This document shows positions 1 through 64,000 of a stretch of 64,000 nt of DNA, in pieces. Below the pieces are notes generated by a model. That model saw only the letters and a program-made list of their open reading frames with translations, did no database searches and had not been told where the DNA came from. The translations under genes and the position numbers were made by a program. Source of the stretch: Ascidiella aspersa (lineage: Eukaryota). The first letter of the stretch is position 1; each line of letters opens with the position of its first letter. The stretch is from NCBI GenBank assembly GCA_963924565.1, contig OZ004614.1, positions 7,688,001-7,752,000 on the forward strand, written 5' to 3'.

Positions 1-2822
1 ACCGAAGGGGCGGCGGGTTTTGCTTCAGCAGCAGGCGACTCATCATCTTGAGTTTTTTTCTGCGTTCCATTATGTTCAAGGTCTTTCGCCAACTCGGACC
101 ACTGACTTGGCTTTTCAGGTTTCAACGGTGAACGACTGCGGTGGCGCGAACGTGTCTCTTCTGCTTTGTTATGATCGGCGTGAGATCGTTCGTCTAATCT
201 TCCTTCGCGCCTTCTTTCTGGTTCCGCCTGTTGAATCAAAGAATGGGAATACATTTGTTTTTAGATACTTGCTTTGTTTGGCGGTTTAGATGAAGAAACT
301 GAGCGTATCTTTTAGGTAAATGGAATTTTATATGCTGTTTCATGGTTGTTTAGATTTTAAGAGAACGGTACCTACAGGAGTGTTCTAATGACCCTAATCA
401 ATGACTTGAAGTACCGGTAAGTGGACTCGATTGACTGTGTTTAAATGGCTTGACTTAAGTCTGTTAAACAAACGACTTGACTTGGACTTGAGTTGTAAAT
501 TGGGTTGAAATTAGGTGTATTGATTAAACAACTTTTTTTAAACTTAGGTTGTTTTACGCAAAAAAAAATTTGCTCGCTTTGTGTTATTTTATAGTTATTT
601 CTCACAATCGTATGATTTTAATAGTTAACCGTTTTATTTTTATGTCAATAACTTAACTTGCCTTTGAGCTTTAATAATGACTCGGACTGAGTCTCAACTT
701 AAAAAATTGATAAGACCGTCATTTTTCACCAAATACTTGACTGTGGTTAGCTAAATATTACAAACAGTTCCTTTATAAGATTTGGCCAGAAATGGACGAG
801 CAGTGTTTGCCAGTTAACAAGTTGGTTCACTTTGCAAAATAAAGTGGCCTGTATAGCAAGGTGTACCTTCACTCTATGCTTTTTGTTTTGATTAAGTTCA
901 TGCTACCTGTATTTTATACCAATATTGTATTTTTTTAACTTTTCCTAGTAAATATTGGCAACATGGAGCGGTTGGATCTAGGATTAGTGTGAGGGCTTGG
1001 GATGTAAAACTGCAGTATAAGTTGGAAAATTACAGTCTCTAGGTTTTGCTTATGATTAAAAAACTGAATTTAATCTGATTAACTTTAATCTAGGTATTTT
1101 TAAAGCTGGTAAGTTTCCCTATATAAGTGGACAAAATACAAGTAGGCTCTAAAATATTTTTAAAATTATGCCTCCCTTAACCTGCACCATACAGGTTAGG
1201 GACAATTTCTGTGGTGACAACAGAACACTGTTTTGTTTCAATATTATTTGACACACTTACTGCTAATATCATAATACAAACTGTTCAGCCAATATCTTGA
1301 AAATTAGTCATTACATCTTGTATAATGATGTTTTTACACTAAATACAGCTGGTCACATGGATTATTTTCAAACAAGATTACTGGTAAAATTAAGATTATT
1401 TTAGTTGCAGATACTTAATGTTCTAATAAAACACAAAAACGTCTCATGTAAGTTTAATGGTGAAAATAACGGCCCAAATAGACATAAAAAGCGACATGCT
1501 TTAGGTTTCTGCAAATGCTCATGCCATCATATTTTTTCTGATGATGGCATGAGCATTTGCTGAAACGTTTGAATAATAAAGTATGTCGCTTTTTATGTCT
1601 ATTTGGGCCATTATTTTTACCATTAAACTTATGAACAGATCCGTATATAGTGTTCCAAAAATCTCACTAAATCATTATATAATGATGTAAATATAAAGTT
1701 TGTTTCACTAGAGCAGTGTTTTTTAATCGGGTGAATGGTTCACCCCAGGATGAATAAAATTTTTCCAACAGGTGAGAATTTTGAAAAACAAAATCAATTC
1801 TAAGTTTTTTTCCTAAGGGTGAATGAAGTCTGGAGATAGATGCTAGGGGTGAACAAAACTAAAAAAGTTTAAGAAGCACTGCACTAGAGCTAAAACAAAA
1901 ATGCAGTTAGTTGTAGCAAATTACCGATGACACCATATATCCAATTCCTTCTTTTCTTCTTGTTTTACCTTCCACAACCTGCTGCATTGTATTTGTGTAT
2001 TGTTCCTCCAGTCCTTTCGCCAATGCTGTTTCATCCTTTTCAGAACGAGATTTCTTTATCCAGTTATCGCTCGCTTCTTGGTTTTTGGCCTGGCAGAAAT
2101 AACATTTTATAATACCACAAGTGTGTTGGAATCAACGCCATCAAGAAAATTAATGGTAGCAGAAATCCACGAGAGCAAAACATTAGTCTTGTAAACAATA
2201 AAAACAAATTATTCTGGAATTTAAATGAAAAAAAATACTATTTAAGACTTGATCAACACAATTGTGATGGTATAGATAGCCAGTTTGTATTTTAAGGCAA
2301 TCGCTTCTAAAATTCTAAAAAAATTTTGAGGGCTGCAGGTGTGTTATCATGTTTTTTTTCTTTACACACCTCAGGTTTAAAATCCTGCCACTGCCACATT
2401 TCAATCTTTTTCTAAATTTAAGTGTGCAGCTCATTAAATTGCTTTATAGTCAAATAAAACTTAAAAATGTATTTTCTGAAATAACCCTAATTAAAATAGT
2501 CAGCAAGGACTAATACATATATAAGTTAATACAATAACATATATTTTTATTATTTTTACCTTTTTACCACCAAGAAGCCTTAGAAACTTGTCCCTTTTAT
2601 CTGGATCCTCCATCAAATGCTCCTAGAATAACAAAAATGATTTTATATCGTACACAACACATCTGATTTGTCATTGACATTGTCTAGCAATATTAAGCCA
2701 CTAATTAAACTGATTCTCAATTGAGTCAAAGTTAGGGCCTTAGATCGTGCGTTAATATAGTTAGGTATAAGTAGAGAAAAGTATACCGATTGTACATCTG
2801 CAGGTGGAATTTCTGCCGACAT
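1..2822 (-). CDS. C11orf58: Small acidic protein (SMAP-domain, C11orf58-like), 5' part; the gene continues off the left edge
   Basis: Exons 2787-2822 (MSAEIPPADVQS), 2560-2622 (EHLMEDPDKRDKFLRLLGGKK), 1925-2089 (AKNQ...LEEQYTNTMQQVVEGKTRRKEGIGYMVSS) and <1-227 (AEPERRREG...RSRHRSRSP...). All are phase 0 with GT-AG boundaries. KFLRLxG and LExQY...GxG are SMAP-domain hallmarks, and an N-terminal position fits C11orf58 better than KNOP1 or RSRC2. Confidence 0.8.
1445..1662. mobile_element. Fold-back Penelope-like remnant with hammerhead motif, in SMAP intron 3
   Basis: About 80-bp inverted arms around a short loop. CTGATGA T GGCA..TGCT GAAAC GTT lies at 1538-1569, followed by an AATAAA-like signal. 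The tail at 1636-1662 reverse-complements to GGAACACTATATACGGATCTGT, matching the 40621/52121 motif. Confidence 0.65.
1714..1881. mobile_element. hAT-type MITE
   Basis: CAGTG..CACTG termini with perfect 8-bp TSD CACTAGAG. Confidence 0.85.
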
Positions 2823-3153
2823 TTTTGTCAAAAATCAACCTTACCAACCAACAATACAGCAAAATTATAAACAACGGCAAACGATTTATTTTACTAATTC
2901 AGCAGCCCCGTTGGGTGCTTCACCGAACCTGCAACCTAAGTTTATTACTAAAAAAAATAAAAAGTTTTTTTAGAATGAAACATGAAAAAAATATTCGAAA
3001 CTTGAACAAAAATCTTAAATAAACCATTGTAATAAAGTCAAAATATATATAATTTTAATTTTTTAAGTTTAAATAAATGTTGTTTAACCAATTATTCATA
3101 GAATACTTAGTAATTAAGCAAAACTGTGTACTCAGGACTGTGTAGGCCTAATC

Positions 3154-3758
3154 CAGGGATGACGAACCTCTTCATCGCGCGGGTCACAAACACGACCTTG
3201 ATGCTTACAAAATTCTCAAGTGGGTCATATATCTAACAGTACACTAATTTCTTGCGAAACTTTGCTGTTGCGTTGTTTTATGTGTTATTGTCTGGGTTGG
3301 TAATTTTTGTATGTTTTCCAAATTCAGATACCCACCAATATTAAGAAGCTAGATAGTTAACAAATACTGCAGCATTTTATACGGAATTACAGAAGTTCAG
3401 CAGAAAGCTTTCCAGCATGGTTTGTCGGTCTGCGAACTCTTAATTTTCCAGGATCGCCACCCTTTAGGTTTACAGCGATAAACAAAAGGCTTTTAGTTGT
3501 CTGCTTTTCTGCACGCATTTGTGGACGTGTAGTTAAATAAGCCTAATCATCAACCCTAAAACACTTTTGCACGGCCGACAAATGGGTAGCCCTGATTTAA
3601 ACAGTATAATGCTATCTAACGAAGAGCGTTTTTTTTTTACATTTATTATTTCATGAAAATGATTGATAACATTTCGGTATTTTTAGAGAGACAAGTGGGT
3701 CATTAAAAATCTTTGGTGGGTCACGAAGTGACCGCGGGACAGTGGTTCGCCATCCCTG
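3154..3758. mobile_element. hAT-type MITE
   Basis: TIRs CAGGGATGACGAACC / GGTTCGCCATCCCTG; TSD GCCTAATC. Confidence 0.9.
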
Positions 3759-4529
3759 GCCTAATCTAAAATATTAAATTCACCATTGTCGTGTTTATAA
3801 ACATTTTTTTATATTTAATTGGTTCAGTACACTGCATACATTTTGTGTAAAACATTGAAATAAAAAAATACCTTTATTGTTAGGTACCGTATTATGAAAG
3901 CTACTGCAGGGCAGTTTGCGACAGAAAAATCAAGAAAAATAATCTATAGTTGTAAATCATTCATGTTTGACAGTGACTAAATGAGTCATACGTTTAGTTT
4001 GTATAACCAAAACGCTTCTTCTTTAAATACATTGTTCTACTAAAATTTGAACTGTTTTCCGTATAATTACGGTGTATTATGTTAATTCAATAAAAAATGT
4101 GATTAAACATGGAAGAGGGGGCGCCAAATTTATAGTTTGTCCCCGGGCGCAAAATACCCTCGCTACGCCTCTGCCGTATTATGAAAGCTACTGCAGGGCT
4201 AACTGAGTTTGTAAGGGCTGTAGCGAGTTACGCCTATTTGTTGTAAAGGCTGTGTGTTTCACCAGCGGAAAGCTTAGCATCAGCAATGTATTATGCGAAT
4301 CTGTGTTTATTGATAACAACAGAACGGAAATCAAATAACAGGAATTACGTACGGTCCAGGGTCTAGTCATAACGGTCCAGCATAACATCCTCTGTCTGTT
4401 ACATTATGTTAGTTTCTGTGGGTTGTCTGTCGTTCAGTTAAGGTGCACTCTCTTTTTTGTCAACCCCTTAATACACATCGATTGGCCGTTTAACAATGGG
4501 ATGTTAACGGGAGGTAAATACATCTACGT

Positions 4530-4895
4530 TAGGGGTTCTTAACCAGGGGTACGTGTACCCCTTGGTGGTACGAAGTAGCGAAGCAGGGGGTACGACATGC
4601 AGTGTGAAATTATGCGCTATTTAGGCATATTTGTGAAGAATGCGTTGTTTACTATAAGCAACAACAAAACGCCATTAGTAGGCCTATACTGACTGATTGT
4701 TTGTGTGTGAATATTGTTGAACTTACAAGACTGTTTTAATGCATGTATTCAACACGTAAGGTATGAATACATTGAGTTTAACTCCTTTAATTGCAATTAG
4801 ATTTACTTCCGTCGGCCATTATAGACAGGGGTAGCCTACGAGAAAATTTCATGAAAGCTCAAAGGGTACGAGCGCTAAATGGTTAACAAATAATG
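4530..4895. mobile_element. Degenerate hAT-type MITE
   Basis: Decayed TIRs, TSD ATCTACGT, GGGGTACG subterminal repeats. Confidence 0.7.
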
Positions 4896-5125
4896 ATCTA
4901 CGTGTAAGGCTACATTACGCTGCCAATATTTTATGTTGACGAGGACTGCATTAATTGGGTCACGTAATAAATTTTATATATAAAACTTAGCTTAGAATAT
5001 TAGCAACAAATAAATAATTCCAGTACACTACCAGCTGAACAAAGTCGGGATTAGTCTCCATCCAGTGACCCAGTGGTTGTCAACCTTTTATGAATCGTGG
5101 ACTTATGGCCACTTTCATTGGCTCT

Positions 5126-5379
5126 TAACGTAGCTAAGGGGGCGGTGGGGTACGTATGTCTATGGGCGCCAAGGTACAGGGGCGCCAAAATGAGGCTTAC
5201 AAATGCCAAAATGAGAATACTTCTTCTTTAAATAGAAATTTCTATTAACATTTGAATGGTTTTTCCGTATACAGTAGGGTGTATTCTGTTAATTTAATAG
5301 AAAATGTGATTAAAAATGAAGGAGGGGCGACAATTTTATAGTTTGCCTGCCGGCGCAAAATACCCTGACTACGCCTCTG
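5126..5379. mobile_element. Non-autonomous DNA-transposon-like repeat ending CTACGCCTCTG; partial second copy at about 4010-4173
   Basis: The two copies share about 160 bp (CTTCTTCTTTAAATA..GGCGCAAAATACCCT..CTACGCCTCTG) and GGGCGCC motifs. Confidence 0.7.
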
Positions 5380-5656
5380 CTCTCAACACTTTGTCCCCGC
5401 CTGATCACGAACTGGAAAAAATGCTTCATGAAACGTCATAAGATAGGCATCAAAAGTAACAAAGAAGACGGATATTTTAGGTTTAACTGGCTAATATTTA
5501 TAATATATGCTTATGTTGGGCCGGTTGAGAAGCCCTGCACTAACCAATAGGCCTACTGCAAACAAATTAAACCGCAAACAATAAAATTGTGGTGGATTTC
5601 TTACACGTTAGGCGCTTACATTGCTATTAAACTGACATAACGAAATTTATAATATA

Positions 5657-5692
5657 AGAGCCAGAGCCAGAGTCAGAGCCAGAGCCAGAGCC
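5657..5692 (+). repeat. (AGAGCC)6 microsatellite
   Basis: agagccagagccagagtcagagccagagccagagcc, read directly. Confidence 0.9.
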
Positions 5693-5899
5693 TGCACATG
5701 ACGCCCTTTGTTGCTCTTATTGCACATGTTAATTCCCCATGTTGATCCCAAGTGTCAACTTGTATATGCCAATTAACCTAGCGTGGGCGTCTTTTGACCA
5801 CCGAAGTGTCATAAACGAGTCAGACAATCATTTGACTAAACACTGCAAACACACACGTCACACATACACACACATCAAGTAAGACGCGTCTGATCACAA

Positions 5900-6260
5900 G
5901 CAAGCAGCCTTTGCGTATTGTTATTGTCGCATCGGCCACGTAACCTCTTACAACCTAATGCGGCGCGTCATTTTTTCACAGCAGCTGTGTTGCAGTGAGT
6001 AACAAGCAAAAGCCCGATTGGCCTGAGGTAGGCGCGGCGCGTTGTAGATGAAAAATTGAGCGGGTTCCTTCGATCGTCTCAAACCTTGCGTTGTTGTGTC
6101 GTTTGCAAGTGGGCCGTTACTTTTAATTGACTGCGCAGCGGAAGTTTTGAAACAGGCGATTCACGCTAAAGGTTCGACACGAGGTGTAATACATTATTGT
6201 GAAGCTGTCATCGGTAAAGATAGCGCGTTAAGGAGTCGCAAGAACAGCGGAAATTTTAGT
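5900..6260. promoter_or_regulatory. CpG-rich promoter- or enhancer-like segment
   Basis: Local CpG/GC enrichment in an AT-rich background, inverted CCAAT (ATTGG) near 6017, GGCGCGGCGCG, an ETS-like GCGGAAGT and no credible ORF. Confidence 0.3.
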
Positions 6261-7615
6261 GGAAAAGAGACAGTTAACCTTTTAGAGGGAAGTTACGCAT
6301 ATGCCCCTGAATATTAGTTTAAAAGTTGTCAATCTTTAGCGAATGAAGTTAGAGTTGTAGTTTGTGTAAGAATAGTACGTTCATCGTTAAAACTGAATTT
6401 TGCTTACTGTAATTTAAAAAAAAAATAACAGGACACTGTTGAAAGGTTTTGGAGGTAGCTTTTTGTCTTTTCGAGTTTAGTTAGGTCAAAATTGCTCGTA
6501 AGCTTTCGTTTTGTGGTGGCAGGTCAAAGTGTAACCGTAACCTGTTGTGAAAATAAAAGTGCTGACATATGGGGATAATAGCAGATTTTTTTAATTAGGC
6601 GATACAACTTTCCCTACTGCAATGTCAACTTAAAAAATATTAATAATTCTGAAATGAATCAAAAACGCTGCTACTTAAAGAGGTTTGTCAGAAAGGGTTG
6701 TTTTATTTTGGGCTTCAAATAATAATCAATACAACACTATTCTCATCAAACGGGAAAATTTTGTGGTATTTTCGTTGTCATGTAAAATAATTATCTTATA
6801 CATGGCGCAATGTTTTTTTTATTTAGGCGTCAATGCTGCGATAACAAAATATTTACACCCAGTTTCGAAATTTTAGTTAGCTTTCCGACATATCATCACC
6901 TTGCAGATTTATAATTATGGACACTAGCTTATACTCGCGAACAAACATCCGTCGTTTAACAAGTCGGAACAACTAGAAAAATATACATTCGACAGCTGAA
7001 TGGTGACAGGACGTGTATCCTGTACTCATTTTCAGGAAAGTGTTGTCAGCTAACAGGCGTCGTTCGTTTCGCAATATGCGGTGTCCAGATCTAACTTGCC
7101 TTTTATGTAGTTATCAAACAATAAAAACCCGGACTGTGGCACTTTTACCGAAACCTTGTAAGGCCACATCAAGGATGATATATTAAGGCGAGGTTTGCTT
7201 GAAACTTATAAGAACCTAGTTTTTGTAGACAATGGAAATGTTTTGTTTTTTCATGAAGAAAAGAAGAAAATATATGGTGTTTTTTACAACGAAATAATAA
7301 AAAACTACACATGGCAGAAAGAAATGATTTCTTCCCAAATGATTGGGGTGGCATTAGTGAAGTAATAAGCAAATGTAATAGTCAAGGAGAAAGTAGTAGG
7401 CCTACAGGTTGTGCTTTGTTGCTTGGTATAGGTTGTGCTTTGTTGCTTGAAGTTTTAGCAGTCCCAACAAAAATAGTCCGCGCAGGGAAATAAAACGCGT
7501 TTCTATGCTGCCGTATAGCTGCACAACTTACCTTATTCAAACAATGTTATTTTATAACAAAAAATGCCCCTGTATAACAGCGAAACAAGCCTTTGAATTG
7601 CCCGTCGTCTTAGGA

Positions 7616-7929
7616 CAGTGGTTCTGAACCTGGGCCGCGACGCCCTAGTGTGCCATTTCGAATGCTCAAGGGTGCCAATAGGTGGTATTTGAGAATTTTT
7701 AAGAATTTGATATTTACTAAATTTGTAAGCTTCTTGATACAACTATTGTGTACGATTAAATATCATTAATCTAATGACATTTTTCTACATGTCTTAAGTT
7801 GATTGGGTTGTTCCAGTTCGATTTATAGTGACATTTCAGTAAACACTTGAAAATTCCTGTCGGTGTGCCGCAAATCTCTTTTTTTATTTTGGAAGGATGC
7901 CGTAAGCCATAAAAGGTTGAGAATCACTG
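7616..7929. mobile_element. hAT-type MITE
   Basis: TIRs CAGTGGTTCTGAACC / GGTTGAGAATCACTG; TSD (T/C)CTTAGGA. Confidence 0.85.
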
Positions 7930-8710
7930 CCTTAGGATATGACACCGCCAATTAAGTCGCATAAGATAAAAGCGGTATGTTAAAGTTATTGATGTAGGGA
8001 GGGTCGTGACAACGCTCAGCACGCCAAGGCTGTGTATTGGCGCAAAAAGCGACGGAAGCACCCGAGGCCTCGTATCACTTCCGCGCGTGATCGACAAGCT
8101 AAGTGGCAAAAGGTTCTCGTCACGAGCTTTTGTAACAGCACTCGTTGTATGCCTATCTTATGAACATCACTCACCCTCCCTGTATCTAACTCGGCCCGCT
8201 TCGTTGGCCTCTGTCTTTATAGAAATACGTAAGTTACACGTTAGGGATGTCCCATTGTCCGATACTGTTGTACACGCTTGTGTATTTAACTCAGACACTT
8301 CTAAAGGTGTACCGTTGGACAAAACCAAGTCCATGGTGAAGCCAAATGTATGTTCGGCACTTCAGGCTGTTGTGCGTTAGCACAGAATTAACCATTAAGC
8401 AAAATTATCACGTGCTTTATAGGGCACCAAGATAAGAGGGCATCACACAAATTTTTAGCCGAATTTTTAATGGTGCCTCAGTGTTTAATGGAATAATTCT
8501 ATTTGGTCAGACGACTCAGACCTCAATAAGGGCCCGGTTGAAACAAGTTGTCGCTTTCTTTCTTTTTCAAGTATCATCTTAAACCTTTTTATAATAGCTT
8601 GCTGGTATGAGAACTATTTCCGAAACAAAAATTATGTTAATTAATCATAACTTGACCCTCAAATAGTAATCAACACTGAACCTTACTTATTCAATTCCGG
8701 TCCTCTAAAA

Positions 8711-9134
8711 CAGGGGTCGGCAACCTTTTTTGTACTGCGGACCGGTTTAAAACTCAAATTTGGCCGCGGACCGGCCTTAAAAACAAATGTTCAGTAAAGT
8801 AAATTTAGTGCAACTTTTAGAACTCTGAGCTTGTTTTGCGCAATCTGTAGGAATTATTATTATTTAACTTAATAAAACCCGCAACATGTCCCTCCCTTTC
8901 TTTCTATTTTGTGGTTTTGTCTTTTGTGCTGTCATCGTAGAAAATCCAGATTCGCACAAGTAAGATGTCTGAAATGGCAGCAAACAGCTGTAAGGCTTTT
9001 ATGGCAAGGTCAGGGTATTCTGGCAAGACCTTCATCCAAACATTGGTAAAGTAGTTGCATGAAAAGTTCATTTTAAGCAGCCATTATTTACCATGTCCGG
9101 CACCGGTCCGCCGACCGGCGGTTGCCGACCACTG
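8711..9134 (-). mobile_element. Internally deleted hAT (Buster/Charlie-type) transposon with a transposase C-terminal remnant
   Basis: TIRs CAGGGGTCGGCAACC / GGTTGCCGACCACTG and 8-bp TSD CTCTAAAA. The minus strand at about 8905-9060 gives frameshifted ..WMKVLPEYPDLAIKALQL/LPFQTSYLCESGFSTMTAQKTK.., the hAT dimerization-domain motif. Confidence 0.9.
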
Positions 9135-10120
9135 CTCTAAAAGGCATTAAACCTACCCTGGTGAGCCCGTGTAAGTTTTTCCCCAAACTCCCAGTGCGCT
9201 TGGCGTCTGTCATATGTATTTATCTCAGGGCGACTTTCTATTGAATAGACCCAACGGTTTGGTGAAGCTGGTGCTTCTCAGATGTTTAACGCCAAAATCA
9301 ATGATTGTGGCATTTGCGTTCTCGGGTTTATTTTATCTCTACCAGTTTAGGGTTTATTTCATCGGCTATGATAAACCTTTTAAGTTAAACACAGTATATT
9401 ACTATACTTGTGCCGTTTTTTTACAATATTGTAAAATGTAGTAATTATTAAAAAAAAGGTTGTTGAAAGTATAGTTCGTTTAGTTCCTGTAGCCATGTAT
9501 GCACCATGTTGTTGAGAAAATTTGTTCGAGTTGTTTTGCATCCGCAAAGTTTATCCCGGTGGTATTGCTCTTCAAAGGGTATCTATTATAAAAATACTGG
9601 AAGCTGTTAAAGTTGTTCCAGAGTGCACTAAAAATGCGACCTTAGAGTTTCCTTTTTAGCAACACATTTTAACACATCGCAAAGCAAAAGGCAACTGTTT
9701 ATATTTGTGAATTACTTCCGTTTGTTGATTTGGGTGTCTAATGCCTTTTGGCTTCGTATAGCTATGTTTTGAAGAAAATGTCCCACAGTAATTAGATTTT
9801 TTAATTACCGTTAAACGTGGGCGTTCATAGATGCAACGTGGTGCGGTTGCAAATTTTGCGGAAACTATCACAAGTGGAACTTATTTATACTGACGTCCGC
9901 ACACATTCTAAGCACGGCTACGGACGTGAGGTGTAGCAACCATTTATGTTATTGCGTTTGCGTTGCGAGACCCGCCTTCAAAATACGCCAACTCACTATT
10001 AATAGTTTTTTTTTTTCTGTGAAACAACCCCGTTTCTTCTGCTGTACAATATCGTCAGCGAACGCGTCTCTCAGTTACAAATGTTGGAGCTCAATGGTTG
10101 CAGGTTGTAGTAAGACGCAA

Positions 10121-10272
10121 TAATAATGTCAAAGCCCCTACAGAAGTAGGTATTATTTTGAACGTTTCGAATAACTCTTTTTCATTTTCAACATAGCAAA
10201 AAAAGAGTTAAAGAGTTATTCGAAACGTTCAAAATGTTACCAACTTCTGTATGGGCTTTGATATTCTTATTA
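10121..10272. repeat. Long fold-back palindrome, probably a decayed Penelope-like remnant
   Basis: Arms of about 60 bp: TCAAAGCCC.TACAGAAGT.GGTA..ATTTTGAACGTTTCGAATAACTCTTT and its reverse complement. GAAACGTT is retained but the CUGANGA box is decayed. Confidence 0.6.
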
Positions 10273-13200
10273 TGAGTAATAAACTTACTTTCCTATTTTA
10301 AAAATTTTTTAAAAATTGTTTTGTTTTTTCGAAAACAAACATGCCAACGTTTACGACACTTCCGGTCACGTTAACTTTGACATACAGGAAGCCGCAGGGG
10401 TGCATTTAGGTTAACTACCAGTGACGTAGATCATTGTTTACCGACGAGCGGATGTTTGGGGTGGTTGTAAGTTTATGTGGGACAATATGACGTCATCTAC
10501 TTTTTCCGGGTCACCCCGGTTCGTACCCGCCTTTTGATTTCACCGATTTGATCTAAGAACCGTTTTAAAAGTTTTATTTTAACGCGGAAATATTTAATAT
10601 TGAAGTCTTGTAATACTCGTTGTTTAGTGCAGAGATCACAAAACGTTTTTATGAGGAGTCTGATAATTGTAATAATGCCTGACAATCGCGGTCCCGATTA
10701 AAAATTTACTGTCGATTAACTTAATTATCGTTAAATAAAGAAAGAACGGCTATTTCACAAAAAACAGTTGTGAACCTTATAAGAGTGTCGTTAAGTTTAA
10801 TTTTTTTTCAATACCAACTTCCTGTTTGTTTCTAAATGCGCCATTCGTTACGTGTTTATCAACGTTCGAGGGTTTCTTTATGATGCCAAAAAGGATAAGT
10901 TATTTCAATTTTTATGGTAGGGTACCTTATTGCTAAACCAATATTGTTTTGTCAAAATTGCACTTTGTTGCTTACTCAATGCCGAAGCTATGATAACAGG
11001 GCTATGTAATTAGTCTATTTATTGTGGTATAAAATCCATTGTACGCTATTCCCATTTTTTTAAACCGTGACGGTACTTTTACTTTCAGAATGCTCTCATC
11101 GCTTTTCCTGTTTTAAATAAAATATGGTCCCTCTTTATGGGCTATTGTCTTGTGTCCAAAGTCTGTGCATTCAGCGGTCTTTTAGGTTATTGTTTGAACC
11201 CTTATTCAAAGGCCATTCTGTTGTTGAACGTTTTATCAAAAGTTTTATCAAAAGGTAAAGGGAAGTTTATAGTGTTTCGATTTCATTGTGTCATAAAAAT
11301 TTTACATTGCTTCAAATTTCACGGAGGGTATAGAATAGCTTCGTGGCCAATTTTAAGAAAATGAAGCAACTCGATTTACGTTTGGATTTGTATTGCAAAA
11401 TTACAACTGCGTCAAATGCTTGTTTAAATGGTGTTTTTTTATTTAAGTAGTTGGCTCATTTTTAACCTGTATTAGGTTAATCAGGGTGACTTTTGCCTGT
11501 GAATAAAGTCCCTTCAGTTGCTCTAAGTTTACAATAACGCTACACCACTTATTTCTAGCAGACCACTGCAATTCCACGTAGATTAAATATTAGAAACGAA
11601 CCGAATAACGTCAACACGTTCGAGTCAACACGTTTCTCCTGCATTTTTAAGAAATCGCTGTCGTTTTAGTCACTGAAAGGCGGTTGGTCATCTCAGTCGG
11701 TTGTCCAGAAATGCTACAGGAGCAAGTTTTAAAATAACTTTTCTTTGAAAGGGTCGCTTTACCCGGAAATCCGAAAGGGTATTTTGATAATTTGGTCGGA
11801 TGCAGAAAACTCGAAATCGTTTGTAGAAATTTAAATTTGATTTGTGTAGCTTTGAGATAATATAAACCTGTGTTTTTGCAACAAGGTAGAAAGAACTGTT
11901 CATATCGCACATTATGTTAAGATTAGAACGGCGGACACCAAATTGGGTCTTTGTTCTTATTCTATAGAGGTGTGAGTCTACTTTATGATGACATTGCTGC
12001 ATATTTTGCTGATATTGGATGATGAGGCACAAGCTAAGGCAGCAGTAATGGCGATAATGATAAGGCATTGGAACTGATCGAATTTGAATAACGGCTTCCG
12101 ATGCCGGTGGCAAAAAAGAATCGCTGATAAACTCGTTGCAGCCATTCACGATTTTGCATCGAACCAGGGTTATTGAGTTACTTACAAAGTTAGAAAGTTT
12201 AAAGAGCGCTTGTTGGTCAGCGTCGTGCTTAATCCTTATCAGAAAAGTAAAAGAAAGTTGTGCCGAACTGGCTTTTCTTTCTGTTTTTTTGTTGATTTAA
12301 CGACAATCCTGCGATTGAAGCAATGTTGTTTGAGTTTTAAGAAACAAAAGTTGACTATAATACAAAATACAATTTGTCTTTAAATAGTGCCCCCTGATTC
12401 ATTTATTTAGAATTGGACAAATACGGCTATTTACAAAGATTCATATTACAAAAGTGTGCGTAAGTAAGAATAAGATATGACGAAAAAGGTTGTAAACAGC
12501 ATTAAATAATATGAGAGATTAGGAGTAATTTAGATCGCAATTCATGAACAGTATGCAACGCAACAATCCACTACATTCAGGCCAACTAAGACCTCAACAT
12601 TGCTCAAGCGACTACTTGGTCACCCAAAGTTGTGCGACGACGATTTCCCCGGCACTTTGATAAGCTTTATCAGCAAAAACGCCCCTAACCCCTACAGTCG
12701 GCAGCACGCAGCCCACAAAATGGGGCGCGCGGCCAGGTTTCGTCACATCCGCCTATACTGCAACTTGCGTGCAACACAACGTCGCTTCCGGTGGCCGTGC
12801 TGCCAAGCTGATTACCCGAGGTTGAAAGCAAGTGACACACACGAGCTGCTGGGCTCTCGTCCTTGGCGACTTTGCGCGACGTAATTCGGTCGTCGGAAAA
12901 CTTGTCACCTTGTGCCAAGCGAGGTCGCTTAGTTTTCCGTGTCTTCGATCAGAGGCTTGAGTGTTGTTTGTGCCAACTTGGACGAGTACATTGATTTCAG
13001 CCTTTTAAGATAAGTTCAGAATTGAAATAAAACCGTCTCACTTTTCGCACATCAGATTAGAATGAAAATTAGAGCATTTTAGTATTTTTCTAAACTAAAT
13101 AAGATTACAGAAATGTGGAATAATCGAAAATAGACTACAATTTGAGCCAGAATGAAATTTACGGATTTTACATTTAATTTAACTTGAAATCGCAATATAT

Positions 13201-14148
13201 TCGCATCAGAATGTGGATGAAATATTCATATGAGAAAAAAACTTGATTTAAATGAAAACGAGAATTTAACTCGAATTAGATTACAATTAGAATTAAAACA
13301 CACGATACATTCGCAAAATTGGTTAAGAAATAAAGTTAGTCGCATTTACTCCTAATTCAAATAATTATACTATACTAGAATGGAATATGGTCGTATGCAG
13401 CTGACGCGAGAAAGTGACTTTCTGTGCTCCATTCGGGTGTCATAAAATGGTGAGAGTATAGGCAGCATATTGCGGGTTCAAATGACTTCCGCCTGACCTG
13501 TAAACGCAGTGAGATCTTTCTATTTTAGGAAGTCTCTCTACAGCGCAAAAACACCGTATGCGAAATTAGGCGTACAGCGGGTTGAAGATAATTAATTAGC
13601 GTGCATTTTTAGACAGCTTTGTGTATATCAAGCTTCGAAAAGCAGGACTCCTGTTTAAAGAGTTGAGTCGGCGAAGCTGCTGTGTTTATCAAAAGTAAAA
13701 CGACGCCAAACTGCATAACAAGGGCGTTTTATTGAATTCAAGTGCTTTGGCAAAACACTCGACTGTAAATAACGCTTAATGAATATGAGCTGTTTTCTGG
13801 GAACGGCTCTGGAAATGCTGTTAATTGCTTCACGCTATGAAAACAATAACCGACGTAAAGCGAATTTTTAGTTTTATAGATTCATCTAGCTTGAAGCAAA
13901 GCTTTTTTTGTTTCTCAGTTACCGCGTATATGTTTTATATTGGCATGCTGCATTCACGCTACATACGTTCATATAAATGTATTTCTTACGTACATTGGAT
14001 GCGCCAATATTGCTATGTTTATATTTCTTAACGGTTTTTAATCGTGATTCAGTGCGATGTTAGACGCACCCACACTAAAAATGGTTGCCGTTTTAATTGC
14101 AATTTCGCCTTCGAACGAACCGTATGTTTTATATTTTTAGATTTTCAG

Positions 14149-14483
14149 GGAAGGCGAAAAGTGCAAAAATCTCTGAACGCATAGGTGTCTACATTACTGG
14201 ACTTAAACTGATAAACGACTGACTCTTAAGACATTGAAAGAACACTCCTTACCGATCTGAAATTCTTCGGGGTATAGAAAGGGCAGAGAATTAACAGGAC
14301 CTATTAGATTTCCAGGAAAAGCGAAAAGTGCCGCTGACAACTGAACGCCGTACAAGTCTCAACCTTACTGGACTTAAACGTTGAAACGACTGGTTCTAAA
14401 AAAAAAAGAAAAATCCGTAACACTCTCTATTGTCTCTGGGTGTTGGGCTGAGAAAAACAAGAACTGTAAACAACGAGAGATAA
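14149..14483 (+). other. Probable 5' UTR portion of the first coding exon of the membrane-protein gene
   Basis: Strong acceptor TTTTTAGATTTTCAG ends at 14148 and is followed by 335 nt with no ATG before the signal-peptide ATG. Confidence 0.55.
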
Positions 14484-17400
14484 ATGAAGCTACCAGCAGC
14501 CTTATCAAGGTCCTTGACCTTGCTTCTGTTTTTCATCTGCGCTCACCCAAGTCCATCGGGGGCAAGTGACCTTTGCGGGGACCCGGGGCCTTTCCCACTC
14601 CCAAACCTGATTCGGCTCGCAAAGCACCAGACCCAGTACGTCATCGGCAAAGGGAATACCCAAACGACCTCGTGGATCGTAGAAACTGCAACAGGCGGCG
14701 GAAACGTCAGTGTTGAGATTGCCTTGGATGAGACCGACCTGAGGGGCATTCCCTGTTCCGACACTCCTCCGTACTACGACAGGTGCTTGTCGGTTTTATT
14801 TCTTATTTTTCAATATTTTTTTTACTTTTTTTAATTTGCGAAAAATTGGTTTTAGGGCGCCTGTAGACTAGAAAAGTAGTTTTGAAGTGATTCTTAGCCT
14901 TTTTAGCGGCGTTATATATCCCAGAAGCATTTTTTTAACAATACATTCTAAAAACTGTTTAAGTTATAACCAGCAATCGTTTAATGGATAAATAACACGG
15001 CAATAAATAGATAAACATGAAATAATAATCTGCATTTAAACAAATTAAAATTTTGAACATTCGATAGGCTGATATAGCGATATTGCTCTTTGCTATTCAG
15101 CGTTCACAGACTCATAACGTTCTTAACCGTCCTAAAAATGTCAAATAACTCTTCATGGGGGTTGTTAACCCCTGTAGTACTGCTTAGTACCATCAAATAT
15201 GCTTCATTCATGTTTCTGATCCCTTTTTATAGTAAATAAAATGTTCTTGTTAACGAATAATAAGAGAGGCCCGTCATAGCTTTTGTGCTTCACGTTTGCG
15301 AGTCTTATTTAGTCCCTGGCTTTCGGGATGACCAGCACAATTTTTATTACTTACTTTCTTAGAAGATATATACAGCCACCATCCAACTATCATTAAGACT
15401 ACTTTTAGTGTTTTTCTAACTTCTAACTTGATCATTTTTTTGTCGCAGGAGCTCAATGGTGATCATTCTGTTGTCCGACGGCTCTAAGATCCGCCACTGT
15501 CCAGGACGACCCGACCCAAGAAGTTACGTGTCCGGCAGCCGCATAGAAATCGCACATTGCCGACCGACCAGGGGTAGTCAGTTTAAGCTCAAAGTAACTG
15601 CCAGTAAGTAACAACGAAATATCAAATTGCTACGATTGGGGCTTATTATAGAACAATTTTGCGTTTGTAGAATTCACACTATTGGGAATTTTTTTATCAC
15701 GAGAGCCTTTGTAAAATCCAAACAAAACCACTAAGGTTTTAAAAAAGATGTAAAACAACTTTATTCGATAAAAGCAGAACACTATAGTTGCGTAAACTTA
15801 AACTTATTCGAATTAAGATTGTAAGCAGAACTGATAATGCAATTTTTGCGCAATTTAAGTAATCTGTTTTTATTAAATAAAGTTGTTTTACATTTTTTTT
15901 AAAACTTTGTGCTTTTGCTTGTGTCTTGCGATATGGATAACAAATCTAGTGTTGGAACAGGCTTAGATCCCAATATAAACAATAAAAATAATGATAATAA
16001 TAATACTTATATTTTATCAGCTTTCTGTAAACAATGGAAATTTTAGGCAATTAGACGTTAAATATTAGCCTACCCCACCTAATTTACCCTCAAAACACCA
16101 TTATTGGGATATTTTAGCAGCTTTACATTGGCGCATAAGTATCCCAACTTTTATATTTATTCGTATTTCTGTTGTTTCCTCAGTTTAACTAATCTATATT
16201 CTATATAGTGGTCGGCTTTGCCGTTGCATTCATTTTAATTTAAAATTGATAATGGTCAAGTACTTTGTATTGTTAAGTAAATATTTTGCACATTTTCTTA
16301 GCCCGTATTTTTTAAACTATGTACAGTTACTTTTTTACTATTTAAACTATAAGCGTTTAAACATATGCATTCTTGAACAAAGGCTTTTGTATACCTCTTG
16401 GTCTATATTGGCCCATCGCAGTAGGTTTTATAGAAATCTATACGGAATAGAAAATCTATTTTTATGCATGTAAATAAAAACGGAAGCATTTTGCCATCTT
16501 CTAAGAGTTCGGTATAGCGCTGGTTCCGTTTTCAAGCTAAATGCAAAGCAAGAGTTTCTCGTTAGGTGCTATTGTAGCGTCAAAAGTAGAATACTTATCT
16601 CACATAAACACAGGTCGCGTAGAAAAAATACATTTAAATGGATTAGGTTAGCAAGACTTTAATTTAAATAGCGATATGGCATTCGCACGAAGGAAAAATA
16701 AATATGCGTACCGGTGGTAAAATTTTTCAGCAACTGTACGTGATAGGGATTAAAAAATAGACTTTTGATACATGGTCTTGCAAAAAAATACTTCATTGTA
16801 ACGCCTTCCGGACAGTTACTTTTACCACTTCTCGTAACACATTGTAAAAAGGGTTTTAGTGCTCACACGGCTTCCAAAAATCAATGCTTGTTTGTCGCAT
16901 TAGGGTGCAGGTAGCCCCCGAATGGGTTACAAATGCCATTTCACAGGGTTATATTCAAGTATTTTTACATACTTTACTGCTATAGTGCAATCTGTTGCAG
17001 CCGGCTTAAGTTTGGTGATGTTATGAAATCTAAGATGTAATTAATCAAAACTCGCTCTATATGCGCATGGGTTTGTAGAATATAGGTCGTTTTAACGTGC
17101 CAGACTAGTAAAGCAATAATATTACACTTTCGTTCATTTTACCTGAAATCTATTTAAGACTTGAACGGCACTAGCGTTCCACCTATAAAGCATTTGCTTA
17201 CCACAAGTTACTGGCCCAAAAGTAATGAAAGTGCACTGTCCTAAATTAAAAAAATTTCGATGCAAACAATAGTGAAAACGTTGTGGTTCTTTGTAACCGT
17301 CTATTGTGCCAGTACAACCAGGGTTACGTTTTGTTAACGGTAAAACACAATAAAACCGGGCTGGATCCAGGGGCACGTAGCCATGATCCCCTAATCGAGT

Positions 17401-20400
17401 TATTTCAAGCCGATTTGAATTATAAATTCATTAGACTTTAATGACCCAACACAAGTTATTGAGGTTTCCAGTGTTTTAAACAAGTCATTTTGAAATGACT
17501 TAAGTCCCAGTCAAGTCTGATGAAAAATAACTTAAGTCCAAGTTAAGTCTTTCGCAAAAATAATAACAAGTCAAGTCCCAGTCCAAGTCATCGGTTGCCC
17601 AAGACAAGTCCCAGTCAAGTTATTATGAGAGCAAGTCAATTTCAAGTCATGTCATTGACACTGTTAAACTATTAAAATTCGTCCGATTATGAGAAACAAT
17701 TTGACTAAAAAACAACTGAAGTCAAGTCAAGTCATTTTGGTCAAAATACTTAAGTCAAGTAATTTTCAAAAAGTGACTTAAATGCACTTAAGTTAAGTCA
17801 AGGAATTGAGTCATTACAACACTGGATTTACTGTAGAGGGCATGATTTATTACCGACTAAGAGCTTTTGTGTATACCGTATGTTTTATGATGTTTCTGCT
17901 TATGTGACAGTATTATTGCCTATGCCAAGCAACGCTAACTCACACCAAAGTGTTAAATGCTGAATGGCTTTTTCCGCCATATCACTGCGGTCAGCATTGG
18001 GATTGTAGGTAGCTACTTAAGGCCGCTATATCCGCTTGAAAACTAACTCTTCTTAACTGTCGACTTGTGCTGTTTACAGCGTTGATTGTTTGGCCGCTCT
18101 AAAGAAACTGGCTGTTCGTTTATTAACTAATCCAATTTTAATCACCAGAACGTCTTGAGGCCGCTCGCGAGTTAGATACGCACCCTAAAGTTGGAGTCAG
18201 AACGAAAGTGTCAATTAGAACACTCTTCGGCTGAATCAACTATTATAAGCCTCAACAACTAAACCCGTGCCCCACATTACCGTACACCTTTTTTAATTCC
18301 AGGCGTAGCAGGCACCAGGCGAGCGACACAGGTGATCACGACTGTGACTATGAAGAAGACAGCATTGCCTCAATGGCTTGCACTCGAGACGCCGGGCAAG
18401 GGACTGGTCGCCGAGCTTTCCAGCATTCTCGTTCGAAGAGGCGGCAGCGGGCGTTGTAAGACTGGCTACATTCGAATTCTCGGTAAGAAATAGTACTTGT
18501 CTCCAAGAGTAGCAAGGCTGCTCTGGTGCAGTGTTTAAAGTTGTATACCTCTGGAGAAACGTCTAGGAAATCGTTTGTTCCTTATTGTTATAGCCACGCC
18601 ATGAAACCTGCTTAAAGTTTGTGCAGGAAACATACGAAAAAGCCAACTTTTCCTTTTTGTACTGGATAAACATAATGTTTTATACGTTAGTACTTTTGAG
18701 AATTTGGATGGTGTTGTGTATAGTTTTATTTTTGGTACAAACTACCCTAACTATTCGATAGTTGTAAAACAGAATCGGCATACTTTTTATCTTAATCTAA
18801 ACGAAATACGATCGAAATTATAACTGTGGTCTTTAATGGTATTTACGAAAACTTTAAAGACAATGTATGGCATTGTAAAACCTAGTACAGCTCATCTGTT
18901 GAACTATATTAATTTTATTTATAGAACGCACTATTCATTTTTATGGTACAGCGCAATTTTGCATTGTCAGTTAAAAATAAGCCAGAATCGATGTCTATTG
19001 TTTACAGTACGAGGGTGATTCATTCACCCATTAAAAGAGTAACAGTTGTCGCATAAAAGGTCTTCTACGGTTGTGCTACAACAGTAATCACCCTTTTGCA
19101 ACATACACGTCAATAATGCAGGGTTATTTGGGGATTGCAATTGAAACTGTATGTTGAAAATACATTAACCGGCTGAAATTGGCACCTTATTGAAACAAAA
19201 ACCGCTATCGCCATTGTAGTCCTGTCTGTATAGCTTTTTAAATGCCCAGACAAACCGGAAATGGCTTGGCCTGTGAGCAATACTGACCGGAACCTGCACT
19301 GTTACGTCACAGCAGGTCTAATGCAATAAAAATTGCACATTAATCACGCGCCGTGCAACACAAGGCCTTACAACACAGCATGACCGATCAGGAATACCTA
19401 CCTTACCTATAACGTCCGATGACTGTGACGTCATAAAAACCGATTTAAAAAATTACAACCAGCTGCTTGTTTTGATTTCTGCTGGTCGCAGGCGCGACTC
19501 ATGTTGTGCAGGCTGGCAGTGACGTAGCGCTTCTTGCTAATATGATGTCACAGGCGTGCTGTCATCTTTTTTTCGACAGGCAGCGCAACACGGCGCCGCA
19601 CAAACACGCAATTGTTTCGGGGCTGAGATAAACACAAGCCGGTGCCCACGCGCTTTGTAATTCACAACAGCGTTACGACAAATCTCTTATGCAGAGCAGC
19701 TCTGATTCTGTATTCAAATTGTTCATCTTAAAAAGCATAGAAGCAGCTTTTTGTATAAACTCACTTTGAAACTTTCTACTCAAAAACGCATTAATTGAAT
19801 TTTGTGTCGAAACTTGTTGACTTAAATATTATTATTAAACAACGGACACATTATTTAAACAATTATTTACCTAAATAAATTTCGCATTGCACAAAAGGCT
19901 GCATCTCGCCTGCCGGTTGCAGTTTGGTAACGCTGCCCGAGTTCGGTCGTTATAAAGTTTTGAAACAAATTTCGCAAAAGACCAAATTGCGAAAACAAAA
20001 CAACTAGTTATAATTTCCAAATTAAAAACATAACATAATAAGGCTTAATTCTACAGCCGGCTAAAAACTTAAAAGCGGAACTATAAATAGAATCTGGTTT
20101 AAGGAATGGACAAAATGTGACCATATTTTTGTCGTTTTTCAGACGCCTTGGGAGAAAATGTGCTGCCCGAATTTCCGATTATCTGCAACAAGACCGGAAT
20201 GACAATACCCAGCACATTGCGTGTTGTTACTGCACGCCCATTGGTCAACATCACATTCAAGGGTGCCTACTTCAAGCTCTTGTTCTACTCCTCGCCGCTC
20301 TCGGAGATTTCAAAGTATCTTTTGACGACAGGTAATGTACAACCGCCAATGATCATGTGGAGTATAGGGAAAGATAATGTAAGTAATGTAAGGGGGCTGG

Positions 20401-23400
20401 TTCTTTTGCTTCGAGGTCAGTGTTTCATCGAATTTACGCAACTGTGCAATCAGGCAGCCACAACTGACATTTTGCGCAATAAAATTTGCTCTTTGCGCAG
20501 TTACATCGTTCCCGAGTTTAAAGTTAAAGGTCTTATATATTTAGATCAACAATTTTGAGCGTTTCGAATAGGTTATTTTAACGTAATACATGTCTCTGCG
20601 ATGTAAACTACTCTTCCCAATAAGTTCGTACCCAAAGCTGTGTTTTGTTATCTGACGTGAAAAATCCAATGTCTGCACCGAAAAAAAAAACCTTTGAGGG
20701 AAAAATACGGTTTAGAATCGACTGACTAAACACAGCAATCTTTTAGGATGGTTAGTCCTTAATAATAATTTGTGACATCATCTATAAAATTAACCAATGT
20801 ACTTGAGTGCTAAATTTTTGTTTGCGTTTAGTGTCCCTTTACTGGTTTCTCATAGGTATTTTTTCGTATATGTTATGCAAAATTGAAATCGTGTACTTCC
20901 TTTGACTACGATTTCTTTAAAATGTCAAAAAATTGATTTATTTTAAACTGATAAAATACTCTCCGACATGTATTAATTTGCGAAGAAAGTTATTAACTTA
21001 GAGAAAATATATTTGGCACAATTAATACACGTGGGCAAAGGCGAACACAAAATATTTACGCTCTTTATCTGAGAGTTAGAAACTCCATCAAACGCTAGTT
21101 TTATTTATGATGCTATAGTTAGCAAATGCCTTGCAACTTTTAGCTACCCCGGAAACAATTGGTCCGCGCAAGATGGCTCACGTTAACGCCACGACGATTC
21201 AAAGTGTGCAGAACAATGACAGCGCCGCTGGTGGCGACGAAGGAATTGACAAAGATCCGCAAGGTGGCGGAAGTTCATCGGGAACATACGAGGCGATCGG
21301 GTTGGGTTGCGCCGGTGTGTTCGTCATTCTCGTGTTCGCGGTCGCCTGCGTCGTGTTGAAAAAGCGAAGAAAGAGATCAGCGCATCATCGGAGCATGTCC
21401 ACGAAGGTTCGTCACGAAAGTAACCAGTTAAAAACAAAACAATATGTACATAACCAAAGATTTACTGGTTGATTTGCGCACGAAAAGTACATGGGGCCGG
21501 AAAACGTTAGTTAGGTGGAAAACATTAGTCGGAAAACCTATACCACGTTATTTTTAATGTAATTATCCAACCACCCGTTTCTTCATTTTCCCACCAGATT
21601 TAAAGAGAAGGCCCCTCACCGTATCTAACCATTAGGTGCTGGTTTCCTCGCATCTCTAAATTTTGCTAATTTTGAAAGTTCCATTTAATTAAAATTATAG
21701 TCCTATAGGTAGGTGGCCATACACGTCGCGAAATATTCCGTATCAACTTGTAATGAGTAGCATTACTCGTATGTTACTCGCTAAACCTGAAAAAATTCCT
21801 TGTTATATATTGTATTTTTCTTATTTTTCAGTTGAGCTATGTTCATATTTAAACGAGTTTATCAATTTTAATATTTTGGCGTTTTCCTTGTATGACCAAG
21901 ACTTGACTTGAAGTTGACTTTCTCTAACAGTGACTTTGGCTGCGACTTGACTTGTTATTAATTCACAAAGACTTGACTTGGACTCAGCTTATGCTAAAAA
22001 TGCCTTGGCTGCTACTAAAATCATTTCAAAATTATTTGCTTACAACACTGCCGAAGAGACATTTCGCTCCAACAGCCTTCTTTGCCCTTAACTGACTAAA
22101 ACATCGTTTTTCTCCAACAGCAGTCCCGATCGACTGACGTCACAGAGTACGTGGACAGGCGTAAACTGGGCGAGGAGGAGGGAGTCCGATCCATCAACAA
22201 CCTCATGTACGACAAAGTCCAGCAAAACGGAGATCCACGCAAACAGTCCCTTGCCAGCCAAACTTCACGAGGCCCGCTACTCGTGCCAAACGACAGGCCG
22301 CAGTACGCGTCTGAGGTAAAGTCGGTGAACTTTGTATTACACCAGTCAGTGTTTCGACAGCATCTCTTACGCAGGACAATACTGATTCTGCATTCAATTT
22401 GACGACTTCAATAAAACACCTAGAAGTAACAGCTTAGTGTATAAACGCACTTTAAAACTTTCTGCCTAGATGCGCGTTAAGTCAGTGTTTCTTAAACTTT
22501 TATGTCTAGCGGCACCCCTTTAGAAACAACAAATAGATTGCCGCAGCCCTACAAGATTTTTCCGTAGGTAATTCACTAGAATGTCACAATACACGGAACT
22601 GAAACAATGAACATCAACTCTACACAACGTGAGGGAATTATAATTGGAATTGTTGCACTATAATCTTACAAAACGATTCTTAAAGATTCTCAAATATCTC
22701 TCGGCACCCTGGAGCATTAGAAATGCGGCAACCCGGTTGAGAACCACTGCGTCAGTGGCTTGCCATTTAGGTCGTGCTCAATGTATGACTGTTAAGGTTG
22801 AAGCTTAATCTGAGAAATTCCATACTGCAACAAGTTTGTTTCAGTTCAGCGGTTTCCGACCGGGATGCCACGGGTGCCATTTCTACTGCCCAACGTGCCG
22901 GGCAAGCATTCTACTTTTTTTCTTTATTTGTAAGCCTCTTAACACTGTTTGTATACGATAAGAGTGCATTAAATCAAATCATATTTTGCTATACATTGTG
23001 TAGCGTTTGCCACAGTACAGGCCGCAGTACGCATAAGGTAATTACGCCAGAGGCCCTTATTTCGGTCGTGTCCTTGTAGCTGAGCCCTGTTTCCCAGTGT
23101 TGTAATGAGGTAAGTCAGTGACTTGATTTAAGTGCACTTTAGTCACTGTTTTCAAAAGTCACTATTTTCTTGACTTGGCTTTAATCTTTTGAGCACAATG
23201 ACTTGGCTTTTTGAGCTAAAGTGTTTTCACAAAGCATTTTTTTTTCTAAAATTGGGTATTTATCCTAATTTTTTCCCGCAAGACAATTAACTTGACTTGG
23301 GTCAAATGACTTGGACTGGGACTTGGCTTGTTATTTATTTAAAAAAAGCTTTACTTGGACTTCAGTTATTTTACGAATGAATTGACTGGGACTTAAGTCA

Positions 23401-26400
23401 GTTAAAAATGACATGTTTACAACACAGCTATTCCTCCTGAGAAAAATATATTTCTCCGTGAACGTTTGTTCTACTAAACTGACATCTTTTTTTCACAGCT
23501 GAGGTGTGGACAGTCATGGGAAATTTTCTTGTTAATTAGTCAATTAGTATATGAGTTTACCAACTACTTGCATATTTATAACACATAGTAGCTCCCTCGT
23601 GTTTGTCTTATGTTTGTACACTGTCAAGGGGCATTAAAATTCGCAAATTGTGGTGCTGCTGCTTACGTTTGTTTATGCAGTTTAAATTATGTCCTACCTT
23701 TTTTACTGTTTCTTGGAAGGATTATTAACATAAAAGCGTTACCAAGAATCGGACAAAACGAGGTGTTTAGGTTTAGTGGTGAAGCAAACTATAAGTTCGT
23801 TTGCCAAAGACAAATGTCTCGATGGTTAATCGCTGATCCAGAAGGGTAAAAACATAGATTTGGAGTTGTGTAAAAATGTTCAGTGCAACTATTGCGGACA
23901 AACAAAGCTAAAACACAACCAAAGCAAGATCCAAAAGCAGCAATGCATAACCTCTTACAGGCCGAAAAGCGCCAGCAGCGTCTCAGTCAACTCCAGGATG
24001 TCTACTTGGACTACGACGGTCGCCCCAAGGCCAAAAGCGCCCCGCCGAAGCCCCTGCTCATGCCACCCCCGGCTACGGGGGGCGACAGGCCCCAGCTTCC
24101 GACCCCCGCGCCACCCGCGACGCCCCATTATTACGCGACAATCAAGGACGGGACGGTTGGAGAGGAACCGATAACGGCAGCTTATGCTTGCGTGAATAAG
24201 AACAAATCAGGTGAGTTGGAATTACTAGCTGTTGAGCGTACAACACACTGCTTATAAGTGTACTTAAAATTACCTTGTTTGAAGCAAAGGCAGGTCATGA
24301 CCGCGTGCCTCACATATTTTATTTTTGCCAATTTGAACTATACATAAGTGCAAAAAGATTTTGCGCTACGCGCGAATCTCGATTATCTTTTAAATGTGAC
24401 TTTTGCAGACGCTTTTGGATAAGAGCGTTTTAGCCCGAAGGCGGCGTGCCTCACATATTTTATTTTTGCAAAAAGATTTTGTGCTACGCGCGAATCTCGA
24501 TTATCTTTTAAATGTGACTTTTGCAGACGCTTTTGGATAAGAGCGTTTTAGCCCGAAGGCGGCGTGCCTCACATATTTTATTTTTGCAAAAAGATTTTGT
24601 GCTACGCGCGAATCTCGATTACCTTTTAAATGTGACTTTTGCAGACGCTTTTGGATAAGAGCGTTTTAGCCCGAAGGCGGCGTGCCTCACATATTTTATT
24701 TTTGCAAAAAGATTTTGTGCTACGCGCGAATCTCGATTATCTTTTAAATGTGACTTTTGCAGACGCTTTTGGATAAGAGCGTTTTAGCCCGAAGGCGGCG
24801 TGCCTCACATATTTTATTTTTGCAAAAAGATTTTGTGCTACGCGCGAATCTCGATTACCTTTTAAATGTGACTTTTGCAGACGCTTTTGGATAAGAGCGT
24901 TTTAGCCCGAAGGCGGCGTGCCTCACATATTTTATTTTTGCAAAAAGATTTTGTGCTACGCGCGAATCTCGATTATCTTTTAAATGTGACTTTTGCAGAC
25001 GCTTTTGGATAAGAGCGTTTTAGCCCGAAGGCGGCGTGCCTCACATATTTTATTTTTGCAAAAAGATTTTGTGCTACGCGCGAATCTCGATTATCTTTTA
25101 AATGTGACTTTTGCAGACGCTTTTGGATAAGAGCGTTTTAGCCCGAAGGCGGCGTGCCTCACATATTTTATTTTTGCAAAAAGATTTTGTGCTACGCGCG
25201 AATCTCGATTACCTTTTAAATGTGACTTTTGCAGACGCTTTTGGATAAGAGCGTTTTAGCCCGAAGGCGGCGTGCCTCACATATTTTATTTTTGCAAAAA
25301 GATTTTGTGCTACGCGCGAATCTCGATTACCTTTTAAATGTGACTTTTGCAGACGCTTTTGGATAAGAGCGTTTTAGCCCAAAGGCGGCGTGCTTCTCAT
25401 CGCAACGCGGAAGATAACATATTTGTAATGTAGCTTTTGTATTGAAACTAACACCTCTACAAACCTAAAACTAACAAAATAACTAATGTGTGGTTTTTTA
25501 AGGTTACTACTTTACAACACCACATTTAAATGTAACTTTGTGACGTCACATCTCTTACATTACCTTTAGGAAAGCATAATATTTTCAGAGATCATAACGT
25601 GACGTCATCTCGGAAAAAATTATGTTTCCTTAAAACAATCTCGATCTAAAGTTAGTCGATTTTTTTACTTAGTCGAATTCTACTTTTATTTGCAAAGTGC
25701 TTAGCCAATTAAACTAGTGTTTTGAAGAAAAGCCTCAAACTTTTTAAAAATTTTAGTTGCATTTGTACCTGATTTTAATTTCTTTATTGCAAGGTTCATC
25801 CCTTATGCTCCAAATTATTTGCGAACTCCGTCGTCAACCAGACGTTTTTTATATTTTGCTGACTACCTGACGAACACAATTTTTTTTATGGAAATACCAA
25901 AGACAGCAAGACCCTAGTTATATCTTTAATTCAAAACTGATTTAACGACAATTTCGCGTTTCTTTCTGCAGCGGCCAACAGCGTACAAAGCGAAGAAGAA
26001 GCAGAAAAACAAGAAGAAGACGAAGAAGAGTTCGACACAATCCCGGAAGTGGCGGAGTACACCACGACCAATCATCTTCCCTTGGGTCGAGCATCCGGAA
26101 CTGCTCTTCCGACGCGACTCACAACCGACAAGCGCCTCCCGGTGGCGGAATACGGCTCCACCCAGCGGACGCAGACGAGCACCCCCTGCATTTCGCTTGC
26201 TCCCTCGGATCCACACTTGGATCGCCTGCAGGCTGGTGGTTCGAACCCCGGTTTGCCCCTGGTCGACAACGAAGGCTACTTGTCGCTGAACTCTACGGAT
26301 GACTTTCCTCCTGCGCCGGAGCCGCGTTCCTCCAAGCAGCAATCGTACGTGGAGGCCAACTCCGTATCCCAGGATGACGTGCGAAAGCACTTTCTCCGGA

Positions 26401-27379
26401 AGAAGAAGGTCCCAGGGCGTCCCTACCTCGCAGATAATTCCGCCGCTTCATCAATGCCCGAACTGGTGCACAAAAAGAATCAGGTATGTTGTGGAAAATA
26501 GAACTCCATAAACTGTTTGTAGACCATGAGTTTTTTTATTAATTCCAAACACAAATGTGCGCAAATGCATGCAGGAACAAACAACAAGAAATGCTTTGTT
26601 CATTGCTGTTAAACTGAAGGCTTCCATCGAATATGAATTAATTAAACGGTCGCATAATGATGCAAGTACGAGCGAAATCGTTTAAAACTTCAAAACAATA
26701 TTTGGTACAGTTTTTCATTGCGATTGGCAAGGGCAAAGCGTTTTATTCAGTTTAAATACTAAAGAAAATAATTTATTTGACAAATTATGCATTAAGATTT
26801 CAACAAGGCTTTCGTGGACTCCCAAAAACTATTCTACGTAACCCTAACAAAGTCTAAGGACTCGTGGCTTGGATAAATCTATTAACATATAATCCTTGTT
26901 TCACTACAAAGGCAAACGGCAAGGATCCAAGAGCTCTTCCAGCCAGGAATCGCTTGCGTCCTCCTCAGATGTCCTTCTCCGGTCAATCTCTGGCAGCCCA
27001 GAAGCGCTACAAGCAGCCGCGTCCATCTGCCCCTGACATCTTCATCCAGTGCGCCTACACCTCTGGAGAGGACGTTTCTCGCATCCGGGAGCACCTGGAG
27101 CAAGTCGCGGCCAAAGCGCGACTCGAGGAGCAGAAGAGCGTTCCTGCAGAGGAGCAAGAGGACTCGCACCTCTTGGAAGGCGGAAGCACCGAGAGCGGTT
27201 TCTACTACGACTCGCCGAGGCCCTCTATCGGCAGCTCGCAGGACAGTTTGTTGAGCGCTAGAGGGCCACCGAGCAACTTCTACGACGCACCGCGTCCGTC
27301 GCTGCCCAACATCTTCCCTGAAGACGTGCGCCGGCTCGTAGCGTCCTCCGAGAGCTTGCGCGAAGGCGGAGACTTATAG
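14484..27379 (+). CDS. Type I single-pass membrane protein, 836 aa: signal peptide, two divergent CUB-like modules, TM helix, long Tyr/Pro-rich cytoplasmic tail
   Basis: Exons 14484-14782, 15449-15603, 18303-18482, 20143-20331, 21144-21406, 22121-22315, 23961-24210, 25972-26483 and 26912-27379. All are GT-AG with matching phases, totalling 2511 nt with no internal stop. Signal peptide MKLPAALSRSLTLLLFFICA; TM AIGLGCAGVFVILVFAVACVVL followed by KKRRKR. The CUB-like call rests only on the pattern C..GYIRI.D...IC...P....V.I.F...F...Y. Confidence 0.85.
17469..17824. mobile_element. GACTT-rich MITE (opposite orientation)
   Basis: CAGTGTTTTAAAC..TTACAACACTG with AAGTC arrays; reverse-complement homologue of 48368-48886. 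Confidence 0.85.
22483..22749. mobile_element. hAT-type MITE
   Basis: CAGTGTTTCTTAAAC / GTTGAGAACCACTG termini, GCGGCACCC subterminal motifs, degenerate TSD. Confidence 0.75.
23095..23427. mobile_element. GACTT-rich MITE
   Basis: CAGTGTTGTAATGA..TTTACAACACAG with GACTT arrays. More decayed copies lie at about 395-740, 21745-22050 and 54058-54503. Confidence 0.8.
24304..25393. repeat. Tandem array of 9 near-identical 118-bp units in intron 7 of the membrane-protein gene
   Basis: GCCCGAAGGCGG recurs at 24433, 24551, 24669, 24787, 24905, 25023, 25141, 25259 and 25377 (last copy GCCCAAAGG), a constant 118-bp period. The first unit carries about 22 extra bp. Confidence 0.97.
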
Positions 27380-29727
27380 CTCGCTGGACAGTGTTCGATG
27401 TAGGGTAATAATGTCCTCCGTCATACTTTTAGGAAACCCTGAGTGCAGTACCCCTTTAACTTCAGGTTGAAGAGGCTGTTAAGGTAATCCTGACGTTCCT
27501 CGTTGAGGCGTTGCATTCTTATGGATTTAAAGGCGGACAGTGGATGATTTGAGGACCCCTGCGGGAAGCAACGATCTATTGTAGTGTCCTTGGTGTGGTT
27601 GACCGTCGTAAGTCGTAACCTAGGCCGTGGGGCCTCGTGACAAACTACAGGGCGCCGCCGGCGATTATGCGACGGACGAGTAATGATTAAAGACTAAAAG
27701 TTGACACCGGAGAAGTGTGTGTCGCGGGTAGATCCAGATTTTTTCTTGACTGGGGGGGGCGTGAATGTTTTTAGCAATGACGTCACAACGTTTCACCATA
27801 ATGGGACGTCAAAATGTATTTACAAAACGCAGCTGAAAACTGATCTTATCACGTAATTCGCAAAAAAATTTGCATTTATTTTGTTTAAATTGGCTTAATT
27901 TTAAATTCAAATGATACGACTCGCATTATTTCGATCGAATTTACCAGAAATTGCACACGAAGAGTTTATTAGTCACATGGCACAACATGCCAAAGTATAA
28001 AGGGCGCCTTTGGGCTGAATATATAAACAGCCAAATAGCCTGGAAAAAGAAAATAAATTCGAGCTTTGAATTTTTGTTTGGGATTTAGTAAAAATAAGTA
28101 AAAAAGTTTAGCTTTTTTTAGGGAGTGGCCTGATGAGCTACGTTAAAACCTGCTTTTTACAACTTGTTCTTCCGTATGTAAAAAGAAATATTTTTCAAAC
28201 ACATATGCCAAACGGGCTACAGTGTCCACTGAAAAATCACCACTTTAGAAAAATCACTTCTTTACACGGGCTACAGTGTCCGTGAAAAATCAGTACTTTA
28301 TGTATTGCCTTCTGTTCTCAAAAGTTGCTGCAATTTAGACACATTTCAGACGAAGCAGCATATTTTTCAGTATTTTTTGTCTGCGCATAAGTTTAGACTA
28401 CTTTCAGGTAAATTTGCATCGCACATTTAGGCGCTAAAACACTACGTTAATACTCGCGCCTTGCAAATTTCTGTCACATTCGTCATTGTAAAAGCCACGG
28501 TTTATATTTATATGTATTGCTTTCCACAAACGCGCACCCTTTGAAATCCGACTGTTTACGTGCAATATATAAATCATAAATGTATGTCTCCAGCGTAATT
28601 TTCCAATTTTTGGTGAGGAAAGCGTTTTATTCATTTCCATGAAACACCTATCGTTTAGGAACAATTGTAACGCAATATCGTCGATTTTCTTTGCAATAAA
28701 ACAATCTGTTTTGTTTGTAGTTAACTCTGTTAAAAGAGTTGAGTTATTAAAAGGAAAGCTTTCCCTTTAAAACAGTCATACATTACTTAAAGCAAGTTTT
28801 CCAAAACTCCGATTTTTCTTCAGAGCAAACCAATGTAGAGCAATAGTTATGTTGCAGTAACTCATTACCGATATCATTGCAAGGCAGGTTACCCGAAAAC
28901 ACTTTTGCTTGGCTGATACATCAGCTAAAATATAAACAGTTTAGGTTGAAACCATGAGTTAAACAGTAGTGGACAATTATTTAGAGTTTACTTAGGGGTT
29001 AGATTAATGTACTAATAAACATTTCAAATAAAATTCAAGGGCCCCTATATTAGATACCAAACCCACTGTATTATTTTTTGTACAAAAAATAAATTCACTG
29101 GAATTTCTGTTTAATTCCTGTGCAATTTATCGTGCAGAAATTCTGAAAAGTTAGGAAGCAGATATATATCATCATGTCGACAAAAAATGTTCCAAAATTT
29201 ACAGTACAAACGTTAATACAAATCGAAACCGAAGGTTTGTGCGGACGCAGTTTTTTAAAATCCTACGTGATGCACTTCATTCTGTTTTAGAGAGTACCAT
29301 ATTTTTATCACATTAAAAACCATACCTTTTTACAACAGCAGTTTTTCTGTTTAGGTTCCAATGCCAGTAAACAAAATTTTTGGGTGAATTATATTTTATA
29401 CTCCTCCCTAAATGCATAACGAAGTTGACTTTAGAACCTCATACATAAGCATAGCCTACAGCTTCCTAAAAACGCAATTGGGTTGTAAAAGAAAGTACAT
29501 TGTGATTAAACCTAAAAGAGGAACGCCAGATACGACGTTTGGTAAATAAAATGTACAACATTAATGACCTATGCCGCAACCTTCGATATTTTAAAATTAA
29601 ACTGTACATTTTTCGTCACAGCATGCGGCTGTTAACAGTTACCTGGTGTCCTACAGCAAAGCAAATCAACGCCTTTGCTTGGCCTTAAGCATTCTTAAAT
29701 TGTTTGATTACTTGCTTCCCTCTAGGC

Positions 29728-30039
29728 CAGCGTTTCTCAACCGGTGCGCCATGGAAGGCTGCTAGGTGCGCCGCGAGAAAAAGGAAAACCATGTCGAAAT
29801 AAGTCCAAAACTAATCGGAATAAGACTTTAATGGACAAAATAACGTTTTTAGTCTCAAAGGCTGGAAGTCCCTTTAAAGATATGCAACTATAAAACCCAT
29901 ATAATAAAAAATGCAGGCCATTTAAGACAAATATAAGTACACTTCAAAAATTTCGCGCTCGCTTCGCTCGTAAGGTGCGCCGCCACGTTTTCATACGTCT
30001 CTAGGTGCGCCCCCAAGTAAAAAAGGTTAAGAAACACTG
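29728..30039. mobile_element. hAT-type MITE
   Basis: TIRs CAGCGTTTCTCAACC / GGTTAAGAAACACTG; TSD CTCTAGGC; GGTGCGCC subterminal repeats. Confidence 0.9.
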
Positions 30040-30649
30040 CTCTAGGCACAACTGAGTGCTTTCCGCCCCAAAATAATCCATGGAAAACAAAAGAATTTTA
30101 ATTAACTTTGCATTTGGAAAACCGCACAGCTCAGTAAGGTTTGTGTGCGGTTAGGAACAGGACTAGTAAGGGTTTATCAAGAGTAGCTAGATGTAATGGC
30201 AGGCTAATACTCGTATGTTAGCATTTTGATCTGTGTTGAGTAACATACGTCTTAGAAGAGTAAAAAAGCTTTAGCGTAGTTTTTCATCTTTAGAATTTAC
30301 AGGCAATTTACTTACGAGTTAATTGCAAGGTTTAGATTTAGTGTTTCTTTTCTTTACGATATATACAATGTTCACGGCAAATCTATTGACTATACACGGT
30401 GTCGACTTGTGCCACATTTGGTTTTAAGTGAACCTCAACATGCCCGAAATCTAATGGGCATTGTTATACCTAGCGCCTGTAAAACGAATGAAGTATTACT
30501 ACAAGCAAACAACTGAACTAGTTTTGTTTTATTGAAGATTCAACGGCTCTGCGATAAGAAGACGAAGGTGGAAAATACAAACCAAAATCCAGGTTCGATC
30601 GAAGTAAGTTAACCCTGCGAAAAGAGGAATTTTTAAGATCGATTTAGGA

Positions 30650-31177
30650 CAGGGATGTCCGACCCGCGCCCGCCTGATATTTACGTGCGGCCCACCACTT
30701 ATTGCCACTTTCAGTAACCTTTATTAAAAACAATTGTTTCGACTATCATCAAAACGTAAAGATCGCGCACGATTTGATGCAGGCCTAATCTTTTGTTTTT
30801 TCTGGGACTAAAATCGAGTCTAATGTCGCATCTCAACATCCATCGAACACTTTGTGCACCCATCATTGCTAAGTAAGATGTGTGTTTTTTTAAATGTGTA
30901 TGTTTCCGGACCGTTTTAAGGAAATATGTCAGCCCAAACATGTGAAAACTCAAATTTTCGAAAAATCAAATTCGAGATTAAAAAGGTCGAGATTTACTTG
31001 CATATTTGCGCACGAGTTGACTCTCGAAGAGCGGTTGGTTATAAGTTAGGTTGTTTTATGACGTCACGATATGACGTAACTTATGACGCCACCTTTTAAT
31101 TTAATAGGTTTTGTGGTCCATCGAAATTTTTAAAGTGGCAATGCGGCCCATTCTGCTTAAAAGGTTGGACATCCCTG
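30650..31177. mobile_element. hAT-type MITE
   Basis: TIRs CAGGGATGTCCGACC / GGTTGGACATCCCTG; TSD ATTTAGGA. Confidence 0.9.
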
Positions 31178-32069
31178 ATTTAGGAAGATTATAGACGAAC
31201 TGTAAAAGTACAACTAAAATCTTGAATTCTAGGGCGTAACTAGATTTGTCCTTGCGAATATTGTAGTCAATAAAAAATTTAACATAAAATGGCTGATTGA
31301 TTTAAATGCATCATTTGTTAATAACTATTTGGCATACGCTGCCAACAAAATCAATTTAAAAAAAGCATTTGGCAAAAAAAATGAGTATAATCGAACTAAT
31401 AGTTGATAGTTTCTCTTAATTAAAGTCTCCACTTTAGACGCACGCTGTACTATTTTTCTGCATTTTATTTAAACATTGAAATGATTTTTAAGGCAAGGGA
31501 TGCAAGAAATCTCACTTCACCGAAAGCCAATACGTCATCAAGAGTGAACACGTCATCGCAAGCCAACGCGTCATTAGTTCGTTGGGCAACTGTAAGCTGG
31601 GTGGGTTAGTAGTTGTAGGCTTTTAATAAGGTTGTTATATGAAGTGTTATGTACATTTACCCTCGTTAACAGTCAATTGCAAAGTATATTTTTATTTGTT
31701 AAAATGCTGTAAATATTGCCTCAAAATATTGCGCTATAGTGTCGGACTTGTGCACTACGTTTTACCCGACGTTAAACTAAATCAGTCATTCTTAACCCAT
31801 GGCAGCATAGGCGGACCACTATAGTATAGGTATAATGCAGATGAAGTTTAAGAACACTTAAAAGCGAACACAAATTGGTATTTTACCTTTGACAAAATAA
31901 CGTTTACGTGCAGATAATTCTCCAAGCCACGTCACCAATCGGATCAATGACATCACAAAGGCCATCTTTCTATCTACGCATCATACGGATACCAAGTGAC
32001 ATAACAATTATCATATCGAGGCTGTAGCGCGTCAATTTCGATTGTCGGATATACATTGTATTTTGAACA

Positions 32070-32368
32070 CAGTGATTCTCAACCTATAGTAAACTAAACC
32101 ACAGTTTCAAGTGGTATTTGATGCGGCTTTTAAGTCTCATGTGGAGTTAAGTCAAATTATTGCGGCTCTGCGTGAGTTAAAATCTCACCACTTTAATTCG
32201 GACTACCTTGAATGTGTGGTGAGCCTGGGTGACTAGGTCTTTAATTATTATTTTTGGGTTCAATAAGATTAGTTAGAGTGGGGGAGTTGTTTGTTTTAGG
32301 CCGTTTGGTATGCGGGGACACCACAAAGTCACTAAATGTGACCTAGTTAAAAAAGTTGAGAATCACTG
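32070..32368. mobile_element. hAT-type MITE
   Basis: TIRs CAGTGATTCTCAAC / GTTGAGAATCACTG; degenerate TSD. Confidence 0.8.
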
Positions 32369-33199
32369 TTTTAGCAGGTGAAAACCTGCAGACTTTTCTG
32401 TGCATTTCATAATGCACATGACGTAATTAATACGTCACTGTTTTTATTTTCTCGCGTTTTTGTTTTTGCGTTTATTGGACGTTGTAAATACGTCTAGCGG
32501 TTTTATATCGGCGGATATAGTAAAAGAACACGTTTTCGTTTTTTTCATCGAAAAAGGTTTCGCGGCAAATGTTACGCACGTTTTTTTTTGCGCATAAGTT
32601 AAACTCTCGCATTCGTCGCCATAAACGCAAATGTTGCGGTTTCGTAATCTTTGAGCTTGTCATCAATATTTTTGTATACAGCGTTGTTAGTTTTACGCTT
32701 ATTCAACAATATTGTCAGACAAGCACAGCAATGCATTTATTTTTGCATTGCCTTTGTCCTACAATCGAAGCCATACAATTAGTATTGTTTTTAATTACTA
32801 TTTATTTTTGGTTCAGGGTTACTGTTGAATGTTGGTTATTCGACAAAGTTTTTTTTACTAAGATTAATCTTTCATCCCGTATAAACTAGGCAGTTTTGTA
32901 AATTAAATATGAAAAGCCCCCCCCCCCCCCCCCCCCCCAATAAATGTTGAAACGCGGATAGTTTTTTTTCGTGGCGCTGTTAGTATTTTATAGGGTTTAT
33001 TCAACTTTAAAAATATGTTTAGTTCAATCACTGTATTGTAATGCTGCTCGGCATTTGTCATTTTTTCCGGATATGAGTAAACTTGTTTTCACCTGAACCA
33101 AAAATATTTTTTTATTGTGTGTACATATGATGCTAGCCGACTCTTGACGTAATCTTCGCCGCCGCAAATTCGCTTATGCGCGTAAATGGTTAAATTAGC

Positions 33200-34480
33200 G
33201 CCTATGGAGCAAAGATATAGGGTTAAGGCTGTCAATCAATCCATGATGCCCAACCAAAGCTCAAGAAAGCAAGACAAGCCTGCCGAGTAAGTTTTGTTTT
33301 TGTTTTTGCATGACGCTAAGAAAAAAGTTTTTCAATTAAATTTTGATTTTGTTAGAATGATGATAGGATCGCTGCCATCAGCTGACGAATCCTGAAGCCT
33401 TAAAAGATCAGATCTGAATCCCCCGTAGCGGGTAAGTAACATTTAGTACATATTGGTGAGAATTAGATATTAACTTTATTAGCTTTTAAAGTTTTACACC
33501 AGCTAATATTCGCCCAAAAAACGCAAATCCTATTCGCAAATTAATTGAATCAATATGTTAAAAATACATAACCTTAATTTTACACAAACCCTCAAAGCTA
33601 TTGTATATATTAAGTTTGATGTAGCGATAATCCTAGTTTTTTAGGTACTACTTTTTAATAGATAAAAATTGAAGCTAACCATGCAGTTTTTTTAATGATT
33701 TATGTATGCTATTAACTTAACCTCAACAAATATCTTTAAGCTAAAATTTGAATTAGTTTTCTTAATTTTATCTTCAATAGAATATCCCGATGTATACGAA
33801 GCGAGTGGACAGTGCAAGAATCCAAAAGAAAGAAAAGTTTTCAAGTTTTGTCGGGTAACTATAGGGACAGCGTCTGCAATTTATACTTACATTGACCTTT
33901 TGTTTTTCCAGATCCGATCGTCTTGCAACAGGAGGAATGAACGGAACTTTGAAGATAAACGGCTCCTGTGAAGCTCATCAAGGTGATTATAATTGTTTTT
34001 TTGTATTGTTAAAACGTTAACCGGTAACTGTTGACGAAGCTACTTCTCAACATGCAAGTTTGAGCATATTGCCAGGTAATTGTGGACCACCGCTTTCGTT
34101 TATTCCAGTTTTATGGCAGCTGTTACAGTCAGTTGTAGAGGTCAGGCGAGTCGTAAGCCTAAATAGCTTTACTGTATGAACTTTTTTTATTTACAGGTGC
34201 ACAACCGATTTTTGTACGCAGGTTCAATTTAACAGTTATTCCACAGGCTGTAGGTTTGTAAATAGGGTTGATTTAAATAGTATTAATGTTGTTCTTAACA
34301 GTCAAGTGGAAGTGAAAAAGCAAATTGTTTGAGGTAAGCTAATTTTGTTATTTTTAAAGCAAAAAAATGAATTGATTTTTTTATTTTTTTAATTCAGATT
34401 GACCGATGACCCTTTACCGAACTGGCAGCAAAAGAACAAAACCGCTATTTGCAACGTTAAAATGCAATAAAAAATAAACG
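33200..34480 (+). ncRNA. Candidate spliced transcript with no long ORF (lncRNA or decayed gene)
   Basis: Exon-like blocks ..-33286, 33356-33431, 33781-33854, 33912-33982, 34302-34333 and 34398-~34490 are bounded by strong donors and T-rich acceptors, with introns of 57-349 nt and two AATAAA at about 34466-34478. Exon 33356-33431 is closed in all three frames. Confidence 0.5.
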
Positions 34481-35620
34481 TGTTATGTCGTTTGTGTTGT
34501 TGTACGTATCTTCATTTAACTATAAGAAATATATATAAAATTTTAAAATATAGTTACATTGCAGAGCAAAAATATATCCGTAAAAAACGTTTATGTTTTG
34601 TTGCGGCCAACCAACAACCTAACAAGTGACACTATAAACAGTATGACCCCATATAGCTAATCGTTAATGATAGAAGAATCGTAGAAAACATTAATTAAAT
34701 GTAATACACCATAACAGTGATGTTAATTTTGCAATCTTGTCACTCCAAATGTATCCTGTAGTAATTTTAGTTCCACCGAATGTGTATGTTACCAAAAGGA
34801 CATTTCATCAGTTTTTTTTTTTTTTTTTTTGCTTGCCCGATCTAACACGATTACTTCTAAATAAAAACAGCGAAAATAAACACAACAGTTGGACTACAAA
34901 GTTGTATCTCAGTGGTTCCAAACCCTTTGAACCCGCGGCCCACGAGAGGGCCACCACTGGTTTACAATGACACCACACCGATACGATTGAGCCGCTTTAC
35001 TGCCTCGATCCGGGTTAATTTCGACTGGAATATGCGGATTTCGTCGACGTAAATGTTTTTTATTAAAAAAAATGCTAGTTTTGGGTGGGACATTCTCGTA
35101 TCGTAAAGGCGTCATCCTGTACTTTTAAACCTATTCTACTTTAACGGAAATTATACCTTTAACAGATAAAAATATGTATTGTGTTGAGTGAGTAACTACT
35201 TTGCAAGATGACCGTACAATCCATTACTTACGCCAATTTTTTGGCACACTTTCTAGACGACAAAGCATCATCAAGTATTTGAATACAAAATACCTTGCTT
35301 GAATATTTTGTTTGAATCAGTTTACCGATGAATAAACCTAAAATTTTGATAAAGACTTACAATCACCGAATATATACAGCAGTATAAACCTCAATACTTG
35401 CCACACCAAGGTGTCGTATGACTAATATTATAGTACGTTGGGTTTGTTTTTTATAATTTTTATAGATTCGTGGCACACAGTTTTATGAGAATCCTTGCAC
35501 TACAGGCAAAGTACATCAAACAGAAACTACACAAAAGCCCGACTCATTAAACAACGTCTTGCAGATAGTAGCGAAACTTTATGACCGACTAAAGAGAAAT
35601 ACAAAACCTTTCCTGTACGG

Positions 35621-35935
35621 TTATTTGTCGATTGCGTTTGCCAGGATTGCAAGTAAAGAAACAGAGCAGCGCTTGGCGTAAGCAATCGGATTTCATCCAT
35701 CGCGAGCTTGTATAGCCGCTGTAAAGCAGCAGCAGAGTCACAGCGCTCACTGAGGCCATCGTTTCGCGTTTTATGCGTTTAAAAAGTGGGTGGTTCTTGT
35801 ACATATCCGCCAGTATGTTCCCTCTGAGGTTTTGTGCGGGTACGGGGTGTCGGGAACGTCTTTGCCCAAGAACTTGCAAAGGTTTTTCCAACCGTCTTTG
35901 GCGGAGTGGATCAACAACTTGTTTTTCGGCGCGTT
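35621..35935 (-). pseudogene. Orphan terminal exon of a sulfotransferase-like gene, frameshifted
   Basis: Clearly homologous to 61859-62173 and retains its TTTCAG acceptor. NAPKNKLLIHSAKDGWKNLCKFLGKDVPDTPYPHK is followed by a 1-nt deletion and further small indels. I saw no exon 1-3 homologues at 36-42 kb. Confidence 0.85.
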
Positions 35936-38900
35936 CTGAAATGTTTTATCGCAAATTTTAAAAACTTTTGCAAGGATTATTAGGTTAAATAAAAACTGTG
36001 GAAAACTTTGTACAAACCACAAACCCCAGGTGATCAAACACACCGGCTGTTTTGTAAGGCTATATCGTTACTAACGGCTATATAATTATATTAAAACTTG
36101 AGGATGCTTATGTTACACAACTCACAAAATAAAGTTGAAATAGTCAAAAAGTATTTAAAATGGACTAGTGTATAGTTTGTCGAAGAGGCAGCGGGCCCGA
36201 TGAATTACAGCGACCGCTTGATTGATTTATATTAATAATTGTCCAACACACACTTGCTGATCAGCCAACCCGAACGAATAACGAAAGGCGAAAGAGAAAA
36301 AATATCCTGCGTTTGATTTTTTTTTAACAGGCGTTTTGCGTTTGATTTTGGTTTCGCATTAGCAAGACGCGTGACTCAATTACACTGAAAAAAACACGCA
36401 GCTTCGGACGGTGAGTTGAACACTGACAAAAACGAACAAAAAACGATAATGTCACTTACAATAAGGGGGGGGCGAACCCCCAAAACCCCCACGGAAACGC
36501 CACTAATCAGGTTATGCTATGCAGAATTTACTGCCGTAACGTTTTGATAAAATAAAATATTCGAGTAAAAATTTTTGAAGAAAGCTGCGCATACTCACCT
36601 AAAGATTTAATAGGGCGATTATCAAAACTCACCAATACCTAAACACTGTTTTCGACTCTATAAAATGTATTAAATTAGTTTTTGTTGTTGTAGAACAATA
36701 AATGTTTTTTTGTGGAAAATACTGCCAGGATATTACTGAGCTTATTTTTTAAGATTGGATATTTAAAAAAAAACTAAAATTAATTTTAAATATATGTTTT
36801 CTTAGTAAAATTCGTAAGCCTTGGCAAACTACCCCTTTTGCATCTACGCCAGAAGTGAACGGGGGACATTTTCGGGCCATATCTGTTTTTCCTTTCAGAA
36901 ACAAATCAAGGAAAAGTTTGGGGTGTATATTTGTCTATAAAAGAAGCGGGGTTGGTAAGACTGAAACAAATGATTTTTGCATAGTTTTTACAAAACAAAA
37001 ACATAACAAAAAATGTATCCCTTGCCTAACTCCCCCCCCCCCCCTTTGCATCTTTAAAAGTCATGGGTGAAGGCAAGACATTTTTGTCCTATATCTGTTT
37101 TGCCTGCAGAAACAAGTCAAGGTAAGTACAACTTAATATATACCCAAAAACCAACAAACCAAACTCAAACTGTATATAAATAATATTACAAGAAGTTACC
37201 CGGTAAATTATCCTATTTATAATGACCCAATTATTGAACCACCCATGAAAATAAATAAGGCCCTGAAAAGTACCGGAACTTGACCAAACGAGACACAAAT
37301 GAAACTGAAGGCTCCCATCTTCGTTAATATGATCCAAGCACTGTTAATGCGGAAATACGAATGCCAGCCTCATTAAGGCCACTGTTCAACAAACTACGGA
37401 TTGCTAAATGCGGGACTACAACGCTAACAGTTAACATTTTGAGTTCTTGTTGTTAAAATGTTGCTGCGTGAGATAAAGCTGTTCACATTTGACACTTAAG
37501 GCCGACTATGTGTTTTGTGAGAAGATTGTCGTTCTCCAACTTTTGCACCGATAAAAAGTTGATTTATTGTAAAAATTTACACGATTTCCGTACACATACA
37601 ATACTACAGGGTCGGCAAACTACGGTCGGCGGCCGGATCCAAAAAAACAACATAAAAAGTTTAAGGTTCCCATTCAAACCACACCACAAACTGGAATTAC
37701 GATTTTTTTCAATTGCAAAACAATTCTAGGTCCGCCGATGATTGACGGTTTTGTAATAAAAAGTCTAAAAACTATATGTTTTAACAACAAAAGTATTCCG
37801 TTTAATGCATTATGGCCCGCCGAGACATTTTTGAATTTGGATTTGCCCGCGACTGGGAAAATGTTGCCCCTGTCCGACTTTATGATGCTATTGGGGCGTT
37901 TAGTATACACACCGCTTCATGTAATTCAAGGTTGTTGCGATGTGTACCGGTATGAATCGGAGTTGTTTTGACTAGTGGCTCGAAGTGTTTTGTTACAGAG
38001 CGTTGTGTTAAGCGTTGGAGCAAACGTAGAAAAGCCAGGGGCGGGGCACGAGGCCATTTCATCTATTTTGACGACTATAACAATGTAACTGTAAACAAAA
38101 ACTAAATTACATTTCTAGTGTGTCTTAACCTATTGGCATAAAATGGCTTTAGCTCAAAGGCGCCATGCGACTCATCGCACCATCGGAAAAGAATGTTTTA
38201 CAACTTGAACGATACAAAGTCGTTTCTTAGCTTTGCACGAATCGATAATATATTGACATATTTTTAACGCAAGTTTCGTATTGAAAGTAACAACTCTCCA
38301 ACCTAAAACTTTAACAAAATAAGCGAACTGTGTTTGCTTTTTATGACTTTACATTTAGATATAACTTGCGACGTCATCTCTATATAAAGGTTTCCCACAA
38401 AACAAAAATTAATAATATGGTAATAATAAGTATTTTTTAGTCACAATTTGTTCATTTAACTCATTAAAACTCACAAAGAAACGTTAGCAGTTTGCAGTTT
38501 TACTCAAAATGTTTCACCTTGATTTATATAAGCCTATTGGATTTAATAGTTGCAAAAGGGTAGTCATTACAAGCCACTGTAACAGAGTGTTTCAGTTCCT
38601 CATTTAGCTTCGCAACTTTTATTAACAAGCAAGCGAGTTCGCCTGCTGGTGGAATGCAGTGGGGTTATTGTGTAGCAGCCAAGCACAGCCGAACGGGAAA
38701 TTTACTGTGACAAAGAGTAACCCGGCATTTCGCTTGACGAATTTATTTGCCCCTCTCCTGCAGAGAATGAAAAGATGAACTGCTCTGTGGAAGACAAACG
38801 TCATATTTGTCAGACCTAACTCGCCTATATGTTGATTCATTTGACGAGGATGCGAACGTTTTTGCACAATGTGCGCGAAAATGTGTAAAAAAATGGTGTT

Positions 38901-40620
38901 TTGAGATAGGTAATGCGGGCACACATTGGTGCATCTTCTTCCAACTGTTTTCCCCTTACTCTTTATCCTTTACCGCTGACTCTTCTCCACTAACTCTATC
39001 TCTTTAGCCTCTTGTTCCCATCAGGAAGGGTTTCCCAATCAAGGGGTGCGGGAACTGGTACAATGGGGTGTGGGAATGCTGAATTATACACAGCAAATGT
39101 ATTGCTGTATTTTTTTTATTTGCTCAGTTAAATGTAGATCTAACTCACATTTTGGTATTTTGCTATAGTGGTATCAGTTACTTGTATACTAATAAAATTA
39201 CAATGGTTTTGTTATTGAAGTAATTCTAGAATGGGTGAGACAATTGTTTGGCGAAAGGGGTTCAGCAAGAAAAACGTTAAGAACGGCTTTCCTAAGGGAC
39301 CTTAAATTAGGGAACCAAAACTTAACCGTGACAAAGAGTAACCCGAAATTTCGGTGGACGAATATATTTGCCCCCCCCCCGTCGTTTTGTTCGCTTCTGC
39401 AAAGAATGCAAAGATGAACTATTCTGTGAATAACTAGCTTTATATTTGTCAGTCCTTACTCGCCTGTATGTTGATTCAATTTACGTCAATTGAGTTTCGT
39501 AAGTTCAGCTATGGCAGGATAAATATTTACGATTTTGTAAAAACTCATATATACCGAATGTTTTCTCCTCATTATTTATATTCGAAGTTTGTCTAAACAG
39601 AAGCAATTTCTGTTCTTAAGTTCATTTTCTAGTTATCTTTAAACAGAAAGAACGTTGTAAGTTTTATAAAATAGATATGTAAACGCAAGGAAATAAAAGG
39701 CAGGTTTAATTGTTGGCCAAAAACAATTGGTAGGACGAAAATTCGCAAACTGTGTGCAGATGTTTTTGGCGAATTGGATTTGTCTAGTTCAGTAATATGC
39801 TAGTATAGGATATACTGCCGTAACTTTTAAGAAAATAAAGTCGAGTAAAGACTTTTTGAAGAAAGTAGCCTATATCCACTAAAAGGTTTAATAGGATGAT
39901 TATTATTAAAATCGCCAATACCTAAATAATGTTGTGATTGGTCTTCTTCTATGTTTGGAGTACGCATTGCGAGCAGGCTGAATATCAAGGTCAGTTTGCG
40001 ACTTTAGTGCCAATACAAATGGTTGCTTAATACTCCCAGAGGCTGCAATTGCAAGGGTTGGATCAACGCATCAAAATGTATTTTGCAAGTAACTAAATAG
40101 ACCGATGTATAGTTAACGAAAATCTATGCAATCTATACCGGAAGCTGTGGGTTTTCTCACCTACACAAAAGCTTGCGGGGAATTGCCAAAAGAGAAATGA
40201 GCTTAATGTGGGCAGAACAAACTTAACGGATGGAAGCTTAACGTCGCTCATACGTTAATCCAGTAGTTACTAAACCAAATGAGCTTTCTATATGTATTGG
40301 ATATGACTCAACAACGGTACACATTGTTTTACAAGCAAGAAAAAAAACAATCATGTTTCATCTGTTTCATCATCAAATCTATTTGGTAAGCTTAAGGTTA
40401 AGTTACTGTATTGTATATAACTTTAACAATGTCCGCATTATTACAAAGATGACACAAACATATAGGACAACGCCAATGACAATTACAAAGGTAGTGCTGG
40501 CAGAAAGACTGGAGAAACAAAAAAAACATTTAGTGGCTTCTCTAACACCGCTTAGGCTTTACCTGTAATATTTGAGATTTCAAACGACATTTTAAAACAA
40601 TTGAATAAATCGTTAATTTC

Positions 40621-40808
40621 ATTTGGGTACACTATGCACGGATCTGTAAATGTAGCTTGATAATAAATTGCGAAGCCAAAAAGGTTGCTTCTCAGTTGCT
40701 TCTCAGTCACAATAACTGAAGACGATACAAGCTCGTATCGAAACGTCTTAGCAAGATGATGTCATTCTACTCGACATTTTTGGCTTTGTAATTTATTATC
40801 AAGCTACG
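40621..40808. mobile_element. Fold-back remnant of a Penelope-like retroelement terminal repeat, copy 1
   Basis: Inverted arms GTAGCTTGATAATAAATT..GCCAAAAA / TTTTTGGC..AATTTATTATCAAGCTAC enclose a hammerhead motif. Homologous to 52121-52274. Confidence 0.7.
40713..40750 (+). ncRNA. Minimal type I hammerhead ribozyme motif (Penelope-like element type)
   Basis: taa CTGAAGA C GATAC aagctc GTATC GAAA C GTC tta: CUGANGA box, one extra nt, 5-bp stem II, GAAA, palindromic ACGT stem III, GUC triplet and a short stem I. Confidence 0.7.
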
Positions 40809-42845
40809 TAAATTTTAAATTTTAATAAAATTCGTGCTGAAATACACAAATTTTTTTACTACACCTAACTTGGTGTAGATACTAGATATTGATCACTGAT
40901 ACCTTCAAAAATTAGATTCATAACTGGAACAATGGTTCTTAAACTGGGGAAGATTTAAAAGGGTCCGCTAAACATTCTTTAAATCGGTGGTTCATAACCA
41001 GGAGTCCACGGACCACCCAAGGGGTCCCTGAGAAGCTGCCAGGGTACGTGAGTGTACTGAAAACTGACAGAAATTTTTAAAAGTGTGAAAATAGCTTGTT
41101 AGGCACTAAAATAAAATAGAGCCGCCAAATCTATAAACGATTTGGTATATATTGTGAAGCTGTTGACGTTATAAACTCATGATTGAGATTGCTTATTGAA
41201 CCGTAGTCTTTATTATGATGGAAAAAAAAGGGGTGGGGGGGGGGGGGCCTGAACGTACATAAGGGGTGATACGTAAAAGTACTTTTCGTAAAATTTTATA
41301 AACAGTTAAAATAAAATTAGTAACAAGCAGCACTTAAATGGCAACTTTCGTTCTGCGAACTTGTGGAAGTTTCACATTGTTGACTTCTGACGTAATAATT
41401 AGCTTTCTTTGGTAAGGTTGTTGCGGTTGTTATTACGCTTCACCATTTTATATGCGGCAAAATGTTTCTTTAATAAAATTTTAAAGTCTTGGTGCAGAAA
41501 GTTGAATTTTTCCTGGTAATAACATAACCTTGAGAAATAATGTATGTATATTAATAGGAAGTAATCTGGCCCTGATCTAGAATCCTAGAACAACAAACAT
41601 TATTTGGGTTAGGGTGCGGGTTAGCGGCTTGGGTATAGGTTAACAATAATATTACTAATAATACTTGATCCACCCTCACCCAAACACTAACCTACACCCT
41701 AACCCAAAAATTGTGCGCTGCTCTAATAATTGTTTCAACGCTGTAGTAGGATTCTAGACCAGTGCTTCACAACCGGTGTGCCGTAACTATGCCAGGTGTG
41801 CCGCGACGTTCACGGAGGTGTGTTCCTTGCATTTTCAAGGGTGCTGTTTAATAATCAGTTGATTTAACGTATATCACATCAAGGCAGGTATTTTAATCAT
41901 ATGCGATAATCCCCAGGTGTAATTTTATGAACTTTCCATATAATATTTAAAACTAAGACCAAGCGGTTTAGTCTAGCTTGGCGCTACAACTTGTACTTTG
42001 ATAAGTCAAGTTACAACACGTTCGACTTTGCCTAAAATGGATACTGCTGTATAAAGGAATAAACCATATATCTGCGGTAACCGACAAAAGGCAATATACG
42101 CAACAACAGCGCAAAACATGATGGAAAAGCAATGTGTGCTGCCAGGAGTTTAAAATAATTACCTGCGCCGGTTTTCCTTTTATAATATTGTGCGGAACTC
42201 AGATTTAATATGAGTTGCAATAACCCAAATTCATTTTGTTAAACCCCAAATGGAGAATTATCACCCGATTTCAAAACAACTTTGATCGAACAGCAGCAGG
42301 ACCGGAACTAAACCGCATTGTGAAAGAAAAACAGAACCTTGACCGAAAAATTCGAATTTCCCGCTAATACATAGTATTTAAGCTATAGTTAGGTGGGTCA
42401 CATTTCTTCATCATTTTGTATGTTTAAAAAAAGTGGCAAAGATTACTGTTGATCCGTGTTTTCAAACTGACAATACCTAAATTTTTCTTCGGCCGTATTG
42501 AAGCTCGGTTGAATATCTTTAAACCCACGACACCAAATATCACGATTTTAGTCTGCACCGTTTTGTGTCGCAAAATGCGAGTTGAAAAGCGAAATACGAG
42601 CTTACAGTCAATTGGTGCGATAAACTATAGGCAGTAGAGACGTGTATTTTACCCTGTAACATTGCAGATTGGTTTCCCTGAAGTGTTGTTTGATTGAAAA
42701 TAAGCAGAGGTGGTGGATTAACGCTGACTCATACGGAAACAGAACTTGTTGTGCAGGTGGGAGTTGCGGTTATAAATTTGCGAGGTTAATTATTATCATA
42801 GAACAATTGCCTTGCAATCAACAACTGGAAATCTGTTAGTTCAAG

Positions 42846-45800
42846 ATGGTTGGCGTTCATGCAATTTTGGCGACCATCCTGATTATGAACGTGCGACAAT
42901 CCCAAGAAGTGACGTCGTGCACAATGACGTCACCATGCTTGCTAAAAGGTTTGAATTTTTATTATTTTTATACGGTGCGTTGCTCGCGTTTTGAAGAAGT
43001 ATATCCAGTGTAACTGCATTTTTTCGCAAAATTTATTTTTTATTATCAACAGCGAGTATAACTACTTCATTTAACTAACAATTTTTGGCTAACCTGAATA
43101 AATGATAAACGGGCTTTCCAAAAGTATTTTTGCTGTACACATGCTTCGTGCTAGTGCCTTGTTAACTCAAAAAATAAAAATGAAACTTCTGCCAAGTTAA
43201 TCTATTTAATGCAATTTTATCGCCAATGTATCCATTGTGTTAACTTGAACCCTAGTTCAACATAAACAGTATAAACGCATATTTGCTGCGGTATTTCTGT
43301 TAATGCAAATACTATTTCTGTTAATGCAACTTGTTTTGCACGAACCTATACCCAGCAGAGGTATAGCAGGGGGCATAAGGCTATGACCCTTACAACTTAT
43401 TGCCATAAGTTACCTAAATAGAGCCATGATATTGACTAATGTGCGATTAATGATCGTATGCTTAAGGTGTCACGTCTCCTTTAAGTAAGACATTTTGTCA
43501 ATTATATCCATTTGAACGCAAAGTTAATCGCGCTTACGCTAACCGATTGACGATAGCCATTAGAATTATGGTTACGAGTTTGATAGGTAATACGACGTAG
43601 AGGTCACTTACTTCACGACGCCACGCTATGACTTATCTTTAAGACATCATCGCCAAAAAAATTTATCATCCCGTCAAACAAAAAATCAAGATGCTCGCCT
43701 GAGAAAAAGCGGCTCAATCTCGAGATGATTTTATAATTTTTGTGCTTGTTTTAGTATTGTGGTATTATTATTTGTTTAATTCCCATATATTTGTTTATTT
43801 TGCCTTTATTTATTTTGTGTTGACTTTGTGTGCTGTCTAGCTCCAGGTGAGCGCTGCGGATAAAAACACAGCCCAGAAGAAAGCAATATATACTATCCCC
43901 CTGTTTTATTTACTTCTTTTTATATATAGGCCTATATTTTAACTTGTGTAGGGGGATTTCCCTTCAAGCAGCCTCGTCAGTTGATCGCACCAGAAAGCTT
44001 ATTCCGGGTCAACATGACCGTAGAGGTCACGCAATTCAAGGTCGAATGGTTCACCGTGCCGAGAAGGTGTTACAATGGGGAAATCCCCGGGCCCACTTGG
44101 CGCATTCGGCCCGGAGTCACAATTGAGATGAAACTGGTTGGTGTAACCTTAACTGACATTGTCGCTATTTGTTGGTGGAGAAGAACCAGGATCGATTTTT
44201 TTGTCCTAATTTAACTGCAAAACTAATCGCTATATCGTAGATCAGCGTTTTTAACCGCACGCCAATCGCCCTCCCTGGGGTCCACGGAGCAGTTTTTTAA
44301 GGTCCACAAGCAAACATTATTTTAATTATTAGCCAACTTGAAACTGTAATTTTCGGTATGACTTCAGATTCCTGACTTGTGACAATTTATGACGCATTTT
44401 TTTCAAACTTGAGCAAAGCGGGCATAAAGTGTTCCCTTTTGAGTGGGTCACGCCTTATGAACGATTAAGAACAACTGTTTTAGACTAATTGCCAATTTAT
44501 TTAGCTCATGACCGAGCTAGGACAAAAAAAGTGAATTAATTTTACTTAATTGCACCTGTTTACCGCATAAGATCTTGTTCGGTTTTGAGTTAAAACCTTT
44601 GCTAGCACTGATTGAGTAGTTACAATAAACTTTCTCTCGTATATGACTGTGTTTTTATACGCTAACTTAACCTTATATAAAACATCTTTTAACTCGCTAA
44701 AAATATACTTGTATGTATAGAACGATAAAACTATTTTAATTGTTGTTCTTTGCTCTAAGACCAACACCCTCAAGGGAGTTCCCCCCGGGATCGACAATGG
44801 CCACAACACCTTCCGGTTCCCGAACATCACAAACTTCCACACGCACGGTTTGCATGTTAGCGGAGAGGTAAGTATATTACAACAATGAAAGATACACACA
44901 AACATATGTGTTTAATAACATCTGTGATCTAGCCCCTCGGAAGTTGCTTTATGACCAACGATTACGGCTTCCGTATCAATAGTACACCGAAAAGCCATCA
45001 CAGACTCGCCGAATCTGCAGAACAAGCCAGAAAAACAACTGGCCTGCAGTGAGGTTCGAACTCACGACCTCCGGTCAAGCAGGGACCGTCGCTCTACCAA
45101 CTGAGCTATGCAGGCTCAGAGAGGAGCGAGTCGAGAAACAACCATGCGCCAATACTTGCACATTTTGTTAGTACAAGCAACTTCACACTGTGGGATCATC
45201 AGTCCGTATCAATCAATGAAAGACACACACAAACATATGTGTTTAATAACATCTGTGATCTAGCCCCTCGGAAGTTGCTTTATGACCAACGATTACGGCT
45301 TCCGTATTGTTTTTCTGGCTTGCTCTGCTTGCATCATAGATCGACAGATTCGGCGAGTCTGCGATGGCTTTTCGGTGTACTATATTACAACACTTACACA
45401 TTACTCATAGCAACTCTGGTAAAATTGTTAAAAAATAATTAATAATTGCTATAGCTATAGCTTCTTCGTTACCAAATTGTTTTTAGATTGGAAAGGCACT
45501 TTTACCAAATAGTTCAAGTTGATATAACTGTAGGCCTACACAGCTCCTAGTTTAGACTCAAACTTTTAAAATTAAATTCATTTTATTTTATAGTATCCCG
45601 AATGAGATTTTAAGGGCATTTGTAGCTATAGTTCGTACATTTAAACACCTAAAAATGCGCTACTCACGCATTTACCAAATTTACGAACTCCTTTACGCAA
45701 CCTTATACTCTTATACACCACAGTTGGGCAACCTTTAGCAACAAAGGAGCCATTTCCTCTCGTTTTTTCGAGCCTATTTTGTGCATTATAATGGATGAAG

Positions 45801-48800
45801 TTTAAACTAATGCTATGCAGTTACTTCAAGTATCTCAGGTGTTAGGACGACCCTTAGATTTTCCTTAATATCCTGTTGCTGGGCCACGGAGGCATCTAAT
45901 ATTTATTGTTGAGATAATAATAGTTCTAGAATTTTCAGTCACTAAAATACGTTAAATCATATTTATGAATGCTACTATTTTTTCAAGCTTACTGACTTAC
46001 TCCGTTAAGTGGACGTCTACAAAGATGAACTGACTTCCAGTTAACCCCCTTAAATATGAGCTCTTCGATCTTTCAGATACCACACGACAACGTTTTTGTG
46101 GAGGTTGCTCCAGACCATAGCAGTAAGAACTACAACTACCCGATTCTTGCTGACCATCCTCCAGGAACCTACTGGTATCACCCGCACCTTCACGGATCCG
46201 TCAAGCTGCAGGTAGTTAATCGCTGAAATAAAGCCAAATGTATCTACAATATATATAGAATGGTGTCATAAAACCTATGTTCCAATAACAAGGTAATTTG
46301 CTAAACTTTTAACCAAGTTTTAAAATTTATACATTAGGGTGTATCTTTATAGAATCCAAAACCATCGGCGGCAGGTTTTAGCCAGTCGATCACTGCTCCG
46401 CTGATGCGTATATTAACAAGTAAAACTCATAGTTAAAAACATGAGTGACGCAAATAAGGGAAGGAAGGGAAATAATGCTCAGTGCGAGATAGACGGTAAA
46501 ATGCGGCTCGAATGGGTAAACCGCTATTTTATCGGTACCCATTCGTTCACTTATTTGCGTCGCCAACTCGTTTTTCCCGGTCGTGTTGACTGCGAGGCTA
46601 TAGTGCTTTTCATTACGTTTTTGTTTTTATACCTTTTTTAGTCTTTGACGTGTTTCCATATTTTATTGTCATGTTTCCATATTTTATTGTTTCCTTTAAT
46701 TGGTTTGTTCATGGCTGCGCTCTGATTTTATTTATTTGTACTCTTAGAGGAACTGACGATGCCACTTGGCGAAATATACTTTCCTTATAAACAAAACGTC
46801 TGATCCTGTTTTTTTAACTTTTTTTAATTAAAAACAACCTCAGGAAGGTTAAATCACAGTAGATGTACGCATACGGGTCGTGTATGTTTCTTTCGTACAC
46901 CAATTTTCTTTATCCTTGATACCCATACTGAACCAAGTTACATTACTAGGCACAACTGATGTGTATAACTGCTTTGTTCGTATAGACTGAGAGTGGTATG
47001 GCCGGGATGATAATAGTGGAGGACCCTACCAACTCAGACACTCCGCAACATATCCGTGACGTTTCATGTCCTGAAAATTGCGAGCACGACATACAGCTCG
47101 TCTTCCAACCTAGCCTTACATATTCCCCTAACAGAAAAAACGACAGCCTTTTCAAGTAGGTTGAATTTTCGAGTATCAAGTTTAAATAACGAAATGTAGC
47201 AAGATTTTTAGAAACGATCAAATATGTTTTAACAATGCACTAACGCTAAAACCATGTTAAAATACAATCCCCCCAGCATGCGGCTTTTGTCCGCTGAACG
47301 CCATAAAAATGTATATCTGTATAGCTTTGTTAAATTTATTTTTCCTAATATTCGTGCGAATATAGTCTTAATAAATATTGAATGCTTTAGCTGTTAACTC
47401 GTTTTTATGCAGCTATAAGAATGAAATTAGAACCACATCGACGACAGAATAAAACACAATTTGCAATAAGACCAAAATAGAACTGATACCTAATATGCAT
47501 AGTACCGTCTAAATCGGAATAAGTCCTAAAACCGTCGGAATAAGACCCAAATTGTCAAAGTCAGGCCTAAACAACACTTTACCTAACTCCAAACACCCCT
47601 CAGTACATCACCAGCTCCCCAAATAATTTCAACCCTATCCTAACTCTAACACCACCCATAACCCATCAATAAACCCAAACAGGGCCGGATATCCGGTGCC
47701 AAAACAGCATCGAACTAGGGCGTCCCAATGTCGGCACCAAAACGTCCGATGCCGGACCAACGGCTCCCGTTTGTCCCATACTCTCTACCTCCAGTTTCAG
47801 ACGTTATTTTGGCCATTTAGGCCTTATTCTGATGAATTTAAGACCTATCTCGATCGGGGCAGGTCTTATTCAGACAATCACGATGTTATTCTGTACTGGA
47901 TATTACTGTTTATTTGGCTTTATTATGCCGTTGGTCTTTATACTATAGTTTTATATATTTTTTTCTTTAGGTATTATTGCTTTGCAGGTCATGTTTTGTG
48001 TTCCCCCTTATAGGTATACTCAAGACATCACGTCTACCCTCAAATTAAATGTTTTGTCAATTTTAACACAACAAATTCAATTTGTCTTGCACTACGCGCA
48101 AATGCTTTACCGCAATCTGCTTGAACGTATCTATAGACTCGATTCACATATGCGGACGAGTTTGACCCAACCACAGTCAGTTTTTAGGGCTAGCCTACTT
48201 AACTCAGGACGTCACATTATAACGTAACTTTAAATGTTATTTCCGTAAGAATAATCCGTTTCACTATTCGTATTCGGTCACCGCGCCTTGGGTCGCCACC
48301 GCAGCAGAGAAAATTTTCAGACTCCGAAAATAAAAGTGTCAGGAATCATAAATCCAAGGGTAATTTACAGTGTTGGAATGACTTAAGTCAATGACTTAAT
48401 GACTTGACTTAAGTGCACTTAAGTCACTGTTTTTAAATGACTTGACTTGACTTAAGTCATATGGGCAAAATGACTTGACTTGACTTAAGTCTTTCGGACA
48501 AATGACTTGACTTGACTTAAGTCTTTTGAACAAATGACATGGGTTGAAATAAAGCATTTCTTCAAGTATTTAAAAAAAAATTGAGCTATTTGTCCAAATT
48601 TTTACACAAAAAACAAATTGCTTGCTATATGTTCCTTTTTCCTTATTTTTTAGTTCAGTTATTGTTCATAATCATGCGAGTGTAAAAATTCTAATAGTTT
48701 AACGTTTTATTTTTATGACAAGGAGATGACTTGAAGTTGACTTGCTCTGATTATGACTTGACTGGGACTTGACTTATTTTATTCGAAAAGTTATTTATTC

Positions 48801-51800
48801 GAAAAGACTTGACTTGGACTTAAGTTATTTTGCAAATAACTTGACTGGGACTTAAGTCATTTTAAAATGACTTGTTTACAACACTGGTAATTTAGCCCCA
48901 GAAATTTAATTAAAGGCAACAATTCTGTATTCCTCAGCCTGGAGCAATACAAACAGGACGGTTCCAATGATACATTGGCTGATTGGATTGAGGACAACAA
49001 CGATACTTTCAACTACTTTACAACCAATGGTTTGTATAACCCAGTCATGGATGTAAAAACTGGACAAACGAAACGGTTCAGGTAACTAACTACTATTAAA
49101 TGTAAGGAACAAAGCAATTACAATCAAATGTCATTTCAATGACTTCCATTCATGTTTTTTTGTAAATGTTGATTTGTTATGTATCCATAGAATGGTTAAA
49201 ACTGGTTCATTGTGTTTCCACAAAACAGGTAATGGTCTTATATTATGTTCTATTATCTTATATTATGTTATATTATGTTCCTGTAGAATGGTTAAGTAGT
49301 TTATTAGGTTGTCATAAAATAATTATTCAATTCTGGTCTAGTGCACTTTAAATCAGTGGTTCTCAACCATTTAGCTTACGGACCGGTAAAATTTTAAAAC
49401 AAAATTCGCGGACCGGTGGACCTTCAAAAAACAAAAACAAAAAAATTAATTACGACAAAAATATGCAACTTAAAAGCAAAGAATGGAAACTTTAATTTAA
49501 TGAGCAATTTGCTGCTATCTTTTTATAACATAGCCTACGTGTTATAGGCCTACGTGTTTATTGAAGTTTTTTTACATACAACTTGTCCTAAAGTTGACTT
49601 AAACCAGCCATTAACTCATGTTACGTCACAATGCTGCAAATTACGCAATTGGCGAAGTTCTAAATTTGATGCAAGCCTTCAACATCTTCTACTTGCAATT
49701 GAGATATAAAATTCTATTATTTTTGGCGGACCGGCAGGAAAGTTGACGCGGCCCCGGCGGTTGAGAACCACTGCTTTAAATGGTTACTGCTGATGTGTTA
49801 TGTTCTTATAGAATAGTTATCGTTAGTTTATGGGGCTGTCACAGAATAATTAATTAATTATTGCTGGTCTAGTGTACATTCAATGGTTACTGCTGATTTA
49901 TTATTTTCTTATATTGCGGTTATCGTTATTTGATTGTGTTGTGATAGAATGGTTAACGCTGGCGGTGGCGATAACCTTATACTTTTGGTCACTGATTCTG
50001 CGGGAAATGCAGCGTGTGATTTCTATGAGATTGCTATTGATGGTGTTTATATCGACCGTTCGACCAAACCAAACCTGGGAAGAAGTTTTCTGGTGCCTGC
50101 ATCCAGGGTAGATTGGTTAATTGTGTGCAACAAGGAAGGCACATTTTACGTGAGTTAACATTCGTTTAAAAATGTTCGAAATTAAGATCAATGAAACTTA
50201 AGAAAAGGCTAAACATTTGCAACAGCAAAAGTATTAGTCAGAGCACCTGGACTTTGCCATATCGAGGCAGTCGTAACTTTAAACCCTAAAATTTAGCAAA
50301 AAAATCTAAAAAAAATCTTTATTTAATAAAACGCATTTTACGAAAGAATGTAGTGTAGCGGCACTGCACCGACCCGGATTTATCAAAACGTCATGTTTAC
50401 CTTTTTTTCTCGTGCCTTTTTATCGCCGTGTCTAGTGTGTCCTTTTTGATTCAACGCACCTGAAATAAAGACTTTCCATCGCCTTAACAGCATAATAAAC
50501 TGCTGTGAAGAAAATATCTGATACAACTGAATCTAAAACTCGAGTTTGTGATCCAGGTTAAGTCACTGAAACTTCCAGAGGACGAATGGTCAACGGGCAC
50601 GGCCGGATCTTACAACGGAACCCTGCTTACTTTGAGGGTAAGCGGCCCCACAATGAGCACAGTAATAAAGGAGGATCTTCCTGAAAGACCCTCCTATATC
50701 GGAAACTTCACTGAGACTCCCCAAAGTGAAGTCCAAGGTCGATTCGTGATAGAGGTCGGCGGGTCGCTCACCCTTAACCGTGACTGGTTCGTAGGAGAGG
50801 AGTTTTGGAGGTTTGTTTTTGTTAATATTCACAGTGAGTTTGCTAAAGTGTACTATGATGTAAGTGCTTTATGGACTATTTAATTTTGTAAGTATTATAT
50901 TACTTGCGGTCAAACGGTCAAAGGTCACTGAGACCATGGTGCCTTGACATTGTAGTTGTCCTTACGGCGTTTGGTGTTACTATCTTGTCGCGGTAGGAGC
51001 TCTCCTTGTTAGTTACTTGTAAGTGTTTGGTCAAGATGTTTAACTTACACTAATGCTGTTTCTGTTTTAATAACAGTTGTTTTGTATTCTTTCTGAATAA
51101 GATATGAATCCACTTGTGTTAGCCTTTGTATTATTGATAAATTCCTGTACACTGATAGAGACTTCAGTATCGGATCGGATCCATTAGTTTTTAGTTTTCC
51201 TTGTCTGATTATTGTTCAAATAATTATTACGTTTGAAATACATTTGGACAAAATCTTCTTCTTTCGACGAATCTGTTTATGGACGATCTGTTTTCCCAGC
51301 CCAGACGTCCGGGCAGCAATTGAGCAGCCAGCGAATAGATCAAACTGGGTCTTCTTGTCGATACATTTCTTTGGCGCTTGTCTACTTTGCGCATTGGCCT
51401 TAACGCCGTAACACGATTTTCATTTGACATTGCTCCAGGTACAACGTTAGAAAAGGAACAGTTCAGGAATGGTATTTCACCAACACAGCCACGCGTGCAA
51501 GTCACCCTATTCACATTCACGTTAACAGCTTTCAGGTGATTACCGGTTGATGAATACTTTCCATAAAATCATATTCATCACAATAATACAATTGAAATAT
51601 GGTGAAGTAAAAACATCAAACCTCCAGAATATTTCCATAACAGAATCACTTGTGAATATAAACAGATTGTGCTGTTGCTACCAGGCATAGAGTATACAAA
51701 AAAGAAACACATCCGACACTATTTTAATTTCTCCAGCGTTTAGAATATCTGTGTGAAATGCCTTCCCTGGTAAAGGGAAAAGGCAGGTATCCCAAAACGT

Positions 51801-54611
51801 TAAAGAAAATAAATAAATCCTGGAAAGCTTATTTTCAGTATGTAAATCCAACACTAAGTTTTGTCGTTGATTTATTACCTTTATCACGATTTTATCTTGC
51901 CTAAACTCAAGAGGTATTTTACAGGTGATCAGCTATAACGCCTACACCGGTCCATACGACAACAGAGATCGCAACAACTTTAAAAACTGGAAACTTTGGA
52001 ACCAGAACCACGAATCCTGTTTCTACCAGCATGAAAACGACAACAGTAATCGTTCGACGCAAATTTTTTAAAACTCCTTGCCACGTTGAACGTTGGCAAA
52101 GTATTGCTAAATTATTAAGTATTTGGGTACACTATGCACGGATCTGTAATGTAGCTTGATAATGAATTACAACAACATTAACTGAAGATGATAGAAGCTC
52201 GTATCAAAACGTGTTAATCAAGATGATGTCGATCTACTCGACCTTTTTGGCTTTGCAACTCGTTACCAAGCTACTTTGAAGTATTTGGTTGATTATTAGC
52301 TTGATTTATTTTTTGCCAGGCAAATATAACATCTCGCGCCCGGATTTTCCGCTCAAGTACTTGGGCCACGAGAAGCGCTGGAAGAAAGGAGGACCAGGAA
52401 CAATCGGATACTCGCGACCCGGGATCTTTCGCGACGTGCTCCTTGTTCCTCCTCTTTCCAACATCACGGTAACCACGACAACGCCGACTAGAATAATACA
52501 GATATTTTATCGAGAAGGTTGAATAAACTGTTCCTTTCTTGAACTGTATCTGATAAACTTCTCAGACTCGCTTCATAAACTTTGACATCTTAACTTTACT
52601 TCCTCGGATTTGCTTCATGCTCTTTGACCTTTAAACTTTATTTCTTTGCATCCACTTTATACATTTTCTCTTTAAATTAAGCTGTACCTTGCTTCGCATT
52701 ATAAATTTAACCTTTGAATTTACATAATGGGATCCGCTTTATGAACTCAAACCCTCAAACCCGTTTATGAACTTCAACCCTCAAACCCTTTATGAACTTC
52801 AACCCTCAAACCATTTATGAACTTCAACCCTCAAACCCTTTATGAACTTTATAAAGTTAACATTTGGTGTTGTTTTATTAGATTCTCTTCATTAAATTAA
52901 ACCACTAAAAGTTTTATGTTCTTATATTCGCTTGATTAACTTTAACCACTTACGTTTACGTCCTTACATCCTTTTTATGAACTTTCATCGTTAAACTTAA
53001 TTTCTTTAGATCCGCTTTAAGGCCGACAAGTTTCTTGGAGTTGTCGTGATCCACTGTCACATCCTAAATCATGAAGATCTTGGGATGATGTTGACGGTTA
53101 AGATTTTGCCTGATGGTGCGTAGCAAATGTTCTTGAAGGCGTTTTAGTAAATACCAAATGTCGACCATAACAAAAAGCACGTATCACAACGGGACACTTA
53201 GACACTTGGATTAATATGGTTCTTTAAAGCAGAAATCTAAAGCAGTGATTTCCAAACTAGGTGCCGCGGCACACGTGCCTCGAGAGATTGTCAAGTGTGC
53301 CGCGAAACTTTTTGTCGTTTCGGAAAAACGAGTACTTCTATTACCAATTTATTAGGAATAAATAATTTTGAGACATTTACATATAGTTTGTCGTGTGGAA
53401 AGGGCGCTTGTAAAACTAGTCTATTGTTGATCTGTTAAAAGTGTGCCGCGAAATAGTTAAGATTTTTTTAGTGTGCCGCGAGCCAAAAAGTTTGGGAACC
53501 ACTGATTTAAAGGTGTGGCTTAACGTTTAGTTGATCTTTTCAGGAAGCGACCTCAGTCAAAACGTGTCGGTACCCTCAGGCAACGCTTATCCAGGAACAT
53601 GTGATAAAGGGGATGTTTTTCCTTTTAACAACGTCACGTCTAAAGCTAACACGATCAATAGAAGGTTTGTTGCAAAATAACATTTATTTTTGTTTTTTTA
53701 GGAATTAAAATAGGTGAAAAAATTGTTATTAGAAAACAATTATGGACTTTTTATGAGCAAGGTCTCAATAATGTTTCACGTACAAAAACAGTGGGTTTCA
53801 ATGGCAGGGGTATTTGAACAACACAAAAAATAAAAGTTGGGGAAACAAAATCAACAAAAATAGTGCATTTGTTTGAAACCACAATTTGTCGAGTTGGGCG
53901 TATTTGCCTTTTGAATAAATTTTAACCTATACGTATGGATTGAAAAAAAGGCAGTTGAGGGGGTGTCTTTCCGCTCTTTTACAATTCAATACGGAAATTA
54001 CACTGTGTTGTTTTTAAATACCGTGATAGTTGCCAGTATTTTTCTCGTGATAGTTGCCAGTATTGTCATGACTTAAGTAATTGCCTTGACTTAACTTAAG
54101 TTCACTCAAGTCTTCGTTTTTGAGTAAGTGCACTTGACCTAAGCCCTTTGGTAAAAAAGACTTGGCTCGTTTTGCGACTTTCGTACGAATTACTTGTCTT
54201 GGACATACGTGTTTTTATTTGATATAATTTTTTATAATATTTGTTTAGTTTTATCCCATTTTTTTCAACCGTTTTCTCGCCATACGTTTTTGTGTTGTTT
54301 TAATGAAAATATGCTCCGTATCGAATAAGTTGACCAATTTGTATCCTAAATTTACAATTCATTTTTACGCTAAGACTTGACTTTTTGACAATAACTTGAA
54401 CTGGATTTAATATTTTGCCAAATTACCTGACTTGGAAGGGCTGAAGTAAATTTCTAAAACACTTGACTGGAATTTAAGTCGTAAAAAACTTGTTACAACA
54501 CTCTGATGTTTGCTAATGTTAAGAATGTTACGCAGAATCGCAGTGTTCCCAATCATTCAGCTTCTGTTGTGGATGGCTCTACAAGATTTTTACTGTATGT
54601 TAGATCAGTAG
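42846..54611 (+). CDS. Three-domain multicopper oxidase (laccase-like), 656 aa, signal peptide and hydrophobic C-terminus (probable GPI signal)
   Basis: Exons 42846-42948, 43952-44136, 44760-44867, 46077-46211, 46986-47155, 48938-49081, 49948-50149, 50557-50810, 51439-51535, 51925-52045, 52320-52468, 53010-53115, 53544-53664 and 54536-54611; 1971 nt, phases consistent. All four copper motifs are present: TNFHTHGLHVS, GTYWYHPHLHG, HPIHIHVNSFQV and HCHILNHEDLGMM (10 His, Cys, axial Met), plus YNGEIPGPT and KRFRMVNAG. The last exon is the least certain. Confidence 0.93.
44981..45190 (-). mobile_element. Dispersed repeat with an internal tRNA-like cloverleaf (45041-45115)
   Basis: GCCTGCATAGCTCAGTTGGTAGAGCGACGGTCCCTGCTTGACCGGAGGTCGTGAGTTCGAACCTCACTGCAGGCC has A and B boxes. 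Both flanks are homologous to 63448-63679. Confidence 0.8.
48368..48886. mobile_element. GACTT-rich MITE, best-preserved copy
   Basis: TIRs CAGTGTTG.AA / TTACAACACTG, perfect 8-bp TSD GTAATTTA, arrays of GACTT and CTTAAG near both ends. Confidence 0.9.
49354..49773. mobile_element. hAT-type MITE in oxidase intron 6
   Basis: TIRs CAGTGGTTCTCAACC / GGTTGAGAACCACTG; TSD CTTTAAAT; GCGGACCGG subterminal motifs as in the 8711 element. Confidence 0.9.
52121..52274. mobile_element. Fold-back Penelope-like remnant, copy 2 (oxidase intron 10), with a mutated hammerhead motif
   Basis: Starts with the same ATTTGGGTACACTATGCACGGATCTGTAA as 40621. Contains attaa CTGAAGA T GATAG aagctc GTATC AAAA C GTG ttaat at 52177-52218. 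Confidence 0.7.
52738..52850 (+). repeat. About 25-bp minisatellite, roughly 4.5 copies
   Basis: TTTATGAACTTCAACCCTCAAACCC repeated in oxidase intron 11. Confidence 0.9.
53243..53504. mobile_element. hAT-type MITE in oxidase intron 12
   Basis: TIRs CAGTGATTTCCAAACT / AGTTTGGGAACCACTG; TSD AT(C/T)TAAAG; GTGTGCCGCG repeats. Confidence 0.85.
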
Positions 54612-56127
54612 AGAGAAGCTGGGCAACGAATATTTTATGAAAATGGAGTTTCTTTACTACAATATCGTGTCATTTTCGTTAGATTGACTTTGCATCCGTG
54701 TTGTAGGCTTTAAGCACTGCACTATATTTGTAAATGCATAACGTAGTTTTCAAATAGGTGTACATATGTTTTTATTGTGTTTCAAAATTATTTGAATATA
54801 TTTCTCCAAAAAAGTATGTTGGCGTTTTAAAGGATAGTTTCAGTTTAAAGGTGCCATGTATACCCTAAAGTTTCGCCAATTATCGGTATCTGAATGCATT
54901 GTAATGTGTTTTGCGTGTGTTGGTTATGACTTTTAAAAATGAGCATAACATCAAGTTGAACATTGTTATTTTGATCATAAATTTCGTCGTGTGACTCAAA
55001 CTTTAAACCGAACAAATTCAGATACTTTTGCGCTTCACTCGACTGTAACGCCGTTTTCTTAAATGTAATTAATTGAACCCACTTTTAAATGCCATGAATC
55101 CCGGAACGACTTCTCAATAACAATTGATAAATCGCCAAAAAATCACACGTTTTAACAACATAATTGTCTGTTAAAAGTCGTAACTTTTGGCCGAAAGCCC
55201 TTTTAGTTTGATTTTGTCCCGGCACTAGGAAAGTTTGCCGGTCCCTAGTTTGAATATGTAAGAATTTAAAACGCTGTTTACATAATTATACGAAATAATA
55301 ATTTATTCAATGACCCTTTGTACATCAACAGCTGTTTTTAGATTCAAAAGTTGGTTTTATCGTTGTAAATATTAATCAAAATGTGTAGGCATGCCGTTTT
55401 GAACTGAATTTTTCAATGTGTACCTTTTTGAAAGTGATATGATGCGCTTTATTATGATTCCTAAATAATAACCAGTTTCTATACATGCTGATAAATGTTA
55501 GACTTTTTTCTGTTTGACTTATCGTTTAAAACAGGCCCCAAAGTCGCCTTATTGTCGACAGTATTTACCACGCGTTTACAAATGCGACGATATCCTTGAC
55601 AAGAGAGTAGGAAAAGGATCGAAACAAAACAATTGCTTAAATTTGAACTACCTTTATCGTTGTAAGTGATAGGCAACGGTGCATGTTAAATTTAATATTC
55701 ATATCGTTTACATACAGTATATGTAAAGAGAAGTGAATTTTAACTTGATATTTACGTCATAGGTATGTCGAAGTTGATATTAAACCATAACGACAATATA
55801 GCAAAAACGAAACGCAAGAAACATTTATTAACAATACAGAAAACTGATTGCTGTTCCGATCAAAAAAAAATGCCGCTTTCTCAAAATTGTCTGTCACGCC
55901 CTAAAGTCGCCTCACTTGACGACACTAACAAAAAAAATGAATGAACGAATGTTGCAAGGTGGAATAAAAAAAGACAAACATACCAAATAAAGACCACACT
56001 TAATTATAATGCCGCAAATAGTGCCAAGACATGTAAGCAACAGGTTGTGGGTCAGTTCATACATCGGCCATAAACATAGCAAGACTACAGCACGATTTCC
56101 GATGACCGGTGCTATCAAATTAGGTTA

Positions 56128-58881
56128 TTTACTGACCAATTGCGTTTGCCAGGCTTGTAAGTAAAGAAACAGAGCAGCGCTTGGCGTAAGCAATAGGATT
56201 TGATCCAGTTGCGAGTTTGTAGCCGCTGTAAAGCAGCAGTAGAGTCACAAGGCTCACTGAGGCCATCGTTTAAACACACAATGGCCGAGATCTGTAGTTG
56301 TTTTTAAGGTGTCAATGGCGAAATTGGACTATTTTTTTGTTTTTATAATTGGAAAATTTTTAATATAGGTATGGTTTGTTAAATATTTGTTATATTTGTC
56401 TTTAATTGTATACCGCCCCAAAACGACCCAGGTTCCCCTGAGGAATAATAAAGAGGAATCCTATTCAAGCGCAGTAAAATACATCCACAGGGAGCCAGTT
56501 ACCTTATTACTTTTATCTTATTACCACACCAAAAAGAAATACTAAAGAAAAGATCCCAAAAACACAAAAATAAAAGTAAAAATACACATTTTTACGACCA
56601 TAAAATTAGTTCATGTTAAATCTGTTTAATGTGTTGGCCTATTCTTTTAATATCCATTTGAGGCGGTCTCAGTATAAATTTCATTTCGAGTTCAAGCTTA
56701 CTAAAAGTGCAATTAATAACAACTTAACTAATATTAGATTTAATATAAAAATTAGTATTGGTACTATGCATGCACCGAAATAAGCTCTTTATTGGCCATA
56801 ATGTTTGACGTAGAGCTGTTAACAAATACAAAACGACTAAACATTGACAAACTGAATGACATGTGTAAAATATGAAGACATCCCTCTCCCTTACACTAAA
56901 CGACGACAATGAATTCAAATGGGAGAAAATATCTTTAGACTTTCCTGTCTTAGTCAAAGTCAGTCATTAATAAGTAAATATACTGTGTGCAGATCATCTG
57001 CCGGTCGACTTAAATTGTTCAGCAAGCCGTTACCTGCAGAACGTTGGCGTTGTGTCTTCTGTAAGTCATCCTTAGAAATATCTCTGGCAAAGGTTCAATT
57101 CCAAATAGATTTTGCTTACGTTCACAGCCGAATGTAGCTCTTACTGTCCGACAGAGGTACATAAGACGGGTTTAAAGCATCAATATAGGGGGTAGTAGAT
57201 AGTGTGTCGAGGGTAATTTTATGCTGTTTAAACTTAAGAGTAAAATTTAGGCAGTATTGGCGACTTTCAACCACAAATATGCCGATTAGATGAAAAGCAC
57301 GGCTTCAATAACCATTTACAAACAGGGTCCATTCATAGGTACTAACCATAATGACTAAACTATAGTTTTTTACTGTTAGATCGAAAAATTGTTTGGCCAT
57401 AGTTTTGATGTGCACGCCTATCACAAAAAAAGTTGACAAAAAAGCGGCAACAAAAGTGCCATTTATTATATGACTATGACGGATGGGCTGCCAATACTGT
57501 TAGGCCTGAATAGTATCCGGTTGTGCCAGTTGTTGTAACAATAAGTAAAAAATATCACGAAAAAAGGGTATGAAAATGCGCCATGGTAAAGAACACCATT
57601 CCTGGTGTAGAGAATATGATTATATTATGCAATAGTTGTAATATCGCGTTGCTAAGAACTATCAGTGATTGGTTCAGTCGTGTAGCGTTTTGATACGGGT
57701 TTAAAAGCAATACATAGAAAAACAACAAGAATATCTTACCCACGCCTGTCGAAACCTTGAGTAAACGATAGTTTGTGGGCGAAAGGTAAGGGAATAGTCG
57801 AAAGTACCACTTGTTCTCAGCATCCATCTGTTTCTGCATACTTTCCAACCAGGTATGCTCATCGTCTCTCATCGAAAATATGATCTTAACATACGATAGC
57901 TGATAGCTAACAATTGATGTTGTAAGCCTGTAAGGTAATAAACATTTATTCCAAGCAAAATTGACGCGCGACGCCTTCGGCTAAAACATATGAATTAAAA
58001 TGGGGTAAGACATAGTATAGATTATAAAACGTAAACCTGATTCACACGATGCCCGTATTTTACGTGTGCAATTAAAATAGGAAAAATATATGAAGTTTTG
58101 GGGGGCATGGCCACGTGTCAAACCCTGACAGCTAAAATAAGAACTTTTCTATTTTCGCTTTTTACAAGAAGTCTAGCTATGACTTTCCTAAGTTAAAACC
58201 TATCATTCAGTAAAGCAAACTGGAACCATAAGCTGCCAATATTTATAAACACGATTATCAACTACCTGTCAGAAAAAAACAGCACCTTGATGCCAAGAAA
58301 GGTTTCGGAAAAGCCTTCTAATCACAACAAAACTAGACAAATAGCTAGTAAAATCCAAAACACCTATACAAAGTGGGCCAAAAGTAGGCTTACAGTTATA
58401 AAAAGTAGGGTTTCGGTCTAAAAGTAAATTTATTGTTTTGGGTTCTTCTCATACACCTTGTTCTTTACAACACCCCAAAAAAGAAATCCATTAGTGTCAG
58501 GTCAGTTGAGCGCGATGGCCATTCAATGCTACCTCTTCTTCCAAGCCAACGCTGTGGAATAACTGTAAGCCTACTTTTGGCCCACTCTGTAGTTACTGCT
58601 ATAGGACATGACTCCAGTTTAGTTCGTACCTTGGCTTCGGGAAATGCTTTGTGAATTTCGTCCCAAAAATAACACGCGGGGGAATCAGAGACAGCATCAA
58701 CGTTCTCGTACATCCGACGAAAGTCCTCGGTGGTTGCTCCGTGCCGCAAAATTCTCTGCCACCCGTCGCGATGGCATGAATAGTGTTCAGGCGCATCATA
58801 AACAACGTATCCGAGTTGTCTCAAGGCCGCGGCCAATGACGTGGTGCCGGTTTTCGAAAAACCGGTGGAAATTACTTTCAT
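56128..58881 (-). pseudogene. P-loop sulfotransferase-like gene, copy A; exons 1-3 intact, terminal exon truncated
   Basis: Exons 58630-58881 (MKVISTGFSKTGTTSLAAALRQLGY..), 57740-57884 and 57034-57143 are open, and exons 2 and 3 have the same lengths as in copy B. Only the 3' half of exon 4 is present (about 56128-56271, TMASVSLVTLLLLYSGYKL..NAIGQ*). The acceptor and the NAPK..GW..LC.FLG..PYPH.N segment are absent between 56272 and 57033. Confidence 0.75.
58369..58589 (-). mobile_element. Tc1/mariner-superfamily deletion derivative
   Basis: About 30-bp TIRs CA(A/G)AGTGGGCCAAAAGTAGGCTTACAGTTAT with TA TSD. The internal peptide PQRWLGRRGSIEWPSRSTDLTLMDFFFG matches the transposase motif RWIGR..WPPRSPDLTP.DFF.WG. 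Confidence 0.9.
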
Positions 58882-61448
58882 AACGGATTTTTTTAGTCAA
58901 ACAACCAAAACGAATTTTTTGCCAAAAAATGTTTCAAGACAAATTTCTTCAATGTGCTGGCAGCTAACTTTCGGGCTTGTATAACAAAAATCCGCTTGCT
59001 TTTACTGCGAAACGAAACAAAAACCTCTTTTTGTACAAAACTCGCTCGCTTAATCTCCCAATAACGCCGCTACAATTGATTGGCTTAAGTTTAACATAAA
59101 AAAAATTCTTTGCCAGGATCGGAGCAACGCTAATGAATCTCTTGGGGTTAATGAATAAAATCCCATTCAATTAACCGAGCGTTGTTTGATATTTTTTTCT
59201 AAAAAAACGACTTCTGGTGTTGCGCTGCTGTTTGTCGTGTTTAAACCAACTTGAAACAAGCACGTTGTCGTCGCGTTTTGGAACACACCTGTCATCAATT
59301 GTGGTGCCGTACGTTTCCGTGCCAAGTCACATGAGAATGAAATACGTTGGCAGTAGATCTCGGTTGTACTTGCCGCAGATTTATTTTGCCTTGTACGCGC
59401 TAAGGGCTCGAGAAATTTCAAAGCAGTTTAAAAGTCAAATTATATAACAACCATTCTTCCCATAGTTTTTGAAGTTTGTTTGTCGATTTGCAGATCCTTT
59501 TGTTGCTTTTGGTCGCACATACACGTTTCCTGTAAGTTTATGCAAACATGCCAACTCACTATAGACTTAGACTAATTTGTGTTAAATACAGACTAACAAG
59601 AGGATTGTTTCCAATCCTTATCCACCTGCTAGCACAACATACAGCGCAGTGTTTTTTTAAGGTGTTTTGATTTTCTCCAGCGGTTTCCCAAATTTTGGAC
59701 TTGCAACTTTTTGGTATTTAAATGAAACACTTGCGGTCTCTTAAAACTACTTAGCGGTCACCCAAACCAAACCTTAAAAAAAACCCTGCATACAGGGATC
59801 CATTGGTTGAGGCCTTAAGCGCATATCTAATTTAAAACTACAAACCACAGTTCAGTAAATGCAACGAAACCCATGACTTAATTAAAAAAATGTTTTTCAA
59901 TCCTATGTGTCCTGTTAGGACCTCCTATCAGGCCTAACGTCTTTAAATTAACTATTCTTAAAGGGTGAGGGCACACGTTATTCTTTTTTCAGTTTTTGTT
60001 GCTTCAAAAATGTGTTTAGTCGTCAATTAGGTTAAACAGACAATGGGGTTCAGCCAGGTCAAATTATTGAGCACAACTGGGTTAGGACATTAACTATAGA
60101 TTTTTGATATGCGATAACGTATACCCCAGTATCATTAAACAATTTAAAATACTTCCTTTGTAAGGAAGGCATAATATTGGTCCCAGGCAAACGATCCCTT
60201 AAATTATAATTGCTTTAAGCTGTCTTATAATCTTAGCAGTATATAGTTTCTGTTCTAGTCGAGTCCCGGGTCCAGATCCAAATTCAACTAACAACATTAA
60301 ATCAAAACTTTTAATTCGGTAAATACTTTCCAAATTACAAATTAAATATAGTATAAATGATTAAATAATTTAACAGTAAACGTTCCGGCACAGAACGATG
60401 AAATTTGTTTCGAAGTTTTAACAGGCAATTCTTAACTATAGTTTGTCTGAAACAATACGAAATACGGTACTTTAAACAATTTATGTTGGGTTTAAATAGA
60501 GCCAAGTATTAAATAGAGCCAAGTATAAGCCACTTACTTACTTTCTGCTTGTACCGGTATAACCAATTGATGAAATTAGGCCTATTAAAACACGCAAATA
60601 TCACCTTTAAAATACGCAAATAGCATTTACCCTCATTTATTGCCTATAATATATTTTTCGGCGTTGTGTTGACGGAAATGAAGTGTGATTGTTTTAACGG
60701 GTAACGAGGTGTAACGGAAACGAAGTGTACCGCAATATATCAGTTATTATGAACTAGCTGAAAAAGGCTTAATGTACACTACAAGATCAGTATAGTGTGG
60801 GTGAAAAGTAAAAAAGCACACCTTTTTTCAGATTCGATCACCATCCACTTAAAACTTTAATCAACTTGAAATAACGGATTCTCGCTTTCTGGCTCAACAT
60901 ATGTATGTCCTTTACACATTACTGTATTTTGCAATTTGCGAAATAGCGCCAAAGCAAAATCAGCATATCCTACGTTCGACGTGATATACTATAACTTATA
61001 CGTGAATGTTTAGCTAATTTTCTTTGCATAGGCGGCCCCAGGGAGTTTGTTCAATTTATAATACTAAATTGATTAACATTAGGGTATTGTTTCCTACAAA
61101 AAACGATACCGTTGTAATACACTTTTATAGTTTCAGTGGGTCGCTTAATGCTAATCTTAAACTTGGTAGCCCAAGTCATAAAATAATTGTTATATTGTCG
61201 GACATGTTTTGCTCTAAATATCTAGATCAGGTTTTGCAATAAAGTCTTGAAAGGCAAAGTTAGCTTCGCTAGTTGAGACTGGTCAGTATCAAAATTCGTA
61301 TTTATGGTAAAATTATTGACTTTTTAATTTGAGTTCATACAACGGTTGTAAGCACCGCGTGGTACCACTCAAACAATTTCGTACCAATTTAATGATTGAG
61401 GATGCTTGCCAGACTCATAAGAAAAAACAAAGCAGCGCTTGGAGTAGC

Positions 61449-61749
61449 CAAGCGGTTCCCAAACGGGGGTGCGCGGACGAACTGGGGTCCTTAGATCAGT
61501 TTTAGGGGGTCCGCAAGGAGAATTAGTCTTTAAGTTTTTTAATTAGGCTTTAGCGAATGTTTTTAAACATCAAAGCGTATATTATGCTGTACTACGCTAC
61601 CGAAAAATAGTTCGCATCAGTTGGAAAGTTGTTACATTGAAAGAATCGTTACTGCACTAGTGTACTACAAGAAGCATGGCTCAAGTGACCCTTGGAATTT
61701 TATAGGGCCGCGAAACATCAAAATATTTGCAAAAGTTTGGGAACCGCTG
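61449..61749. mobile_element. hAT-type MITE downstream of sulfotransferase copy B
   Basis: (CA)AGCGGTTCCCAAAC / GTTTGGGAACCGCTG termini flanked by GAGTAG(G)C. Confidence 0.8.
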
Positions 61750-61858
61750 GAGTAGGCAATCGTATTTGATCCAGTTCAGTCATGATTGATCGCACTGAGT
61801 GAAACACAAAAATTGAACCCGGTTTTATACGGCACACTAAACCGATAAGAGTTGCGTA

Positions 61859-64000
61859 TTATTTGTCGATTGCGTTTGCCAGGCTTGTAAGTAAAGAAAC
61901 AGAGCAGCGCTTGGCGTAAGCAATTGGATTCGATCCAGTTGCGAGTTTGTAGCCGCTGTAAAGCAGCAGCAGAGTCCCGATGCTCACTGAGGCCATCGTT
62001 TCGCGTTTTATGCGCGCGAATATCGGGTGTTCTTTCCACAATTCCTTGATTATGTCTCCCCCGACGTTTTTGTGCGGGTACGGGGTGTCGGGAACCTCTT
62101 TGCCCAAGAACTTGCAAAGACTTTCCCAACCGTCTTTGGCGGAGTGGATTAACAACCTGTCTTTCGGCGCGTTCTGAAATAGTTTGAGTTAACATTATAA
62201 AATCTATAAGTTTTTAAAAACCAGACTTAAAGATTCAGGTTAAAAAAAATGAATTGCAGTAGGATGATTACAAAGTGTCGAAAGCCTAGTAAAGATAGTT
62301 ACCGGTGAATGCTCGTTGAACAAGTATTTTTGTTAAATACTACAAACCTACATTTTTGATTCCATTTGGCCGTTTTAAGATAACTGGAAAAAGCGATTCC
62401 ATGGTTCGAATCTTGCTAATGCAGCACCCAACCAACTTTTTTTTTTCAATAAAACACCTCTAAAATTATTTCCGACAAACGTTTAAGTTTACCTGCAGAA
62501 CATTTGCGTTATGTCTCCTGTAAGTCATCCTTAACAGAATTTCGGGCATGGGTCGCCTTTGGAACAAATTTTGGGTTCGCTCGCATCCGAAAATTGCTCT
62601 GACTACAATAAAAAGGTTTGGAAGAACAATCAGAGAAAGTTCGTTGTTAAAAAGCAGTTGTTTTTTCTAACATTACATTCGTAAGAAACAAAGCTTTGCG
62701 GTCGCAGCGTTAGGATACATAAGTTTGCGATACCTCACATTAGGCTGGCAGAATTTTGCCACCCTTCTAGTGACAAGCTTTTTTTGCCTAAATTCTTCGT
62801 TGTTTTATTTATTATAAACAATCTATCCTGGCACAGCCTTTTTCCCCACTGAACAACGTCCTTCGTACTACCGCAACTTTTTCAGAAGGGCACAAAAAAT
62901 TATATTTTCGTCAATTGTGTATGTGCCTAATGTTCCTACATTTTCGGCAATTTATATGTGGAAATAACCACAACTTTTATTTGTAAAATAGTTCTTTAAA
63001 TAAAATTTCTGCACCAATTTCTTTGGTTTTCACGTTGATTCTTTGGCCGACATACTCGCCAAGTCACAAGTGTTGTTCCATACTGCTATAGACATACCTG
63101 GAAAGTCGCAATGTTTCGAATTTAGCAGTTAGTTTCACAAAAAAATATTCTCACCAACGCATTGTGAAACTTTAAACAGTCGGGCGTTGGTTGGTGACAA
63201 TAAGGGAAATAGGCGAAAGTACCACTTGTTCTCGGCGTTTATCTGTCTTTGCATACTTGCCATCCAGGTATCCTCGTTGTCGCGCATTGAGAATATAATC
63301 TTCACGACCAAAATAAAAATAAAAAAGTTTAAGGTAAAAAGTTTTTTCAAGTTCAAAATTGATTTCTAACATCCACACTTTGTTAATTGTTAAAACACAT
63401 ATGTGTGTGCTGGTTTCAGCGAATAATGATATGCTACTGTAGACCCCCTTCAATATGAAGTTGCTTTTTCTAACAGATTGTGGCAAGCATTGGCGTATGG
63501 TTGTTTCTCAACTAGCTTCTCTCTTAGCCTGTGTCGCTCAGTTGGTAGAGCGATGATCCTGGTATGACCGGGGGTCATGAGTTCGAACCTCACTGCAGGC
63601 TAGTTCTTTTTCTAGCCTGCCCTGCTTGCATCATTGATCGACACATTCGGTAAGTCTGCAATGGCTTGCGGTGTACTAAGAGTGTTTGTATTAAGATTTT
63701 GAAGCCTGTTGAAAAAATTCTCAAAAAACACTGGTTCGAGATTTTTAATTGAATAAAAAAATGTTGGAAATTTTCTCGCATCGTTAAACCTACTCTTTAG
63801 TATTTTAAAAATCCAAGTCATTTTCTTTTATGTTGCTTACCTTTGCTTCGGGAAATGCTTTGTGGATTTCGTCCCAAAAATAACAGGCTGGGACGTCGGT
63901 TACAGCATCAACGTTCTCGTACATTCGACGAAAGTCTTCGGTAGTTCCTCCGTGCAGCAAAATGCGAGACCATTCGTCGCCGTGAAATGCAAAATGCTCG
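61859..64000 (-). CDS. P-loop sulfotransferase-like protein (Sulfotransfer_4-type), copy B; start codon lies beyond the right edge
   Basis: Exons 63841->64000 (..DAVTDVPACYFWDEIHKAFPEAK), 63155-63299 (IIFSMRDNEDTWMASM..), 62493-62602 (..YRRHNANVLQ) and 61859-62173 (NAPKDRLLIHSAKDGWESLCKFLGKEVPDTPYPHKN.. hydrophobic tail, stop). All GT-AG and in frame. Confidence 0.85.
63448..63679 (+). mobile_element. Second copy of the tRNA-core repeat (tRNA-like part 63527-63601)
   Basis: GCTCAGTTGGTAGAGC..GAGTTCGAACCTCACTGCAGGC with the same upstream (TGAAGTTGCTT..TGGTTGTTTCTC) and downstream (..GGTGTACTA) flanks as the 45-kb copy. Confidence 0.8.

What the first reader, a model, noticed from the sequence alone, without database searches (positions are those of the whole stretch)
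42846..54611. Animal, intron-rich multicopper oxidase with bacterial-style signatures and a probable GPI anchor
Seen: TNFHTHGLHVS, DNVF..V.P, DHPPGTYWYHPHLHGS, HPIHIHVNSFQV and HCHILNHEDLGMM, with a signal peptide, a hydrophobic C-terminus and 13 spliceosomal introns. Known: these motif contexts resemble the bacterial CueO/CotA/Thermus-type three-domain MCOs more than insect laccases or six-domain ceruloplasmin/hephaestin. Inference: an old horizontally acquired or patchily retained cell-surface oxidase, possibly for phenol cross-linking or metal oxidation.
Basis: partly seen in the sequence, partly recalled or inferred. Interest (0 to 1): 0.7.

Follow-up and report, generated by a model that had tools for sequence, protein, structure and literature searches.

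The report
Sea-squirt bacterial-type surface copper oxidase
A sea squirt carries an intact, intron-rich gene, one of nine related copies, for a bacterial-looking copper oxidase also found in other tunicates, lancelets and single-celled eukaryotes, which likely sits on the cell surface and likely oxidises phenols, and was likely inherited from an old eukaryotic lineage rather than taken straight from bacteria.

Summary
The gene has 14 exons and 13 GT-AG introns and encodes 656 aa with all copper ligands; one public contig skips intron 7. The host is an ascidian. Nine paralogs exist, separate from two ordinary laccases and two ceruloplasmin-like genes. Relatives occur in Ciona, Clavelina, Styela and Branchiostoma, then Saccoglossus, ichthyosporeans, a choanoflagellate, a nucleariid and an oomycete. 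All eukaryotic members form one clade (100/100) beside Thermus-type bacterial enzymes. AU tests reject union with canonical laccases (p 0.006) and a separate transfer from the sampled bacteria into chordates (p 5e-6). They do not reject holozoan descent (p 0.09). So this is a patchily kept, bacterial-type eukaryotic family, already auto-annotated 'mco-like' but uncharacterised in the papers I could search. Likely function: a tethered, low-potential laccase-like oxidase; substrate and GPI anchor are untested. The oddest feature is in sister genes: 13 of 43 chordate-clade sequences replace a type 1 copper histidine with aspartate.

The parts
42846..42948 (+). exon 1: start codon, hydrophobic signal-peptide-like N-terminus, Cys25 and Cys31
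   Evidence: both Cys kept in 24 of 29 relatives
43952..44136 (+). exon 2: start of cupredoxin domain 1
44760..44867 (+). exon 3: His123 and His125 (trinuclear cluster ligands)
   Evidence: 29 of 29 relatives
45041..45115 (-). tRNA-Ala-like high-copy repeat inside intron 3; not part of the protein
46077..46211 (+). exon 4: Asp136 (aligns with CueO Asp112 by motif spacing), His167, His169
46986..47155 (+). exon 5: domain 1-2 linker with Cys205 and Cys209
   Evidence: 24 of 29
48938..49081 (+). exon 6: domain 2
49948..50149 (+). exon 7: domain 2, Cys305 and Cys342
   Evidence: 29 of 29; joined to exon 8 in a contig of run X3
50557..50810 (+). exon 8: domain 2-3 linker; no Met-rich insert
51439..51535 (+). 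exon 9: His456 (type 1), His459, His461
51925..52045 (+). exon 10: chordate-family insertion of about 60 residues begins; Cys498
52320..52468 (+). exon 11: rest of the insertion, domain 3
53010..53115 (+). exon 12: His571-Cys572-His573, His577, Glu578, axial Met582
53544..53664 (+). exon 13: C-terminal stalk with Cys611; candidate omega region near Ser624
   Evidence: Cys611 in 28 of 29; omega site is inference
54536..54611 (+). exon 14: hydrophobic tail (residues 633-647) and stop
   Evidence: depth in run X3 rises here and stays high to about 55550
54612..55550 (+). probable 3' untranslated region
   Evidence: X3 depth 396 and 220 in bins 54584-55551 against 4.5 for a contig in intron 13; inference

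Best explanation
The gene encodes a complete three-domain multicopper oxidase of a bacterial-type family shared by tunicates, lancelets and scattered single-celled eukaryotes; it is likely secreted, likely tethered to the cell surface, and likely oxidises catechols or other phenols with oxygen. Shown: exon chain, all twelve copper-site residues, family membership, phylogenetic position apart from canonical laccases. From established MCO chemistry: the type 1 copper (His456, Cys572, His577, Met582) takes one electron at a time from the substrate and passes it through His571-Cys572-His573 to the three-copper cluster, which reduces O2 to water, helped by Asp136 and Glu578; an axial Met marks low-potential enzymes. 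Inferred: four disulfides (25-31, 205-209, 305-342, 498-611), a GPI-type anchor, a substrate pocket reshaped by the 60-residue insertion, and a role in cross-linking or detoxifying phenolics at tunic, blood-cell or gut surfaces. Inferred origin: one old entry of a Thermus-type enzyme into eukaryotes, patchy loss afterwards (or one later eukaryote-to-animal transfer), presence before the lancelet-tunicate split, and expansion in tunicates.
For: Intact model and a contig that skips intron 7. Ten His, the Cys and Asp136: 11 of these 12 positions invariant in 29 of 29 relatives, His577 kept in 19 of 29; Met582 in 27 of 29. Best solved relatives are Thermus laccase by profile (E 5.5e-46) and by fold of two family members (Z 36.4, rmsd 2.7, 412 aligned). 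Eight non-ligand Cys kept in 24 to 29 of 29 relatives, 11 N-glycosylation sequons, hydrophobic N-terminus. 12 of 29 relatives end in a hydrophobic stretch within 7 residues of the C-terminus. Against a metal oxidase role for this copy: 0 Met in residues 395-455 where CueO has 14 in 355-402, and no acid 4-5 residues before His456, where CueO has Asp439 and 24 of 37 family sequences have one. Eukaryote clade 100/100, chordate clade 100/99. AU tests.
Against: No activity, substrate or localisation data. The genome already has two canonical laccases, and ascidian phenol oxidases of other types are described (PMC9395347, passages), so phenol oxidation is not an unmet need. The closest solved relatives include a metallo-oxidase (3zx1). 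The tail is an imperfect GPI signal, and 17 of 29 relatives do not end in such a tail. RNA run X4 showed no reads in the bins holding exons 1, 2, 8 and 14 (6% of the run read). In the best tree the chordates do not group with Saccoglossus or the unicellular holozoans, so simple vertical descent is only not rejected, not shown. The folds were of relatives (P0043, P0050), not of this protein.
Confidence: 0.55

Rival explanations
1. It is a surface metallo-oxidase (Fe(II), Cu(I), Mn(II), possibly vanadium) serving metal uptake or detoxification, like Fet3p or CueO.
For: Membrane-tethered MCOs such as Fet3p and hephaestin are ferroxidases (established). The host has vanabin-like genes. 24 of 37 family sequences carry an acid 4-5 residues before the first type 1 His. 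A metallo-oxidase is among the top fold matches.
Against: This copy lacks that acid and has no Met-rich insert. The genome has two ceruloplasmin/hephaestin-like genes. The family also occurs in lancelets and protists, so it is not tied to vanadium. The Fet3p Glu185 and Asp283 positions were not mapped.
Confidence: 0.27
2. Origin rival: the gene entered animals sideways on the deuterostome or chordate stem, from a marine microbial eukaryote, rather than descending from the holozoan ancestor.
For: All named animal hits are deuterostomes. The gene tree does not follow the species tree: Phytophthora groups with ichthyosporeans (97/91) and chordates are sister to all other eukaryotic rows (96/86). 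Simakov et al. 2015 describe over a dozen deuterostome genes shared only with marine microbes (PMC4729200, passages).
Against: Holozoan monophyly is not rejected (p 0.088), nor is deuterostome monophyly (p 0.35). Choanoflagellate, ichthyosporean and nucleariid members exist. Most non-chordate eukaryote-like hits are unnamed and could include other animals.
Confidence: 0.4
3. Origin rival: direct transfer from a bacterium into tunicates or chordates, independent of the protist genes; or bacterial contamination.
For: Bacterial motif contexts; an exon 4 search gave 42 hits whose 11 names are all prokaryotic labels; Atlas look-alike clusters are bacterial.
Against: 13 introns, nine paralogs on five large contigs, host repeats in the introns. 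Chordates plus the 12 nearest sampled bacteria as one clade is rejected (p 5e-6; the 12 were picked from the tree). Best bacterial genome hits reach only about 30% identity.
Confidence: 0.05
4. It is a diverged canonical metazoan laccase.
For: Same three-domain plan and ligands; some relatives are auto-named 'laccase-like'.
Against: The model scores 171 bits to the best bacterial protein and 21-26 bits to the genome's own two canonical laccases; their union is rejected (p 0.0064). Only these two long-branched laccases stood for the canonical group.
Confidence: 0.03

Closest known systems
Tunicate and lancelet 'multicopper oxidase mco-like' predicted proteins (Clavelina P0046/P0045, Ciona P0043/P0044/P0063, Styela P0070, Branchiostoma P0067)
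   Same: 37-50% identity to the named Ciona and Clavelina proteins, same insertion, cysteines and ligands, one clade at 100/99. This gene is a member.
   Different: Only automatic annotations; no characterisation found in 10 paper searches. This copy lacks the acid before His456 that most members carry.
Thermus thermophilus HB27 laccase (PDB 2xu9, 6w2k)
   Same: Top solved match by profile and by fold; type 1 site with axial Met.
   Different: About 29% identity in the structural alignment; the animal family adds a 60-residue domain 3 insertion, conserved cysteines, glycosylation sequons and a C-terminal stalk and tail.
E. coli CueO and B. subtilis CotA
   Same: Three cupredoxin domains, same ligand set, Asp112/Glu506-like acids.
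   Different: No Met-rich insert; a relative scores 102 bits against the CueO cut-off of 525; CueO-type enzymes fall outside the bacterial group nearest to the family.
Saccoglossus kowalevskii multicopper oxidase-like (P0227 cluster, ALR88601.1)
   Same: Same eukaryotic clade, hydrophobic N- and C-termini. I recall this protein as one of the deuterostome-plus-microbe genes of Simakov et al. 2015; I could not confirm that.
   Different: Lacks the chordate insertion (56 against 108-137 residues between motifs) and does not group with chordates in the best tree, though that grouping is not rejected.
Canonical insect-type laccases and six-domain ceruloplasmin/hephaestin
   Same: Multicopper oxidase chemistry; both kinds are present in this genome.
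   Different: Separate genes and lineages; 21-26 bits to the laccases; this protein has three domains, not six.

Membership tests
three-domain multicopper oxidase | type 1 ligands His, Cys, His plus axial residue | tested here: met
   His456, Cys572, His577, Met582
three-domain multicopper oxidase | eight histidines of the trinuclear cluster | tested here: met
   His123, 125, 167, 169, 459, 461, 571, 573; each 29 of 29 in relatives
three-domain multicopper oxidase | three cupredoxin domains | tested here: met
   Pfam hits on exons 4, 9, 12; all three Pfam families on relatives P0043, P0046, P0067; models of relatives match Thermus laccase over residues 33-592
three-domain multicopper oxidase | copper binding and O2-reducing activity | not testable with these tools
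   needs purified enzyme
chordate mco-like family | groups with tunicate and lancelet members; 60-residue domain 3 insertion with invariant Cys | tested here: met
canonical metazoan (insect-type) laccase | forms one clade with canonical laccases | tested here: not met
   AU p 0.0064 with the genome's own two laccases as the only representatives; 21-26 bits
ceruloplasmin/hephaestin | six cupredoxin domains, over 800 aa | tested here: not met
   656 aa, three domains; length criterion from PMC3600357 passage
CueO cuprous oxidase | Met-rich insert before the first type 1 His | tested here: not met
   0 Met in 395-455 against 14 in CueO 355-402
CueO cuprous oxidase | NCBIfam NF008205 cut-off | tested here: not met
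   relative P0043 scores 101.9 against 525; the spliced window protein itself was not scanned
Fet3p-type ferroxidase | acid at the Asp409-like position before the first type 1 His | tested here: not met
   no Asp/Glu at -4 or -5 in this copy; the residue set is from PMC10741624 passages, the spacing is recalled
Fet3p-type ferroxidase | acids at Glu185 and Asp283 positions | not tested
   no Fet3p sequence or model coordinates were at hand for mapping
GPI-anchored protein | N-terminal signal peptide | tested here: inconclusive
   hydrophobic residues 2-16; no SignalP run
GPI-anchored protein | omega site, polar spacer, hydrophobic tail reaching the C-terminus | tested here: inconclusive
   Ser624-Lys-Ala, polar spacer and tail 633-647 fit; nine further residues with two Asp fit less well
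gene transferred directly from bacteria to chordates | chordate genes group with bacteria, apart from other eukaryotes | tested here: not met
   AU p 5e-6 for the 12 nearest sampled bacteria; eukaryote clade 100/100

The most novel reading that the evidence does not exclude
Invertebrate chordates keep a third, unstudied class of surface multicopper oxidases, expanded in tunicates and apparently lost in vertebrates, which supplies catechol (tunichrome/DOPA) or metal redox chemistry for the tunic and blood. One conserved tunicate subfamily builds its electron-entry site as His-Cys-Asp-Met instead of His-Cys-His-Met, a natural type 1 copper ligand set that I found in no paper, and would therefore have a different potential, metal or substrate.
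Probability: 0.25. Interest if true: 0.72.

Novelty: new member of a known kind. Interest (0 to 1): 0.42.

Why it matters
It shows that tunicates and lancelets run a third multicopper oxidase lineage beside laccases and ceruloplasmins, with no characterised member found. It also shows that a 'bacterial-looking deuterostome gene' has relatives in choanoflagellates, ichthyosporeans and a nucleariid, which weakens a bacteria-to-animal reading. Nine paralogs with different type 1 sites, including the His-to-Asp subfamily, give a ready comparative set for copper chemists and candidate enzymes for tunic hardening and tunichrome oxidation. The gene in this window is itself a canonical-site member of a family that databases already label.

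Tried and rejected
Aligning ten single exons to three bacterial proteins gave a poor alignment and was not used. An exon 4 search found only bacterial-type proteins among 44 candidates; this was a sensitivity limit, since an exon 7 profile found the animal family. No RNA holder was listed for the stretch; this is no evidence on expression. The 71-row tree rooted on the two laccases under LG+G4 drew a long-branch warning and was dropped in favour of mixture-model trees. FastTree put the ichthyosporeans next to chordates at only 0.63; the careful tree did not keep that. ESM Atlas returned only bacterial clusters; it holds only clusters of 50 or more, so this says nothing on eukaryotic range. An alternative last exon was sought; among candidates printed none beat 54536-54611. 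The last exon of the nearest paralog could not be fixed. Exons 11-12 of the C2:17.29 Mb paralog were not found in about 23 kb downstream. Ten paper searches found no study of this family or of an Asp-ligated type 1 site. Four look-ups of earlier findings gave nothing on this family. Contamination and pseudogene readings were rejected on introns, paralogs and the open frame.

Full report
1. Observation. A 14-exon model from the ATG at 42846 to the TAG ending at 54611 has 13 of 13 GT-AG introns, consistent phases and 656 codons without an internal stop. Exons 4, 9 and 12 pass Pfam cut-offs for multicopper oxidase domains. The model aligns at 50% over 600 residues with a Clavelina protein and over residues 1-656 with a Ciona protein. 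In one search a 1,105-base contig of run X3 (library type not on record, depth 193) lies on 49946-50149 and continues directly on 50557-50808, so it skips intron 7. The same depth value recurs at 52009, 52345 and 53039-53064, and depth stays at 220-396 past the stop, against 4.5 for a contig in intron 13. Other joints were not among the rows shown, so the exon 13-14 joint is supported only by depth. RNA run X4 (6% read) had no reads in the bins holding exons 1, 2, 8 and 14, so the gene was not seen in that sample.

2. Host and genome. The genome is 308 Mb in 75 contigs, with two vanabin matches and one GH6 match. With the tree, this points to an ascidian. An exon 4 search gave 9 matches of 10 candidates, the window's own included. 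For 7 of the 8 other loci exons 2-12 were found in order with the same phases; the eighth gave exons 2-10 only. The finder demanded AG and GT, so those letters are not independent evidence; order, phase and length are. One model (C5:18.09 Mb) has a stop at my exon 5-6 junction, which may be a boundary error. Identity to the window protein is 74% for one paralog and 42-47% for the rest. The same genome holds two tandem canonical laccases and two ceruloplasmin-like genes; an exon of one laccase matches solved fungal-type laccases and ascorbate oxidase.

3. Anatomy. Type 1 ligands are His456, Cys572, His577 and Met582. The cluster histidines are 123, 125, 167, 169, 459, 461, 571 and 573. Asp136 and Glu578 match CueO Asp112 and Glu506 by motif spacing (their role in O-O cleavage is recalled). 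In 29 relatives nine of the ten His, the Cys and Asp136 are invariant. Eight other cysteines are kept in 24-29 of 29; their pairing into four disulfides is inference. The distance from the HPxHxH motif to HCH is 108-137 residues in 29 of 30 family sequences, 48-79 in about 54 of 66 bacterial proteins where the pattern matched, and 54-63 in 6 of 8 named non-chordate eukaryotes. So a 60-residue insertion marks the chordate family. There are 11 N-glycosylation sequons. The tail reads as stalk, possible omega site near Ser624, polar spacer, 15 hydrophobic residues and nine more residues with two Asp. 12 of 29 relatives and the Saccoglossus protein end in a hydrophobic stretch close to the C-terminus; the rest do not. 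AlphaFold models of two relatives (P0043, pLDDT 77.5; P0050, pLDDT 90.9) match Thermus laccase best (Z 36.4, rmsd 2.7, 412 aligned). The spliced window protein itself was not folded.

4. Relatives. An exon 7 profile found 17 proteins, 12 named Ciona or Clavelina. A full-length profile of 13 of them gave 206 hits, 120 listed, with Branchiostoma and Styela members and a gap from 454 to 298 bits. The search of 1.84 billion representatives (best 150 of 14,197) filled the gap with proteins that, where named, are eukaryotic. Thirty clusters were looked up and 13 carried names: Branchiostoma (4), Styela (3), Saccoglossus, Creolimax, Abeoforma, Salpingoeca, Lithocolla and Phytophthora. One search also named Chrysoparadoxa and Perkinsus. 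No vertebrate or non-deuterostome animal was named, but most hits are unnamed, so absence there is not shown. The best 80 loci in bacterial and archaeal genomes reach 23-32% identity and come from many phyla.

5. Trees. FastTree on 278 of 311 candidates (33 dropped for incomplete coverage) gave a 42-row chordate-type clade at 0.997. A careful mixture-model tree of 44 rows by 443 columns, rooted on five CueO-type or other distant bacterial enzymes, gave all 23 eukaryotic rows as one clade (100/100), 12 chordate rows (100/99), and the other 11 eukaryotic rows as their sister (96/86). Three of those rows are known only as 'eukprot' records, and five rows are long branches. With that root the eukaryotic clade lies among bacteria; with the two laccases as root it is sister to the eight near bacteria, so nesting inside bacteria depends on the root. 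AU tests: chordates plus Saccoglossus p 0.35; all holozoans p 0.088; chordates plus the 12 nearest bacteria p 5e-6 (group picked from an earlier tree); chordates plus the canonical laccases p 0.0064. The window protein scores 171 bits to the best bacterial protein and 21-26 to those laccases. Reading: not a canonical laccase, and not a separate bacterium-to-chordate transfer. It belongs to one old eukaryotic lineage of Thermus-type enzymes and reached chordates by descent with many losses (about 0.55) or from a microbial eukaryote (about 0.4).

6. Mechanism. The catalytic cycle follows from established MCO chemistry, and an axial Met marks low-potential enzymes (PMC10741624, passages). Substrate is inference. 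This copy has no Met-rich insert and no acid 4-5 residues before His456, whereas CueO has both and 24 of 37 family sequences have the acid. The genome has separate ceruloplasmin-like genes. I therefore favour a surface laccase-like oxidase of catechols or phenols (0.55) over a metallo-oxidase (0.27). Ascidian blood cells and tunic show phenol oxidase activity, but type 3 copper enzymes are already described for it (PMC9395347, passages), so the role is open.

7. The Asp subfamily. Of 43 chordate-clade sequences with the last motif, 13 have Asp in place of the type 1 His equivalent to His577: two paralogs here, three Ciona, one Clavelina and seven unnamed proteins. Outside that clade 1 of 250 has it. 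Twelve of the 13 were rows of the FastTree and fall in one 12-row branch (0.64) made of two strong halves (0.96 and 1.0), so one origin is likely but not firm. The window gene is not of this type.

8. Literature. Ten searches found no paper on this family. For Simakov et al. 2015 (PMC4729200) I saw the abstract, main-text passages and searches of two spreadsheet supplements: no mention of a multicopper oxidase. The Supplementary Information PDF, a third spreadsheet and the body of Extended Data Table 1 could not be read and bear directly on novelty. I recall a multicopper oxidase being listed there among deuterostome genes shared with microbes; a Saccoglossus record named 'multicopper oxidase-like' (ALR88601.1) fits that recall but does not prove it. 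For PMC3600357, PMC10741624, PMC9395347 and PMC13079984 I saw passages only; the last had nothing relevant. All other papers were seen as search listings. Subscription journals are largely outside the library.

9. Verdict. A real, intact gene and a new member of an auto-annotated but uncharacterised family. Interest 0.42; the Asp-ligated sisters are the part most worth a follow-up.

Noticed in passing
G000:C2:27.50-27.53 Mb (L015-L018); relatives P0050, P0053, P0055, P0054, P0058, P0060-P0062, P0064, P0065, P0238: A conserved subfamily replaces the second type 1 His with Asp and keeps Cys and Met; some also lose the following Glu. 13 of 43 chordate-clade sequences, 1 of 250 outside. One paper search found nothing on such a site.
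   Followed up: partly
G000:C2:17.285-17.297 Mb (L033-L034): One paralog has exons 2-10 but exons 11-12, with the Cys and last His ligands, were not found in about 23 kb downstream; probably truncated.
   Followed up: partly
window 45041-45115 (intron 3): A tRNA-Ala-like element with 1,193 first-look candidates in the genome, the 40 scored nearly all 99-100% identical, several in tandem at about 348-base spacing; flanked here by a near-perfect 91-base direct repeat at 44886-44976 and 45216-45307. Looks like a young SINE or tandem tRNA-derived repeat.
   Followed up: partly
window 35589-35945, about 55900-56300, 58465-58896, 61776-62213 (minus strand): A cluster of similar pieces, two of which hit Sulfotransfer_4 (PF17784), lies next to the oxidase gene; several tandem sulfotransferase copies are likely. 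A link to phenol metabolism is speculation.
   Followed up: no
window about 14484-27379 (+): Exons of a single-pass membrane protein with a signal-like start, a transmembrane segment near 21119-21472 and a long tail rich in tyrosine and proline motifs.
   Followed up: no
G000:C3:12.553-12.593 Mb and C4:9.33-9.37 Mb: Two tandem canonical insect-type laccases (about 92% identical in the tree columns) and two convergent ceruloplasmin/hephaestin-like genes.
   Followed up: partly
P0072, P0220 (Styela): Family members that lack the usual first and last copper motifs by pattern search, so likely copper-free pseudo-enzymes.
   Followed up: no
window 52345: A 3-base in-frame deletion in exon 11 is seen in contigs of runs X2 and X3, so the insertion region is polymorphic.
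   Followed up: no
G000:C3:25.475-25.489 Mb (L010, L011): Two vanabin-like genes.
   Followed up: no
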